Shown here: piece after piece, positions 1 to 60,252 of the stretch
Layout of the letters: every line of letters starts with the position of its first letter
Position numbering within the stretch: the stretch's first letter is position 1
DNA from: an uncultured Gammaproteobacteria bacterium
GTDB taxonomy: Bacteria; Patescibacteriota; Patescibacteriia; CAIXNZ01
Length of the DNA: 60,252 bases
Direction: 5' to 3'
NCBI GenBank assembly: GCA_964400885.1
Contig: CAYNWH010000007.1
Coordinates: forward strand, 1-60,252
Position numbers and translations under genes: made by a program
Notes under the pieces: generated by a model
Told to the model about the DNA's origin: nothing
The model's database searches: none
Seen by the model: the letters and a program-made list of their open reading frames with translations, nothing else

Positions 1-67
1 AAACAAAACCCCGACGTTTGCATAAAGAAACGATTTTTTCCATTAGATTATCATCTTTTTTTGCCAT
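1..67 (-). CDS. glyQS: glycine--tRNA ligase, first 22 codons only (gene runs off the left edge)
   Basis: The reverse complement of 1-67 reads ATG... = MAKKDDNLMEKIVSLCKRRGFV. The EKIVSLCKRRGF opening is the usual start of dimeric class-II GlyRS. It is too short to appear in the ORF track. Confidence 0.5.
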   Translation of the reverse strand, partial: MAKKDDNLMEKIVSLCKRRGFV

Positions 68-97
68 AATATTATTTATTAATAAAAATTCCCTTCC

Positions 98-166
98 CTA
101 ATTACTAATTACTAATCATATTATTCCATTCCCTAATCACTAATTACCAATTACTAATCACCAATT
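98..166. repeat. heptamer-periodic ACYAATN word array
   Basis: CTAATTA CTAATTA CTAATCA ... CCTAATC ACTAATT ACCAATT ACTAATC ACCAATT. Confidence 0.8.
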
Positions 167-728
167 ATATCGTCATTATCTCCTGTTCTTTTTCCTTAGC
201 CATTTCCTCTATTTTTTTATTGTAATCACTGACAAAATTATCCAAATCAGCCAAATAAGAATACTTATCATCTTCAGTTATTCCCTTATTTTTTTCCGCT
301 GCCAAGATTTCTTCCTTAAGCTGATCGCGCAGTTGGCGTAAACTTATTCTTGTTTTTTCAGATTTTTCACTGATAATCTTCAGGATTCCTTTTCTGTTTT
401 CTTCAGTCATGGGCGGAATTTTAGCAATTAATTTTTCACCAGTATTCACAACTGAAAGGCCTAAGTTAGAATAAGTCAAAGCCTTTTCTATATCTTTTAG
501 AACGCTTTTATCCCAGGGTTCAATACTAATACTTTTAGCTTCGGGCACACTAATAGAAGCCAATTGTTTTAAAGGCGTAGTGGCGCCATAAGCTTCTACC
601 TGAATATTTTCTACTAACATGGTCTGCGCCCGACCAGTCCTTAAAGCCATTAATTCTTCCTTAAAATGGCTTATAACCTTATCAAATTCAGCTTTGTTTT
701 TATCAATATAAATGTTGGAATTTGCCAT
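165..728 (-). CDS. frr: ribosome recycling factor
   Basis: 187 aa. The full-length RRF pattern is present (HFKEEL..LRTGRA....L..I.VEAYG...PL.Q.A.ISVPE......I.PWD). Confidence 0.95.
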   Translation of the reverse strand: MANSNIYIDKNKAEFDKVISHFKEELMALRTGRAQTMLVENIQVEAYGATTPLKQLASISVPEAKSISIEPWDKSVLKDIEKALTYSNLGLSVVNTGEKLIAKIPPMTEENRKGILKIISEKSEKTRISLRQLRDQLKEEILAAEKNKGITEDDKYSYLADLDNFVSDYNKKIEEMAKEKEQEIMTI

Positions 729-773
729 ATTTTATTTAAGTTAAAAGTTTAAAGTGTAAGGTTTATAAAGTTT

Positions 774-832
774 AGCTAAGAGCTTAGAGCTGCGGGCTTA
801 GAGCTCTCAGCCCAAGGCTCCGAGCCCACAGC
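774..832. repeat. GC-rich palindromic element (GCTTAGAGCT x2, GGGCT/AGCCC arms)
   Basis: GCTAAGAGCTTAGAGCTGCGGGCTTAGAGCTCTCAGCCCAAGGCTCCGAGCCCACAGC, in an otherwise AT-rich spacer. Confidence 0.7.
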
Positions 833-1944
833 TATTTTTTAATTGCTGCCCCCAAATATATTATATTAGTTTCTTTAGGATCAATCAGCAAAAAGTTAAT
901 GACCCCGCCGGTCGGTGATTTTTGCGTTGACCAATTCTTGCCGCCATCAGTTGACTTATACAATGTAGTGTCAGTCCCGTAATAAATAATCTTATCATCT
1001 TTTGGATCAATTGCCAAAGAATAAATATTAGCGCCCCGTTCCGGCGTAATTAATTCAATGCTTTGCCATGTTGTTCCTCCGTCAGTTGTTTTTAATAAGC
1101 CATATTGGGAAGCTAAAACCAAAGTATTCTTTTTAGTCATATCTTGAATCAGATAGCGGTAAACTTTACCATCATAAAAATCATTTAACCCTTTGTTAAT
1201 ATCAGTTTCCGGTTTATCATTGCTCCAAGTTTTACCAGCGTCAGTAGTTTTAAACAAGCCGGCTGTTTCCGTAGCAATATAAATAATGCGCGTATCATCT
1301 TTATCAATTAAAATTTGTTTGATGGGATTATCAATTCTTTTAATTGTCTGCCAGGTATCACCAAAATTAGTGCTTTTTAAAACTTCACCTTTACTTGTTC
1401 CGGCATAAACAATATTGCCATTGTAATGTTCGGTTTCTACATCTGTAATTTGCAAGTCTGCTCGGGAATCAAAATAAACTTCCTGCCAGGTACGCATACA
1501 ATCTTTTGACCGATAAATAGACTGGCCAGCCACCATAAAAACATTACATTTATCAAAATAATTTATAGCAATATCATTAATAACGCTGCCATCAAAAAAA
1601 TCAACATATTGCCAGCTATCAGCTGCGTCATAAGAATAAAACATTCCCTGCTGGGTAGCCAAATACAAAGCGTTATTGTCAGACGGATCCATGATAATTC
1701 TATTAACACTCGTATCACTAATAGCCAAAGGTTTGCCTTCGGCATTTGATAAAGCATTTTTAGCTTGCCAATTAGCACTGGCATCCACTGTTTTATGAAT
1801 CCCTAATTCGCCGCCAGTAACCTGGGGGCTTGTCTTTATTTGCACACAACCAGCCAAAATAGGCAAAAGCAGGAGAGCGAGAACGATTAAATGAATTTTA
1901 TTTTTACCAATTGAACTAATTTTTTCCTTTATAAATTTTGACAT
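832..1944 (-). CDS. BNR/Asp-box repeat beta-propeller lipoprotein (sialidase/Ycf48-like fold), function unknown
   Basis: Repeated S/T-x-D-x-G-x-T/S-W boxes (SYDAADSW, STNFGDTW, TTDAGKTW, TTDGGTTW, STDGGKNW). Signal peptide ends in the lipobox LAGC. Confidence 0.7.
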   Translation of the reverse strand: MSKFIKEKISSIGKNKIHLIVLALLLLPILAGCVQIKTSPQVTGGELGIHKTVDASANWQAKNALSNAEGKPLAISDTSVNRIIMDPSDNNALYLATQQGMFYSYDAADSWQYVDFFDGSVINDIAINYFDKCNVFMVAGQSIYRSKDCMRTWQEVYFDSRADLQITDVETEHYNGNIVYAGTSKGEVLKSTNFGDTWQTIKRIDNPIKQILIDKDDTRIIYIATETAGLFKTTDAGKTWSNDKPETDINKGLNDFYDGKVYRYLIQDMTKKNTLVLASQYGLLKTTDGGTTWQSIELITPERGANIYSLAIDPKDDKIIYYGTDTTLYKSTDGGKNWSTQKSPTGGVINFLLIDPKETNIIYLGAAIKK

Positions 1945-1958
1945 AAGTTTAAATTTTA

Positions 1959-3008
1959 TCAGCCAGAGGCTGATGCGCCTTTGGCGGAAAAATTTAAAAC
2001 TAAATTCTCCACCGCTAGACGCGGATTTATATTATAATTTAAAAATTGATTAATCTTTTTTATTTCAGACAGCAAACCGATTATTTCACTATTGGAATAT
2101 TTTTTTGCTAAGCGGCTAATTTTATCCTTGTAAGAAAAATTAGTCATTAAAGCAGATAAATTATTTTTTTCTAATAAAACGTCCCGCAAAATCAGCTGCC
2201 AAAAATCTAATTCCTCTTTCAGATAATCACTTATTTCTAAATTATTTTTAAAATCAAGCAATAAATCATTAATAATCCGGAAACGCGCGGTTAAATTATG
2301 CTGAAAAAGTTCTAAAAATTGATTGATTCTATCTGAATAATCCTTGAAAAGTTCTGGTTTTTTATAAAAATCAACAGCCAAACCAATTTGGCCATGAGCT
2401 AAAGCTGTAAATAAACGCCCCTGTTCGCGGCTTGCCTCCAAACTTATTAAATGATGGAAAATCTTTTCATCGCTAAGCGGTAAGAATTTAATTAATTGGC
2501 AGCGGGAGACAAGCGTAGCTAAAAGTAATTTAGGGTCAGTTGATATTAAAATTAGAATAGTTTTTCTTTTAGGTTCTTCTAAAATTTTCAAAAGAGCATT
2601 TTGGCTGCTTTCATTTAAATCATCAGCATTTTCTATTAAAGCAATTTTATAACTATTTAAAAAAGAGGCCATCTGCAAAAGTTTTTGCATTTCTCTGACT
2701 TGTTCAACACTGATATTCTTTTTATCTTCTTCTTTTTTTAAATAATAAACATCCGGATGAATCCCTTTGCTAATCTGGTTACAAAAAACACACTGGCCGC
2801 ATGGTATTTCCGCCAGGGGCAATTTATTTTTAAGATGATAATCGTGGCATAAAATAGCTGACATAAATTGCCGAGCCACAAAATTTTTGCCCAAATGGAC
2901 AGGACCGGCAAATAAATAAGCATGGGCTAATTTATCATTAACAATGTTTTTTTGCAAAAATTTAAGATTTTTTTCATGGCCGACTATCTGCCAATTAAAA
3001 TTTTTCAT
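1959..3008 (-). CDS. holB: DNA polymerase III delta' subunit
   Basis: AHAYLFAGPVHLGK P-loop-like box, CGQCVFCNQI zinc module and SRCQ sensor motif, all typical of HolB clamp-loader subunits. Confidence 0.85.
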   Translation of the reverse strand: MKNFNWQIVGHEKNLKFLQKNIVNDKLAHAYLFAGPVHLGKNFVARQFMSAILCHDYHLKNKLPLAEIPCGQCVFCNQISKGIHPDVYYLKKEEDKKNISVEQVREMQKLLQMASFLNSYKIALIENADDLNESSQNALLKILEEPKRKTILILISTDPKLLLATLVSRCQLIKFLPLSDEKIFHHLISLEASREQGRLFTALAHGQIGLAVDFYKKPELFKDYSDRINQFLELFQHNLTARFRIINDLLLDFKNNLEISDYLKEELDFWQLILRDVLLEKNNLSALMTNFSYKDKISRLAKKYSNSEIIGLLSEIKKINQFLNYNINPRLAVENLVLNFSAKGASASG

Positions 3009-3089
3009 GGTTTAATTATAACGAAAAAAAAGAGCTAAGTAAAGCCCTTTCTCAAACAAAAAAACTTGGCTAAAACCAAACACACATAA

Positions 3090-3129
3090 CCAATAACTAA
3101 TGACTAGTGACTAATGACCAATGACTAAT
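3090..3129. repeat. heptamer word array
   Basis: CCAATAA CTAATGA CTAGTGA CTAATGA CCAATGA CTAAT. Confidence 0.85.
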
Positions 3130-3130
3130 T

Positions 3131-4138
3131 TTATTTTGATCCCAAAATTGACCGTTTATAAGACTCCAGATTTTCCAAGGCAATGCCTGTGCCTTTAGCC
3201 ACGCAAAATAAAGCATCATCAGCCACATAAGCTGGCACGCCAGTCGCTTTAGAAACAAGCTGGTCAACATTACGCAATAATGAAGAGCCACCGCTTAAAA
3301 TAATGCCTTTATCAATAATATCAGCTGCTAATTCCGGCGGCGTATTATGTAATACTTCTTTAACTGCTTCTATGATTCCTTCTAATGGTGTAGAAATTGC
3401 TTCGACCACATCATTAGTAGTCATAGTAATTGTTCTGGGCAAACCAGTCACCATATCGCGTCCTCTCACTTCCATGGTTAAAGGCTCTTCCATGGGCAAT
3501 GCAGAACCAATATTAATTTTTATATCTTCTGATGTTCTTTCACCAATAGCTAAATTGTGATGACGCCGCGTATATTCCAAAATTGCCTGATCTAAACGGT
3601 TACCGCCGATTCTCACTGAGCCGCTGGAAACAATACCTCCTAATGAGATAACTGCAATTTCAGCGGTCCCGCCGCCAATATCAATAATCATGTTGCCAGA
3701 AGGACTGCCAATCGGAATACTGGCGCCAATCGCGGCCACTATTGGTTCTTTAATAATATAAGCAGCTTTGGCCCCAGCCGCCATAGTGGCATCAATTACT
3801 GCTCTTCTTTCAGTAGAAGTTATGCCGGCCGGGACTGCCACCATGACTTCTGGCCGAAAAATCCGAAAACCGCCCAAAGCTTTATTAATAAAATATCTTA
3901 ACATAGCCTCGGTTGTTTTATAATCAGCGATCACTCCGTCTTTTAATGGCCGGGAAGCAATAATCGTATCAGGCGTTTTACCTAGCATTTCTTTGGCTTC
4001 AATGCCTACTGCCATTATTTTTTTATCAGTCGTAGAAATCGCCACCACTGAAGGCTCGTTAATTACCACCCCTTTTTTGGGCAAATAGACTAAAATATTT
4101 GTGGTGCCTAAATCAATGCCGATTTTTTTTCTAAACAT
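3131..4138 (-). CDS. mreB: rod-shape determining actin homologue MreB
   Basis: IGIDLGTTN and DIGGGTAE phosphate-binding motifs; 335 aa collinear with MreB. Confidence 0.95.
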   Translation of the reverse strand: MFRKKIGIDLGTTNILVYLPKKGVVINEPSVVAISTTDKKIMAVGIEAKEMLGKTPDTIIASRPLKDGVIADYKTTEAMLRYFINKALGGFRIFRPEVMVAVPAGITSTERRAVIDATMAAGAKAAYIIKEPIVAAIGASIPIGSPSGNMIIDIGGGTAEIAVISLGGIVSSGSVRIGGNRLDQAILEYTRRHHNLAIGERTSEDIKINIGSALPMEEPLTMEVRGRDMVTGLPRTITMTTNDVVEAISTPLEGIIEAVKEVLHNTPPELAADIIDKGIILSGGSSLLRNVDQLVSKATGVPAYVADDALFCVAKGTGIALENLESYKRSILGSK

Positions 4139-4160
4139 ATTTGAAAAATTGGTAAATTAA

Positions 4161-4238
4161 GTTATTAGCAATTGGTTATTAAGTCATTGGTGAATTGTAT
4201 TTATAATATTCCTATCACTAATAACGAATCACCAATAG
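4161..4238. repeat. heptamer word arrays in inverted orientation around TATTTATAATATT
   Basis: ATTAGCAATTGGTTATTAAGTCATTGGTG ... CACTAATAACGAATCACCAATAG. Confidence 0.75.
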
Positions 4239-4246
4239 CCTCATTT

Positions 4247-6325
4247 TTATTTAAAGGTTACAGCAAACTCCTTATCACTATCCAAAGACGTTGAAAAATT
4301 ATAAGAAGTATTAAACCATTCGCTTTCTAGTTCTGCAGGGCCGGCTGATTTTATAGTTTTAGCAAATTTTAAATCCAATGTCAAATTAGGAATTACGCCT
4401 GGCTGTTTCTGAACTAAAAGGTTATAATTGCCGCTTTGGATCTGCTCCTTAATCCTTTGTGGCAGCTTATACTCAAAAGTTAAAACCCCGGTTTCATGAG
4501 GCTCTATGGAAATAAAAGCGCCAAAATAAGTCTTATTAAATTCTTCAGCCACTTCAACCTGGCCAGACTTGCCTTCAGGATCTCTGACTTTATCATTTTC
4601 CATTGCACCGCTGGAGCTTAATAATTCACTGCCTAAAGGTACATAAACTCTGGTATAGGATCTTAGCCTGGTTGATTTCCAGGTAAAATCCGCTTTGTTT
4701 TTATAAGTTAAAACAACTTTGGCAATAAGATCATCGCCCTGCCAGTTCAAAGAATAATCAGTAAAACGCTGCACATACTGGTCTGTTTTTAAACTGCCTA
4801 AATTACTATCAACTGCAAATAAATAATCATTGTCAGTATTTTTAACTTCCCCGCTCCAGCCGCGGCCAATTACTATTTGCTCTAATTCAGGATCTGTCAT
4901 ATAAATTAAAATTTGTTTTTGCTTTAAAGCATTAATCGCAATATCCAAAACCTCAGGCAATCTGCTGGTCGGCAAAGTGATGAGCTTAATCCTAATCTGA
5001 TCAGCCAGCTGTTTAATAATGCCTTTTCTTTCGGAAATCGGGATATTTTGTTCCTGATAAAGCTTGCCAACTATTAATTCCAGCTGATCCTGATAATTAT
5101 CTTCAGTAAATATCTGATTATCAACAACTAAAGGTCCGGTTAAATGCAATAATCCTTTTAAAATTTCCGGCGTCATGGCAATCACGCCATATAAATCCTG
5201 CTCATAAGGCAAAACATCCGGAATTTCTGTACCTTTTTCGCCGATAATTGGCTGGCCAGATTCTTTAAATCCTAAAATAACCTCGTTTTCCTTATCATAT
5301 ATATCCATGGCTTTCTTGGCAGTAGTCGGAAAATCAGGCGACCAGTTAATGTCGCGCAATGACCAGTCTGCTTGCTCTAAATATTTAGCGATTTGCCAGG
5401 GCGAAGCTTCTTTAACAACATGCTGGGTTGAACGGTCCAGATTATAAATATTATCAGTATCAAAACTTTCAATATCGCCGTCTTTTAATTTCAAAATGCC
5501 ATAAGTGCCGATAAACCCGCCAGTAGGACGCAATTCAGAATTATTTTGCAGTAAAAATAAATAGCTTCTGGGCTGATCAAAACCAACTACTTGCGGAATA
5601 ACTTTAAGCGTTGGCAAAGCATAATCAATCAGCTCTTTGACTTTGGGCAAATTTTCTTTTAGCGGCGCAATCCCGTCGCGCAATGGCTTAACTAATTTTT
5701 CTTCTGGAATAGCATCAATTGCCACTACTGCCTCGTCAATTTCTGATTGTACTTCTAAAAGCAAATCTTCTGACTCAACTATTTTATTTAAAATTTCTTT
5801 TTTCTGCGCTGTAGTAATTGTGGCATAAGTAATTGATTCATTTTGCAAAGGCGCCACAATATCATCAACCAATAAAACCACTTTTTCACCGCTGTCAGTT
5901 AATTTAATGCCAGCAATCAGAAGCTGATCAACCGCTTTAAATTGGCTGCCAACATAAGGTATCTGGCGCACAATAACAATTTTGTCCAAAAGACTTTTCG
6001 CCTGATTAAATTCTGAATTAGCCTGGCTGATTGAATCGGCAGCGCCTTTGAAATCGCGGTTAGTAACCTGATGAATAGCTGACTCCAAATTAGCTTTGGC
6101 CTCAAATGATAAATTATAAGCCTGCTTAAAATTTTCATAATAAACCAGGGCTAAAACAGCAGCAAGAATTAAAAAAGCAACCAAAAGCCCTAAAACAATT
6201 TTAAGCAATAAAAAAAACCTGTCTTTAAAGAGCGAACGCTTTGGTTTTTCTGTAATTTTAGAAAAATCAGGCGAAATATTCTGAGGCATCTCTGCCTTTT
6301 TGTCTTCAAATTGAGAAATAGGCAT
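4247..6325 (-). CDS. DUF4012 domain membrane-anchored protein
   Basis: N-terminal TM anchor followed by LLQNNSELRPTGGFIGTYG, the signature segment of DUF4012. Sits upstream of glycosyltransferases. Confidence 0.7.
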   Translation of the reverse strand: MPISQFEDKKAEMPQNISPDFSKITEKPKRSLFKDRFFLLLKIVLGLLVAFLILAAVLALVYYENFKQAYNLSFEAKANLESAIHQVTNRDFKGAADSISQANSEFNQAKSLLDKIVIVRQIPYVGSQFKAVDQLLIAGIKLTDSGEKVVLLVDDIVAPLQNESITYATITTAQKKEILNKIVESEDLLLEVQSEIDEAVVAIDAIPEEKLVKPLRDGIAPLKENLPKVKELIDYALPTLKVIPQVVGFDQPRSYLFLLQNNSELRPTGGFIGTYGILKLKDGDIESFDTDNIYNLDRSTQHVVKEASPWQIAKYLEQADWSLRDINWSPDFPTTAKKAMDIYDKENEVILGFKESGQPIIGEKGTEIPDVLPYEQDLYGVIAMTPEILKGLLHLTGPLVVDNQIFTEDNYQDQLELIVGKLYQEQNIPISERKGIIKQLADQIRIKLITLPTSRLPEVLDIAINALKQKQILIYMTDPELEQIVIGRGWSGEVKNTDNDYLFAVDSNLGSLKTDQYVQRFTDYSLNWQGDDLIAKVVLTYKNKADFTWKSTRLRSYTRVYVPLGSELLSSSGAMENDKVRDPEGKSGQVEVAEEFNKTYFGAFISIEPHETGVLTFEYKLPQRIKEQIQSGNYNLLVQKQPGVIPNLTLDLKFAKTIKSAGPAELESEWFNTSYNFSTSLDSDKEFAVTFK

Positions 6326-6361
6326 GGTAGAAATTTAAAATTCAAAATTTAAAATTTAAAA

Positions 6362-7171
6362 TTATTGTCCACGGCCAGTATTTTTAACGCTGAAATATTT
6401 GGTAAAATATTTTATCCAGGAAGCAATATGCCAGCGTGTCATTTTATTAAAATTCCAAAAATTCCAATTATCAGCCGCTGAAGCACGTTCGTAAAGATGC
6501 ACCATTTCAGCTTCAGCCAAATAATAAACTTTAAAATTATCCATCCAAAACCTGCGGCACCAATCCATATCTTCAACATAAAAGAAAAATCTTTCATCCA
6601 GTAACCCGACCTTATCCAAGGCTGATTTCCTGGCCAGCATGCAAGCTCCCATTACCCAATCAACTTCCTGATTTCGTTGATGATCAAAATCCAGCATTAA
6701 ATGGTCAGCTAATTGTTTTTTGGCAAATGGCAATTTGCCTAAAGGTGTGCGGCGATAAAATATTAATTTAGGTGTCTGAAAAGTGCGGCAGGAAATCTGA
6801 TAACTGCCATTGGGATTGATTAATTTCGGCCCGGCCAAACCCACCTCCTGATTGTTCTCCATAAAATTAAACATTTTTTCAATTGAACCATTCAAAACAG
6901 TAACATCAGGATTTAATAGCATAATATATTTGCCTTGCGCTTCTTTAATGCCAATATTATTGCCAGCCGCAAATCCTAAGTTTTTACCTGTTTGAATAAA
7001 TTTTATGTCAGGGAAATTTTCTTTCATCATGTTTTCAATATCATCACGAGAGCCATTATCAACCACAATAATCTCATAAGCCAAATTAGCAGTTGAAACC
7101 CTGACATTTCTGATGCACTGCTTAACCAGCCCCTTGGTTTTGTAATTCAAAATGATAATTGATAAATCCAT
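6362..7171 (-). CDS. family-2 glycosyltransferase
   Basis: IIILNYKT...VVDNGSRDD...LLNPDV motifs of a GT-A fold GT2 enzyme. Confidence 0.85.
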   Translation of the reverse strand: MDLSIIILNYKTKGLVKQCIRNVRVSTANLAYEIIVVDNGSRDDIENMMKENFPDIKFIQTGKNLGFAAGNNIGIKEAQGKYIMLLNPDVTVLNGSIEKMFNFMENNQEVGLAGPKLINPNGSYQISCRTFQTPKLIFYRRTPLGKLPFAKKQLADHLMLDFDHQRNQEVDWVMGACMLARKSALDKVGLLDERFFFYVEDMDWCRRFWMDNFKVYYLAEAEMVHLYERASAADNWNFWNFNKMTRWHIASWIKYFTKYFSVKNTGRGQ

Positions 7172-7220
7172 AGATTTTTAAATTCCAATAAACAATACTC
7201 AAATTCCAAACAATAATTAA

Positions 7221-7309
7221 TATCCAATAGCTAATGGCCGAATTATTTAGGAATTAGAAATTAGTTATTAGAAATTGTTTGATTATTGGTGCTTGATCAT
7301 TGGTCATTA
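7221..7309. repeat. heptamer word arrays, both orientations
   Basis: CCAATAGCTAATGGCC ... ATTAGTTATTAG ... GATTATTGGTGCTTGATCATTGGTCATTA. Confidence 0.75.
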
Positions 7310-8347
7310 TCACACAAACCATTTCCTCATCTGTTCATCTTTTACTAGCCGGTTTTTCATTATAAATCTGCGTTTAGCTTTCATTATTTTTAATTTGGCG
7401 AAAAACTCTTTCAGACTTGCCAGCGTTGACCATTCAAAAAATAAAATATAAATAAATTTCTTTAATTCATAAAAAGTTATATGAAAGAAATAACGCCAAA
7501 AATTCTTAGAACTTAAATTTTTAACCAGGACGAAAAGATGATTCTTATAAGAATGGTAATTGATGAATTTATGTTTGCTTTTTCTTTGGCTGATAATTCT
7601 TAATTCGGAATTTTTTTCATTAGATTTGGCTGTCCGATCATGATAAGCTTTGGCCTGCGGGCAGTAAAAACTTGACCAGGCACGATGACGCAAACGATAA
7701 GCCAAATCAACATCTTCTTTATAGCTGAAAAAATCATTATCAAAAAATTCATCATTATAACGCACATCTTCCAAGGCTTTACGCCGGTAAACTGCGCAAG
7801 TAGCGCTAGGGCCTAATATTTCTTGCTCTGTTTCAAAACCTCCCAGATCTTTCTCTCCGGCAGCAATATCTATGACCCTTTGATTCTTGAAAATTTTTAA
7901 GCCTAGTGAGTCAATTATATCAGATTTGTGGCTTTTTTTCAAGTCTTCTGTGTGCTCAAATTGCCAGCGTAAAATCTTACCAGAAACTGAACCTACATTT
8001 TTATTTTCTTCTAAAAAACCTGCTATTTCGGCTAAAAAATCCTTATCTAAAATAACATCCTGATTTAAAACTAAGACATAATCTGAATCTGACCATAAAA
8101 GCGCCTGGTTATGAGCACGGGCGAACCCGAGATTCTCTTTATTTTTTATCAGCCTTATTTGGGAGCCCAAAACCGGTAAAAACTGATTTTCCATAATTTT
8201 AACAGTCTGGTCAACAGAACCATTATCTATAACCAATAAAAAATAATCCTTAAAAGTTTGTTCAAGAATTGAATTTAAACATTCTTCAATATATTTCTGA
8301 CCATTCCAGGTCACTAAATGGATAGAAAATTTGGACATATTTTTCAA
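7310..8347 (-). CDS. family-2 glycosyltransferase
   Basis: LVTWNG...VIDNGSVDQT...VLNQDV motifs of a GT2 enzyme (rhamnosyltransferase-like layout). Confidence 0.85.
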   Translation of the reverse strand: MKNMSKFSIHLVTWNGQKYIEECLNSILEQTFKDYFLLVIDNGSVDQTVKIMENQFLPVLGSQIRLIKNKENLGFARAHNQALLWSDSDYVLVLNQDVILDKDFLAEIAGFLEENKNVGSVSGKILRWQFEHTEDLKKSHKSDIIDSLGLKIFKNQRVIDIAAGEKDLGGFETEQEILGPSATCAVYRRKALEDVRYNDEFFDNDFFSYKEDVDLAYRLRHRAWSSFYCPQAKAYHDRTAKSNEKNSELRIISQRKSKHKFINYHSYKNHLFVLVKNLSSKNFWRYFFHITFYELKKFIYILFFEWSTLASLKEFFAKLKIMKAKRRFIMKNRLVKDEQMRKWFV

Positions 8348-8348
8348 G

Positions 8349-8470
8349 CTATTGGTTATTGGTCATCAGTTATTGGTGATAGGAATTTAAATTGGCTATT
8401 GGTTAGTATAATTTTTTATTAAATAAATTTCCAATAACATAATAACTGATAACAAATTACTAATAACTAA
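8349..8470. repeat. heptamer word arrays in inverted orientation around a TAGTATAAT core
   Basis: GCTATTG GTTATTG GTCATCA GTTATTG GTGATAG ... CCAATAACATAATAACTGATAACAAATTACTAATAACTAAT. The arms can pair (GTTATTGG/CCAATAAC, TCAGTTATT/AATAACTGA). Confidence 0.8.
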
Positions 8471-9976
8471 TTATTTTCTATTTTTTGGTGTCACAAAAAA
8501 GCCTAAATATTTCCCAATCATCAACCGTGTCTGTGCATCAGCCGCTGGGATTGCCCCAAAAATAACCACATTTATCGGCAGTAATACCCATTGCAAAAAC
8601 ATTATCAGCCATTTAAATTTAGGATGCTGTTTAGGACGCGGGGGCAAAAGTCTAATGCTTAAAATAGCAGAAACTAAAATGCCTAGCATGCCTAAGGTCA
8701 TCAAATATTCCAAAACAAAAGGAGCATTCTGCGCAATAACTGTTGATTTAACTGCCGGACCAGCCACATAAAGAGGCAAACGTCCTAAAACAAAAAGCAA
8801 AATTGGTGCCGTGGCCCAGGAATACATGCCTTCCCCTAAATTCCAAATATATTTTATCCTGGTTTTAAAAGGTATCAAGTCTTTCTTCTTATTAAAATGG
8901 TAAAGCATATAAGGAAAATGTTCTACACCCCAGCCCCAGCGCCTTTGTTGTTTATATAAACTTTTGAATCCGTCCCAAATAGATTTTTCCGCAATAACTG
9001 TATCCATGGAAACCGGTATGTATAAAGGTGTAACTTCATAATCGCCGTTATAATGAATAAAACATTGCAAAAAAATGCGAGAATCATCAGTCACGATATC
9101 TTTTTCCCAAAAACCAACATCAACTAAAGCTTTAAAACTCATAGCGTGCGAAGAAAAAGTATAAAGCCGGTCAGGCCGCATTAATTCAGCCAAAAGCCAA
9201 AAAACCGTGGAAAAAGCAGTAATTCTCATGGGAGCAGGCGCTTCCCAAATATTATTGTTATATAAAACTGCTGGCTGAAATGAAGAACGCGTCGGATTAG
9301 GATGCGTAATATAACAGTGAGTTAAATAATCCATGTATTTAGGATGGACAGAGGTATCACAATCAAAATACGAAACAATAACTTTTTCATAAGGAATATT
9401 TAATTGGTCAATTAACTCTTTGCATTTCCAACCCACCCAATTAGCGTTAGCGCCTTTGCCTTTTAATTCTCCGACTAAGCCGTCTGGATGCAAGGTAGTC
9501 AAGAGCTTGAAAAATTTATTTTCATAATTTTGCTTAATCCGTGGTTCCACTGCTTCATAAACTTCTTTTTTCCTTTCTTCCCAGGAAATTGCCACAATAA
9601 TTTTATCAGCTGGATAGCCGCAGGCTAAAATACCATCTAAGGAAGTTTCTAATACTTCATAAGGTTCAGAATAAGTCGGCAAAATAAACAAATGATAATG
9701 ATCCTGCCAATTGGGTAAAGATTCTCTTTTGTTTTTCCAATCAACTTTTACCTCCTTATTAAACATATAAGCTGAAACAATATTATAAAAAACAAAATAA
9801 AAAAGCCGCAAAACCCAATACAAGGAAAATAAAATAATAAAATAAATAACCCAAAGCGGTTTAATAAAAGAAAAAACAATTGAACCAATAAAAGTAACCC
9901 AGATTGCTAAACCTGGGATTATTTCTCTGCGTCTGTATTTTTTCCGTTCTTTTTCAGTAAATTTATCTAAATGCAT
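8471..9976 (-). CDS. membrane-integrated processive family-2 glycosyltransferase (cellulose/chitin-synthase-like)
   Basis: Multiple TM segments at both ends, a FDCDT acidic motif and QRRWGWG, which is the Q(Q/R)xRW hallmark of processive beta-glycan synthases. Confidence 0.7.
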   Translation of the reverse strand: MHLDKFTEKERKKYRRREIIPGLAIWVTFIGSIVFSFIKPLWVIYFIILFSLYWVLRLFYFVFYNIVSAYMFNKEVKVDWKNKRESLPNWQDHYHLFILPTYSEPYEVLETSLDGILACGYPADKIIVAISWEERKKEVYEAVEPRIKQNYENKFFKLLTTLHPDGLVGELKGKGANANWVGWKCKELIDQLNIPYEKVIVSYFDCDTSVHPKYMDYLTHCYITHPNPTRSSFQPAVLYNNNIWEAPAPMRITAFSTVFWLLAELMRPDRLYTFSSHAMSFKALVDVGFWEKDIVTDDSRIFLQCFIHYNGDYEVTPLYIPVSMDTVIAEKSIWDGFKSLYKQQRRWGWGVEHFPYMLYHFNKKKDLIPFKTRIKYIWNLGEGMYSWATAPILLFVLGRLPLYVAGPAVKSTVIAQNAPFVLEYLMTLGMLGILVSAILSIRLLPPRPKQHPKFKWLIMFLQWVLLPINVVIFGAIPAADAQTRLMIGKYLGFFVTPKNRK

Positions 9977-9982
9977 AGACTC

Positions 9983-10021
9983 ATACGAAATTACAAATCT
10001 TTTACAAATATACGAATTATT
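9983..10021 (+). repeat. 39-nt repeat, copy A (ATACGAAATTACAAATCTTTTACAAATATACGAATTATT)
   Basis: 31 of 39 positions identical to the reverse complement of 11628-11666 (hand alignment). Confidence 0.7.
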
Positions 10022-10069
10022 TCCGCCGAGCTGTTATGGTGAGCTTAGTCGAACTATCAGCGAGGCAGC
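10022..10069. repeat. GC-rich hairpin element with the conserved core ATGGTGAGCTTAGTCGAAC
   Basis: The 19-mer at 10036-10054 is identical to 20472-20490. Outer arms CCGCCGAGCTG / CAGCGAGGCAGC. Confidence 0.75.
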
Positions 10070-10082
10070 TTTAAAAAATTAT

Positions 10083-10361
10083 TTAAATTATTACAAATTG
10101 CCTAAATTCCCCTTCAAAGGGCAGCCATTTTACTTCTACTTTTGCCACTTGGGCAGTTTTGGAGCCTTCATAACACCAAGCAATGAATTTTTCCAAATCC
10201 TCTTTTTTGCCTTCAGCCAGACATTCTACTATGCCATCAGCAGTATTTTTAACCCAACCAGTTAAACCCAGCTCTTGAGCTTTATCTTGAGCTCTGGCAC
10301 GATAAAAAACGCCCTGGACACGGCCGTAAATTTTAAGTTCAGCTCGAGCATTTTCCTCCAT
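10083..10361 (-). CDS. acyP: acylphosphatase
   Basis: 92 aa with the YGRVQGVFYR and GWVKN signature motifs. Confidence 0.9.
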   Translation of the reverse strand: MEENARAELKIYGRVQGVFYRARAQDKAQELGLTGWVKNTADGIVECLAEGKKEDLEKFIAWCYEGSKTAQVAKVEVKWLPFEGEFRQFVII

Positions 10362-10445
10362 AAATTACTTAAATTAAATTACTTTAAATTTATCATTTTT
10401 AAGTCTAAAAATCAAGTTAATGCCGTATTTTCTTGTTTAAAATTA

Positions 10446-10480
10446 GCAAAAAAATCGGCCGGAGATTATCCAGCCGATTG
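10446..10480 (-). terminator. rho-independent terminator after dapB
   Basis: AATCGGC-loop-GCCGATT followed by T7 on the minus strand. Confidence 0.6.
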
Positions 10481-10485
10481 CATTT

Positions 10486-11238
10486 TTAAAATTCTTCAAG
10501 ATCCAGCACGTCTTTCATGGACCAAAGGCCAGGGGTCTCGTCATTAATCCATTTTACTGCTTTGAGCGCACCCAGGGCAAAGATCTTGCGGGAAAGTGCC
10601 CGATGTTTGATCTCGACCACTTCATCATGACCGAGAAAATAAATCGTGTGCTCTCCAGGCACTGTGCCTCCGCGAATGGCATGCACCACTACCTCGGTGA
10701 TGGGCCGCTTATCGCTTTTGCCTTTGGCCCGGCCGAAAACGATTTCCCCTCCTTTGGCTTCAACCAATGTCTGGGCGAAAAGAATAGCTGTGCCAGAAGG
10801 AGAATCTTTTTTCTTGTCATGATGGATTTCCACGATTTCCACTGCAAAACCTTCAAGTACTTCAGCAATTTTAGGCAGCAAAGCATCAATCAAGTTCACT
10901 CCCAGGCTCATGTTGGACGCCCAGACAATGGGCACATCGTCTGAAAGCTTTTCCAGTTCTTCTTGCTGGGCAGGGCTTAAGCCTGTTGTCCCAGTCACCA
11001 GAGGAACCCTATGTTGCGCGCACCAGCGCGCTGATTCCAGAGTAGCTTCGGGATTAGTGAAGTTGATTACCACATCGATTTCGGCACTATCTAATCCATT
11101 AATTGATTTTTTTTCATGAAGACCTTCATTAATTAAAGGATCTACTTCATAAGTTATATGGACTTCATCTTCTTGCTCGATAATTTCTGCAATTGTCCTG
11201 CCCATTTTGCCCAGGGCTCCGACCAGACATACTAACAT
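10486..11238 (-). CDS. dapB: 4-hydroxy-tetrahydrodipicolinate reductase
   Basis: GALGKMGR dinucleotide loop and EIVEIHHDKKKDSPSGTA DapB signature. GC-rich compared with the surrounding sequence. Confidence 0.9.
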   Translation of the reverse strand: MLVCLVGALGKMGRTIAEIIEQEDEVHITYEVDPLINEGLHEKKSINGLDSAEIDVVINFTNPEATLESARWCAQHRVPLVTGTTGLSPAQQEELEKLSDDVPIVWASNMSLGVNLIDALLPKIAEVLEGFAVEIVEIHHDKKKDSPSGTAILFAQTLVEAKGGEIVFGRAKGKSDKRPITEVVVHAIRGGTVPGEHTIYFLGHDEVVEIKHRALSRKIFALGALKAVKWINDETPGLWSMKDVLDLEEF

Positions 11239-11263
11239 TTTCGTTTCCTCCTCTTTCTCAAGA

Positions 11264-11560
11264 TTATTTTTGTTCTAACCTTGTCACTAAACCATTGGCT
11301 AGAGTGCAAAGCCAGGAATTCCAACGATCATCGCTGCTGCTTGTTGTTTGACCGATTAAAACATGATAAACATTGAAAAGTAATTCTGGCCTGATTTCAG
11401 CCGGAGAATTATTATAAAGATCAGTGATTTTACTGGTCACTTCAGCGGTGCTTATTTCGTCTCCCTGACGAGAAGTATAATTATCACGAACTATTCTTGA
11501 AAATTCCTTAATTAAATTTTTAAATTGCTTCACCAAATCAGTCGATTTCTCCTCTGTCAT
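11264..11560 (-). CDS. hypothetical protein (98 aa), part of the GC-rich island
   Basis: Clean ORF. AAAGGAGGCAGGC lies directly upstream of the ATG, with a TTGACA-17-TAAGTT promoter at 11597-11625. No family recognised. Confidence 0.5.
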   Translation of the reverse strand: MTEEKSTDLVKQFKNLIKEFSRIVRDNYTSRQGDEISTAEVTSKITDLYNNSPAEIRPELLFNVYHVLIGQTTSSSDDRWNSWLCTLANGLVTRLEQK

Positions 11561-11596
11561 GCCTGCCTCCTTTATTCATTTTTCAAAGATTAATTC

Positions 11597-11625
11597 AACT
11601 TAACAGAACCTTGTTAAATTGTCAA
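11597..11625 (-). promoter_or_regulatory. sigma70-type promoter TTGACA-17-TAAGTT
   Basis: Read on the minus strand, upstream of 11264-11560. Confidence 0.5.
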
Positions 11626-11627
11626 TT

Positions 11628-11666
11628 CAATATTTGTATATTAGTAGAAGATTTGTAGATTCGTAT
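11628..11666 (-). repeat. 39-nt repeat, copy B
   Basis: Minus strand reads ATACGAATCTACAAATCTTCTACTAATATACAAATATTG. Follows a terminator. Confidence 0.7.
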
Positions 11667-11671
11667 CAGAA

Positions 11672-11702
11672 ATAAAAAAGAACGAGGATTTCTCCTCGCT
11701 CT
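11672..11702 (-). terminator. rho-independent terminator after the OMP-like gene
   Basis: GAGCGAGGA-GAAA-TCCTCGTTC + T6 on the minus strand. Confidence 0.6.
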
Positions 11703-11718
11703 GAAAATGTTCAACTGA

Positions 11719-12324
11719 TCAGAAGTTGTAGATCAAAGTTGCTTTATACACGTTGGAGTCCATGGCTGATTCGCCATAAGGCTCAAACGCATAATAGTAG
11801 TTGAGTTTGAGGCTCAACTTGTCATTGAAGGGGATGTTGATTGCCGGTCCCACTTGGTAGGATCGCGAACCTTCATCTACTTTGTCCAAATAATGAAAAT
11901 TACGGGCATCGATTCCCACTCGCGTAAATCCCAAAGGATAACTTAACGAATGGTAAGAAAACAGCATGTTAAATCCGGCATAATAATAGACGCCGTTGGC
12001 GAAAACCCAGTCGCCGGATTTGAACACCGGATCAATACCCATAAACCAACCGCGGTTCTGCTCCGCATCTTCAAACCCGTAACCAACATAGCCGCTCAGG
12101 TTGAAACGCTCATTGAACTTATAGTTCAAGCCCAATGAAGTGTAAGGCGCATGACTGCTCATCAGGTTGATGAAACACATGTTGGCCTGCAGATTGACTC
12201 GCGCGCCCAGACTGCGGCTGGCATTGAGCGAAACGCCCATCTGCGGTTGGTCTTCAACAGCCAACGCTGCCGAGGCAGCGAAAAGGGCCACAATGGCCAC
12301 GATTGCGAACATGATCTTTTTCAT
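11719..12324 (-). CDS. small beta-barrel outer-membrane-protein-like protein (201 aa)
   Basis: Start moved to the internal ATG at 12324, which is preceded by GGGGAAAG. Signal peptide MKKIMFAIVAIVALFAASAALA, alternating aromatic/polar strands, and a C-terminal ...ATLIYNF (terminal Phe), typical of OMP barrels. Confidence 0.6.
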   Translation of the reverse strand: MKKIMFAIVAIVALFAASAALAVEDQPQMGVSLNASRSLGARVNLQANMCFINLMSSHAPYTSLGLNYKFNERFNLSGYVGYGFEDAEQNRGWFMGIDPVFKSGDWVFANGVYYYAGFNMLFSYHSLSYPLGFTRVGIDARNFHYLDKVDEGSRSYQVGPAINIPFNDKLSLKLNYYYAFEPYGESAMDSNVYKATLIYNF

Positions 12325-13726
12325 TGATCTTTCCCCTTTCACGGGGAAACTGGTGTTCCCCGCTTGTTTGGTTGAGTGGCTTTTCTTCGCAGAAAAACGC
12401 GCCGCCAAACAAGCGAGCAATGGGAACGTGATCAATGTCAAAGATTAACAAAGGCAATTTCAGCCTTAACTTTTCCATGAATCTAAAGATCTGGTCAAAG
12501 ACCGGCTGTAAATCCATGGGTTTGGGCAAAACTGCCTGCCAAGTTTGCTGGTGCTGGTCAGGTTGCGGCGGATCAGGCCCATCAAGCTGATGCTGTGAAA
12601 CTTGCTGCATTTGAACGATCTGGGTCTGACCGCAAAAATGATGATCAACTTTTTTGCTGCACTGCGCGGCAAAAACAATGGCTGGCTGCAAAACAATGCC
12701 TAAAACTAAAGACAAGTAAGCAGCAGCCAAAGATCTGCGTATGGCGTTCGGGTAGATTTCCAACTCAGAGATTGACTGAATCGCCTTCGCAAAGTTTTTA
12801 ACTGGCGCCTTGGCTCTAGCTCGCAGAATTACTTCTTCGCGAGCTGAAAGCTGATAGCCTATTGGCTTATAGCGCAAAAACTCTGCTTTCAAACTATTAA
12901 AGCGCAGCATCTCTGCCGTTGTTTCATAGAAGGGGTACTTCAGGCAAAAAAACGGCCAAAACGCCACTCGGTTGATAAATCTCCACGGACAGAGCAACAG
13001 CTCATCCCGCAAAGATAAATTACCAGGCAAATCCTCGTAAGCATCGTAAAAACGATCAGTATTATGGATATGCCTTTGCACCTTTACCTTGGCTGTTTTT
13101 CTTTCCTGAAAACGAATCAGGTAGATAAAGAACCAGAACCCCATGAACATCAGGTAAGTCCTGACCAGCCAGATAAAAATCGAGCAGTAAGGGATTTGAA
13201 TTTTCTCGGATGGCCGATAATATTCGCCTCGCCTCAGGCTAATTTTTTTCTGAATACTGGTTATGTAAGAGAGCTCTTCTTCAGTAGGCTCTTTTTTGCC
13301 ATTCAAAATGCCTTTTCGGTCTCGCAGGCGAACAAATTGTTCTAGCGGAGATAAGACTCCAGCTGAGGTTAAATGAAGATGGTACTCATCTTCTATAACC
13401 ATTAATTGGTCAAAGTCCTGGAAATAATCATAGACTGAATAGTCATCCCCCTTAGCCTCGGCTTGCTGAAGCAGCTTTTTTATTTCCACTTCAGCCGCTT
13501 TTCTTCTGGCAGTCCAATCTTCTAATTCGGCCTGTTTATAAGCAGGTGGCGGCCTATCCCAGTTGTCCAGCTTGGCATTGTGAGAATACTTAGCCGCACT
13601 ATTATTGCCAGCATCTTTAAGAAAAAGAAAAGCATCAAGTCCGCCAATGCAGACAAAGAGCAAGATGGCTAGGAAAATTTTTGGCACTAGGCCATATTTT
13701 TCCAGCCAAAGCGATCGCTTAAACAT
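12254..13726 (-). CDS. hypothetical membrane protein (490 aa); 3' end uncertain
   Basis: N-terminal TM segment plus internal TM segments (IFIWLVRTYLMFMGFWFFIYLI; LAAAYLSLVLGIVLQPAIVFAA). TTGACA-17-TATTAT promoter at 13799-13827. The last ~60 codons run through the structured leader and the first 71 nt of the next gene and look non-protein-like. Confidence 0.5.
   Translation of the reverse strand: MFKRSLWLEKYGLVPKIFLAILLFVCIGGLDAFLFLKDAGNNSAAKYSHNAKLDNWDRPPPAYKQAELEDWTARRKAAEVEIKKLLQQAEAKGDDYSVYDYFQDFDQLMVIEDEYHLHLTSAGVLSPLEQFVRLRDRKGILNGKKEPTEEELSYITSIQKKISLRRGEYYRPSEKIQIPYCSIFIWLVRTYLMFMGFWFFIYLIRFQERKTAKVKVQRHIHNTDRFYDAYEDLPGNLSLRDELLLCPWRFINRVAFWPFFCLKYPFYETTAEMLRFNSLKAEFLRYKPIGYQLSAREEVILRARAKAPVKNFAKAIQSISELEIYPNAIRRSLAAAYLSLVLGIVLQPAIVFAAQCSKKVDHHFCGQTQIVQMQQVSQHQLDGPDPPQPDQHQQTWQAVLPKPMDLQPVFDQIFRFMEKLRLKLPLLIFDIDHVPIARLFGGAFFCEEKPLNQTSGEHQFPRERGKINEKDHVRNRGHCGPFRCLGSVGC
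12325..12415 (-). promoter_or_regulatory. structured leader of the OMP-like gene: 11-bp stem plus a three-segment GGGGAA / TTTCCCC / GGGGAAA(SD) switch
   Basis: CGCTTGTTTGG (12361-71) pairs with CCAAACAAGCG (12405-15). On the minus strand GGGGAA (12361-56), TTTCCCC (12349-43) and GGGGAAA (12336-30) can pair in two alternative ways, and the last segment is the SD. Confidence 0.45.
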
Positions 13727-13798
13727 GGCCTGTACCTCCTTCCCTTTGGGTTGGTTGTTTGTTATTTTAAATTAAAATGTCAAAGTTCACGATATTAA

Positions 13799-13827
13799 AT
13801 AATAGCAAGAATTTCTAATTTTGTCAA
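13799..13827 (-). promoter_or_regulatory. sigma70-type promoter TTGACA-17-TATTAT
   Basis: Minus strand, upstream of 12254-13726. Confidence 0.5.
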
Positions 13828-13830
13828 TTT

Positions 13831-13855
13831 TAAAAGCCCCACAATGTGAGGCTTG
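13831..13855 (-). terminator. weak terminator after the MBL-fold gene
   Basis: AAGCCTC-ACATTGT-GGGGCTT + TT, with one mismatch. Confidence 0.35.
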
Positions 13856-13922
13856 TTTGAAAGTCGGGGGATTGATCACTAGTTTAGGGGGCTAGTTGCC
13901 ATCCAGCGTTAAGGTTGTTGGG

Positions 13923-14906
13923 TTAAACCTCGACCGTCTGGTAATCCTGGCAGGAAAAAATGGCGCCGGCCGACAAAGCAGGCTTCTCTTTGGGATTGCC
14001 CTTGAGAAATTCCTGCAAAGCAGCCTTGCCTTCCTCCAGAATCGCCTGGACCGCTGAGTCTGTGGAAAGAGGATCATGGTGTGTCAGACCCAGCTTTTTG
14101 ACTCCGGCCTCTAGGGCAACCCGCACACAGTTGGCAGCCGTACCGTGCCCAAACCCTGCAGTTTGGGTCACATACTTCTGCTCCGGATACTGGCTGTCCA
14201 TGGCCAAAAAGTCAGCGGCTCTGAGAAAAACCTTCATGGCATTCGGAGTCGCATAAAGGTTCTCGTTGTCCGTAAGGAAAACGAAAACCTTGCCAGTCGG
14301 ACCTTCCTCAAAGCGATACGAGATTGTCATCTCCGGATGAGAGCTCCGCATCATCTTAATGACCAGGCATTCGCTCTTCGGGTATTTTTCGCCTTGCCTG
14401 CCAATCGGCAGAGGCTTCCCATCGAAACGCTCGAACTGATCCAAAGTCATCTTCTTGATGCCGCCCTTCGGGTGGATGATGATGACCTGGGGGCTCGGGT
14501 GCTCGATGCGGTGGCAAGTGAAATGGCTGCCCACTTCACTGAAGTCCACCGGAAAGAACGGCCTGCGCATGGATGCCTCAAGCATCTCTTTCGGTCCGAC
14601 ACCATCGTCAACTGGCCCATAGCAAGCGATCGGAATCGTCTTGATAAAGGCAATTGGCGCCAGCGGCAGACCCTGCGTGTGGTCCCAATGGTAATGCGTA
14701 AAAAAGACGGCTACGGATTTGACTTGGTTTTTTAGCGCGTCCATGGCCAGCGGCACAATGCCACTGCCCGCATCCACCACCAGCCACATGCCCTGAGGCA
14801 GACAGTCGCTCTCGATCCGCAGACATGTTGTGTTTCCGCCTGTGGCCACACTCGCTTTGTTCGCGATAGGCACAGACCCCCTTGTTCCGTAAAAGGTTAC
14901 TTTCAT
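13923..14906 (-). CDS. MBL-fold metallo-hydrolase
   Basis: HYHWDHTQG (HxHxDH) zinc motif in a 327-aa beta-lactamase-fold layout. GC-rich. Confidence 0.8.
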   Translation of the reverse strand: MKVTFYGTRGSVPIANKASVATGGNTTCLRIESDCLPQGMWLVVDAGSGIVPLAMDALKNQVKSVAVFFTHYHWDHTQGLPLAPIAFIKTIPIACYGPVDDGVGPKEMLEASMRRPFFPVDFSEVGSHFTCHRIEHPSPQVIIIHPKGGIKKMTLDQFERFDGKPLPIGRQGEKYPKSECLVIKMMRSSHPEMTISYRFEEGPTGKVFVFLTDNENLYATPNAMKVFLRAADFLAMDSQYPEQKYVTQTAGFGHGTAANCVRVALEAGVKKLGLTHHDPLSTDSAVQAILEEGKAALQEFLKGNPKEKPALSAGAIFSCQDYQTVEV

Positions 14907-14976
14907 GAGAATCTCCTTTCTCGTCTCACGGATGGTCTAGCTTAGCCCAATTTAAATGATCAATCCCCCCAGTCCA

Positions 14977-15005
14977 GTTATACACTTAAAAATCAATTTT
15001 GTCAA
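14977..15005 (-). promoter_or_regulatory. sigma70-type promoter TTGACA-17-TATAAC
   Basis: Minus strand, upstream of the MBL-fold gene. Immediately follows a terminator hairpin. Confidence 0.5.
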
Positions 15006-15032
15006 TAAAAAAATACCTCCTTAAAGGTATTC
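15006..15032 (-). terminator. terminator AATACCT-TTAAGG-AGGTATT + T7
   Basis: Minus strand. Marks the right edge of the GC-rich island. Confidence 0.5.
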
Positions 15033-15040
15033 AAATCACA

Positions 15041-15077
15041 AATGACTAATGACAAATGACTAATGACCAATTACTAA
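15041..15077. repeat. heptamer word array
   Basis: ACAAATG ACTAATG ACAAATG ACTAATG ACCAATT ACTAA. Confidence 0.85.
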
Positions 15078-15112
15078 CCTTCGTTGGCCGAAGCCAACTT
15101 CGGTTGGCGAAG
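15078..15112. repeat. GC-rich palindromic element CCTTCG-TTGGCCGAAGCCAACTTCGGTTGG-CGAAGG
   Basis: GTTGGC / GCCAAC / GTTGGC arms allow alternative hairpins. Confidence 0.7.
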
Positions 15113-15133
15113 GCCAATGACTAATAACTAATA

Positions 15134-15430
15134 CTATTTTTTCTTTTTCCCAGTTTTCTTTTCCACTTTCCTGGTTTTAATAAAGTCAGCTACATTAACA
15201 GCTGTCTCTACTAATAATTTCATATAGCTAGAAGTATGCTCTAATTTTTCTTTTAAAATAATAATTAAACCTTCCACTAAATCAATGGTTTTTCTAAAAT
15301 CAGCAATTATTTTTCTAAACTCTTTCAAAATCATGGCTAAATAATAGATTGCCCAGGCCATGAAAATTGCCAGCCATAAAATTGCAAAGGCTAAAACAAT
15401 ATTGATAATATCTTTACTTGATACAAACAT
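15134..15430 (-). CDS. small membrane protein (98 aa), unknown function
   Basis: One N-terminal TM segment (IINIVLAFAILWLAIFMAWAIYYLAMIL) and a lysine-rich tail. Confidence 0.5.
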   Translation of the reverse strand: MFVSSKDIINIVLAFAILWLAIFMAWAIYYLAMILKEFRKIIADFRKTIDLVEGLIIILKEKLEHTSSYMKLLVETAVNVADFIKTRKVEKKTGKKKK

Positions 15431-15473
15431 ATAACCAATGACTAATTACTAATAACTAATTACTTAATTAATT
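15431..15473. repeat. heptamer word array
   Basis: ATAACCAATGACTAATTACTAATAACTAATTACTTAATTAATT. Confidence 0.75.
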
Positions 15474-15482
15474 ATACCACAA

Positions 15483-16868
15483 TTACTTCTTCCTGACCAA
15501 ATTGCGAATAGCAAAAATTAAAATTATTGCTAAAACAAGTAAAAGACCAATCATATAATAAATTGGACTGATCTCTTCTTTAGTTTTTGGTTCCTGCGTC
15601 CCAGCTAGCTGATAATGGACGATTCTTGTTTCTTTAGCTATCGGGCCATAATTACTTTCAGCTTCAGCCTCAATTAAATTTGTGCCTTCGGCTAATTCCA
15701 AAGGAAAAGAAAATTCGCCAGTTTTTGAATCAATTTGCGGATGCAAATCGTCTAAAGTTTTACCATTTAAACTTATTTTTATAACCGCTTTCGGATCTGA
15801 AATGCGGCCGGAAAAACTTACAACGTTATTGGCTTGAGTAATCTCCTGATTATCAGCAATATAAAGCTCCAAATGCGGCACGACCCTGTAACTGCCGGCC
15901 TCATTAATTGTAAAGGAAATCTGGGGTTTATCATCTACTATTGCTGATTGAAAATTTTCTATTTCTTCGGGCTTTAAAATAAACTGGTCATCTTTTAAAA
16001 TATCCGGATTCCAGACATAAGGCAGATCATAATAAGTGACTTCTAAAGGCGTTTTGAAAAAATTCAAGAATTCATAATCAATCCAAAAATATAAATAATC
16101 AAAAGTCGTGTAATCTGCCAAATTAGCAATATAATTCACTGCTTCTTCACTGGAGAGATCAATCGGTTCCCTAAAAACAACTTTAACTTTATCCAGCAGA
16201 TCTAAAATAAAATTATCTACTTTGGTAGCGTCAGTAATTTCATTTAATTTAGTGGTCTGAGAACCAGCCTGATAAAATAACTCATTAATCAAAACTTGCT
16301 GAATTGTTTTTTGCCCGTCCCCTGTCACAGATTCAGGTATTAATTCGTCTTGATTGGCTTGATTATCATTGGCAACTAACTGGACAAAATAATTGCTAGT
16401 ATTAAAAGCCAAATCCATTTGCGGATAGAGCGAACTATATAAACTTATAAAATTTATGCCTGTCTGGCCTATTACTGCTGGATTTTTAACATTAGTTAAG
16501 GTAATAGTAATTTTCTGTCCTTGAGAAACATTAATGGGTTTAGGCCAATAATACCTGATGTCATCGCAATTAGAAACGCAATTGGGATTAGTTTTGCCAA
16601 TAATCGCTGTGCCAGACGGCAAGCCAGCAATGCTTAATTTTGCCTGGCTTAAATCAGGGCTATAACCGCCTAAAGAAATTAATATATGGCCAAGAGCAGA
16701 ATCCTGCGGCAGAGAAAAACTGATTGTCCAGGTGGCAAAGCTAGAGACAGTCTTTGGCTGGACCTGGAAAGAAAAATCACTCAAACCGCTCACTGCCTGG
16801 CTTTGGCTGGGCAAAACTAAAAATGCACCTAGGCTTAAAATTAATATTATTTGTAAAAACTTTTTCAT
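15483..16868 (-). CDS. secreted protein with C-terminal membrane anchor (461 aa), unknown function
   Basis: Signal peptide (LPSQSQA), a long beta-rich body, and a C-terminal TM segment followed by RNLVRKK. Confidence 0.6.
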   Translation of the reverse strand: MKKFLQIILILSLGAFLVLPSQSQAVSGLSDFSFQVQPKTVSSFATWTISFSLPQDSALGHILISLGGYSPDLSQAKLSIAGLPSGTAIIGKTNPNCVSNCDDIRYYWPKPINVSQGQKITITLTNVKNPAVIGQTGINFISLYSSLYPQMDLAFNTSNYFVQLVANDNQANQDELIPESVTGDGQKTIQQVLINELFYQAGSQTTKLNEITDATKVDNFILDLLDKVKVVFREPIDLSSEEAVNYIANLADYTTFDYLYFWIDYEFLNFFKTPLEVTYYDLPYVWNPDILKDDQFILKPEEIENFQSAIVDDKPQISFTINEAGSYRVVPHLELYIADNQEITQANNVVSFSGRISDPKAVIKISLNGKTLDDLHPQIDSKTGEFSFPLELAEGTNLIEAEAESNYGPIAKETRIVHYQLAGTQEPKTKEEISPIYYMIGLLLVLAIILIFAIRNLVRKK

Positions 16869-16891
16869 ATACTAGCTTTAGTAATTTATTC

Positions 16892-16905
16892 TATATATAT
16901 ATATA
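16892..16905. repeat. (TA)7 dinucleotide tract in the promoter region of the 461-aa surface protein gene
   Basis: TATATATATATATA read directly. Flanked on the minus strand by two TTGGAA hexamers. Confidence 0.8.
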
Positions 16906-16918
16906 ATTCCAAATTTTT

Positions 16919-16958
16919 CCAATCACTAATGCCTAATTACTAATTCCCAATAGCTAAA
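16919..16958. repeat. heptamer word array
   Basis: CCAATC ACTAATG CCTAATT ACTAATT CCCAATA GCTAAAC. Confidence 0.8.
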
Positions 16959-19364
16959 CTATTTTCTAATCTGCGCCCCTAATTTTTCTTCTAAAGTTTT
17001 TAAAACTTGTGCCTGAATTACCTGCACTTCTTCCATGGTTAATGTTTTATCATCAGAACGGTATTCTATTCTAAAAGCAATTGATTTTTTGCCTTCAGGG
17101 ATACCTTTACCTTCATAAACATCGAAAAAAGTTACTTTGCGGATCAAATCTTTATCAACACTTTTGACTAAATCATCAACCTGCTCCCAAAGTATTTTTT
17201 TCTCAATAATCATAGAGATATCCAGATCAATATTCGGGAATTTAGAAATAGTTTTATATTTCAGATCATCAGAATACAAAGCTACTAATTTAGTTAGATT
17301 TAATTCAAAAAATGCCACTTTTATTTCTAAATCTAATTTTGAATATAAATTATCCGCTAACTCGCTTATATAGCCAAAATCTTTTCCAGAAACCATTATT
17401 TTTACTGTTCGGTTTTTTTTGCCAAAAACTGGTGCTTGGCTTGTTTTAGCAAATTTATAATCCAAATGCAAACGCGAAAGTAAAGCTGATATTATATTTT
17501 TAGCAATATAAAACGGCTCACTGTTTTTCTTTTCCTGCAAAAGACCAGCGACCCACTTCTCCTGTAAAGGCAAATGACCTTGCCCTTTATCAGAAATCTT
17601 CTCGCCTTTTTCATTCTTTAAATAAGTTGAGCCAACTTCAAACAAGCTAATATCGTCATAAAAACGGTTATTTAAAACCATATTTTGCAGTAAATTAGGC
17701 ACCAAAGTTATTCTTAATCTGCTGGTTTCCTGAGAAAGCGGATTGCTTATTTTAATATGATCATCAATATCTAAGCCTATTCTTTTCAGTTGCTCTTCGC
17801 TGTTAAATGAATAATTATAGACTTCAGTCATGTCAAAACCATAAGCTAAGATATTTTTGATTTTCCTTTCCAGCTCTCTTTCTGGATTTAATTCCGGTCG
17901 CTGCATTTTAACTTCTGGCATTTTGATTTCAATATTGTCATAGCCGTAAATTCTAGCGACTTCTTCCACAATATCTTCTGGAATAGAAATATCCTTAGTG
18001 GCCCGCCAAGTCGGGATTGTAACTTCTAACCCATTTTTTTTCTTTTTATTGACAAAGCCTAAAGAATCTAAAATTTCAATAACTTTCTTCGGATCAATAG
18101 CCTGGCCTATCTTTTTATTTATAAAATCAAAATCAATTTCAATCGGCCCCTGATTTAATTTAAATTTTTTCACATCTTCAATTTGGGAAATAATCTTTGC
18201 TTCTTCGCAAAGCTGTAAAATCAATTCTATGGCTTTTTTAATGCCTAGCTCTGCAATATTAGGATCCAAAGATTTCTCAAAACGAATAGACGCTTCTGTC
18301 CTCAAGCCTAATTTGGCAGATGTCTTGCGAATAGAAACATGGTCAAAATTAGCTGATTCAATAATTATTTTTTTAGTTCGGCTGTCAATTTCTGTATTAG
18401 CGCCGCCCATTACGCCAGCAATGGCAATCGGCTGTTTAGCGTCAGCAATAACCAGCGTTTCTTCAGTTAATTTACGAGTTTCCTCATCCAAAGTTTTAAT
18501 TTTCTCACCCGGAGTAGCATTGCGCACAATAATGCGCTGGCCTTCTAATTTATCATAATCAAAAGCATGAAGCGGCTGGCCAATTTCCATCATTACATAA
18601 TTAGTAATATCCACAATATTATTAATAGAACGCATGCCTACAGCCTGCACTCTCTTTTTAAGCCAATCAGGAGATTCAGCGATTTTAATGCCTTCAATGA
18701 CCACGCCCATATAACGCGGACAAAGCTTATAATCTTCAATTTTTATATTTAATTTTTCCTTACCATCTTTAAAACTTTCTACTTTATAAATTTTTAACTT
18801 TTCATTTAAAATAGCCGCCACTTCCCTAGCCACACCATAATGCGCCCACAAATCAGGCCTATGCGTTAATGATTTGTTATCAATTTCATAAACTATATCA
18901 TCCAGACCCAAAGCTTTAGCTAACGTTGTGCCTGACACTAATTTGTTATCCAAAATTAAAATCCCAGAATGGTCTTTACCCAAGCCTAATTCATCTTCAG
19001 CGCATAGCATGCCTTCTGATTCTTCACCGCGCACTTTTACTTTTTCAATCTTCATGCCATTAGCTAAAATCGTGCCAATCAAAGCGACTGGCACTTTTTG
19101 ACCTTTGGCAATATTAGGCGCGCCACAAACTATTTTTAATTTTTTTTCACCAATATTAATAACAGCCAATTGCAACTTATCAGCATTCGGATGTTTTTTG
19201 ACTTCTAAAATTTCCCCCACCACTACGCCTTTTAGGTTTTCTTTTTGATCAACAAACCCTTCCACTTCAGCCATGGCCATAGTCAATTTCAAACCCAGCT
19301 CTTTAGCACTTAAAGAGTCAGCAATCTTTACAAAATCTTTTAACCAATTACGGGAAATATACAT
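16959..19364 (-). CDS. pheT: phenylalanine--tRNA ligase beta subunit
   Basis: 801 aa. N-terminal tRNA-binding OB domain (KHPNADKL), B3/4, B5 and FDX-ACB domain order. Lies downstream of pheS. Confidence 0.95.
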   Translation of the reverse strand: MYISRNWLKDFVKIADSLSAKELGLKLTMAMAEVEGFVDQKENLKGVVVGEILEVKKHPNADKLQLAVINIGEKKLKIVCGAPNIAKGQKVPVALIGTILANGMKIEKVKVRGEESEGMLCAEDELGLGKDHSGILILDNKLVSGTTLAKALGLDDIVYEIDNKSLTHRPDLWAHYGVAREVAAILNEKLKIYKVESFKDGKEKLNIKIEDYKLCPRYMGVVIEGIKIAESPDWLKKRVQAVGMRSINNIVDITNYVMMEIGQPLHAFDYDKLEGQRIIVRNATPGEKIKTLDEETRKLTEETLVIADAKQPIAIAGVMGGANTEIDSRTKKIIIESANFDHVSIRKTSAKLGLRTEASIRFEKSLDPNIAELGIKKAIELILQLCEEAKIISQIEDVKKFKLNQGPIEIDFDFINKKIGQAIDPKKVIEILDSLGFVNKKKKNGLEVTIPTWRATKDISIPEDIVEEVARIYGYDNIEIKMPEVKMQRPELNPERELERKIKNILAYGFDMTEVYNYSFNSEEQLKRIGLDIDDHIKISNPLSQETSRLRITLVPNLLQNMVLNNRFYDDISLFEVGSTYLKNEKGEKISDKGQGHLPLQEKWVAGLLQEKKNSEPFYIAKNIISALLSRLHLDYKFAKTSQAPVFGKKNRTVKIMVSGKDFGYISELADNLYSKLDLEIKVAFFELNLTKLVALYSDDLKYKTISKFPNIDLDISMIIEKKILWEQVDDLVKSVDKDLIRKVTFFDVYEGKGIPEGKKSIAFRIEYRSDDKTLTMEEVQVIQAQVLKTLEEKLGAQIRK

Positions 19365-19370
19365 AAAATG

Positions 19371-19652
19371 CTATTTTAGCCATTTATTAATGAATCCCCT
19401 TTTGTCATTGTTATAATTTCTATACATATCAATCACAATATCGCGGAAAGAAATCAGCAGCCAAATTATACTAAAAGCAATAAAAGGATAGCTGTTTATA
19501 TTATTAGCATAAACATACAAAAACAAACCGCCAAAAAAATTAAACAAATCATAAATCAGATAATCCTGTTTCCACTTATGCAATTGATTTAAAATAAAGG
19601 CAACTACTATTAATAAAACTCCAATACTGCCAATTATTAATGCGCTGTCCAT
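19371..19652 (-). CDS. small membrane protein (93 aa), unknown function
   Basis: Three hydrophobic segments; 6 nt after the pheT start region. Confidence 0.45.
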   Translation of the reverse strand: MDSALIIGSIGVLLIVVAFILNQLHKWKQDYLIYDLFNFFGGLFLYVYANNINSYPFIAFSIIWLLISFRDIVIDMYRNYNNDKRGFINKWLK

Positions 19653-19699
19653 AGATTTTAAATTAATAGTTAATTTATTGAACTTTTATCTTTTGATAA

Positions 19700-20458
19700 T
19701 TAAATATTATTAGGCACATCCACAAATTCAACATCAATATCAAATTCCTTAGCCACTAATTCACCTAGATTTTGCACACCCAGTTTTTCCGTATTGTAGT
19801 GTCCAGCATTAATAAAATTTATCTTGATTTCTTCAACTTGTCTGACGATCTCTTCTCGGATATCGCCGCAGATATAAGTATCGCAACCAACTGCAACAGC
19901 AGCTTTATAATCAGGAGAAGCGCCACCAGAAATTATGCCGACTTTTTTAACCTTATTGGGTCCTGCCGCAAGATTATAGGAATTAATATTTAATTTTTTA
20001 TTAACCAAGCTAACAAAATCACTAAAATTTATCGGCTGATCTAATTCGCCAGTATAACCAATATCACCGTAATCGGGAGTATTTAAAACTTTCATATTCA
20101 CCAAGCCTAGCAAACGGCACAAACTAATATTGTTGCCAATCTCCGGATGAGCATCCAAAGGCAGATGAAAACCCATTAAATTAAGATCATTGCTTAAAAG
20201 TAATTTTAATCGGTTTCTAAAAATACCGGTAATCTGTTTGCTTTCAAAAATGGATCTGAATAAGCCATGATGCACAATGATCATTTGCGCCTTTTTAGCA
20301 ATGGCAGCTTCAATTATTTTTTGTGATAAACTCACACCAGTAATTATCTTCTTAATTTCTTTAACACCCTCAACCTGAAGGCCATTATGACAATGATCTT
20401 CAAAATCTTTAACTTTCAGATACTCCTCGCAAAATTTTACGATTTTATCTCTGTCCAT
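19700..20458 (-). CDS. NIF3-family dinuclear-metal-centre protein (GTP cyclohydrolase 1 type 2 homologue)
   Basis: IIVHHGLF and GHYNTEK motifs. Start set to MDRDKIVKF (ATG at 20458) because the longer ORF-track start lies inside a palindromic repeat. Confidence 0.8.
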   Translation of the reverse strand: MDRDKIVKFCEEYLKVKDFEDHCHNGLQVEGVKEIKKIITGVSLSQKIIEAAIAKKAQMIIVHHGLFRSIFESKQITGIFRNRLKLLLSNDLNLMGFHLPLDAHPEIGNNISLCRLLGLVNMKVLNTPDYGDIGYTGELDQPINFSDFVSLVNKKLNINSYNLAAGPNKVKKVGIISGGASPDYKAAVAVGCDTYICGDIREEIVRQVEEIKINFINAGHYNTEKLGVQNLGELVAKEFDIDVEFVDVPNNI

Positions 20459-20542
20459 AAATCTGATTGTCATGGTGAGCTTAGTCGAACCATGACTTTT
20501 AATTCTCGCCACACTTCGACTATGCTCAGTGTGACAGATTAC
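20459..20542. repeat. two inverted copies of the hairpin element (loops TGAGCTTAGTCGAA and TGAGCATAGTCGAA)
   Basis: GTCATGG-TGAGCTTAGTCGAA-CCATGAC (20470-20497) and, inverted, GTCACAC-TGAGCATAGTCGAA-GTGTGGC (20508-20535). Confidence 0.75.
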
Positions 20543-21583
20543 TTAAAATTGGTTAAGGAATCTCAAATCCCCTGATTGTAATAAGCGAATATCATCTATC
20601 CCATATTTCATCATGACCAACCTTGTTAAACCCAAGCCAAAAGCAAAACCAGACCATTTGGCCGGATCAATACCGCCTGATTTCAAAACATTGGGATGAA
20701 CTAAGCCAGAACCCACAAATTCAATCCAGCCAGTCTGTTTACAAACAGAACAGCCTTTACCCCCGCAAATCAAACAACCAAAATCCAACTCAAAACCCGG
20801 TTCCACAAAAGGAAAATAGCCTGGCCTTAATCTGACCTTAACTTCTTTTTTAAAAATCGCTGAAAGCATTTCTTTCATCACAGCCACCAAATTAGCAATG
20901 GAAATTTCTTTATCAACCATAAGCCCCTCCAGCTGATAAAAAGTATGGTCATGGGAAGCATCAGTGGCTTCATTGCGAAAAACTCTACCTGGAACAACGC
21001 AACGCAAAGGCGCACCATATCTTTGCATAGCACGAATTTGAACTGGTGAAGTATGCGTACGTAAAACTAATTTATCTTTCCCTGAGCCTGTCGAAGGGTC
21101 AATATAAAAAGTATCTTGAGCATCTCTAGCCGGATGCCAGCTGGGAATATTTAAAGCCTCAAAATTATAATAATCAGATTCTAATTCCGGACCGTCTAAA
21201 ATCATAAAACCCATGGATTTAAAAATATCCTCCAATTCAGACTGAACTTGAGTCATGGGATGCAAATGGCCTAACTTATATTTCTCAATTTCCAAGGTCA
21301 CATCAATAAAATCCTGCTCCAAATTTGTTTCGGTTTGCAAATCCAAATCAGCCTTTTTTTTGTTTAAAGCTTTGCTTATTTCTTCCTTGACGTCATTAGC
21401 CATCGCCCCGAGCTTAGGCCGTAAATCTTCAGAAACATCTTTAATATCTTTCAAAAGCTTGGCCAATTCCCCGCTCTTTCTGGAAAAATATTTATTTTCA
21501 ATCTCCTGCCATTCTTTTGAATTTTTTATGCCCTGAATTTCTTTCAATGCCTGCTCCTTTAATTTTTTGAGATTTAATTCCAT
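20543..21583 (-). CDS. pheS: phenylalanine--tRNA ligase alpha subunit
   Basis: 346 aa with class-II motifs (HPARD..DTFY; RTHTS; GLGLTRL). Confidence 0.95.
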   Translation of the reverse strand: MELNLKKLKEQALKEIQGIKNSKEWQEIENKYFSRKSGELAKLLKDIKDVSEDLRPKLGAMANDVKEEISKALNKKKADLDLQTETNLEQDFIDVTLEIEKYKLGHLHPMTQVQSELEDIFKSMGFMILDGPELESDYYNFEALNIPSWHPARDAQDTFYIDPSTGSGKDKLVLRTHTSPVQIRAMQRYGAPLRCVVPGRVFRNEATDASHDHTFYQLEGLMVDKEISIANLVAVMKEMLSAIFKKEVKVRLRPGYFPFVEPGFELDFGCLICGGKGCSVCKQTGWIEFVGSGLVHPNVLKSGGIDPAKWSGFAFGLGLTRLVMMKYGIDDIRLLQSGDLRFLNQF

Positions 21584-21594
21584 AATATCTTAAT

Positions 21595-21654
21595 TTAGTC
21601 CGCCGAAGCTTCAGCGAAGGCGGGCTCTTTAAGTTTTTTAAGATTTAATTCCAT
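21595..21654 (-). other. 19-codon upstream ORF duplicating the pheS start (MELNLKKLKE + PAFAEASAD)
   Basis: Read by hand: atg gaa tta aat ctt aaa aaa ctt aaa gag ccc gcc ttc gct gaa gct tcg gcg gac taa. The first 10 residues are identical to PheS, and the tail is encoded by a GC-rich palindrome. Confidence 0.4.
21597..21626. repeat. GC-rich palindrome CCGCC-GAAGCTTCAGCGAA-GGCGG
   Basis: Shares GCCGAAGC and GCGAAGGC with 15078-15112 and with the outer arms of 10022-10069. Confidence 0.7.
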
Positions 21655-21657
21655 ATT

Positions 21658-22332
21658 TTATTTAATTATTTCTTCAAGTCTTTTCTGCCACCAATTTTGA
21701 ACCGACTGAAGATGTTTTTGGGGGCCTTGTTTTCTAAAATGGGCTAATCTCTCCTGGAAAATCTTATGATATTTTTTAAAATTAACCGAACTTCTTAAAG
21801 CCCATAAAGCAAACCTAATGTCTTGTTTTTCCTTTTCTTTAATAAATTTATCATCTAAATATCTATTGGGCGAATGGTCAAAATCAATCGAGACTAGCTT
21901 AATTTTATTTTTAAAAATCTTTTTGGCTAATAAATTAACTTTTTTCTCCCTTGTCTTTTCGCAAAAAATATAAATATCAGCTGGTAACAATTTCTTTTTC
22001 TCCAATATTTTTCTGGTAAATAATAAATTTTCTAAGGTTGACAAAGCTTTCGCTTCTTTAATAAATTGCCAATTATTAGTTTTCTTTCTAAGAAAAGGCC
22101 GTCTAGCTAAAACGTAAAAATACTTAACCATTTCTCCGGCTTCATCCCTTTTAAAAGGCTTAAAAATATCTGTTTTGCCGCCGCTAAAAACGATTAAAGG
22201 CTTTTTTATCTTATTTTTCAAAGAGATCTCATAGATATTATTAAACGCCAATTTTAAATAAGTTTTATAATTCTCATCTTTGCGAATATCTTTAGGTATG
22301 CCATAGCCTAAAACCAGAAATAAAGTCTGCAT
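21658..22332 (-). CDS. DUF218/YdcF-like protein
   Basis: The layout LVLGYG...IVFSGGKT...EAGEM..Y...STLENL resembles the DUF218 (YdcF/ElyC) core. Assignment is tentative. Confidence 0.45.
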   Translation of the reverse strand: MQTLFLVLGYGIPKDIRKDENYKTYLKLAFNNIYEISLKNKIKKPLIVFSGGKTDIFKPFKRDEAGEMVKYFYVLARRPFLRKKTNNWQFIKEAKALSTLENLLFTRKILEKKKLLPADIYIFCEKTREKKVNLLAKKIFKNKIKLVSIDFDHSPNRYLDDKFIKEKEKQDIRFALWALRSSVNFKKYHKIFQERLAHFRKQGPQKHLQSVQNWWQKRLEEIIK

Positions 22333-22351
22333 ATTTTATAAAAATTATTTT

Positions 22352-22388
22352 CCTATCACCAATCACTAATGACCAATAGCTAATTATC
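22352..22388. repeat. heptamer word array
   Basis: CCTATC ACCAATC ACTAATG ACCAATA GCTAATT ATC. Confidence 0.8.
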
Positions 22389-22392
22389 AAAA

Positions 22393-23505
22393 TTACTGCA
22401 CAATTTTCGCTATGATATTAGTAAAAATATCGCTATAACGAATTACGTCCTGAAAAGTAATAATAATCACCAAAATCATTAAAACAGCAAAGCCTATTGT
22501 ATGGACAATTGATTCAATTTTCTGGGAAACTGGTTTACGGCGGATTTTTTCAATAGCCAGGAATAAAAGCCGGCCGCCGTCCAAAGCCGGAAAAGGTATG
22601 AAATTTATAATTGCTAAATTTAAAGACAGCAAAGCAGTAAATTGTAAAACATAAATAAAGCCTAAACGAGCGACCTGGCCGGTTAAAACAGCTATGCCCA
22701 CGGGACCAGAAACCTGAACGCCAAGCGGCTTGCCAATAATTAAATTTTTCAAAATATTGCCAAAAGCAAAAACAATTTCCTTGGTCAATAAGCCGGTTAA
22801 TTTAAAGCCCTGCCAAATCGCTTGGTGAATAGGATAAGCAACAATGCCTGTTTCTACCAGGCCAATGCCAATGCCAGCCTTGCCATCACCAATATCCACG
22901 ACCTGAATGTCTTTATCTAAAATTTGACCATCTCTTTGAATTTTATAATCTACTGTCTGGCCGATTTTACTGGAAGTATCAGCTAATAGTTTATTCACGC
23001 CTTTTACTTCCTGGCCGTCAACAGCTAAAAGCACATCGCCGACTTTTATGCCGGCTTCTTTAGCCGGCTTGTCATCTAGCACAGAAACAACCTGAACTTT
23101 ATAATCTTTAACCAAGCCCTGCTCCAATGCTGTCTGATCAACTGCCTGCGGCAAGCCAATGGCAAAGCCAAAAGTAAACAAAACAGCGCAAAGCAAAAAA
23201 TTCATAACCACACCAGCTACCAAAACAATAGCCCGGCGCCAGGCTTTTTGGCTGGCAAAACTATCCGGATCTTTACGATTTTCACCATCTTCACCTTTTA
23301 TTTTGACAAAACCGCCTAAAGGGATCCAATTAACTGAATAAAAAACTCCGTCTTTACCTTTTTTGCCCCAAATTCTGGGCGGAAAGCCAAAGCCGAATTC
23401 CTCAACTTTCATGCCCATTTTTTTGGCTGTAATAAAATGGCCAAATTCATGGACAAAAACTAAAATGCCTAAAACAATAACAAAAATTAATACAGTAAAA
23501 AGCAT
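22393..23505 (-). CDS. rseP: RIP site-2 metalloprotease RseP (M50)
   Basis: HEFGHF zinc motif, a central PDZ-like segment and the NFIPFPALDGG motif. Confidence 0.9.
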   Translation of the reverse strand: MLFTVLIFVIVLGILVFVHEFGHFITAKKMGMKVEEFGFGFPPRIWGKKGKDGVFYSVNWIPLGGFVKIKGEDGENRKDPDSFASQKAWRRAIVLVAGVVMNFLLCAVLFTFGFAIGLPQAVDQTALEQGLVKDYKVQVVSVLDDKPAKEAGIKVGDVLLAVDGQEVKGVNKLLADTSSKIGQTVDYKIQRDGQILDKDIQVVDIGDGKAGIGIGLVETGIVAYPIHQAIWQGFKLTGLLTKEIVFAFGNILKNLIIGKPLGVQVSGPVGIAVLTGQVARLGFIYVLQFTALLSLNLAIINFIPFPALDGGRLLFLAIEKIRRKPVSQKIESIVHTIGFAVLMILVIIITFQDVIRYSDIFTNIIAKIVQ

Positions 23506-23578
23506 GTATCTAAATTTAATATTAAAAAAATTTATAACTTAATTTTAGCTTAACTAAAAATAAAAATCAAATCCAGGC

Positions 23579-23607
23579 TTGACATTTTTGATAAAATTTG
23601 CTAATAT
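23579..23607 (+). promoter_or_regulatory. promoter TTGACA-17-TAATAT (RNA 1)
   Basis: Exact -35 hexamer, 17-nt spacer. Confidence 0.55.
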
Positions 23608-23613
23608 TTTATT

Positions 23614-23848
23614 AACTAAAAGAATTGCTAATCTCAGTATTAACTTCGGGTTAGGCGAGACAGGCAGTGTACAATGTTTGTCTCAAGAGTTGCGATCTAC
23701 TGGGCCAGGTCACAAAGGGCTCTAACGATCGATCCCGAGGGAGAAACCTTAGCTGAAAAAGCGCGCTATAGCTGAGGCAGAATCCTAGCCGTAAGGCAAA
23801 AACTCTAATTTTCGAAAAAAAGCCGCTTAACGGCTTAAATTTTTTTTA
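23614..23848 (+). ncRNA. candidate structured RNA 1 (~235 nt), family unknown
   Basis: TTGACA-17-TAATAT promoter at 23579-23607. GC-rich body in an AT-rich genome. Long-range pairing GGTTAGG (23649-23655) / CCTAGCC (23784-23790), a GAGACA/TGTCTC hairpin, and an ending at the AAGCCG-CTTAA-CGGCTT + T8 terminator. No convincing ORF or SD. Confidence 0.45.
23820..23847. terminator. bidirectional terminator AAGCCG-CTTAA-CGGCTT flanked by an A-run and a T-run
   Basis: A7 upstream and T8 downstream. Confidence 0.55.
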
Positions 23849-23956
23849 GGGCCCGCAAAAAAGAGCTGTATGGCCAAAAACCAGGCCAAGGCTTAGGTCA
23901 TGCTCTCTAGGGCCCAAGTACTATTCCGCGGTCTGATATTCATCAGACCGCTTTAT
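23849..23956 (+). ncRNA. candidate structured element 1b (nested helices plus a strong hairpin); may be a read-through extension of RNA 1
   Basis: GGGCCC (23849-54) pairs with GGGCCC (23910-15), AGAGC/GCTCT and TGGCC/GGCCA are nested inside, then a 10-bp hairpin GCGGTCTGAT-ATTC-ATCAGACCGC (23928-23951). It has no promoter of its own. Confidence 0.3.
23928..23956 (+). terminator. 10-bp hairpin GCGGTCTGAT-ATTC-ATCAGACCGC + TTTAT
   Basis: Strong stem, short U-tract. Confidence 0.45.
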
Positions 23957-23958
23957 GA

Positions 23959-23987
23959 TTGACAATATGAATTCTCTTTGCTAATCT
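23959..23987 (+). promoter_or_regulatory. promoter TTGACA-17-TAATCT (sRNA 2)
   Basis: Exact -35 hexamer, 17-nt spacer. Confidence 0.55.
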
Positions 23988-23993
23988 TTATTA

Positions 23994-24107
23994 TTACAGT
24001 AAATTAATGTCTGCTAGTTTTTCTTTCTGTTCGCTAGACTTACGTCAGCTGAGCTACATTACTTTATTTTCCTGTAAAGGAAGGCGAGATTCTTAATCTC
24101 GCCTTTT
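23994..24107 (+). ncRNA. candidate small RNA 2 (~113 nt), paralogue of sRNA 3
   Basis: TTGACA-17-TAATCT promoter (23959-23987). The 5' arm 23996-24009 pairs with 24057-24070. Terminator GGCGAGAT-TCTTA-ATCTCGCC + TTTT. Confidence 0.5.
24083..24107 (+). terminator. terminator of sRNA 2
   Basis: GGCGAGAT-TCTTA-ATCTCGCC + TTTT. Confidence 0.6.
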
Positions 24108-24111
24108 AAAC

Positions 24112-24140
24112 TTGACGAAAATTAATTATTATGTTAAGTT
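24112..24140 (+). promoter_or_regulatory. promoter TTGACG-17-TAAGTT (sRNA 3)
   Basis: -35 matches 5 of 6 positions, 17-nt spacer. Confidence 0.5.
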
Positions 24141-24146
24141 AACAAA

Positions 24147-24257
24147 TTACAGTATTGTGTCGCAGTCTTTTGCTTGTTCCAATACGCTAGAGCATCGTCA
24201 CCTCAACTAAATTGCAGCACGATACAGCCAAAGGCGAGATTTCACATCTCGTCTTTT
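24147..24257 (+). ncRNA. candidate small RNA 3 (~110 nt), paralogue of sRNA 2
   Basis: TTGACG-17-TAAGTT promoter (24112-24140). The 5' arm 24149-24165 pairs with 24212-24228. Terminator GGCGAGAT-TTCAC-ATCTCGTC + TTTT. Shares ATTACAGTA, CGCTAGA and CGTCA blocks with sRNA 2. Confidence 0.5.
24233..24257. terminator. terminator of sRNA 3, abutting the murI stop (possibly bidirectional)
   Basis: GGCGAGAT-TTCAC-ATCTCGTC + TTTT. The murI stop codon is at 24256-24258. Confidence 0.55.
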
Positions 24258-25086
24258 ATAATTCCACTTTTTCAAATTTAATCCCTGAACCAAACCATTT
24301 TTCGCCTAATTGCTGATAATGTGGCGATAAATCAGTTACTTGAAATTTATATTGGGAATTTTTATCAAGTTTACTCTCAAGTTCCGAATGCCTTTGTAAA
24401 TAATCAGCCAAAGATTCAGCCACTATTTCACCGGAATTTAAAACTTTGACACTTTTACCCATTACACCCTGAATTTCTTTTAGCAAAATCGGATAATGAG
24501 TACAGCCTAAAATCAAAGTGTCAATTTTAGCGTTTTTAAAAGGCTTTAAATATTTGCGCAAAACTTTTTTAGTTATATCAGATTTTTGCCAGCCTTCTTC
24601 CACTAAAGGCACCAGTAAAGGTGTTGCCTGCTGCAAAACTTCTAATTGCGGATTTAGTTTGGCAATTTCACGAATATAAGCCTGAGAGTTTATTGTTGAT
24701 TTAGTGCCAATCACGCCGATTTTCTTTTTTGCAACTTTAACAGCATCTTCAACCACTGGTCTAATCACACCCAAAACCCGGCGATCAGGAAAGTTTTGTG
24801 GCAGCCATTCTTGCTGAATTTTACGCAAAGCCTCAGATGAAGCAGTATTGCAGGCTAAAATAACCAATTGGCAATCTTGTTTAAATAAAAAATCAACTGC
24901 CTGCTTAGCAAATTGATAAATTACTTCCTGCGACCGGTTGCCATAAGGCGTCCGTGCATTATCACCTAAGTAAATGTAATCATATTGCGGCAGTTTTTTG
25001 ATTAACTCTTTTAAAATAATCAAACCGCCCAAGCCTGAATCAAATATGCCGACTTTTCCGCCTCTGCCAGTCATATTAATAATCAT
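24256..25086 (-). CDS. murI: glutamate racemase
   Basis: IGIFDSGLGG, LACNTAS and LGCTHYP motifs carrying the two catalytic Cys. Confidence 0.9.
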   Translation of the reverse strand: MIINMTGRGGKVGIFDSGLGGLIILKELIKKLPQYDYIYLGDNARTPYGNRSQEVIYQFAKQAVDFLFKQDCQLVILACNTASSEALRKIQQEWLPQNFPDRRVLGVIRPVVEDAVKVAKKKIGVIGTKSTINSQAYIREIAKLNPQLEVLQQATPLLVPLVEEGWQKSDITKKVLRKYLKPFKNAKIDTLILGCTHYPILLKEIQGVMGKSVKVLNSGEIVAESLADYLQRHSELESKLDKNSQYKFQVTDLSPHYQQLGEKWFGSGIKFEKVEL

Positions 25087-25110
25087 AATTTAAAATTATT
25101 TACTGCTGCT

Positions 25111-25139
25111 ATTATACGAAATTTGCGTAAAAAAGACAA
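25111..25139 (-). promoter_or_regulatory. promoter TTGTCT-17-TATAAT (murI)
   Basis: Minus strand, about 25 nt upstream of the murI ATG. Confidence 0.4.
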
Positions 25140-25168
25140 AAGAGATTAACTTGCGCCAACCTCTTTTA
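25128..25168 (-). terminator. hairpin AAAGAG..CTCTTT + T-run after the 82-aa gene
   Basis: Minus strand. Overlaps the murI -35 box. Confidence 0.35.
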
Positions 25169-25185
25169 TTTACCCTTATTAAGCC

Positions 25186-25434
25186 TTAGGGATGAAACAT
25201 AGAATAAACATCAAAGAACCTTTGCAAAAACATTAAGATAGGAATTACTGCTAGAAAACCCCACCCAATGCTCAAAAGTATGCATCCTGTCTTTGCATGA
25301 TACAAAGAATCCTTTATTGCTTGCTCACTATAGTCACTTAGAGTAACAACTGCACTACGGATAAAATTGTGTATGCCTAATAATCCAAAAGTAACGCCTA
25401 AAACCCCAGTGAATGTGCCGAGTGTCATACTCAC
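25186..25434 (-). CDS. small membrane protein (82 aa), unknown function; stand-alone transcription unit
   Basis: Two hydrophobic segments, a TTGACA-17-TATATT promoter at 25456-25484 and a hairpin downstream. Somewhat GC-richer than its neighbours. Confidence 0.45.
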   Translation of the reverse strand: MSMTLGTFTGVLGVTFGLLGIHNFIRSAVVTLSDYSEQAIKDSLYHAKTGCILLSIGWGFLAVIPILMFLQRFFDVYSMFHP

Positions 25435-25455
25435 CCTCCTTTATGTTAATGCCTC

Positions 25456-25484
25456 AATATATCAAAAAAATAAAAATCTGTCAA
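25456..25484 (-). promoter_or_regulatory. promoter TTGACA-17-TATATT (82-aa membrane protein)
   Basis: Minus strand. Confidence 0.5.
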
Positions 25485-25527
25485 CAAACAATCAAGAATT
25501 GATGGTCTGCTTTAAAAGCTATTAAAT

Positions 25528-26871
25528 TTATTTTATTATTTTTAATATTTCCTTAACCTTCGCATCCACCATTTCCTGTGTTTTTGCTTCCACATTCAAA
25601 CGAATCAAAGGTTCAGTATTTGATTTGCGCAAATTAAAACGCCAGTCTTTGAATTCCGCAGAAACTCCGTCAATATGCGAAATTTTGCCGTCTTTATATT
25701 TTTCTTCCGCATTTTTCAAAACAACATCTGGATCATTGACGTGCGTATTTATTTCGCCGGAAATAGGGTAATTTTTGCGGTAATAATCAGCAATTTCCGA
25801 CATTTTTTTCTTTTCCAGAGAAAGCATTTCCCAGATTAATAAAAAGGGAATCATGCCATTATCAGCGTAAAAATTATCTTTAAAATAATAATGCCCAGCA
25901 GTTTCACCGCCAAAAATAATATTTTTTTTCTTCATTGTATCTTTAATAAAAGCATGCCCGGGCTTATTAATAATTAACTGGCCATGCATTTTTTTAACTA
26001 CATCTCTAATAGCCCAGATTAAACGCACATCACATAAAATCTTTTGTTTAGGAAATTTACTTAAATAATGTTTGGCCAAAATTGCAGTAATATAATAGGC
26101 ATCAACAAAATCACCTTTTTCATCAAAGAAAAAACAGCGATCAGCATCAGCATCCCAGGCCACGCCCAAATCAACTTTTTCTTTTTTTACTAAATCTTCA
26201 ACTTCTTTTCTTCTTTCTGGAATCTTAGGGTCAGGCCGGCCTTTAGGAAAATTACCATCTGGCTGGAAATTTAATTCAGTAATCTCAATAGGTAAACCCT
26301 TTACCATTTTTTTCAAAACCTGGCCCGCCATGCCAAAATTGGCATCAGCTACAATTTTCATGGGCTTTAAATCTTTAGTATTTATAAAAGATAAACAATG
26401 GCTGACATAATCTGCCAAAATATCTTTTTTAATAATCTCCCCCTTTTCCGGCTCCATAATCTCTTCGCCCTTAAGAGCTTCTTTTTTAATTTCTAAAAGC
26501 CCAGTATCTTCAGAAATGGCAATTGCTTCCTCTCTCACAAACTTAATCCCATTATATTCCTTGGGATTATGAGAGGCAGAAATAGTCATGCCCCCGCCAT
26601 AACCGTAATAGGCCACGGCAAAATACATCATATCAGTAGAAACTGTGCCAATATCAATCACGTCATAACCAGCATTGGTTATGCCTTTGGCAGCAGACTG
26701 CCATAGACTGGGAGACGAAATACGGACATCTTTACCTAGAACAATTGCTCCTTGGGGCTTAAAAACCCTAAGATAAGCTTGGGCAATTTTATAAACTGCG
26801 TCTTCATTAATTTCATCGGGATAAATGCCCCTCACATCATAGGCATGAAAAATTTCTGGATTTAATTTCAT
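25528..26871 (-). CDS. phosphomannomutase/phosphoglucomutase family enzyme
   Basis: TISASHNPKEYNG active-site serine loop and the WDADADR metal-binding loop. Confidence 0.9.
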   Translation of the reverse strand: MKLNPEIFHAYDVRGIYPDEINEDAVYKIAQAYLRVFKPQGAIVLGKDVRISSPSLWQSAAKGITNAGYDVIDIGTVSTDMMYFAVAYYGYGGGMTISASHNPKEYNGIKFVREEAIAISEDTGLLEIKKEALKGEEIMEPEKGEIIKKDILADYVSHCLSFINTKDLKPMKIVADANFGMAGQVLKKMVKGLPIEITELNFQPDGNFPKGRPDPKIPERRKEVEDLVKKEKVDLGVAWDADADRCFFFDEKGDFVDAYYITAILAKHYLSKFPKQKILCDVRLIWAIRDVVKKMHGQLIINKPGHAFIKDTMKKKNIIFGGETAGHYYFKDNFYADNGMIPFLLIWEMLSLEKKKMSEIADYYRKNYPISGEINTHVNDPDVVLKNAEEKYKDGKISHIDGVSAEFKDWRFNLRKSNTEPLIRLNVEAKTQEMVDAKVKEILKIIK

Positions 26872-26958
26872 AAATTATGCTCTTTAAAAGTTTTTTTGGC
26901 TAATTTAAAAAGAATTTTACTTATTTGAATGCCTAAATTAAACGGTTAAACTGGCCCT

Positions 26959-26987
26959 TTGCAAAAAATAAAATTTTATATTATAAT
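26959..26987 (+). promoter_or_regulatory. promoter TTGCAA-17-TATAAT (lemA-htpX)
   Basis: Plus strand, in the divergent 175-nt spacer. Confidence 0.5.
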
Positions 26988-26998
26988 TAAAGTAATAA

Positions 26999-27018
26999 AT
27001 ATACTAATCTTAGTATAT
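26999..27018. promoter_or_regulatory. perfect 9+2+9 palindrome ATATACTAA-TC-TTAGTATAT between the lemA -10 box and start codon
   Basis: Read directly. Operator-like position. Confidence 0.4.
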
Positions 27019-27046
27019 AAAATTTAATTAATTAAAGCAAAAAATT

Positions 27047-27601
27047 ATGCCTATTTGGGGAATTATTTTAATTGTTGTTATTTTAATTATTATTTGGCTA
27101 ATTGCTGTTTATAACAGTTTAATCAAAAGCCGCAATCGAGTTGATGAAGCTTGGTCTGACATTGATGTCCAGCTCAAAAGAAGATATGACCTTATCCCTA
27201 ATTTAGTGGAAACAGTTAAAGCTTATGCCACCCATGAAAGAGAAGTTTTTCAAAAAGTCACTGAAGCCAGAGCCTCTGCCATGCAAGCCAAAGGAATAGA
27301 AGAAAAAGGCAAGGCAGAAAATATGCTCAGCAATACCTTAAAGTCTCTGTTTGCTGTGGCTGAAAATTATCCAGATTTAAAAGCTAGCCAAAACTTTTTA
27401 TCTTTGCAGGATGAATTAACAGATACAGAAAATAAAATTCAGGCATCCCGAAGATTTTATAATGGCAATGTGCGCGACTTTAACATTAAAATTCAAGTTT
27501 TCCCTAACAATATCATAGCTAGCATGTTAGGTTTTAAAAAATACGATTTCTTCCAGGTAGGAGAAGAAAAAGAAAAAGAAGCACCACACGTAAAATTCTA
27601 A
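27047..27601 (+). CDS. lemA: LemA family protein
   Basis: N-terminal TM segment plus the [27 protein letters not shown] LemA core. Confidence 0.9.
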
Positions 27602-27603
27602 TT

Positions 27604-27671
27604 AGCAAATGGCAAATGACAATTAGCTAATGGGCTACTGACCATTTGCCATAAGCCATAAGCTATTTGCC
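27604..27671. repeat. heptamer array, variant words (GCAAATG / GCCATAA), with inverted halves
   Basis: GCAAATG GCAAATG ACAATTA GCTAATG GGCTACT GACCATT TGCCATA AGCCATA AGCTATT TGCC. GGCAAATG pairs with CATTTGCC. Confidence 0.7.
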
Positions 27672-27674
27672 GAA

Positions 27675-28559
27675 ATGTATCAACAAATAGATTCCAATAA
27701 ACGAAAAACCGTAATTTTAATAATGATCTTTATAGTCTTTGTTTTGTTTTTGGGCTGGCTTTATGGACAATTAACTGACACTGGCTATTTCGGTTTAGTT
27801 ATTGCCATTATTATTTCTTTAATCATGGGTCTATTTAGCTATTATGGCGGTGATAAATTGGCTTTAGCCACAGCCGGAGCCAAACCCATTACCAAGCAAG
27901 ATAATCCTTATGTTTATCGCCTGGTGGAAAATCTCTGTATCACAGCTGGTCTGTCTTTACCCAAAATTTATATAATCAATGATCCTGACATTAATGCTTT
28001 TGCTACTGGCCGTGATCCTCAGCATGCTTCCATTGCTGTGACTTCTGGTGCTATTGATAAACTGGAAAATGAAGAGCTGGAAGGCGTTCTGGCCCATGAA
28101 CTTTCCCATATTAAAAATTATGATATTCGCTTAATGATGGTCGTCATAGTTCTAGTAGGCATAATTGCCTTATTGGCAGACTTACTGATGCGCAATTTTC
28201 TTTGGGGCAAAGGCGATCGGGAAAAAAATCAATTTAGTGCAATTTTACTAGTTGTGGGCATTGTCTTGGCTATCCTATCCCCTTTAATTGCCCAAATAAT
28301 CCAGCTGGCTGTTTCACGCAAAAGAGAATATTTAGCTGATGCCGATGGCGCATTATTAACCCGCTATCCTCAAGGCCTGGCTAATGCTTTAGAAAAAATT
28401 GCTTTAACTAACAAACTGCCTTTAAAAAGAGCTAATAATGCTACGGCTCATTTATATATAGCTAATCCTTTTGGCCAGAGTAAAAGATTCTTAAGCAATC
28501 TTTTTTCCACCCATCCGCCTATTGAAGAGCGCATTGCTAAGCTTCGGCAAATGGCCTAA
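27675..28559 (+). CDS. htpX: zinc metalloprotease HtpX (M48)
   Basis: HELSHIKNYD (HExxH) between TM pairs, and a C-terminal STHPPIEERI motif. Confidence 0.9.
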   Translation: MYQQIDSNKRKTVILIMIFIVFVLFLGWLYGQLTDTGYFGLVIAIIISLIMGLFSYYGGDKLALATAGAKPITKQDNPYVYRLVENLCITAGLSLPKIYIINDPDINAFATGRDPQHASIAVTSGAIDKLENEELEGVLAHELSHIKNYDIRLMMVVIVLVGIIALLADLLMRNFLWGKGDREKNQFSAILLVVGIVLAILSPLIAQIIQLAVSRKREYLADADGALLTRYPQGLANALEKIALTNKLPLKRANNATAHLYIANPFGQSKRFLSNLFSTHPPIEERIAKLRQMA

Positions 28560-28599
28560 AGTTAATTCTCAATTCTCAATAAAAATTAATATTAAACCC

Positions 28600-29373
28600 A
28601 TGCCAAACAAACAAACAAAAATCAAGCCACTATCTTTAAGTAAGACTTTTTTAAATAGCGGCAAAATAATCAAGAAAACTTGGCCAGAATTACTGCTAAT
28701 TATCTTTATTGTAAGTTCTGTAGTAATTGCTGTCCTGTTTTTATTGATGCTAATTTATGTCTTACTGGTAAAATACAATGTACTCCAGGTAAGCTATTTC
28801 TTCACTTTTAATTTAATCTGGCAAACTTTATCTTACATAATATTTATGATCATTGCCGCCGTTGCTCAGATTATGATCATTCAGCAACTGCTGACTCCGG
28901 AAATGAAGTTTAACAATATTTTTAAATCAATAGCCACTCATTTCCTGCCTTTTTTCTGCTTAACAATCGCTATTAATCTAATCTTTCTGATTGCTAGCTT
29001 GCCTCTTTATATCTCTGTTTTTCTTTTTTTATTAAACAAAATTATTTTTTGCATTATCTCCTCAATTATCGGCATAATTCTAACCATACTTTTTGCCAGT
29101 TATTTTATTTTCAGCCCCTTTATCTTAATTGATGAAAAAAAATCCTGCCTCAGTTCCTTAAGAGCTTCTGTTTCTCTGGCTAATAAAAATCTCCCCAACC
29201 TTATTTACAAATTAATTATCCTGGCAATAATCTTTGTTATTCTCGATGGCTTTGCGCTGATTATTTTACCAGTGGCTTATGTGGGAAAAATTCTAGCTTC
29301 AATTATCTTTTTAATTATGATAATTTTTACCTTTGCTTATCTTCTCGCGCTTTATCAAGAATTTAAAGATTAA
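28600..29373 (+). CDS. polytopic membrane protein (257 aa), unknown function
   Basis: Start moved to MPNKQTK (ATG at 28600) to avoid overlap with htpX. At least six hydrophobic segments. Confidence 0.5.
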   Translation: MPNKQTKIKPLSLSKTFLNSGKIIKKTWPELLLIIFIVSSVVIAVLFLLMLIYVLLVKYNVLQVSYFFTFNLIWQTLSYIIFMIIAAVAQIMIIQQLLTPEMKFNNIFKSIATHFLPFFCLTIAINLIFLIASLPLYISVFLFLLNKIIFCIISSIIGIILTILFASYFIFSPFILIDEKKSCLSSLRASVSLANKNLPNLIYKLIILAIIFVILDGFALIILPVAYVGKILASIIFLIMIIFTFAYLLALYQEFKD

Positions 29374-29376
29374 CCA

Positions 29377-31827
29377 ATGTCAGAGAATATTTTAAAAAAT
29401 TTTTCAACTAATTATCGGGAAGTTTTAGTCAAATCAATTAATCTGGCTTGGCAATTAAAAATAAAAAATATCACGCCGGAATTTCTTTTATATGCTTTAA
29501 TTTTGCAAAAAGGCAGTATCGGCTCAGAAATTCTGCAAAAAGCTAATTTAAAAGAAGAAAAAATAAAACAACGGCTAAGTGCTTATACTCCTAAGCAAAA
29601 AAAGGATTTTATCCCGGTTTTTGCCCAGCAAACCTTAAGAATCATAGAAAAGTCAGCCAGTTTGGCCTATAGCCATAATCATCCTTACATTGCCACAGAG
29701 CATTTATTGCTGGCTTTGATTGAAAGCAAAAACCAAAATCTAGAAAAATCTTTAAAAGATCTTCAGCTCAATCAAAATTTTATAAAAAATCAATTACAAA
29801 TAATTTTTAACAGCACTTCGAAATTCCAAAATTTCACTTCTTCATTTGGCAACTTTAATCCCAATAATGATGAATTGATTGATATGTACCCCAGCCAAGC
29901 CAAAGGTTCTTTTTTGGAAGCTTTTACTACCGACCTAACAGATAAAAAAATCCAAAAAAATATTGATCCGATTATCGGACGAGAAAATGAAAATACACGC
30001 TTGATTGAAATCCTGATGCGACGCAATAAAAACAATCCTTTAATCTTGGGCGATCCAGGCGTTGGCAAAACTGCGCTAGTTGAAGGTCTGGCTAAAAAAA
30101 TCATTGAAGGCAATGTGCCGGAAATTCTGGCTAATAAAAAAATCCTGGCTTTGGATATTGCCTTAATTGTAGCTGGCACCATGTTTCGCGGCGAATTTGA
30201 AAACAGGATGAAGCAAATTTTAGAAGAAATAAAAAAAGATCCGAATATTATTATTTTTATTGATGAAATCCATAATATTATTGGCGCTGGCTCAACTCAA
30301 GGCTCAATGGATGTAGCCAATATTTTAAAACCAGCCCTGGCGCGCGGCGAAGTCAGATGTATTGGCGCCACGACTTTTGAGGAATATAAAAAACATTTAG
30401 AAGGTGATGCTGCTTTAGAGCGCAGATTCCAATTAATTAAGGTCCAGGAACCGACTGCCCAAGAAACAATTGCCATCCTCCAGGGCGTAAAAAACAATTA
30501 TGAACAATATCATAATGTGCAAATTACTGATGAAGCTATTGCAACAGCTGTTGACTTAAGCCATAAATATTTAACTGATCGTTTTTTCCCTGATAAAGCG
30601 CTTGATTTGCTTGATGAAGCTGCTTCCCGCTTAAAAATTTATCAAAAATTAAATCAAACGGTTCTAAAATTAAAAGAAGAGGAAAAAATGCTAGCCGACA
30701 TCCAAGCGGCTAAAGAAAAGGCGGTGATTGCAGAAAATTTTAAACAGGCAATTTTTCTAAAAAATCAGGAGAAAGAAAAGCTAGAACAAATCAATCAGCT
30801 AAAAATGGTTTTAAAAAATAAAGTTCAAAATCAGCCACAAATCAACAAAAATGAAATTTGCCAGACTGTAGCCAAAATAACTTCTATCCCGCTGGGGGAA
30901 TTATTACTAGAAGAAAAAGATAAATTTTTAAAATTAGAAAAAATATTAGCCAGAAAAATAGTCGGTCAAGATAAAGCTTTAAATATTTTAGCCCAGGCAG
31001 TCAGGCGTGCCAAGTCTGGCATCTCAGAACAAAACAAACCATTGGGTTCATTTATTTTTATTGGGCCCAGCGGCATTGGCAAAACCTATACGGCTAAAAT
31101 TTTAAGCCAAGTTTTATTTGATAAACCTGATGCTCTTATCAAAATTGACATGTCTGAATTTTCTGAAAAATTTAACATCTCCAAATTAATCGGCGCTCCG
31201 GCCGGCTATGTCGGCTACAAAGAAAGCGGCAAATTAACTGATGCAGTCAAAAGAAATCCCAATTCAATTGTCTTATTTGATGAAATAGAAAAAGCCCATC
31301 CTGATATTTTTAACTTGCTTTTGCAAATTCTTGATGAAGGTCATATCACTGATGCTGTGGGCAAAAAAATCAATTTTAAAAATACGATTATTATCATGAC
31401 TTCCAATTTGGGCACGGAAAAGCTCAACAAGCTAATTGGTTTTGATAAAGATAATCAGACTGAAGATGACTTAACACTAGAAGCAGAGGTTAAGAAATTC
31501 TTCCGGCCTGAATTCATTAACCGCTTGGATAAAATAATTATTTTTAACAAATTAACTGAAAAAGACTTAGCCAAAATTGCCAGAATTGAATTGGCCAAAT
31601 TGCAAGAAAGGCTGGAAAAGCAAAACATAAAGCTAGAATTTGAGCCTAAAATCATTGGCTATTTAATCAAAACAAATTATCGTGAAGATCAGGGTGCTCG
31701 TTTTATAAAGCAAAATATTGAAGAGCTGATTGCCAATCCTCTTTCAGAAAAGATTTTCCAATCAGCGGATCATAAAAATCTTAAAATAAAGATTAAAAAT
31801 AATAACTTAGAAATTACCAATGGCTGA
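29377..31827 (+). CDS. clpC: Clp/Hsp100 AAA+ chaperone, ClpC-like
   Basis: Clp N-domain repeats and two AAA+ modules (GDPGVGKT / IIFIDEIH; GPSGIGKT / [11 protein letters not shown]). Confidence 0.85.
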
Positions 31828-32422
31828 AGTAACTGCACAAACTCTCCCTCCAGCACAGCAAGCACAAGCTGCCCGTGATTTGCGTCAAGATAAAAGACAG
31901 GCTCCGGCACCACAATCTAGGCTTGAAAGAGAAAAAGCTGATTTATCTAAAGAAACAGGCGCTGAAAAAAGTATGCGTTTAACAATTGAAAAAAGGGAAG
32001 CGCTCAAGAAAAAAGAAATGCAGCAAAAAGCCGAACGAGCAAAAGAGAAAGCCAAGTCAGACAAGCAAACTTTCGGGGAAATGGGCAAAAGTTTAACAGC
32101 CAAAGCCTTGAAATTTTCCTGGCTCAATGTCATTGATACTTATGGATTGACTTTGTTATATATTTATTTCCACTTTTTTGGCAAGTATGTTGTTAGTTCC
32201 AGCTATTTTGTGGATTTTGGCGAGGAGTGGACCTATGAGGTAAATAAAGATAGCGGTATTAAAACCAATGCCACTGCTGCTAAATACGGCGAAATTATTC
32301 TTTTAATTTTGGTTACTTGTTTGCTGATTCTTATAATTGCCATGATATTAGTCGCTATTTTACTGCCAGCAGTAGCTGTTATTGCTGCGGTATCATGGCT
32401 GAAAGGTATATTTGGTTTATAA
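31820..32422 (+). CDS. membrane protein with a Lys/Glu/Gln-rich N-terminal region (200 aa), unknown function
   Basis: The ATG overlaps the clpC stop (ATGGCTGA, 8-nt overlap). Low-complexity charged N-half and hydrophobic C-terminal segments. Confidence 0.5.
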   Translation: MAEVTAQTLPPAQQAQAARDLRQDKRQAPAPQSRLEREKADLSKETGAEKSMRLTIEKREALKKKEMQQKAERAKEKAKSDKQTFGEMGKSLTAKALKFSWLNVIDTYGLTLLYIYFHFFGKYVVSSSYFVDFGEEWTYEVNKDSGIKTNATAAKYGEIILLILVTCLLILIIAMILVAILLPAVAVIAAVSWLKGIFGL

Positions 32423-32455
32423 AAATTAAACTTAAATATTAAATAATTTAAAAAT

Positions 32456-33709
32456 ATGAATCCAAAATTAAAAAAAATCCTGATCATTATTGGTTTTATC
32501 ATTATAATTATCATAATCGGTCTGGCTATTTACTTTTTATTTTTTCAGCCCATAATAGCGCCGGCCCTGCCTCCTGTAGCGCCTGTCACGCCGCCGCCCA
32601 CTGGATTGCCGCCCATTGCCCCGGCTGCGCCTTTGAATCTGCCGCCAGCTATTAACTTGCCAACTGCTTTACCGCCTGAACTTTTAGTCCCGCCCACAGC
32701 AGCTGTACCTGGGCCAACAGTTTCTTATGAAGCCACGGGCGGCATAACTTCCTTTGGCACCCTGGAATCAGATCCTGTCAAAAACCCGGTTTTAGCAACT
32801 AATGGCCAAAATCTTGATTACTATGACGCGCAAACTGGTCTTTTCTATACTATCACTCCGGACGGACAAAAAACTCTGCTTTCTGATGCAGTTTTTAAAA
32901 ATGTAGACAATGTTACCTGGGCGCCTAATAATCAAAAAGCTATTTTAGAATATCCTGATGGTTCAAATATTGTTTATGATTTTGTCCAGAAAAAATCAGT
33001 CACCCTGCCTTCTCACTGGAAAGATTTTACGTTTTCCAATGACAGCAGCCAAATCGCTTTCAAAGATATGAGAATTGATCCTGCTGACAGATACTTGTCT
33101 GTCACTGACACTAATGGCAATGGCTATCGCCAGATTGAAAGATTAGGCGAAGAAGATGCCAATGTCCATATTTCCTGGGCGCCTAATGATAAATATGTCG
33201 CTTTATTTAACCAATCAGTCAGCGCTTCAACCAGCGAAGTTTATCCTATTGGCTTTAATGGTGAAAATTACCGCAAATTTACTGTAGAAGGCCGGGATTT
33301 TCGCTTTGACTGGTCACCAAGCGGTGATAAAATTATTTATAGCGTTTTTAATTCTGCCTCTGACTATAAACCATCATTATGGGTAGTCAATACCAGCCCT
33401 GATTTTCTAGCCACTGGCCGCAGTAAATTAGAAATTGATACCTGGGCTGATAAATGCACTTTTGCTTCAGAAGATACTGTTTATTGCGCTGTGCCCCAGA
33501 CACTGGATACTGGCTCTGGCTTTAGGCCGGATTTTGCTGATACCACTCCTGATGATATTTACAAAATAAATATTACTACTGGCGCTAAAGAATTAGTTGC
33601 TCAGCCGCTATTTCCTTCTACTATTGATAAATTAATTGTTAGCCAAGATAATAAAACTCTTTATTGGCTGGAAAAAAGCACTGGCCAAATTAAAAAAATG
33701 AATCTCTAA
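32456..33709 (+). CDS. membrane-anchored TolB-like beta-propeller protein
   Basis: N-terminal TM segment, a Pro-rich linker (PPVAPVTPPPTGLPPIAPAAP), then repeated W(A/S)P(N/S)..K...(Y/F) blades (WAPNNQKAIL, WAPNDKYVAL, WSPSGDKIIY). Confidence 0.55.
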   Translation: MNPKLKKILIIIGFIIIIIIIGLAIYFLFFQPIIAPALPPVAPVTPPPTGLPPIAPAAPLNLPPAINLPTALPPELLVPPTAAVPGPTVSYEATGGITSFGTLESDPVKNPVLATNGQNLDYYDAQTGLFYTITPDGQKTLLSDAVFKNVDNVTWAPNNQKAILEYPDGSNIVYDFVQKKSVTLPSHWKDFTFSNDSSQIAFKDMRIDPADRYLSVTDTNGNGYRQIERLGEEDANVHISWAPNDKYVALFNQSVSASTSEVYPIGFNGENYRKFTVEGRDFRFDWSPSGDKIIYSVFNSASDYKPSLWVVNTSPDFLATGRSKLEIDTWADKCTFASEDTVYCAVPQTLDTGSGFRPDFADTTPDDIYKINITTGAKELVAQPLFPSTIDKLIVSQDNKTLYWLEKSTGQIKKMNL

Positions 33710-33713
33710 CTTT

Positions 33714-34409
33714 ATGCCCACACCTTTAAAAAAAGAAAGCAAAAATAAACAAAAAATCTATTTTGTTTATTTCATTATTTTTTCGCTTGTCATTCTTATT
33801 ATTTTTGCAGTCATTATTATTGGCAGTTTCTGGGATTACTGGTCACAACTAGGCCGGATAGAAACTTTTTACAAAAACCAGGCCCTGCTTTTGACTCAAA
33901 AATCTCCGCAACTAAATGCTTATGATCCAACCACAGGCGATCCTCAAGCCAAGGTAACTGTTTTTGAATACAGCGACCTTTTTTGCACTGCTTGCCAAAC
34001 CCTTCAGCAAAATTTAAATGATCTGGAAAAATTTTATGGCAACAGAATAAGAATTGTTTTCAAAGGCCTGCCCATTACAATTAATCCGGAAAACAGGCCG
34101 GCTTTAATTGCTGCTTATTGCGCTGGCGAACAAAACCAATTCTGGGCTTATAAAGATTTGCTCTTTCAGGATCCCTTAACTTTAAATAAACAAAAATATT
34201 TAGAATATGCCCAGCAGCTAAATTTAAATCTTGATAATTTTAATAATTGCCTGGCCAGCCAAAGATATGACGCGCTTATTAACCAAAATTTAACTGATGC
34301 TTTGACTCTGCAAATCACTTCTGTCCCGACTGTTTATGTTAATAAGCAAAAGCTGGAAGGCTTTATTGATTATAATGGTTTAAAAAATCTTATAGACCAG
34401 CAACTTTGA
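33714..34409 (+). CDS. membrane-anchored DsbA-like thiol:disulfide oxidoreductase
   Basis: N-terminal TM anchor. Thioredoxin fold with the CxxC motif FCTACQ and the TSVPTVYV cis-Pro loop. Confidence 0.8.
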   Translation: MPTPLKKESKNKQKIYFVYFIIFSLVILIIFAVIIIGSFWDYWSQLGRIETFYKNQALLLTQKSPQLNAYDPTTGDPQAKVTVFEYSDLFCTACQTLQQNLNDLEKFYGNRIRIVFKGLPITINPENRPALIAAYCAGEQNQFWAYKDLLFQDPLTLNKQKYLEYAQQLNLNLDNFNNCLASQRYDALINQNLTDALTLQITSVPTVYVNKQKLEGFIDYNGLKNLIDQQL

Positions 34410-34428
34410 AATATTTAAAAATTTATTT

Positions 34429-35796
34429 ATGCTTAAAAAAACAATAACCTTCAGTTTTCTTCTTGTCCTTAGTTTCTATTTGCTGCTTTTTATTTCTGTG
34501 CCAATAATTTTGGCTCAAGCAGCACCGTCGCCTGCTCCGGCCCCAGCGCCAGCCCCAACTCCGGCGCCAACACCAGCTCCTAGTCCGGCTCCAGCACCCA
34601 GTGGTGCCAGCAGCACGTCTTCAGATATTATACTCAAGCTCCAGCAGCCTTTTGGCACTTTGGCCCAAGAATTAAATATCACCAGTGAAAGTATTGGCGT
34701 ATATATTAAAGCTATTTATGTTTTTGCTTCCACTGCCATAATTGTCATAGCAATTGTTGCAGTCATGGCCGGCGGTATCCAATGGCTTACTTCAGCTGGT
34801 AATCCGCAAAAAATCGGCCAGGCCAAAGATACTATTTTAAAAGCTTTACTGGGCTTATTTATTGCTATCTTTGCTGTTTTTATCCTGGAAACAGTCAGCC
34901 CCGGCACAGTCACTTTTAACCCGATTAATGTAGAGGTGATAACGCCCAATAACTGTTGCGAATATCTAGTCCCTGGGGAATCTAATAAGTCTTATGACTA
35001 TATGGAACAAAAAGAATGCAGTGATAAACAAGGAAAAATTGTTGACACTAGCAAATGCTTGGGAGTTGCCAATTTTAATGCAGAACAATTAGCTGCTCAA
35101 AGCTGCCACACTTGTTATAACGAAGCATGCGCAGATAGAAATTTAATAAACATAAGTCAACCCTGCCCCCAAGGACAGCATTGCTGTGGTTCAGCAGCTC
35201 CGAAACAGGCCTCAGACTGTATTTCAGGAAATATGACACCTAAAAATCAATGCGTATGCAGGAATACTAATGAATGCAAACCCAATGAATGGTGCTGGAA
35301 ATATGATTTACCAGGCGTTCCTGGCATATGCACCCCTAAAAAAAGCTCTGGCCAAAGCTGTGGAGATACACAAATAACTTTATTCACGGGAGCTCTTATA
35401 TATGATGTAATCGTAGCTGACAATTTCCAATGTATAAGTGGAATATGCGCAGAAATACAATTTAGAACAATAAGGGGCGGTACCGCGGTTACTGCACGTA
35501 AGGCTTGCATACCCCAGAGAAACCAGGGCGTGTCTGGCACCTGGCAAAATGGCAAACCAACAGGTGGAGAATATTGTAATCAGAGCTATCAATGTAAGGG
35601 CGGCTATTGCTATGCTGATCGCTATAATGGTTGGGAAGGAATGTGCTTACATGATCCTGTCCCTCCTGGACTCCCTTGTGATGAAAGAAAACTAGATGGT
35701 GCAACAATCGGAGATGCAGCATTATCAAATGCTCCTTGCGCAGGTGATGCTTGTGCCTCTCTCAAAAATGTAGGCAGTGGCAATTGTCCCTTCTAA
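34429..35796 (+). CDS. T4SS pilin (TrbC/VirB2-like) domain fused to a C-terminal cysteine-rich module
   Basis: Signal peptide, an (AP)n linker, then VAVMAGGIQWLTSAGNPQKIGQAKDTILKALLGLFIAIFAVFIL. This is the GG..W/Y.TS.G.P.K...AK..I...GL.I pattern of the pilin family seen in CPR T4SS loci. About 290 aa with 28 Cys (hand count) follow. Confidence 0.6.
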   Translation: MLKKTITFSFLLVLSFYLLLFISVPIILAQAAPSPAPAPAPAPTPAPTPAPSPAPAPSGASSTSSDIILKLQQPFGTLAQELNITSESIGVYIKAIYVFASTAIIVIAIVAVMAGGIQWLTSAGNPQKIGQAKDTILKALLGLFIAIFAVFILETVSPGTVTFNPINVEVITPNNCCEYLVPGESNKSYDYMEQKECSDKQGKIVDTSKCLGVANFNAEQLAAQSCHTCYNEACADRNLINISQPCPQGQHCCGSAAPKQASDCISGNMTPKNQCVCRNTNECKPNEWCWKYDLPGVPGICTPKKSSGQSCGDTQITLFTGALIYDVIVADNFQCISGICAEIQFRTIRGGTAVTARKACIPQRNQGVSGTWQNGKPTGGEYCNQSYQCKGGYCYADRYNGWEGMCLHDPVPPGLPCDERKLDGATIGDAALSNAPCAGDACASLKNVGSGNCPF

Positions 35797-35828
35797 AAAA
35801 TATCTTTTCATTTTAAAATTAAAATTAT

Positions 35829-35863
35829 ACGCCTAGTCTTTTTCATAAAGCTGGGCGTTTTTA
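35829..35863 (+). terminator. terminator after the pilin-fusion gene
   Basis: ACGCCTAG..CTGGGCGT + T5, with one mismatch. Confidence 0.5.
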
Positions 35864-35905
35864 TTTACCTTCAATAAATAATCTGCTAAGCTTAATATGA
35901 TAACT

Positions 35906-35974
35906 GAACCACGAAATTTTAACCACGAAAGCACACGAAATTTTCGTGCTTTTCGTGAATTATTTTCGTGGTTC
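35906..35974. repeat. 69-nt imperfect palindrome built from CACGAAA / TTTCGTG words
   Basis: Outer arms GAACCACGAAA (35906-16) and TTTCGTGGTTC (35964-74) are perfect. CACGAAA occurs 3 times and TTTCGTG 3 times. Confidence 0.8.
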
Positions 35975-36021
35975 CGTTAACAATAGATCTATGCCAAAAC
36001 AAGCAAAAACAAAAATATAAT

Positions 36022-36459
36022 ATGGCTCTATTTAATTTAAAAACAAATAAAAAAACAAGAAAATTTCTGCGCAAAAATATGACCAGAGCAGAAACTGTTT
36101 TATGGAGAGAATTGAGAAGAAAAAATCTGGGTTTCAAATTTCGAAGGCAATTTGGAGTCGGGCCATATATAATTGATTTTTATTGTCCGCAATTAAAATT
36201 AGCCATTGAATTAGATGGCGATGTTCATACGTTCAAATCAATACGTAAAAGAGACAAAATTAGGCAAAAATTTTTAGAGAGTAACGGTTTATATATTAAA
36301 AGATATTGGAATTCGGATATTTTAAATAATTTAGATTCGATAGTTGATAATATTTATAACACTTGTAGGCACTTATCTAAATTAAAGCCAAAGGAAAATC
36401 TTGAGCTACTTAAATCTCCACCTAAGATTAGGGGGAGATTACAGAGGGGGTTGGAATAA
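36022..36459 (+). CDS. DUF559 endonuclease-domain protein (Vsr-like fold)
   Basis: MTRAETVLWRELRRKNLGFKFRRQ...IIDFYCPQLKLAIELDGDVH, the classic DUF559 core. Start set to MALFNLK. Confidence 0.8.
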   Translation: MALFNLKTNKKTRKFLRKNMTRAETVLWRELRRKNLGFKFRRQFGVGPYIIDFYCPQLKLAIELDGDVHTFKSIRKRDKIRQKFLESNGLYIKRYWNSDILNNLDSIVDNIYNTCRHLSKLKPKENLELLKSPPKIRGRLQRGLE

Positions 36460-36512
36460 AAACCTCCCCTGAACCCCTCCTTGCTAAGGAGGGGCGATCG
36501 AGGACGATTCAT
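36425..36512. repeat. cluster of G-run and C-run arms at the DUF559 3' end
   Basis: GGGGGAG, GAGGGGG, CCTCCCC, CCCCTCC and GGAGGGG, including the perfect hairpin CCCCTCCTT-GC-TAAGGAGGGG. Confidence 0.7.
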
Positions 36513-36540
36513 AAAATAAAAACCATTAACTATAAATAAA

Positions 36541-37872
36541 ATGCCCAAACAACCTAAGACAATCTTTACCTGTTCCAAATGCGGAGCTCAATACCCCAAA
36601 TGGGTTGGCCGCTGTGCTGAATGTGGCGCCTGGGGCACAATCAATGAACAAATAACTAATGACCAATCACTAATAACTAAAATCAAGGTTGATAGAGATC
36701 AACTGGTTGATTTTCAGAAAACCAACCTGCCAGTTTTTGAACGCCTAAAAACTAATATTAACGAATTTGACCGCGTTTTAGGCAACGGTATTGTGATTGG
36801 CAGTTTAATTTTGCTGGGTGGCGAGCCTGGCATTGGCAAATCAACTTTGATTTTACAAATCTGCGACCAGATTAACTCCCCTATTTTTTATGTTTCTGGC
36901 GAAGAATCTGCCAGCCAGATCAAAATGAGAATAGACCGCTTAAAAATAAATTATAATAATTTAAAATTTCTGGCTGAGAATAATATTGAAAAAATCGTGG
37001 CTTTTGCTATAGAAGAAAAGCCAAGCTTGTTAATCATTGATTCTATCCAAACTCTTTATTCCTCGGAACTGCCGTCTGAAGCCGGCTCAATTAACCAAGT
37101 GCGCATTTGCACAGTCAAACTTTTGGAAATAGCCAAAAAATTCAATATCCCGATTATAATTATTGGTCATGTAACTAAAGACGGCCAAGTAGCCGGCCCT
37201 AAATCATTAGAACATCTTGTTGATGCAGTCTTATATTTAGAGGGATCAGCCAGAGATAATTTCCGCTTATTGCGCTGCGCTAAAAATCGTTTTGGCTCAA
37301 CTAATGAACTAGGTATTTTTGATATGACTGGCAATGGCCTTCAAGAAGTCAAAAATCCTTCTGAACTTTTCCTGCCCCATAACCAAGAACCGATTTCTGG
37401 TTCAGCTATTACCTGCATTATGGAAGGCACGCGGCAGTTTCTGATAGAGATCCAAGCCTTAGCTAGCAAGACTTTATTTGGCTATCCTCAAAGAAAAACA
37501 GCTGGTTTTGATTTAAACCGCTTGCAAATGTTAATTGCCGTCCTGATTAAAAGAGCTCAAATTCCATTAGTTAATCAGGACATTCATTTAAATGTTACTG
37601 GCGGTTTAAAAATCAATGAAACTGGCGCTGATTTAGCTGTTTGCCTGGCCATTATTTCTTCTCTGAAAAATAAAATCATAACGCCAGAAACTATAATCTT
37701 AGGCGAAGTTGGTTTGGGCGGCGAGATCAGGCCAGTTTACCAAATTGAAAAACGCATAGAAGAAGCCAGAAAAATGAATTTTAAAAAAATTATTGCACCC
37801 ATCATAAAAAACTCTGCCAAAGATTTAATTATGGTTAAAAATATTAATGAGGCAATTAAAGAAATATTTTAA
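36541..37872 (+). CDS. radA: DNA repair protein RadA
   Basis: CSKCGAQYPKWVGRCAECGAW zinc finger, GEPGIGKST Walker A, KNRFG motif and a Lon-protease-like C-domain. Confidence 0.95.
   Translation: MPKQPKTIFTCSKCGAQYPKWVGRCAECGAWGTINEQITNDQSLITKIKVDRDQLVDFQKTNLPVFERLKTNINEFDRVLGNGIVIGSLILLGGEPGIGKSTLILQICDQINSPIFYVSGEESASQIKMRIDRLKINYNNLKFLAENNIEKIVAFAIEEKPSLLIIDSIQTLYSSELPSEAGSINQVRICTVKLLEIAKKFNIPIIIIGHVTKDGQVAGPKSLEHLVDAVLYLEGSARDNFRLLRCAKNRFGSTNELGIFDMTGNGLQEVKNPSELFLPHNQEPISGSAITCIMEGTRQFLIEIQALASKTLFGYPQRKTAGFDLNRLQMLIAVLIKRAQIPLVNQDIHLNVTGGLKINETGADLAVCLAIISSLKNKIITPETIILGEVGLGGEIRPVYQIEKRIEEARKMNFKKIIAPIIKNSAKDLIMVKNINEAIKEIF
36655..36682 (+). repeat. heptamer word array embedded in frame in radA
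   Basis: ACTAATG ACCAATC ACTAATA ACTAAAA, encoding TNDQSLITK in the linker after the zinc finger. Confidence 0.7.
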
Positions 37873-37880
37873 GCGAATTT

Positions 37881-37917
37881 AAAAGCGCCCTTTTGTTATC
37901 TTGTTTGGGCGCTTTTT
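37881..37917. terminator. bidirectional terminator shared by radA and the 44-aa ORF
   Basis: AAAAGCGCCC...GGGCGCTTTTT. Confidence 0.6.
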
Positions 37918-37957
37918 GATGTAATGTTTTGGCTTTTAAACCCTGTAGAGATCCTCC

Positions 37958-38092
37958 TTATATCGACTGCCAAAGCAACAGTTCCAGCCTTACCATCTCT
38001 GCCATTTCTTGCCAGGTAATCAGGTTTTGCAAACCTGCTGAAAGCAATTCCATCAGCCTGGCGGTTTTTCCCCAAGTGAATCTTAACTTCAT
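37958..38092 (-). CDS. candidate 44-aa protein (MKLRFTWGKTARLMELLSAGLQNLITWQEMAEMVRLELLLWQSI), unknown function
   Basis: Not in the ORF track (under 60 aa). AAAGGAGGAC SD lies 5 nt before the ATG. TTGACA-16-TATAAT promoter at 38138-38165. Shares the bidirectional radA terminator. GC-richer than its flanks. Confidence 0.4.
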   Translation of the reverse strand: MKLRFTWGKTARLMELLSAGLQNLITWQEMAEMVRLELLLWQSI

Positions 38093-38137
38093 CTAGTCCT
38101 CCTTTTTTAAAGGCAACTCACTAGGAATATTATATTA

Positions 38138-38165
38138 ATTATACCCCATCTAAAATCTATGTCAA
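38138..38165 (-). promoter_or_regulatory. promoter TTGACA-16-TATAAT (44-aa ORF); the -35 box overlaps the mpg start codon
   Basis: Minus strand. Confidence 0.45.
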
Positions 38166-38803
38166 ACATGGCAAGGCTAAAGACTAAATTCTATCAGCAA
38201 AATACCTTTAAGCTGGCTCAAGCTTTATTAGGCAAATATATTGTTAGAAAATATAATAAAATAACTTTAATAGGCAAAATAGTAGAAACAGAAGCTTATT
38301 ATGGCCCGCATGATTTGGCTTCCCACGCTTCGCGTGGCCGTACGCCTAAGACTGAAATTATGTTTAAGCAGGCTGGTTTAGCTTATATTTATCTGATTTA
38401 TGGCATGTATTATTGTTTTAACATCTCCACGGAAAAAAAAGATTTTCCTGCTGCTATCTTAATCCGCGCTGTTGAACCCATTGCCGGCATTAATCAGATG
38501 ATACGAAATCGTTATCTAAAAAATAAAAAATTCAATCCCCTAATTACCACTTACCACTTACCACTTACCAAAATTGCCAATGGCCCTGGCAAATTCTGCC
38601 AAGCTTTTAAAATTGATAAAAATTTGAATAGTGAAAATTTAATTACCAGCAAAAAACTTTGGCTGGCAAAAAATTCACAAGAAAAAATCAAATCATTTCA
38701 AATAATCAAGACTAAAAGAATCGGTATTGATTATGCCGGTAAATATAAAAATAAACCCTGGCGTTTTTATCTCAAAAATAACACTTTTGTTTCTAAATTT
38801 TAA
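38159..38803 (+). CDS. mpg: DNA-3-methyladenine glycosylase (Mpg/AAG family)
   Basis: GKIVETEAYYGPHDLASHASRGRTPKTEIMF..GLAYIYLIYGMYYCFN matches the AAG-family core, and NGPGKFCQAF lies near the C-terminus. Confidence 0.85.
   Translation: MSNMARLKTKFYQQNTFKLAQALLGKYIVRKYNKITLIGKIVETEAYYGPHDLASHASRGRTPKTEIMFKQAGLAYIYLIYGMYYCFNISTEKKDFPAAILIRAVEPIAGINQMIRNRYLKNKKFNPLITTYHLPLTKIANGPGKFCQAFKIDKNLNSENLITSKKLWLAKNSQEKIKSFQIIKTKRIGIDYAGKYKNKPWRFYLKNNTFVSKF
38544..38571 (+). repeat. (TTACCAC)x3 + TTACCAA tandem heptamer inside mpg
   Basis: Read directly at 38544-38571. Encodes ..TTYHLPLTK.. Confidence 0.85.
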
Positions 38804-38820
38804 CTGCTCAAGTAATTTTT

Positions 38821-38861
38821 AAATATTCGTAGATTCGCAATTAATTTGTAGATTCGTATCA
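38821..38861 (-). repeat. 39-nt repeat family, copy C
   Basis: Minus strand reads TGATACGAATCTACAAATTAATTGCGAATCTACGAATATTT. The first 18 nt are identical to copy B with its 2-nt 5' flank. Follows a terminator. Confidence 0.7.
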
Positions 38862-38873
38862 TAATAAAAGAGC

Positions 38874-38905
38874 GGACATTTTGCAACGTCCGCCCCTCCC
38901 TGGTT
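38874..38905 (-). terminator. terminator after the DksA/TraR-like gene
   Basis: GCGGAC-GTTGCAAAAT-GTCCGC + TCTTTT on the minus strand. Confidence 0.55.
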
Positions 38906-38915
38906 TGAAAATATT

Positions 38916-39317
38916 TCAGGTCTGGTTGAAAACCAGCCCTCTTTTTTTGGCTCTTTCCTCGAGTTCGCACTGGCAACTGATACAATGCGTCGCTGTTGGC
39001 ACAATAAGCAGCCGTTTTTCCCCGATCGGCTCTTCGCAAGCTTGGCAAACGCCAAACTTGTTATGCTCAATGCGACGCAAGGCTGACTCTACGGCCCGAA
39101 GTTCCATGGCCAGGCGTTCCCTGTTCTGCAATGAGAGACTGACTTGAGCCTCTTTCAGGCAGTTGTCGCCCGTTTCCGGTTCTCCGCCGCAGCTACCAAC
39201 TTCCAGACCTAAAGCTCGTTCTAGTTCTTCCCTCCTTTCTGCCAGCTTTTGCCGGCATGCTTTAAGTTGTTGTTTCTTCAACGATCGCATACCTGTCCCG
39301 CTCCGCTTTCCACTCAT
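38916..39317 (-). CDS. DksA/TraR-family C4 zinc-finger protein
   Basis: CQACEEPIGEKRLLIVPTATHCISCQ (CxxC-x17-CxxC) after a coiled-coil-like N-region. GGAGGA SD, TTGACA-17-TATAAT promoter and its own terminator. GC-rich. Confidence 0.8.
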   Translation of the reverse strand: MSGKRSGTGMRSLKKQQLKACRQKLAERREELERALGLEVGSCGGEPETGDNCLKEAQVSLSLQNRERLAMELRAVESALRRIEHNKFGVCQACEEPIGEKRLLIVPTATHCISCQCELEERAKKRGLVFNQT

Positions 39318-39359
39318 GTCCTTTTTTTCCTCCTTATCTTAGCCTTAAAACACCTTTTT

Positions 39360-39388
39360 ATTATATTAAAACAATTTTTCTTTGTCAA
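39360..39388 (-). promoter_or_regulatory. promoter TTGACA-17-TATAAT (DksA/TraR-like gene)
   Basis: Consensus in both hexamers. Abuts the recG stop codon. Confidence 0.6.
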
Positions 39389-39398
39389 GCAAAAAAAA

Positions 39399-41468
39399 TC
39401 ATTCTAAATGGTCAATTAATTTATTTTTATCTAGCTTTGCTTCGAGCAAAGGAAAATCAGCCAGGCTATAATTTTCAAAAAAATTCACAGCTTCTTTTTT
39501 AGTCAAATTAATCAGCTCTAAATCATTTAAACTGGCAATTTTCAAATCAGGCAATCCAGACTGGCGCGTGCCATAAACTTCGCCTGGACCTCTGAATTTT
39601 AAATCATATTCAGCTAAAGCAAAACCATCTGCTGATTTAACTAAAGCATTTAATCTTTGGGTTGTTTTTGTGCTACTGTCATCAGTAAATAAAAAACAAT
39701 AAGACTGGTGTTCTCCCCTGCCGACTCGGCCGCGAAATTGGTGCAATTGAGCCAGGCCAAAACGTTCCGAGCCTTCAATCATCATTATTGTAGCATTAGG
39801 AATATCAATGCCAACTTCTATCACTGACGTAGATACCAAAATTTTAATTTTATTTGCCTTAAATTCTGACATTATTTTTTCTTTTTCTGCTGCTTTTAAC
39901 TTGCCATGCAATAGACCAATTTCAAATTCAGGAAAAATATTCTGATCAAGTTTTTTAAACTCTTCTTTAACTGATTTAACGCCTAATTTATCCGAAGGAT
40001 CAATTAATGGGCAAATCACAAATACCTGCTTGCCTTGATTAATTTCCTGCCTGATAAAATTATAAGCTTTTAGCCTGTCTTTTTCTGCCACTAGCCTGGT
40101 TATAATTTTTTTCCTGCCCCTCGGCATTTCTTTAATAATTGAAAGATCAAGATCACCATATAATATCAAGGCCAAAGAGCGAGGGATCGGCGTCGCTGTC
40201 ATAGAAAGAAAATGGGGCGTTTTTTTATTATTATTTTTTTCCTTAATTTTTTTACGCTGCTCTACGCCAAAACGATGCTGTTCATCAATTATAACCAAGC
40301 CCAAATTTTTATATTTAACATTATCCTGAATCAAAGCGTGCGTGCCAATAATTAAATTAATACTGCCATTTTTAATTTGTTCTAATATTTGTTTTTTATT
40401 GCTCATTGCTAACTGATCATTTTGTAATTGTTCGCTGCTAGTAAAAAGAGCAATATTAAAATTAAAATTGCTAAAAAAATCCCTTAAACTATTAAAATGC
40501 TGTTTGGCTAAAATTTCCGTCGGCGCCATTAACACTGTCTGGTAACCATTTAAAATAACATTTAAGATAGCTAAGGCAGCCACTACGGTTTTGCCAGAAC
40601 CAACATCTCCTTCCAGCAGCCTATTCATTGGTTTTTCTTTTTCCAGATCTAAAAGTATTTGCCAGGCTGATTTTTTTTGGTCAGCAGTTAAACTAAAAGG
40701 TAAAACAGCGACAAATTTTTTAATTTCTGCTTCCCTAAATTTTATTTGCGGCGCTTTAACTTTGGCTAGATAATCTTTTAACCTTTGGCTTTGTAATTGA
40801 ATCAAAAAAAACTCATTAAATTTCAAACGATAACGAGCTTTTTCTAATTTTACAAAACTAGTAGGAAAATGTATTTCCTGCAAAGCCTGGGCTATTGATA
40901 TTAATTTATTATTTTTGATAATTTCCTTGGGTAGCCATTCAGCAATCTGCCTGACTGATTTTAAAGCTATATCAATTAAAAATCGCAGCTGCTTTTGGGT
41001 TAATCTGCCTGTTAAAGAATAAATCGGCACTATTTTGCCTGTGTTTAAACCGGCTTGGCTGCTATTTTTTTCATAAGAGGGTGAAACAAATTGCAGTCCT
41101 AAATTATCAAAAGTAACACGTCCGGCAATGAAAATCTCATCGCCAGCTTTTAAATTCTTTATCAAAAACGGCTGATTGAACCAAATCACTTTAATTGACC
41201 CGGTTTCATCTTCAAGCAGAGCTTCAGTGATAGTCATTCTTTTTTTAAAACTGCGCCGATTGCTAATTAGAATTATTTTTCCTTTTATTGTCACAATCTG
41301 ATTCGGTAAAAGATCTTTTACTTTTACAACTTGGCTAAAATCATCATAACGAAAAGGAAAATAATCAATTAAATCTGAAACTCTATCAATGCCGATTTTA
41401 TGTAATAACTTAGCTGTTGTTTTCCCAACGCTAGTCAAATTTTCAACTGGCATCTCTAATAAATACAT
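39399..41468 (-). CDS. recG: ATP-dependent DNA helicase RecG
   Basis: N-terminal wedge/OB domain, GDVGSGKT Walker A, DEQHRFG motif II and QLHQFRGRVGRG motif VI. Confidence 0.95.
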   Translation of the reverse strand: MYLLEMPVENLTSVGKTTAKLLHKIGIDRVSDLIDYFPFRYDDFSQVVKVKDLLPNQIVTIKGKIILISNRRSFKKRMTITEALLEDETGSIKVIWFNQPFLIKNLKAGDEIFIAGRVTFDNLGLQFVSPSYEKNSSQAGLNTGKIVPIYSLTGRLTQKQLRFLIDIALKSVRQIAEWLPKEIIKNNKLISIAQALQEIHFPTSFVKLEKARYRLKFNEFFLIQLQSQRLKDYLAKVKAPQIKFREAEIKKFVAVLPFSLTADQKKSAWQILLDLEKEKPMNRLLEGDVGSGKTVVAALAILNVILNGYQTVLMAPTEILAKQHFNSLRDFFSNFNFNIALFTSSEQLQNDQLAMSNKKQILEQIKNGSINLIIGTHALIQDNVKYKNLGLVIIDEQHRFGVEQRKKIKEKNNNKKTPHFLSMTATPIPRSLALILYGDLDLSIIKEMPRGRKKIITRLVAEKDRLKAYNFIRQEINQGKQVFVICPLIDPSDKLGVKSVKEEFKKLDQNIFPEFEIGLLHGKLKAAEKEKIMSEFKANKIKILVSTSVIEVGIDIPNATIMMIEGSERFGLAQLHQFRGRVGRGEHQSYCFLFTDDSSTKTTQRLNALVKSADGFALAEYDLKFRGPGEVYGTRQSGLPDLKIASLNDLELINLTKKEAVNFFENYSLADFPLLEAKLDKNKLIDHLE

Positions 41469-41523
41469 AAAATTTTTAAATTTAAAATTCTCTTGATCAT
41501 TACTCAGTACTCACGCTGATATG

Positions 41524-41595
41524 TGCCCTCGGCAGGAATCGAACCTGCATTACGAGATCCGCAATCTCGCGTTCTATCCATTGAACTACGAGGAC
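41524..41595 (-). tRNA. tRNA-Arg (anticodon GCG), no encoded CCA
   Basis: Hand-folded. Acceptor GTCCTCG/CGAGGGC, D arm GTTC..GAAC, anticodon arm CGAGA-TTGCGGA-TCTCG, T arm GCAGG-TTCGATT-CCTGC, discriminator A. Confidence 0.75.
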
Positions 41596-41668
41596 GTGAT
41601 TTAATTTTCAATTCTCAATTTTCAGTGTTTTAAAATTTGGTTATTGATGCTTAATTATTAAGATTATA

Positions 41669-41695
41669 ACAAAAGGAGATATCTGCTATCTCCTC
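41669..41695 (-). terminator. terminator after 41723-42226
   Basis: GGAGATA-GCAGA-TATCTCC + TTTT on the minus strand. Confidence 0.55.
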
Positions 41696-41722
41696 TTAAA
41701 TAATATATTATTTCAAAAAATT

Positions 41723-42226
41723 TTACAACTTTAAAATTGTTTCTAACTGGTCATCAATACTTTGATATTCACGCTCAAGATCTTCATCAATATATCCTAA
41801 AAGTTTTTTTCTAATTATTAAAGGATTCATATCATTCAAAGGGATAGAAAGATCAGGGCTCAAACCTTTTAAACTGAAAAATATTTTTTTTACAACAGGA
41901 GGGCTATAAATTATGTAAAAATTTTTCATCTGGTTATATTCATAAAATTTACCGCCAACCAATATGCCCTCATCTGTTATTTTAAATTTCAATTCTTGGG
42001 GCTGGGCATAAGCTCTCAAAAAAACTATAAAAATTGCTATGATAACAATCAAGGCAAAAAGAAAATTAGCCGTAATAATACTATAAATGATTAAAGCAAT
42101 AGCTAAAACTAACATTAAAATGTACCAGCGTTTAGTTCTTTTGGGCTGAATATATTCTGGTATTTTCCACTCAAAATAAACTTCACCAATTCCGATTTCT
42201 TCTTTTTTAATTGGATCTTGAGGCAT
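41723..42226 (-). CDS. membrane protein (167 aa), unknown function
   Basis: Two adjacent TM segments after a short N-terminus, then a soluble C-domain. Terminator hairpin at 41669-41695. Confidence 0.5.
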   Translation of the reverse strand: MPQDPIKKEEIGIGEVYFEWKIPEYIQPKRTKRWYILMLVLAIALIIYSIITANFLFALIVIIAIFIVFLRAYAQPQELKFKITDEGILVGGKFYEYNQMKNFYIIYSPPVVKKIFFSLKGLSPDLSIPLNDMNPLIIRKKLLGYIDEDLEREYQSIDDQLETILKL

Positions 42227-42377
42227 ATAATTTGTCTGTTTAAGATTGATTTACTTAATTATATTATAAATAAAAATAAAGCTTTTGGCAAATAAATCCC
42301 TTATTTTTATTAACAATTGACTTTTAATGAATTTCAAGCTAAAATATTAGATATTAGCGTAATTTAAGAAGGCTTTT

Positions 42378-42469
42378 GGAGAGGTACCCAAGAGGCTGAA
42401 GGGGCGGGTTTGCTAAACCTGTAGGTCGGTGTTTTATCCGGCGCGGGGGTTCGAATCCCCCCCTCTCCG
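42378..42469 (+). tRNA. tRNA-Ser (anticodon GCU)
   Basis: Acceptor GGAGAGG/CCTCTCC, anticodon arm CGGGT-TTGCTAA-ACCTG, a long variable arm, T arm GGGGG-TTCGAAT-CCCCC, discriminator G. Confidence 0.85.
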
Positions 42470-42516
42470 ATCGTAACTATAACTGTGACAATGACAATAA
42501 CTATAATTTGTAATTT

Positions 42517-42882
42517 ATGACATTTAGATTTCGTAATTGGCCAGTCTATAATGATGCAAGGAATTTTAGTAAAGAAGTTAATCAATTAATGAATGATTAC
42601 TTCCCGAAAGAAGAACGTTTTTTATTGACAGATCAAATCCGTAGGGCGCTTAATTCAATGATATTAAATATAGCCGAAGGAGCAAATCGTACAACCGATA
42701 AAGACACTAATAGCTTTATGAATCGCGCATTAACTTCTTTAGATGAAGTAGTTGCCGGATTAGATTGCGCTCATGACGATGGTTACATCAGCGCTGCAAC
42801 ATTTGAATTATATTTAGGCAAAGCAGAAAATATCGCTAAACAGCTCAGAGGCTTTAGTAATCATCTGCAAAAAGAAAAATAA
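42517..42882 (+). CDS. four-helix-bundle protein (the family first described inside 23S rRNA intervening sequences)
   Basis: FRNWPVY..AR.F...V......FPKEERF.L.DQIRRA..S...NIAEG is the characteristic opening of this family. 121 aa. Confidence 0.8.
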   Translation: MTFRFRNWPVYNDARNFSKEVNQLMNDYFPKEERFLLTDQIRRALNSMILNIAEGANRTTDKDTNSFMNRALTSLDEVVAGLDCAHDDGYISAATFELYLGKAENIAKQLRGFSNHLQKEK

Positions 42883-42927
42883 AAAGCATATTGTTATCGT
42901 TATAGTTATCAGTTATCGTCAAAATTA

Positions 42928-43014
42928 GGAAGGGTGGCAGAGCGGTCGAATGCACCGGTCTTGAAAACCGGAGCCCCGGCAACGGGGCCGTGGGTTCGAA
43001 TCCCACCCCTTCCG
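42928..43014 (+). tRNA. tRNA-Ser (anticodon UGA)
   Basis: Acceptor GGAAGGG/CCCTTCC, anticodon arm CCGGT-CTTGAAA-ACCGG, long variable arm (GCCCCGGCAACGGGGC), T arm GTGGG-TTCGAAT-CCCAC. Confidence 0.85.
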
Positions 43015-43024
43015 TAATTCTTAA

Positions 43025-43747
43025 TTAATCTTCTCTCTGCGCGATTACTAATCCATAAATTTCTTTAAAACCATTTTTTGCTAAAACATCGGCACATTCT
43101 TTCAATGTACTACCTGTTGTTATCACATCATCTATTAAGATGATTTTTTTATTTCTGTCAGCTTGTTCGGTCTTAGTAAAAGTAAAAGCATTAGCAAGGT
43201 TAATTTTACGCTCTTGTCTTGTCAGATTAACTTGGCTAACAGTGTTAAGTTTTCTTTTTAATAGAACCTTCTTCTCAATTTTATAAAAATCGCGAAGATG
43301 ATTAGCCAATAAATCGCTTTGATTAAAACCTCGTTCTAAATAACGTTTTTTATGCAATGGTACAGCCACGAACCAGGTATTCTGGCTATTAATATTTAAA
43401 TACCTAAAAACTTCCTTTTCTTTTAAATAGTTGATAATCAAACTGGCCAAAATCCGGCTAATTTCTTCAACATATTTATATTTCAAATTATGAATCAAGG
43501 CTTGTAAAATCTCGTTATTATAATCAGCCGCCACCCAAATATTTAATAGCTGAGATTCTTTTTGGCAATCCGGGCAGATTTGAGACAAAAAAAACTCTTT
43601 ATGACAAAGAGCACAACAATCTTTTTGATTCAAATCAATTTTAGCAAAGCATTGCTGGCATAAATAATCCCCTTCTTGCCCGCAACTCACACATTCTTTT
43701 GGAAAAACTAAATCTATGAACCAATCTTTTAATTTTAAAATATCCAT
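43025..43747 (-). CDS. comFC: ComF-family protein (phosphoribosyltransferase domain)
   Basis: N-terminal Cys pairs (CVSCG..CQQC; CALC..CPDC) and the C-terminal PRTase loop IILIDDVITTGSTL. Confidence 0.85.
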   Translation of the reverse strand: MDILKLKDWFIDLVFPKECVSCGQEGDYLCQQCFAKIDLNQKDCCALCHKEFFLSQICPDCQKESQLLNIWVAADYNNEILQALIHNLKYKYVEEISRILASLIINYLKEKEVFRYLNINSQNTWFVAVPLHKKRYLERGFNQSDLLANHLRDFYKIEKKVLLKRKLNTVSQVNLTRQERKINLANAFTFTKTEQADRNKKIILIDDVITTGSTLKECADVLAKNGFKEIYGLVIAQRED

Positions 43748-43748
43748 G

Positions 43749-43778
43749 GCCTTAATGCCTAATAACTAATGCCTGAAA
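43749..43778. repeat. heptamer word array
   Basis: CCTTAAT GCCTAAT AACTAAT GCCTGAA. Confidence 0.65.
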
Positions 43779-44438
43779 TTATTGCCAAAAAGCGCCATCA
43801 ACTTTCCAGGCATCGTTTTGTTTAACTAAGTTTAAAATTATATCCTGATAAAAAATGCGCGGATTATTAATATCATTTTTAAATTCTTGTCTCTGAGTTT
43901 TTATTCTTATTTCTGCTTTGCCTGCTCCTTCATCTAAATTTAAAACCTCGCTGGAAATTGCTTTTGTTTCCAACGCATAATAAATATCTATATTGGGATT
44001 TTGTTTCTGCAACTCTGCTTTATATGTTTGCTGCACCCAATTACTCATGGAATTTGTCATAAAACTATCAAGATCATCTAAATTGGTATAATTACTTTGG
44101 TTGGAATAACTGCCAAATCTTTCAGCAAAAGCTTGGGCCACAAATAAAACATTGGCTTGCTTTTGCTGCTCTATTTCTGGAGCTGCAGCTCCGCCCAAAT
44201 CCGCTAAGACTTCGGAATCTGGATTATTAAAAGTATTTGGCATCACAGTCTGTCCTACTGGTAAAACTGGAACTTGATTTAAATTAGTATTAGCATTAAC
44301 CAAGCTCGGTGGCGGCGCTTTAAAATAAACCAAAGCTAAGTAAATTAGTGCTGCAATTATTAAAAGTAATAATAATAATAAAATTAGCCAAATTAATCGC
44401 TTACTTTTTGTTAATTTCTGTTTTGTTTTTTCAGCCAT
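43779..44438 (-). CDS. bitopic membrane protein; possible VirB8/TcpC-like (NTF2-like) component
   Basis: Short basic N-terminus, one TM segment (LIWLILLLLLLLIIAALIYLALVYF), then a ~130-aa C-domain ending LVKQNDAWKVDGAFWQ, as NTF2-like folds often do. Last gene of the VirB4 operon. Fold assignment is an inference. Confidence 0.4.
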   Translation of the reverse strand: MAEKTKQKLTKSKRLIWLILLLLLLLIIAALIYLALVYFKAPPPSLVNANTNLNQVPVLPVGQTVMPNTFNNPDSEVLADLGGAAAPEIEQQKQANVLFVAQAFAERFGSYSNQSNYTNLDDLDSFMTNSMSNWVQQTYKAELQKQNPNIDIYYALETKAISSEVLNLDEGAGKAEIRIKTQRQEFKNDINNPRIFYQDIILNLVKQNDAWKVDGAFWQ

Positions 44439-44475
44439 AAAATTTGCTAGTTATTATAAAATTTAAATTAAATAT

Positions 44476-46407
44476 TTATATCGGGATTTCTTCTACTCCG
44501 GCTGGCTTGGCTTGATCGGGCTGATTTTCGCTCTTCTCTGCTTCTTCTTCAAATTCTTTCTTCGCTGCTTCAATCTCTAAAAGCTGCCTAGGATCGCTGG
44601 TAATTAACTGATCTTCACTATAAGAAGCAACGACTTTAATTGCAGCATGTTTTCTGCCGGCAAAAAAGATACCCTCGCCTACGCCGCCTTCTAAAAGCAG
44701 ATATTTTTCTCCTTCTGTTAATAAAAAGATTTTTTGGATAGTGTCAATTGCCGCCGGGGATTGTCTTAAAAGCAATTGTAAAGCTGAATTAGTGACAATC
44801 GCCTTGCCATAGGGATTATTTAAGAAATCATTTACATCCTGGGTAATGGTAGTTACGCCCAAATAATATTTTCTGCATCTTTTTACTAAGGCATAAATAA
44901 ATTTAGCCGAGTCTTCCTGGGTCATCAGCCACCAAGCTTCATCAATGACTAAAATCCTTTTTTTAACTTCTGAGCGAACCACATTCCAGATATAATTAAC
45001 AATGCTGTAAATAGCAATAGGACGCAATTCATCTTCCAAATCCCTAACGCTAAAAGTCACCAATTGATTTTTGACATCAACATTAGTTGGTTTATTAAAT
45101 AAGCCGGCAAAAGTTCCTTCTGTATATTTCTTTAATCTCAAGCTCAAACTTTCTGCGCCTTCCATGCCTGCTAAAATATTCTGCAAATCTTGCATAACAG
45201 GCGGCTCAATTACTGCCAAGTCTGATTCCGGCGTAATATCTTTGCTGGCATAAGTTTCTAATAATGCGCGGTCTAAAATTGTATCTTCCTCTATTGATAA
45301 TTTACCCAGCATAATGCGCAATAAACCTTTCAAAGTAATAACTGCGCTGCGGATAATATCTTCGGTTGACGCATCGCCAATTGCTCTGGGCAAATCAAAT
45401 GGATTAATTTTATTTTTGGAAGCTAAGGAGATATCAATATATGTACCATTAACTGCTTCTGACAAATGGAGATATTCTCTTTCTGGATCAATAATAATAA
45501 CATCAGTACCTAACATTAAACTTCTTAAAACTTCTAATTTAATAGTATAACTTTTGCCAGCGCCTGAAGTCGCAAAAACTACAGAATTAGCATTTTGCAA
45601 AGAAAAACGATCAAAAAGGATTAAACTATTATTATGCCGATTTATGCCATATAAAATGCCGTTGTCCGAGGTTAATTCCGATGAAATAAAAGGAAAAGAA
45701 GAAGCAACGGGTGAGGTATTCATATTAAAAGAAACTAATAACTCATCAATGCCCAGGGGCAAAGTTGATTTGAATCCCTGCTCTGCCTGGTACAGCACCT
45801 TTTTGCTATAAATTAATTTGCCGCCAAAGATTGATTCAATTTCCGAAGTAAATTTATCTAGTTCTTCCAAACTATTAGCATAAATACTCGCATACAGAGC
45901 AAATTGGAAAAATTTTTCAATGCCTTGAGTTAATTCATCCCTTAATTTTTCCATATCCCGCAAGGCTGTCTCTAAAATCGGGTCGCGCGGCGCGCCTTTT
46001 TCAATATCTGACATTAATTGAGCCTGCAGATTGCCGACTCTCTTTTTCAGCTGTTTCAAAATTATTTCCGCTTTGACCGGATAAAAAAACATTGAGACAT
46101 CCAGAGTCTTGCTTAAATTTATTATAGGCGTAAACCAGCCAACGCTTATATAGCGCGGGTAATTCAAGACAAAAAGGGTTCTAATAAAAGTATCGCCTAA
46201 GACCAGATATGTAGGCTTAACTTCAAAAGCCGCCGGCGCAATTAAATCCTTAATATCAATTACGCCTTTGCGGTAAATTCTTTCTTCTTCCAGCGTAATT
46301 TGCTCTGCTTTAGCTGCTGCTTCTTCCTGAGCTTTTTTTTGGGCTGCTGTCAATTCTGCTGGCAGTGCTTCTTGTTTTGATGATTTTTGGGTAATGTCTA
46401 ATGCCAT
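44476..46407 (-). CDS. virB4: VirB4/TrbE-type T4SS ATPase
   Basis: Walker A FATSGAGKSYT, Walker B ILVIDEAWWL. The N-terminal segment (FIRTLFVLNYPRYISVGW) is typical of monoderm VirB4 homologues. Confidence 0.85.
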   Translation of the reverse strand: MALDITQKSSKQEALPAELTAAQKKAQEEAAAKAEQITLEEERIYRKGVIDIKDLIAPAAFEVKPTYLVLGDTFIRTLFVLNYPRYISVGWFTPIINLSKTLDVSMFFYPVKAEIILKQLKKRVGNLQAQLMSDIEKGAPRDPILETALRDMEKLRDELTQGIEKFFQFALYASIYANSLEELDKFTSEIESIFGGKLIYSKKVLYQAEQGFKSTLPLGIDELLVSFNMNTSPVASSFPFISSELTSDNGILYGINRHNNSLILFDRFSLQNANSVVFATSGAGKSYTIKLEVLRSLMLGTDVIIIDPEREYLHLSEAVNGTYIDISLASKNKINPFDLPRAIGDASTEDIIRSAVITLKGLLRIMLGKLSIEEDTILDRALLETYASKDITPESDLAVIEPPVMQDLQNILAGMEGAESLSLRLKKYTEGTFAGLFNKPTNVDVKNQLVTFSVRDLEDELRPIAIYSIVNYIWNVVRSEVKKRILVIDEAWWLMTQEDSAKFIYALVKRCRKYYLGVTTITQDVNDFLNNPYGKAIVTNSALQLLLRQSPAAIDTIQKIFLLTEGEKYLLLEGGVGEGIFFAGRKHAAIKVVASYSEDQLITSDPRQLLEIEAAKKEFEEEAEKSENQPDQAKPAGVEEIPI

Positions 46408-46419
46408 AATACAAAATTT

Positions 46420-47079
46420 TTATTTTTCTATGCCTAATTGGCTAATATCTTTTAATCTTTGATTTTGGGAAGTCTTAGGGTTATAAGCATTATAAAGAAG
46501 TTCTATTAAGCCCTGAGTATCTAAAACCACAGTATCCAAACCCATGCCTTTTAAATTTGCCTCTATATTAGAGACAATTAAGCCCAATTCCTGCTTATAT
46601 TCTAAAAATCTTTCCCTCTTTATTTTTATTAATTTGCCCGGGGAAAATGCTTCTTTTAGCCTGTCAAAAAAATTCTTAGATTTGGAGCCTAAAGGATTAA
46701 AAGGCACAACAATAAAAAACCTTTTAGTCATTATTTCGCCAATTTCGACCAGCTCATTAATATAATCAATGTAGCCAATAATCTGCATCCTTAATAATTC
46801 ATTGGTTTGTTTTTTTTGAGCATCTCTTAATCTTCTTAAATAATTGTCAATATCTAAGCGTCTAGACTGTATGACTATTTGTAATGGATGCTCTAAAGCA
46901 TTTAGAAATTCCATATAGCCGCTAATTAAAGCTTTTTGTTCATCATCGGATTTTAAAGCAAAATTAACGCTTGAGCATAAAATTACTGCTCTTAAAGTGC
47001 CGTCCTTTAAAAGGATAGTATCTTCCCTAATTTCCGCAATATCCAAATATTTTTGGGTTGAAGGTTGCGTTACAGCCAT
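46420..47079 (-). CDS. hypothetical cytoplasmic protein (219 aa) of the T4SS-like operon
   Basis: No TM segment. Ends 12 nt upstream of the virB4 start. No family recognised with confidence. Confidence 0.5.
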   Translation of the reverse strand: MAVTQPSTQKYLDIAEIREDTILLKDGTLRAVILCSSVNFALKSDDEQKALISGYMEFLNALEHPLQIVIQSRRLDIDNYLRRLRDAQKKQTNELLRMQIIGYIDYINELVEIGEIMTKRFFIVVPFNPLGSKSKNFFDRLKEAFSPGKLIKIKRERFLEYKQELGLIVSNIEANLKGMGLDTVVLDTQGLIELLYNAYNPKTSQNQRLKDISQLGIEK

Positions 47080-47084
47080 AGATA

Positions 47085-47118
47085 TTAATATTAGTGATTA
47101 TTAGTGATTAAAAATTAG
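47085..47118. repeat. TTAGTGATTA x2 tandem (same word family, reverse orientation)
   Basis: 47091-47100 and 47101-47110 are identical. Confidence 0.75.
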
Positions 47119-47126
47119 CGGTTTAG

Positions 47127-47546
47127 CTATTCCTCTTTATAAACTCCGCCTGTATTTACTACCAAAGACAAAGAAGTCAATCTTGATTCAGGAATAGGCG
47201 GCTTGGCAATAAATTCTTTTTTAACTTCTGCCTTTTCTACTGGCGGCAAGGAGGTTATTTCTTCTTTCTGCCAAATCCGCAATCTGGGACGCCTAAAGGT
47301 CTGAACAATATTTAAAAAGAAAAAATGGAAAGGCATGCCATTGACTCTGAAAAAAGCCACAATGCCAAAAATCGCTGTTACTATCAAAGCAATGATGGCA
47401 AAAGTATTAAAATAAAATATTTTATAAAAAATAAAATCCAGCATACCAGCCACCATCATTATCAAAAACTGCCTGGTAGTTATCGGACCGATAATTTTGG
47501 TCTCAACATCAAGAAATTGTGGGACTGAAAACTGTTCAAATGCCAT
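47127..47546 (-). CDS. PrgI-family (VirB3-like) membrane protein
   Basis: FSVPQFLDVETKIIGPITTRQFLIM followed by two TM segments, the layout of PrgI/VirB3-like proteins. Lies upstream of virB4. Confidence 0.6.
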   Translation of the reverse strand: MAFEQFSVPQFLDVETKIIGPITTRQFLIMMVAGMLDFIFYKIFYFNTFAIIALIVTAIFGIVAFFRVNGMPFHFFFLNIVQTFRRPRLRIWQKEEITSLPPVEKAEVKKEFIAKPPIPESRLTSLSLVVNTGGVYKEE

Positions 47547-47550
47547 ATCT

Positions 47551-48936
47551 TTAATATTTTAAACTTTTATTTAACTCCATAATAGCTCTAAATTCCTCCA
47601 AAGTTATAATTGGATTTTCTTTTAATATTTGGTCAAATGATTTACCTTGTTTAATTGCCCTATTCATAATATCAGCATAGGTCTTATAAAGCGGGCTGCT
47701 TTTCAAAGCTTTAATCCCCTCTGTCCTTTTAACGATTGATTCTTCTTCCAAGAGATCTAATTTATCTTTTATTTTATCAATTGCTGACTTAGGATCTTTA
47801 GAAAGGCGCCGCAAATCTTCTATTTTAAAAGCAGCTAATTCATCAATAGGACCATATAACTTAGCAGCAAATTTAACATCTTCAATTTTGGGCCTGGCTT
47901 CTGAAAAAGGTTTTTTGAAGAAAGGCTGCTTTTCCTCTGTCTGCGGCGCGCTAGGTGCAGACGTTACTGGCGGCATAACTGGCTGAGAAACAGGTTCAGG
48001 TTTGGGAACTGGCTTTGTCTCAATCTTTTTTTCTGGCTCTTTTTCTTCTTTAGTAGTTAAAGCTGGCGGCGGTGGCGTTATTTCTTCCCTGCTTTCTAAA
48101 AATTCTTCCTCATCTTCTATCTTTTTTATTAAAGGACTAGCCGTCAGCTCTTGAGCTTTTTTCTCTTCTTCCATTAATTCCTTTTTAATCGCTTCTTTTT
48201 TGCTTAATTCTGCAAATTTCATGCCCTTATCTTTAAGCAGCTGATCAATGGTAATATCTGCGCCTGTAATTTTGGTTTCTGTTTCTTCCGGCCTTTTAAC
48301 TTTGGCAGCCACGTCTATTTCTTCTTCTTTAGCTTCTTTTTCTTTAAAAACCTTTTTTTCTTTTTCTAATTCCTGGCTAATTAAATCCCTGATTTTAACT
48401 CCCTGATTTGCATAACTGGCTTCAATATTTTTTAAAATCTTAAGCAAATTCTGTCCCTCACTGTATTTCAAACCCAAGCCGCCAATTTTATTGCTTCTGG
48501 TTAAAATATCTAATGTTTCGCTGTCATCTCTAATATCGCGAAACCAATTAAAAATAATGTCCTCAAATCTCTTTTCATAACGTTCACTGATTTTTAATTT
48601 TGCCTGTTTTTCTATTGCCTTGATAATATCTTCAAGTTTTGCCTGCACTGGCTCGCTGACTCCTGCCTGCCTTACAACATTTTCCGGCAACAAAGGAAAT
48701 AATTCATTTTCCAGATCATAAGTCAAATCTAAAACTAAATTAAAATTTAAATTAGCTTTTTCCTGAATTGCCAGATCAAGTTCATCTTCCTTTATCTTGC
48801 CGCTAAAATAATCGATTAAAATTTGTCTTATAATATCTTCCTTTTTTTTCTCAATTTTATATCTATCGATTAATTCATCAAGTTTAGTTGCAACCTCTAT
48901 TTTATCAAAATATTCTTGAATATTAAAATCTGTCAT
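47551..48936 (-). CDS. acidic/lysine-rich hypothetical protein (461 aa) of the T4SS-like operon
   Basis: Highly charged, with a central KE-rich and P-rich linker. No TM segment. Ends 4 nt upstream of the next gene's start. Confidence 0.5.
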   Translation of the reverse strand: MTDFNIQEYFDKIEVATKLDELIDRYKIEKKKEDIIRQILIDYFSGKIKEDELDLAIQEKANLNFNLVLDLTYDLENELFPLLPENVVRQAGVSEPVQAKLEDIIKAIEKQAKLKISERYEKRFEDIIFNWFRDIRDDSETLDILTRSNKIGGLGLKYSEGQNLLKILKNIEASYANQGVKIRDLISQELEKEKKVFKEKEAKEEEIDVAAKVKRPEETETKITGADITIDQLLKDKGMKFAELSKKEAIKKELMEEEKKAQELTASPLIKKIEDEEEFLESREEITPPPPALTTKEEKEPEKKIETKPVPKPEPVSQPVMPPVTSAPSAPQTEEKQPFFKKPFSEARPKIEDVKFAAKLYGPIDELAAFKIEDLRRLSKDPKSAIDKIKDKLDLLEEESIVKRTEGIKALKSSPLYKTYADIMNRAIKQGKSFDQILKENPIITLEEFRAIMELNKSLKY

Positions 48937-48962
48937 AATTATAAATTTTAGAGCTGAAAAAA

Positions 48963-51900
48963 TTATTTTTCTATCAAAGCGCCGGAAATCATGGTATTCA
49001 TTGCTGTTTCCATATCAGCCACTAGGCCCTGAACTTCTTCAGCAGTCAGGTCTTTACGTGTTCTGGCAAAATCCTCCAAGCGCTTTAATCTGGCCGTATA
49101 TTCTTTAGCTAATTGTTCATTTAATTTAGCGCCTCTTCTTTTTAATTTCGTTTCATAAGCAGACATGGCTTTTCTGACCTTATACAAACCTTTTTGTAAT
49201 GATTGTTTAACCTCGCCCTTAGCACCCTGCTGCTGGGCCGTAGCTAAATCAGCTTGGCTTATTTCTGGTAAGCCGCTAATTTTAACCTGATCACCTTCAG
49301 GCGTAACGCCAATATCAGAAAACCCAACATCTTCAAGTACCTCCTGGTTAACCGCGCCAGCAGCCAAACTTCGCTTAAGCTGGGATTCTCTGTGATTAAC
49401 CATTTGTCTGGCCCGATTTTCTGCTGTATCAGCTGAAACACCTCGTGATTGCAAAGCTTTTCTGATTTCAGCAATAACTTGCCCGCGATTGCGGAATTGT
49501 CCCGTCGGTTTATCAAAATTACTTTCTGCTAAAGTTTGTTTATTTTGGCTTTCGGTCTGCATAAATTGATTCATGTCATCTATTTCCATAACGCCAGGCA
49601 CAGGCTGCGGCCTTTTAGGTAAAGACGGCATAACAGTTTGCCTTGAGCCATTAATAATTTTAGCTTTAAGAAACTGCTTGCCAGCCTTATATTGATTAGT
49701 GGCATAATCACTAACAGAATCCACTGTCCTGCCTTTTAAAGCTAAAATACTATCCATTCTTTCTTTGCCAATAGCTCTTTCTGCTAATCTGGATAATCTG
49801 CCTCCGGCTGGCACTGGCGGTGCTTCAGGTGCTGGCCCTGCTGCTGGTGCTGGCGGTACAGTGGGCGGCTGACCAGCCCCACCCCTTGGGCCTTGAGCAT
49901 AATCATTAGCTTTCATACCAGTTGGCAAATACTCATCTCCCAGAATCAAATGGCCTTGGCTAACTCCGGTTGGCGCAGTATCATCTTTACGCCGTTCGCC
50001 ATTTGACTGATATTCAGCTGTGGCTGCCTCATACATTTTATTAAGCTGTTTTCTTTCAGAATCAGAAAATTGAGCCATACTATCCGGATTAGATGCAACT
50101 TCTTCAATGGCTGACGCAATATTTCTTCTAGCGCCCGGATTATAGCGGCCATAATTTTCTGTTTCCTCACCATATGCCATTAATTCATCTTTCCAAAATT
50201 CATTGCGGTCTTCACCTGTCTCAGGATCAAGCTTGCGCCGAGCAAACTTGCTTTGCTCAGCCATTTGGCTTTGCTCACTGATTTTCATTCTCCTGACTGA
50301 ATCTTTATATTCTTCTGCCGGCGTAGTAGTTTTTGGCTTTATCAAACCTTCTTCTGTCACATATAAATTATTAGTCCTCATATGACGGCCCGTTTCGTTT
50401 TTGTAATCCCGGCCTAATTGCTCAGTAAATTCAAAAAATGGCCGATCTCCCATTGTGCGGCTGAATTTCTTAGTAAAATCACCAACATCTTTAGTATCTA
50501 TCCAGCCGTTTTTAGCGCCTTGGGACATTAAAGCCCGCGCTTCCCTTAAATCGCCTTTTTTATTAGCTGCACCTAATCTTTTGCGCCAGACATTAGGATT
50601 TAAAAAAGCGCCTTCAGAATTTAACCTTTTAGTATCCTTTTCTTCCCATTGCTGCCTGACTCTTTCCACTGCCATTTTTCGCGGACCAAATCTTGAGCGA
50701 GCAGTAGCGCTTACTCTTTCAGCCGCTTCTTTTCTGCCTTCAGCTGTAGCATATCTTAAATATTTATTGCGCCGCGCATAATCACCGACAGCCTGCATCG
50801 CACCCCTGACTGGCGCACCAGCCGCTCTGACAGGAGCCATAGCAATGCCCTGCGCAGCTGCGCCAGCTCTTCTGGCCCCTCTTTCCAGCCTGCCCGCTGT
50901 TTGGTTTCTAATGGCGTTAAACCCACCAGTGGCATAGCCAGAACCAACCACGCCCATCCGGCCTGTGAAATACAAACCGCCAACCAGCATAATAATGCCC
51001 ATCATAAACCCTACTGCTCCCTCTGCCGTACCAGCGGGTGAATTAAGGCCATTCACATTATTAGTTATTTCACTTTGCTTAAAGCCGCCACTAACAGCGT
51101 CTTGGGTAATGTTTTGAGAAACACCATTCATGCTAATAATGGCAATCCACAGGAAAAAAGCTAAAAATGGCCCGACCATACAGTATTTAAAAAACTCACC
51201 CCACCATTGCTGGGATAAAGAAGCGATTTTACCGCCGGCTGGCTCAAAAACCCAGGAGAAAAAAGCTAAAGGCGAAAACACAATCAAAATCCATAAAGCC
51301 ACAATTCTAAAAGCCAAAATCACGCAAAAAATCGCGACTACAATCGTAGCAATAATAACAAATATTAAACCAAAGATACTACCTACCATTGAATCTATGT
51401 CCGCATGACTAGTGCCTGCCTGCACATCATAATTATATTTAAATAAATCTGCTGAGCCAAAACCATTTATCAAATTGCCTTGAGTAATATCTTTAAAGGA
51501 TTTAACAAAAGTTATCATAATCACCTGAAAAAAATCAATTATCAAACCAGCAATAGTCCGGCTAAAATTAACCAAAATCGCCATAATTAATAAACGGCCT
51601 AAAAGCTTGTTATAAGAATATTTTTCAATTTTCAAAACTGTGGCAAAAGCGATCAAAAGCAAACCCAGTATAAAAAACATATTAACAATATCGCGGATAA
51701 TCACCCAGCCTTTTTGCACATAAGAATTATAAATAAAATTATTATATAAGCTTAACATCACTAAAAGTTTAACCAATAAAATCAAAACCTTGCCAACTAA
51801 ACTTATCAGGGTCTGAACAATAAAATTAATAATGGAAATGCCAACCGATTTGGCTGCTCCCATAATATCCATATTAGTAGCTGAAACTCGTTCTATGGGT

Positions 51901-51974
51901 ATTAAAACCAAAACTAAAAGCATTACCAAAAATACGGCCAGCAATAATTTTTTATTTTTTATTTTTTTCAGCAT
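48963..51974 (-). CDS. polytopic membrane protein, VirB6/TrbL-like N-domain with a ~650-aa hydrophilic C-terminal extension
   Basis: About 7 TM segments in the first ~340 aa. The tail contains PPTVPPAPAAGPAPEAPPVPAGG and is visibly GC-richer, which explains the many shadow ORFs. Position next to the VirB3/VirB4 genes. Confidence 0.5.
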   Translation of the reverse strand: MLKKIKNKKLLLAVFLVMLLVLVLIPIERVSATNMDIMGAAKSVGISIINFIVQTLISLVGKVLILLVKLLVMLSLYNNFIYNSYVQKGWVIIRDIVNMFFILGLLLIAFATVLKIEKYSYNKLLGRLLIMAILVNFSRTIAGLIIDFFQVIMITFVKSFKDITQGNLINGFGSADLFKYNYDVQAGTSHADIDSMVGSIFGLIFVIIATIVVAIFCVILAFRIVALWILIVFSPLAFFSWVFEPAGGKIASLSQQWWGEFFKYCMVGPFLAFFLWIAIISMNGVSQNITQDAVSGGFKQSEITNNVNGLNSPAGTAEGAVGFMMGIIMLVGGLYFTGRMGVVGSGYATGGFNAIRNQTAGRLERGARRAGAAAQGIAMAPVRAAGAPVRGAMQAVGDYARRNKYLRYATAEGRKEAAERVSATARSRFGPRKMAVERVRQQWEEKDTKRLNSEGAFLNPNVWRKRLGAANKKGDLREARALMSQGAKNGWIDTKDVGDFTKKFSRTMGDRPFFEFTEQLGRDYKNETGRHMRTNNLYVTEEGLIKPKTTTPAEEYKDSVRRMKISEQSQMAEQSKFARRKLDPETGEDRNEFWKDELMAYGEETENYGRYNPGARRNIASAIEEVASNPDSMAQFSDSERKQLNKMYEAATAEYQSNGERRKDDTAPTGVSQGHLILGDEYLPTGMKANDYAQGPRGGAGQPPTVPPAPAAGPAPEAPPVPAGGRLSRLAERAIGKERMDSILALKGRTVDSVSDYATNQYKAGKQFLKAKIINGSRQTVMPSLPKRPQPVPGVMEIDDMNQFMQTESQNKQTLAESNFDKPTGQFRNRGQVIAEIRKALQSRGVSADTAENRARQMVNHRESQLKRSLAAGAVNQEVLEDVGFSDIGVTPEGDQVKISGLPEISQADLATAQQQGAKGEVKQSLQKGLYKVRKAMSAYETKLKRRGAKLNEQLAKEYTARLKRLEDFARTRKDLTAEEVQGLVADMETAMNTMISGALIEK

Positions 51975-51992
51975 TTATCTTGAAATTTATTT

Positions 51993-54900
51993 TTAGGGTG
52001 AAGTAATAGAATAACCAGCTTCTGTTTTTGTTGCAGTATTCCCATTATTATCAGTGGCTTTAATAGTTAAATCACCGCTAGAAGTAATAGTAATAGCGCA
52101 ATCTACTTGAGTTGAGCCAGTCTGGCTGCAAGTAAAATCAGATGTGCCTGCTGTGGTATTTGTTGTATCAACTGTCACATTACTGGCATTAATACCTGCA
52201 CTAGCCGCCACAGAAATCGTTGTATCAGTTATGCTGACAGTCGCTGTTTTCGTAGTTACATTTATTGTAATATTCAAACTGGCTGCCGGACTATTAACCT
52301 TTTCACTGCACTGATCATTTTGCCAGCTGCAGCTCGGATTCAAATTGCAATCCTGCTCTATTTTATAATAAGGGCATAAATCTACTAAGAAAGGAAAATA
52401 AGTCAAACAAGCATAGGGCTGATAATTAAAAGAACCATAAGCACTGTAAGCATTTTGGTAAATGCTATCATAAAGAGGATTAAGAGTGTCAGCTTCTAAG
52501 CACATGCCTTCTAAACCAAGGAATTCTTTCACATTTTCAATCGGGCTGCAGACGCCATTTTGACCTGCCCCGCTGCCGCTGGTAATGCCGCTAATTAGCC
52601 CTGTTTGGCAATCCGTATTATCTTTGCAAACCTTACCTTTGATATCACTAGGGGAAGTACAAATTTTAGTCACAGTAGGCGGCGTAGCCGTAACAGTACC
52701 CAGCGGAAAATTAACTTTAGTGCCTAAAGCATTTGCTTCTTCGTAATTGCATAAATTGCCTGACTGATCCAGCTGCACGCTCTGGCTGTAAAGATTTAAT
52801 AAATCTTTATAACCAGGTTGCTTAATTAAATCGTAAAGCATTGGTGAATCCTGCGCTGGGAAAATTTTACAAATCGGCTCTACAAAACGCAGATCTGACT
52901 GACCAGCTAAATTATTGACTAAAGGATAAGTGCTAAAGCCTTTTTCTAATTCAGATTCAATAGGCAAACGATCAGGTATGCTGTAGCCGGAAAAATCACC
53001 AGCGCGCCATTGCACTAAATCACTTAAGGATCCGGCGCCAAAACGATAAATATAGCCTTTTTTATTAACATAATCGCTAATTCTCTTTATCACCAAAGGC
53101 TGGTTATCAAGATCGTAACGCACATTGTCTTTTTCCGCTGAAAATTTAATGCATTCCCCGCCTGAACTTTCAATACATAAACCAGTCTCAGTGCAAACAC
53201 CCGGCTGCCAGACTTGCTCTGCTGCCAGACAATCACTTTCTTTTTTATATTGGGGATCACTGCAATAGCTCGTACAGACTGCCCATTCCTGGCAATTGCG
53301 GTCAGCCTGAACTTTTAAAATTTCTGCACTATTTCTATCAGTATTTAAAAACTGTACACAGCCCGCATTCCAGTCAACTGCAGTGCAGCTTGAACGATCC
53401 AAATTAGATCCCTGGTCAATTACAAAATAACTATCTTCAGTATTATCTTTAACTTCAACCTGATCATAAGTTACATATGAATCAGGGCAATTACCCTTAT
53501 TAGCGCCTTGATTTAGATTAAGCGGCGCATATAAGACTAGTTCAAAATCTTGCAAGTCTTCTCCTGTGTCAGCCGGCACAGTATAAAGCGCTTCTACTTT
53601 TTTCCAGTCACTCTCTGCGCTAAAAACATAAAGCGGTCCTTGAGCCACATTAGGATCTAAAGAATTAAATTCAAAAGCCGCTTCTGGCAAAGGACATTGA
53701 TCACCTCTGCCTTTAGCATCTTCTGGTACGCGGTAATAAAATGAAATTTTATAAGTTTTACCTTTTTCTAAACGGGCAATAGTCTGGCTAATAGCATAGG
53801 TAGGCACATCTGTTTCCTCTAAAGAACAATCAGTATTTGGGTATAAATATGTACTAGGGCAATCCTGGCTTGTTCTCTTAATTAATTTAATAGCACGGCT
53901 ACCCAGTTTAGGATTATCTGTTTCTATTTTCTGGCCGCCAGAACTAGCTGCTTGAGTTTGCCAGTTAGAAAGCAGGCCAGTCGGATCATTTGATTCAAAA
54001 CTGCCATTGAAAACAAAATTAGGATTAATGTCCACGAATTCTGTGCAGCCATTCCATTTGCTATCACATTCACCCACAAAGCCTTTATATTTATTAGCTT
54101 CTTCAACTTTATAAATAGTAAAAGGAGAAGCTAAGCAAGTAGCAGTATCAGTTAGCCATTCGCCGTTTTGGAACTCACAGATTTCTTGATCTTTAATCTC
54201 AGCGAAAATAGGCGCGCACTGGTTGTATTTTGAACTCCAGCCGCCGCCATTAGCCTGGCAACTTTGAGCTGTCTCAAAATTCAAAGCCGCACAGCCTAAA
54301 GTCGGACTGCCCTTTTTAAACCAGCCTTCCACTCCCTGGCCATTAAGCGTGCTAGTGGTGTATTGGCAAAGCTTAGCTGGATCAATTTTAAAATATTCAG
54401 CATTGCCTGAGTCATTAATTAATTCAGTGCAGCCCAATGATTCTTCGTTGCACATAATAGCATTAGGCACATTTATATATTTATCCGGATCATTTTTAAT
54501 ATAAATATCATTAAAATTAACTGTTACACCCTGGAAAGTTGACTGGCCTAATTTTTTACAGCCTTTATTATCTTTAGTGCAGCTATACTTATCATTAAGC
54601 ACCAAAGTCACTAAATTATCCTGTGGCACAGTATAATCATCTAAAAACGAGGCGTTATCATCATTAAACAGCTGTTTATTAGAGTTAGTTGAATTTTGAG
54701 TATCAATCAAAGCCTGGCAGCCAACAGCGCTGGAGCGGCATAAATTCGTAAAGGATTTAAGGTTATGGGTCTGGCTCAATAAATCCTGATAAGCCTGACA
54801 ACCCAGCATAGCGCCTTCTTCTTCAGCGCCAAAAATATTTTGATTACAGCTGTCTGGCGTCTGCCAGCTATTTTTAACTACATAGACATTATCTTTAACC

Positions 54901-57900
54901 ACTTTTAACAAAATATTATCCAGATAAACTTTGCTATCCAGCGAGTCAAATATTAAACTATTATTGGCAACATTATCCCAGCTGACGAAAACCGGGCCTA
55001 AAGTGTAATTGCGCCATTCATTAGTTAGACGCAAATTAGTTGCCAAAGTAGCAAATTCTTCCAAAGTTGAATCCTGAGAATCAGGCACAGCAGTGCTGAA
55101 TTTAGCTGTAATAACTTCACCGGCTGGGTTGTCGGTCTTAGCCCAGAAAGAAAGCGTATATAAATTATTTTGCTGAATATCAATAAATTTATGTATGGTA
55201 GTGACTGGCGCTGAAACAAATAAAGAATGCCCACCCACTGTCACTGATTCGCCTACTCTAGATAAGCCTTCTGAGGAAGTACCCTCTGCTCCAGCATACC
55301 AATCTAAAGCTCCTGCTCCGTCTTCAAAAGTATCAAAGCTTTGGACATAAACATTATTGCCCTGATTGCCAATAAAAGTTCGGCAGCCATTAGCTTGGGC
55401 TGAACAAGAAATCGCTTCACTAGGAATAGCATCATAAATACAAGACTGGGTATCGCTTTGCCAGCGGCCATTAGTCTTAAGACAATTATCCTGATTTGAT
55501 TCTGTTTTTCTAAAAGGATGGCAATCATCAGCAACAGAAATAGTTTTTCTAATATCTCGGTAATAATTGACTCCATTACTATCAAAGAAATTAACACAAT
55601 TAAAATCAAATTCGCCCAAAGTCAAACGGCAATCGCCAGAATCATCAATAGTTTTTGGCGCGCCAGTTGCAGTATCTTGCTGAAACTCATATTTAATCAA
55701 TTGAGGCGGTCCTGAAGCTGAACCCTGCCAAGTGAAAAATGTTTTTTCTCCCAAACCTAAATTGGGCTTAATGCATTGCCTTAGATAAGTAAAATATCCA
55801 ATACCCTCGCCTCCCGCAGCTACAGCATCTAAATTAGTAAACTGGGCACAGCCTACTTCTGCTAAAGTGCAAGTCTTGGCTGTATTAGGAATAAAATAAT
55901 TATATAAAGGATCTGGCTCTGGTTCATATAAAACCGGGTCTTGCTTAAAGGTATCATAACCCACGCATTCCGCCGGACAATAATCAGTCAAACTAACCAC
56001 GCCTGGTATTTGGGGATCACCATTTACTGGCGTATAAATTTGGCAGCCGACTTCTTCTGGCTCACAAACTTTCATAAAATTGCCACAAATTGAATCATCT
56101 GGCTTATATTTATAACAAGCTGTGACATTTGGCACAAAGACTGCTGAACTCGTAGCTGTCGGCTGATCCCAAAAACCACCTGCTCCTTCTGGGTCTTCAC
56201 AAGCTATTTTATTATCAATATTTAAAACTGGCGGCGGATCACCAGGTCCATAACCATGGCAATCTAACCGAGCCGGCGGCTTTTTATAATATAATTTATT
56301 GTTAGCGTCATAATCAGTATAAGCTGTCACGAAATTATAATTTCTAACCTGGTCTAAAGAATTAAGCGATAAATCAACCCCATCCAGATAAACAGTCGTT
56401 CCAGCTTGCCCGCCGGGTAAATAAATCATGATATCCAATTCTGTGCCACCAGCACCAGTAATTAAAGTGCTATCAACTTGATTATAATATTGATCAACAT
56501 AAAACTGTTTGCTATTTAGCTCGCTTTGAGTCTGTCTCATCTTAGCCAAATTAAATTTGATCGGCTGGCTCAGAGGCAAATTAGCTTTTAAATAAGCAGT
56601 CGCTGTATAAGTATCGCCAGCCCTGGTTAAGATCTTGTTTTCATCAGCAAACTTACTTTTATAAACCAGCACTAATGCTTGATTATCTGTCAAATCACCG
56701 ATATTAATTGCCAATTTGCTTAAACCTTGCCACACATCTGTGCCATCTCTGGAAACAAATGCCCGATCACTAAATGGCCCTTCGCCGCGCCAAGTCCCTA
56801 AAAGATTATTGCAATCTTCTTTTGTAGAATTATATAAACTGGCTCCCTGACAAAATTCATGCCAGCTGCCATTATTAGATTCACAACTAGGTTGGCAATT
56901 TGTATCATCTGGGCCTGGTTCACAAGTATCTAAATTTGATAATTTTTCTTCGACTTGTCCATCTACTTCGCATTTTTGCTGCCAAGTGCCGCCATTAGCT
57001 TGACATTTTTCTTCAGCTTCATTAACTCCAGTCGTAGCCGGATCATCAGCAAATTGCGGATTCTCACAAAGATTATATTTCAAAATGCTACTGGTGCAAA
57101 ATCTTTTAAAATCACCAACATTAGCCAAGCAGTCTGTTTCATTCACATTATTATTAATAGCACCTAAACATTGATAATCCCACGTCTGCCCATTAGCTAA
57201 ACATTCATCTTGGGTGATGCTTGTACCATCTAAACAATAACCGGACCAAGTACCATTATTCAATAAACAATCACTTTGATTATCATAGCCATAATTAAGA
57301 CAGGTTTCATTGTAAGTGCCTTGACAATCGGCTGCGCTAGCCACTTCATCCTTTAATCTTAAATCCCAATTAGCCGGGAAATTACCATCCGGAGCATATT
57401 CAAAGCTTGAATCTGCCACTAAATTATTAGCTGAATCGCGGTATAAGAAAAATTCATTACAGCCTTCATTTTGCCGATCACAGGTGCTAACATAACGATT
57501 TAAATAAATCCTGCTATCTGTTTGCCAAGCGCCGGCTAAATCAGCAGCAGTTGAATACCAAGTGCAGCCGGCATTGTTTGGGCCGCAAATATTGCTGCCG
57601 CTTAAAGTATTTTTTAAATAAGAAACAGTGCTGGCACCATTGAGACCAGTTACACTGTAAGTCCGACAACTATTAAATTCTGCTGGACAAGTATTCGCAG
57701 CAAATTGCCAGACATTTTTTTCTTTAACGCAAAAACCATAATTTTCATTTACACAGCCGCCCTTGCCATCCTCTGTTAAACAGCTGGCAAAATCCGGACA
57801 GCGCGAATATCTTTGGCTATTACTATTAGTCGTCAAAAGCTCACCATAAGGCTCAATATCGGTCTGCACTGCACAGCGCGTACTTGGCAATTTCAAAACC

Positions 57901-60233
57901 CAATTCGGATCAACTAAATTGCAAAAAGGTGATTCATTTTCATCAAAATCACCGCAAGTGCCAGAACCTGCCTTATCAAAACCATTCACTACATCTGCCA
58001 AGGTCGCATTAGCCACTTCATTTAATCTATTAATATTATAATTTCTAACATCATCTAATCCTTCCCCGCCGCCAGTAAAGGGCCTAAATAAACAATTTTG
58101 TAATCTTTGCGATTTAAAGGGATCACTTTGCTCATTAAAGCCAAACTTATCTGTAGCAGTGACATCACTAAAATCTTTATAAGCGCCATTATCCACTGTC
58201 TTGCGATAATTGCAATCTCTAATTAATTCAGCGGCTAACTCTAAGCCTAAAGGCACGACTCTAGCTTTTCTTAACTTTTTAATATTAGATAAATTATATG
58301 TGCCTGGCGCAGCTTCTTCGCCCCAAGAAAAAGTATAATCGCCTACTAATTTGCCTTTATCAATTGCATCTTTAATAGTCAAGCCATCATTAATAGCAAG
58401 GGCAAAATTGGGATCAATTACATTATTATAAAGATTAGGGTTTGCCTGGCCTTTGATATTTAATTGAAAGTCTGCCAATAAATTAATGTCTTTAAAAGAA
58501 AAATTAACAGTGAATTTTTGGGAAATCTTTTCAATATAACTTTGGATGCCTGCCGGCGAAGTGACTAATTCTTCAAATGGATTCCAGTTTGGCGAACCTG
58601 CTGGCGTTTGTAAAGCCGCTGCCCCGCCTTGCTGGGCTAAAAGGGTCTTTGTAGTTTCTACTGTTTGCTGAGGATTTAATAAATCAAGCAGCTTCAAAGC
58701 CAATTGATTCCAAAGAGTCTCTAAAAAAACGCCCAAAGCATCTGCTACTATCTCCTTAGTATAATATGAAGCAACACTGCCGCCTGCTGCTAAATCTTTT
58801 TCAGCTCTGGCTCTAATTAAATTAGAAGGTGTCCTAATCGTGCCAGCAATGCGGTCAGTCACTGATTGCCAGCCCTGATCAATCGTGGCCTGCAAACGGC
58901 TATTAAGCCAAGCATTAAAGCCCTCTTTCATGATTCCGCTGGTTATCTTATCATAAGCATTAAATTCATTAGCTTCTGGGTCAAAAAGCCCGGCAGCTAA
59001 TTGGGAATTATAAGCTGCACTGCCTTCCAAAAGATCAGGTACAAAATTCTGGTTAATCTGGCTTTGCAAATATTCATAGCCGCCTTTAATCGCATTGGCA
59101 ATATTAACTACCTGGCCGGCTTTTTGGTTAAATTCTGTTTGATAAGTTAAAGCCAGGGCCTGATCCTGCACTGGGCATTGGAAAGGATTAAAATTTAAAC
59201 CGCCTAAAATTGAATCGCAAGGTTTTTGATTTAAGGCACAGGCTGTCCTGTTTTGGCACTGGCCATAATTAGTAATAGTATTATTTAATCCTGCTATATA
59301 TGGCTCTATTTTCTTTAGCCAAGCATCTTTGATTATCGGCATATTTTCCGGCGTAATGGGATAACGGCCAACGCTCAGGTCGGCTGGCGTATCAGCCACT
59401 CTATGAGTGATTATATTTTCCACATCTGCACGCAAAGAAGCTGTAAAAGCATCTAATGCTGTAGCCGCACCCTTTAAGTCTGTTTGTACTGGGGGTTCAG
59501 AACAAGTAGTAATATTTCCATTTATTTGTCCTGTCTCACAATTTTTTGCATAAGCCTGAGCTAAAGCTGTATCCCATCTTTTCAAACTAGTATCATTAGC
59601 AATGGAAGAATTTAATCTGCCTACGTTCTCATCAAAAGTGCCGCCTGCACCAATGCCAAAATCAGCAGAAATAAAATCTGTAAGCTTTCTTTGCCCAATT
59701 TCTTCCCAATGGCTTCTTAATTGAGTCCAGGTACAGTCTGGATTATAAGAGCCCGACCATTCTGGGAACATGGGAATATTTAAGGTTAAATTGATGGCTA
59801 TACGCGGATCCAAAGTACAAATATCCAGACCAGTCAAATTTTTCAAAGTTGTCTGGACAAAATCTCCGGCAGCCCTGTCAAACCAACTATTCCAAAAATT
59901 AGGATCACTAATAAATTGCGGCCCCTCACCCTTACCACCGCTTGCTACCCACATAGCTGATTGCTTAGCAATCAAATTAGCTAAATTGCCCAAAATATTT
60001 TTAAAGAAAACTGCCACAATTTCATCCCAGATCTTGGTCGTAATCTTCTCTGTTGTGTCTCCAGCAAACCACATTGCTTGAAGGGTTTCCTGGGGAACAT
60101 CAAATACAGGGATCTGGGCTTCGGCTTTTTTAGTATTAAATAAGAAAAGGGTGTAAAAATTACTAAAAACAAAAATTATAGTAATAAATAAAATTATCAC
60201 TTTTTGCAGTTTTGATTTGCCTAATTTAAACAT
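51993..60233 (-). CDS. giant (2,746 aa) secreted/anchored Cys-rich surface protein with CBM-like and Ig-like segments
   Basis: Uninterrupted 8.2-kb ORF. N-terminal signal/anchor (VIILFITIIFVFSNFYTLFLF). Repeated Cys motifs, three CBM4/9-like openings (NGSFE.., SSFEY.., SFDTFEDG..) and a T/S-rich beta C-terminus. Confidence 0.8.
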   Translation of the reverse strand: MFKLGKSKLQKVIILFITIIFVFSNFYTLFLFNTKKAEAQIPVFDVPQETLQAMWFAGDTTEKITTKIWDEIVAVFFKNILGNLANLIAKQSAMWVASGGKGEGPQFISDPNFWNSWFDRAAGDFVQTTLKNLTGLDICTLDPRIAINLTLNIPMFPEWSGSYNPDCTWTQLRSHWEEIGQRKLTDFISADFGIGAGGTFDENVGRLNSSIANDTSLKRWDTALAQAYAKNCETGQINGNITTCSEPPVQTDLKGAATALDAFTASLRADVENIITHRVADTPADLSVGRYPITPENMPIIKDAWLKKIEPYIAGLNNTITNYGQCQNRTACALNQKPCDSILGGLNFNPFQCPVQDQALALTYQTEFNQKAGQVVNIANAIKGGYEYLQSQINQNFVPDLLEGSAAYNSQLAAGLFDPEANEFNAYDKITSGIMKEGFNAWLNSRLQATIDQGWQSVTDRIAGTIRTPSNLIRARAEKDLAAGGSVASYYTKEIVADALGVFLETLWNQLALKLLDLLNPQQTVETTKTLLAQQGGAAALQTPAGSPNWNPFEELVTSPAGIQSYIEKISQKFTVNFSFKDINLLADFQLNIKGQANPNLYNNVIDPNFALAINDGLTIKDAIDKGKLVGDYTFSWGEEAAPGTYNLSNIKKLRKARVVPLGLELAAELIRDCNYRKTVDNGAYKDFSDVTATDKFGFNEQSDPFKSQRLQNCLFRPFTGGGEGLDDVRNYNINRLNEVANATLADVVNGFDKAGSGTCGDFDENESPFCNLVDPNWVLKLPSTRCAVQTDIEPYGELLTTNSNSQRYSRCPDFASCLTEDGKGGCVNENYGFCVKEKNVWQFAANTCPAEFNSCRTYSVTGLNGASTVSYLKNTLSGSNICGPNNAGCTWYSTAADLAGAWQTDSRIYLNRYVSTCDRQNEGCNEFFLYRDSANNLVADSSFEYAPDGNFPANWDLRLKDEVASAADCQGTYNETCLNYGYDNQSDCLLNNGTWSGYCLDGTSITQDECLANGQTWDYQCLGAINNNVNETDCLANVGDFKRFCTSSILKYNLCENPQFADDPATTGVNEAEEKCQANGGTWQQKCEVDGQVEEKLSNLDTCEPGPDDTNCQPSCESNNGSWHEFCQGASLYNSTKEDCNNLLGTWRGEGPFSDRAFVSRDGTDVWQGLSKLAINIGDLTDNQALVLVYKSKFADENKILTRAGDTYTATAYLKANLPLSQPIKFNLAKMRQTQSELNSKQFYVDQYYNQVDSTLITGAGGTELDIMIYLPGGQAGTTVYLDGVDLSLNSLDQVRNYNFVTAYTDYDANNKLYYKKPPARLDCHGYGPGDPPPVLNIDNKIACEDPEGAGGFWDQPTATSSAVFVPNVTACYKYKPDDSICGNFMKVCEPEEVGCQIYTPVNGDPQIPGVVSLTDYCPAECVGYDTFKQDPVLYEPEPDPLYNYFIPNTAKTCTLAEVGCAQFTNLDAVAAGGEGIGYFTYLRQCIKPNLGLGEKTFFTWQGSASGPPQLIKYEFQQDTATGAPKTIDDSGDCRLTLGEFDFNCVNFFDSNGVNYYRDIRKTISVADDCHPFRKTESNQDNCLKTNGRWQSDTQSCIYDAIPSEAISCSAQANGCRTFIGNQGNNVYVQSFDTFEDGAGALDWYAGAEGTSSEGLSRVGESVTVGGHSLFVSAPVTTIHKFIDIQQNNLYTLSFWAKTDNPAGEVITAKFSTAVPDSQDSTLEEFATLATNLRLTNEWRNYTLGPVFVSWDNVANNSLIFDSLDSKVYLDNILLKVVKDNVYVVKNSWQTPDSCNQNIFGAEEEGAMLGCQAYQDLLSQTHNLKSFTNLCRSSAVGCQALIDTQNSTNSNKQLFNDDNASFLDDYTVPQDNLVTLVLNDKYSCTKDNKGCKKLGQSTFQGVTVNFNDIYIKNDPDKYINVPNAIMCNEESLGCTELINDSGNAEYFKIDPAKLCQYTTSTLNGQGVEGWFKKGSPTLGCAALNFETAQSCQANGGGWSSKYNQCAPIFAEIKDQEICEFQNGEWLTDTATCLASPFTIYKVEEANKYKGFVGECDSKWNGCTEFVDINPNFVFNGSFESNDPTGLLSNWQTQAASSGGQKIETDNPKLGSRAIKLIKRTSQDCPSTYLYPNTDCSLEETDVPTYAISQTIARLEKGKTYKISFYYRVPEDAKGRGDQCPLPEAAFEFNSLDPNVAQGPLYVFSAESDWKKVEALYTVPADTGEDLQDFELVLYAPLNLNQGANKGNCPDSYVTYDQVEVKDNTEDSYFVIDQGSNLDRSSCTAVDWNAGCVQFLNTDRNSAEILKVQADRNCQEWAVCTSYCSDPQYKKESDCLAAEQVWQPGVCTETGLCIESSGGECIKFSAEKDNVRYDLDNQPLVIKRISDYVNKKGYIYRFGAGSLSDLVQWRAGDFSGYSIPDRLPIESELEKGFSTYPLVNNLAGQSDLRFVEPICKIFPAQDSPMLYDLIKQPGYKDLLNLYSQSVQLDQSGNLCNYEEANALGTKVNFPLGTVTATPPTVTKICTSPSDIKGKVCKDNTDCQTGLISGITSGSGAGQNGVCSPIENVKEFLGLEGMCLEADTLNPLYDSIYQNAYSAYGSFNYQPYACLTYFPFLVDLCPYYKIEQDCNLNPSCSWQNDQCSEKVNSPAASLNITINVTTKTATVSITDTTISVAASAGINASNVTVDTTNTTAGTSDFTCSQTGSTQVDCAITITSSGDLTIKATDNNGNTATKTEAGYSITSP

Positions 60234-60252
60234 AGAAAATTTTTACCTATAA

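What the first reader, a model, noticed from the sequence alone, without database searches (positions are those of the whole stretch)
52300..57700. Two short cysteine motifs recur through the giant protein
Reading the 2,746-aa translation shows two repeated motif families that I cannot name.

(a) C-x5-G-C-x-x-[FYLI]. There are nine exact instances: CGPNNAGCTWY, CDRQNEGCNEF, CEPEEVGCQIY, CTLAEVGCAQF, CSAQANGCRTF, CRSSAVGCQAL, CTKDNKGCKKL, CNEESLGCTEL and CDSKWNGCTEF. Two near variants are CPAEFNSCRTY and CTAVDWNAGCVQF.

(b) [DE/polar]-C-x(2,3)-N-G-x-W-x(3,7)-C. Instances are CLLNNGTWSGYC, CLANGQTWDYQC, CQANGGTWQQKC, CESNNGSWHEFC, CNNLLGTWRGE, CLKTNGRWQSDTQSC, CQANGGGWSSKYNQC and CEFQNGEWLTDTATC, with the looser CLAAEQVWQPGVC. 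Five of them are clustered in 56770-57345.

They are interleaved with three segments that open like CBM4/9-type sugar-binding modules (NLVADSSFEYAPDGNFPANW; SFDTFEDGAGALDWY; NFVFNGSFESNDPTGLLSNW). A T/S-rich Ig-like C-terminus follows.

The first ~560 residues are nearly Cys-free and look helical. I counted 39 Cys in the first ~1,150 residues. This looks like a modular disulfide-knotted adhesin with glycan-binding inserts.
Basis: seen in the sequence. Interest (0 to 1): 0.65.

Follow-up and report, generated by a model that had tools for sequence, protein, structure and literature searches.

The report
Disulfide-stapled modules in a secretion-linked giant protein
The two cysteine motifs are real and mark two small, undescribed disulfide-stapled building blocks of a giant secreted protein that ultra-small Patescibacteria encode as the first gene of their type IV secretion operon, so it may be that machine's missing host-binding part.

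Summary
All 20 motif strings are present at the stated places in the 2,746-aa ORF (51993-60233, minus strand). Motif A occurs 9 times (shuffle mean 0.06) and motif B 6 times (shuffle mean 0.014).

Motif A (C-x5-G-C-x2-aromatic) is an 8-residue cysteine loop that opens a beta-hairpin. It is the core of a ~27-aa repeat. Six of its Cys pairs are 100% conserved in 161 family representatives. At three further sites the two Cys are almost always kept or lost together, so each loop most likely closes on itself.

Motif B is modelled as a helix plus beta-hairpin unit with one disulfide. One copy is family-wide. The cluster of five to six copies is a clade-specific ~180-aa array inserted in a loop of the first CBM-like module.

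Neither motif matches Pfam, NCBIfam, PDB sequences, PDB folds or viral folds. Only the CBM4/16/22-like jelly rolls match anything known.

The protein belongs to a very large unnamed family: at least 1,178 clusters (50% identity) and 409 species genomes. It has a Sec signal peptide and is followed by VirB6-like, PrgI, TrsD and VirB4 genes.

"Knotted" is not supported, and adhesin function is inferred, not shown. Best reading: a rigid glycan-binding stalk of the Patescibacteria type IV secretion system.

The parts
51993..60233 (-). Giant ORF, 2,746 aa with 100 Cys. First gene of the type IV secretion operon.
   Evidence: Full-length homologues of 45-79% identity.
60117..60233 (-). Sec-type signal peptide (aa 1-39) ending in AEA|Q. 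No later TM-like segment.
   Evidence: Of 138 full-length-like relatives, 132 have the hydrophobic stretch and 123 an AxA-like site.
58224..60116 (-). N-terminal domain (aa 40-670), Cys-poor, conserved in distant relatives, no family match. Helical character was not tested.
57657..57689 (-). Motif A variant CPAEFNSCRTY (aa 849).
   Evidence: Cys 849 and 856 each present in 99% of 170 relatives.
57555..57587 (-). Motif A CGPNNAGCTWY (aa 883).
57450..57482 (-). Motif A CDRQNEGCNEF (aa 918), leading into CBM1.
   Evidence: Cys 918/925: both present in 138 relatives, one alone in 2, neither in 30.
56334..57425 (-). CBM1-like jelly roll (aa 937-1300), weak by sequence, interrupted by the motif-B array.
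56781..57326 (-). Motif-B array (aa 970-1151, 16 Cys, about 6 units). A clade-specific insertion between the first two strands of CBM1.
   Evidence: internal repeats, prob 95-96%; absent in distant homologues; unit number varies; no PDB sequence match
56034..56066 (-). Motif A CEPEEVGCQIY (aa 1390).
   Evidence: (both Cys in 100% of 161 relatives)
55839..55871 (-). Motif A CTLAEVGCAQF (aa 1455). The pattern VGCxQFTNLD found 409 relatives among species genomes.
55440..55484 (-). Motif B CLKTNGRWQSDTQSC (aa 1584), the family-wide ancestral copy.
   Evidence: (Cys present in 92% and 97%)
55374..55406 (-). Motif A CSAQANGCRTF (aa 1610). Its strand pairs with the first strand of CBM2 in the model.
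54870..55352 (-). CBM2 (aa 1628-1788), a CBM4/16/22-like jelly roll.
   Evidence: 2zex_A, E 4.7e-7, TM 0.69; 4xup, E 9e-8
54708..54740 (-). Motif A CRSSAVGCQAL (aa 1832).
54549..54581 (-). Motif A CTKDNKGCKKL (aa 1885).
54420..54452 (-). Motif A CNEESLGCTEL (aa 1928).
54135..54260 (-). Two motif-B units (aa 1992-2006 and 2019-2033), each modelled as a helix plus beta-hairpin at pLDDT 89-95.
54036..54068 (-). Motif A CDSKWNGCTEF (aa 2056), leading into CBM3.
   Evidence: Cys 2056/2063: both present in 132 relatives, both absent in 29, never one alone.
53430..54020 (-). CBM3 (aa 2072-2268). Pfam CBM_4_9, 40.9 bits, above the curated cut-off.
53349..53387 (-). Motif A variant CTAVDWNAGCVQF (aa 2283).
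   Evidence: Cys 2283/2292 are kept together in 26 relatives and lost together in 2.
53193..53231 (-). Loose motif-B-like CLAAEQVWQPGVC (aa 2335).
51996..52283 (-). Ser/Thr-rich C-terminal segment (aa 2651-2746, 39% S+T). No family match and no LPxTG motif.
48963..51974 (-). 1,003-aa polytopic membrane protein with about 8 TM-like segments. VirB6-like by architecture only.
   Evidence: A homologue lies directly downstream in 39 of 42 related loci.
47127..47546 (-). PrgI (VirB3-like) protein.
   Evidence: E 5e-10
46420..47079 (-). TrsD/TraC-like protein.
44476..46407 (-). VirB4-like ATPase, CD1110 family.
   Evidence: E 5.6e-106
33714..34409 (+). DsbA-like thiol-disulfide oxidoreductase. A candidate oxidase for the roughly 50 disulfides expected if all 100 Cys pair.
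   Evidence: Similar genes lie near the giant gene in L001 and L002.

Best explanation
**What the motifs are.** They are the signatures of two small disulfide-stapled structural modules in a giant secreted protein.

- Motif A is an 8-residue loop, most likely closed by its own two cysteines (C-x6-C, with Gly before the second Cys). The second Cys starts a beta-strand that forms a hairpin. Loop plus strand make a repeat of about 27 aa, used 7-11 times per protein at fixed positions. Three copies lead straight into the first strand of a CBM-like jelly roll.
- Motif B is a unit of about 22-25 aa: a short helix carrying the first Cys, an N-G/G-G turn, and a Trp-bearing hairpin whose second strand carries the second Cys.
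- One B unit (aa 1584) is ancestral to the family. In the window's clade it multiplied, and about six copies form an array inserted in a loop of CBM1.

**What the protein most likely does (inferred).**
- It is exported by Sec and oxidised by a DsbA-like enzyme.
- It then stands outside the cell as a stiff, protease-resistant stalk.
- The stalk presents three lectin-like modules to host cell-surface glycans, in the service of the type IV secretion system whose genes follow it in the operon.
- It would thus play the adhesin role for which no PrgB-like protein has been found in Patescibacteria.

**Shown versus inferred.** Shown: the motifs, their conservation, the paired Cys behaviour, the CBM folds, the synteny and the size of the family. 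Inferred: the disulfides themselves, glycan binding, and the link to secretion.
For: - **Enrichment over shuffles:**
- **Site-by-site conservation:**. Six motif-A Cys pairs are 100% conserved in 161 representatives that are no more than 50% identical to each other.
- **Paired loss or retention of the two Cys of a motif:** 2056/2063 gave 132 both, 0 single, 29 neither. 918/925 gave 138 both, 2 single, 30 neither, and 2283/2292 gave 26 both, 0 single, 2 neither.
- **A real repeat, not just a Cys skeleton:** 27-aa profiles built from one site find units at other sites, up to 154 of 161 at E<0.01. With the non-Cys residues shuffled they find almost none.
- **Models:** the second Cys of motif A starts a hairpin in both models, and the B units are helix plus hairpin at pLDDT 89-95.
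- **B array as a clade-specific insert with variable unit number:**. One B unit is family-wide.
- **CBM identity:**
- **Signal peptide and no other TM segment:**
- **DsbA-like genes nearby:**
- **Operon with the VirB6-like gene, PrgI, TrsD and VirB4:**. The same order occurs in L002 and L003. The polytopic gene follows in 39 of 42 loci.
- **Family size:** 1,178 clusters at E<=1e-30 and 409 species genomes.
- **Literature:** no PrgB-like adhesin was detected in Patescibacteria T4SS loci (PMC12102498).
Against: - No disulfide was observed directly.
- The models give no coordinates to me, and they score below pLDDT 50 on the motif-A loops.
- Both models are of middling quality (mean pLDDT about 65), so 'no fold match' is a weak negative.
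- CBM1 is below the Pfam threshold, and no sugar-binding residues were checked.
- Co-location with secretion genes does not prove a shared function.
- The Saccharibacteria T4SS cluster that was shown to be essential has no such giant gene.
- The mature protein has no recognised cell-wall anchor (no LPxTG), so how it stays on the cell is unknown.
Confidence: 0.6

Rival explanations
1. The motif-A loops are functional sites rather than structural staples. For example they could be exposed ligand- or partner-binding loops, or redox-active C-x6-C pairs that exchange disulfides with partner proteins or host envelope proteins.
For: Six pairs are conserved in 100% of 161 diverged relatives, stricter than most structural disulfides. 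The loops are the least confident parts of both models, as expected for exposed or partner-dependent loops. A Gly before the second Cys is nearly fixed.
Against: Loop residues between the Cys are variable. Two sites are lost as whole pairs in 18% of relatives without loss of the rest. Every loop is tied to the start of a hairpin, which suits a structural role. No thioredoxin-like fold or CxxC context is present.
Confidence: 0.12
2. The giant protein is a structural part of the cell envelope or of the secretion conduit itself, such as an S-layer-like coat or a wall-spanning stalk or channel. It would not be a host adhesin, and the CBM-like modules would bind the bacterium's own wall polymers.
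For: The gene is tightly coupled to the polytopic membrane gene (39 of 42 loci). The N-terminal domain is conserved across the family. No anchor motif was found. CBM folds are also used to bind a cell's own wall.
Against: The B array inserted in CBM1 varies in unit number between close relatives. That fits better with a surface that meets changing partners than with a fixed machine part. The protein is very long and modular, like known fibrillar adhesins.
Confidence: 0.22
3. The motifs are diverged copies of an already described cysteine-rich repeat (EGF-like, thrombospondin, furin-like, GCC2/GCC3 and the like) that sequence and fold searches failed to recognise.
For: The units are very short and the models are of moderate quality, so searches have low power. 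A jelly roll followed by Cys-rich modules is also the layout of Eph receptors, which appear among the fold hits through their jelly roll.
Against: There is no Pfam or NCBIfam hit at E<=1-10. PDB sequence searches match only the CBM. For the CBM-free segment the best PDB fold match has E 0.81 and the best viral match E 0.2. Each unit has two Cys, unlike the 6-8 Cys of the named repeats.
Confidence: 0.05
4. The motif counts are a by-product of a Cys-, Gly- and Asn-rich composition.
For: The protein is 3.6% Cys and rich in N, G and T.
Against: Shuffles give 0.06 and 0.014 expected copies against 9 and 6 observed. The motifs are conserved position by position over hundreds of relatives.
Confidence: 0.01

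Closest known systems
CBM4/CBM9/CBM16/CBM22 carbohydrate-binding modules (Pfam CBM_4_9, PF02018)
   Same: The three jelly-roll segments. CBM3 passes the Pfam cut-off. CBM2 matches CBM22 and CBM4 by profile (E 9e-8, 8e-7) and CBM16/4/22 by fold (TM 0.5-0.7).
   Different: They are not attached to a glycoside hydrolase. Each is preceded by a motif-A Cys-loop hairpin. CBM1 is weak by sequence and carries a 180-aa Cys-rich array in a loop. Ligands are unknown.
PrgB-type surface adhesins of Gram-positive conjugative type IV secretion systems (pCF10 class, MPF-FATA)
   Same: A large secreted surface protein with a polymer-binding module, encoded with a VirB4/PrgI/TrsD-type secretion system of the monoderm kind. 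The proposed role is the same: holding the partner cell.
   Different: No sequence or domain similarity was found, and there is no LPxTG anchor. This protein is about twice as long, has about 100 Cys, and is chromosomal in a locus without a relaxase. The function has not been tested.
Fibrillar multi-domain bacterial adhesins (stalk of repeated small domains presenting a binding module)
   Same: The overall logic: a signal peptide, then a long chain of small beta modules that act as a stalk, with lectin-like binding modules.
   Different: The stalk units here are not Ig-like tandem repeats. They are short units stapled by a single disulfide, at fixed non-tandem positions. Disulfide-rich stalks are unusual in bacteria.
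Eukaryotic cysteine-rich extracellular repeats (EGF-like, TSP1, Eph receptor Cys-rich region)
   Same: Small extracellular modules stabilised by disulfides and placed next to a jelly-roll binding domain.
   Different: These units have two Cys rather than 6-8. There is no sequence or fold match, and the helix-hairpin and loop-hairpin topologies differ.

Membership tests
Pfam CBM_4_9 (PF02018) | Profile score above the curated cut-off (25.9 bits) | tested here: met
   CBM3 (aa 2072-2268) scores 40.9 bits, E 3.3e-10. The whole protein scores 43.4 bits. CBM2 scores 22.8 bits and CBM1 12.9-13.8 bits, both below the cut-off on their own.
Pfam CBM_4_9 (PF02018) | Beta-jelly-roll fold like solved CBM4/16/22 modules | tested here: met
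   Met for CBM2. Foldseek gives 2zex_A at E 4.7e-7 and TM 0.69, and 1gui_A at 2.2e-6. The profile against PDB sequences gives 4xup at E 9.2e-8 and 1gui at 7.6e-7. CBM1 and CBM3 were not modelled.
Pfam CBM_4_9 (PF02018) | Carbohydrate binding through aromatic residues in the cleft | not testable with these tools
   Needs glycan arrays or a complex structure. No residue-level comparison was made.
Described cysteine-rich repeat families (EGF-like, TSP1, furin-like, GCC2_GCC3, knottins) | Match to a curated profile, or the characteristic pattern of 6-8 Cys per unit | tested here: not met
   No Pfam or NCBIfam family other than CBM_4_9 was found at E<=1-10. The units carry two Cys each.
Described cysteine-rich repeat families (EGF-like, TSP1, furin-like, GCC2_GCC3, knottins) | Fold similarity to a solved structure | tested here: inconclusive
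   For the CBM-free segment aa 1786-2075 the best PDB match has E 0.81 and the best viral match E 0.2. Model confidence is only 65 on average, so the negative is weak.
Cystine knot ('disulfide-knotted') | At least three interlocked disulfides within one unit | tested here: not met
   Paired gain and loss links nearest-neighbour Cys within a unit: 2056/2063, 918/925, 2283/2292 and 818/827. Deletions in the B array remove Cys in twos. The bonds themselves were not observed.
Patescibacteria type IV secretion locus (MPF-FATA-like, as in PMC12102498) | Encoded next to VirB4 together with TrsD and PrgI/VirB3 | tested here: met
   Window order: giant, polytopic 1,003-aa protein, 461-aa protein, PrgI, TrsD, VirB4. 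The same order occurs in L002 and L003. Across 42 loci, 39 have the polytopic gene, 22 PrgI, 19 TrsD and 11 VirB4 within the 10-kb flank.
Patescibacteria type IV secretion locus (MPF-FATA-like, as in PMC12102498) | Physical or functional part of the secretion machine | not testable with these tools
   Needs genetics, pull-downs or tomography.
PrgB-like Gram-positive T4SS adhesins | Polymer adhesin domain and an LPxTG sortase anchor | tested here: not met
   There is no such Pfam match and no LPxTG-like motif. The resemblance is in proposed role only.

The most novel reading that the evidence does not exclude
This family is the long-sought host-contact component of the Patescibacteria type IV secretion system in the ABY1 and Paceibacteria lineages. 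It would be a disulfide-stapled, lectin-bearing stalk about 2,700 aa long, built from two previously undescribed mini-folds. Its variable motif-B array, inserted in a lectin loop, would tune which host surface is recognised. If so, it would take the place that VirB2-like pilin arrays hold in Saccharibacteria.
Probability: 0.3. Interest if true: 0.8.

Novelty: new variant of a known kind. Interest (0 to 1): 0.6.

Why it matters
Patescibacteria make up a large share of bacterial diversity and live attached to other microbes. Their type IV secretion system is essential in the one species tested, yet its function and its host-contact part are unknown. A published phylum-wide survey found no adhesin in these loci.

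A giant, secreted, lectin-bearing protein that leads the operon in hundreds of species is an obvious candidate, and it gives a concrete gene to test. The two motifs also give cheap, specific handles for finding the family. One 10-residue pattern around motif A recovered 409 relatives from 417 matches.

The motifs define two small disulfide-stapled modules with no counterpart found in Pfam, NCBIfam, the PDB or a viral structure library. These are worth a structure determination and a family entry.

Tried and rejected
- **Pfam and NCBIfam scans**, on the whole protein and on eight segments at E up to 10. Only CBM_4_9 was found.
- **PDB sequence searches.** With the 12-sequence full-length profile, the B array alone and the 17-sequence core profile, only CBM chains matched.
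- **hhalign self-comparison of the inter-CBM regions.** It detected the B repeats but was too insensitive for the 27-aa A units, which aligned only over 17-20 residues at low probability. It was replaced by site-specific unit profiles with a Cys-preserving shuffle control.
- **Two AlphaFold models** (aa 1300-2075 and aa 1786-2075). Both had mean pLDDT about 65, and a deeper alignment did not rescue the motif-A loops.
- **Attempts at a deeper alignment for the second model.** They were stopped by size limits. The second word-index homologue search returned only 21 proteins, mostly shorter ones.
- **Fold searches of the CBM-free model** against the PDB and viral models. Nothing was found.
- **DNA-level tandem repeats in the B array.** None were found, so the array is old at the DNA level.
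- **Literature searches** for a description of this giant family. None was found.
- **Considered and rejected:** a plasmid or ICE origin, because the flanks are housekeeping genes; and a T4SS substrate role, because the protein has a Sec signal peptide.

Full report
**1. The observation**

The region lies inside one ORF, 51993-60233 on the minus strand, of 2,746 aa with 100 cysteines.

- The strict motif A, C-x5-G-C-x2-[FYLI], occurs nine times (aa 883, 918, 1390, 1455, 1610, 1832, 1885, 1928, 2056). Two variants lie at aa 849 and 2283.
- In 5,000 shuffles of the Cys-rich segment, the mean count of motif A was 0.06 and the maximum 2.
A slightly relaxed form matches six, against a shuffle mean of 0.014. 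The remaining B strings exist but are looser.
- C-x6-C and C-x10-C are the two commonest Cys spacings in the protein.

**2. Conservation and family**

Eleven full-length homologues of 45-79% identity keep nearly every Cys, and every motif-A site, in place. One of them is labelled Candidatus Falkowbacteria. More distant giant proteins of 28-33% identity share blocks around aa 735-967 and aa 1374-2068. They carry five to nine strict motif-A copies themselves.

A profile of aa 1300-2075 was searched against 1.84 billion cluster representatives. It found 2,105 proteins at E<=0.001 and 1,178 at E<=1e-30, mostly 2,400-3,800 aa long. Among the 162 sequences then held (the 150 best hits, all E<=1e-166, plus earlier homologues):

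- motif A occurs 5-10 times per protein (median 8);
- C-x6-C is the commonest Cys spacing;
- motif B usually occurs 0-1 times, and 5-8 times only in the window's clade.

A single 10-residue pattern around the motif A at aa 1455 hit 417 places in one-genome-per-species contigs, and 409 of them encode relatives. The named taxa are Uhr-, Buchanan-, Falkow- and Komeilibacteria, Parcubacteria and Paceibacter. Many records titled 'uncultured Gammaproteobacteria' look mislabelled. Source names for members are 'hypothetical protein' or 'carbohydrate binding domain-containing protein'.

**3. What motif A is**

161 representatives were aligned to the core profile.

- The Cys pairs 1390/1397, 1455/1462, 1610/1617, 1832/1839, 1885/1892 and 1928/1935 are present in 100% of them.
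- Where a site varies, the two Cys go together:

| Cys pair | both present | one alone | neither |
|---|---|---|---|
| 2056/2063 | 132 | 0 | 29 |
| 918/925 | 138 | 2 | 30 |
| 2283/2292 | 26 | 0 | 2 |

This is the pattern expected if the two Cys of a motif bond to each other. It is inference from covariation, not an observed bond.

The units share more than a Cys skeleton. Profiles of 27 aa built from one site detect units of other sites at E<0.01 in up to 154 of 161 cases. After the non-Cys residues are shuffled they detect at most two.

In both AlphaFold models the second Cys begins a beta-strand that forms a hairpin. At aa 1610 that strand pairs with the first strand of CBM2. Three A units (aa 918, 1610, 2056) sit 10-15 residues before a CBM-like module. 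The loops themselves score below pLDDT 50 in both models, which I cannot explain.

**4. What motif B is**

The two units at aa 1992-2006 and 2019-2033 are modelled the same way in both models. Each is a short helix carrying the first Cys, a turn at N-G or G-G, and a two-strand hairpin with the Trp on the first strand and the second Cys on the second.

The unit at aa 1584 is family-wide: its Cys are present in 92% and 97% of relatives, and 137 of 180 proteins hold at least one B-like match.

The cluster at aa 970-1151 is internally repetitive (hhalign probability 95-96%). In an alignment with distant relatives it appears as an insertion of about 180 aa between the first strand of CBM1 (NLVADSSFEY) and the next strand. 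Distant relatives have 10-20 residues there. Close relatives differ in unit number and always lose Cys in twos. There is no DNA-level tandem repeat, so the array is old.

**5. Comparison with known families**

- Pfam and NCBIfam give only CBM_4_9.
- CBM3 passes the curated cut-off at 40.9 bits.
- CBM2 scores 22.8 bits, but it matches CBM22 and CBM4 chains by profile (E 9e-8 and 8e-7) and CBM16/4/22 by fold (TM up to 0.69).
- CBM1 is weak, at 12.9-13.8 bits even with the insert spliced out.
- The B array has no PDB sequence match at E<=10.
- The CBM-free model of aa 1786-2075 has no fold match: best PDB E 0.81 and best viral E 0.2. The model is of middling confidence, so this negative is weak.
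- The N-terminal 630 aa, the segments aa 670-936 and aa 2270-2650, and the Ser/Thr-rich C-terminus match nothing.
- 'Ig-like' and 'helical' remain untested.
- 'Knotted' is not supported, because the evidence points to one local disulfide per unit.

**6. Context**

The protein starts with a hydrophobic stretch ending in AEA|Q. 132 of 138 full-length-like relatives have such a stretch, 123 have an AxA-like site, and only 3 have a later TM-like segment. There is no LPxTG motif.

Downstream on the same strand lie, in order:

- a 1,003-aa polytopic protein with about eight TM-like segments (VirB6-like by architecture only);
- a 461-aa charged protein;
- PrgI (E 5e-10);
- a TrsD-like protein;
- VirB4 (E 5.6e-106);
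- a 219-aa single-pass protein;
- a ComF-like protein.

RecG, a RadA-like gene, a protein with a T4SS-pilin domain and a DsbA-like oxidoreductase lie within 18 kb. The rest of the window is housekeeping, so the locus is chromosomal.

The same gene order holds for a 79%-identical relative and for a 33%-identical one. Of 42 related loci with full flanks, 39 have the polytopic gene next to the giant gene. PrgI, TrsD and VirB4 appear in 22, 19 and 11 loci within the limited 10-kb flank. DsbA-like genes also lie near the giant gene in two distant loci.

This matches the published description of ABY1-class type IV secretion loci: TrsD next to VirB4, and comF, recG, radA and ksgA nearby. That paper reports that no PrgB-like adhesin was detected in Patescibacteria (PMC12102498). 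The Saccharibacteria cluster shown to be essential has a pilin array and no giant gene (PMC10633639). I found no paper that describes this giant family.

**7. Explanation**

Shown:

- two real, conserved, family-specific motifs;
- pairwise behaviour of their Cys;
- CBM-like folds;
- secretion signals;
- conserved synteny with a type IV secretion system;
- a very large family.

Inferred: the motifs are disulfide staples that stiffen a chain of small beta modules into a long extracellular stalk. The stalk displays lectin-like modules to host surface glycans. The clade-specific B array in a CBM1 loop either spaces that module or modifies its specificity.

The main rivals are:

- the A loops are functional sites rather than staples;
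- the protein is an envelope or conduit part rather than an adhesin;
- a missed relationship to a named repeat family.

**8. Verdict**

This is a new variant of a known kind, a modular disulfide-rich surface protein with lectin modules. It is built from two undescribed mini-modules and has a strong, previously unreported link to the Patescibacteria type IV secretion operon.

Noticed in passing
window 33714-35796 (+): A DsbA-like thioredoxin gene (Thioredoxin_4, E 6e-26) is directly followed by a 455-aa protein with a T4SS_pilin domain (29 bits, cut-off 26.6). Both lie about 16 kb from the giant gene, and both fit the secretion and disulfide theme.
   Followed up: partly
window 36541-37872, 39399-41468, 43025-43747: RadA-like, RecG and ComF-like genes flank the secretion operon. 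The same association is reported for ABY1-class Patescibacteria in PMC12102498.
   Followed up: partly
window 42377-43014: A gene of the 23S_rRNA_IVP family (42517-42882, +, E 1e-25) sits between two tRNA-Ser genes.
   Followed up: no
window 10000-16000: G+C rises from about 0.34 to 0.41-0.46. The stretch holds DapB, an MBL-fold protein and two ORFs (12254-13726 and 15483-16868) with no Pfam match. It may be acquired DNA.
   Followed up: no
loci L005, L006, L016, L027, L028 and others: Many genome records that carry the giant gene and its secretion operon are titled 'uncultured Gammaproteobacteria'. Their gene content is Patescibacteria-like, so the records are probably mislabelled.
   Followed up: no
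proteins P0163, P0168, P0171: The family also has members of 1,350-1,600 aa on long contigs (55-149 kb). A shorter architecture therefore exists. It was not compared in detail.
   Followed up: no
window 54420-56066 (motif-A loops): AlphaFold gives pLDDT below 50 on the 100%-conserved motif-A loops in both models, while neighbouring hairpins and B units are confident. This is unexplained.
   Followed up: partly
locus L003 9113-9946; L001 9384-9989; L002 9263-9991: A gene of 200-280 aa lies between ksgA and the giant gene in relatives, with a TSP3_bac match in L003. The window ends 19 bases upstream of the giant ORF, so its presence here cannot be seen.
   Followed up: no
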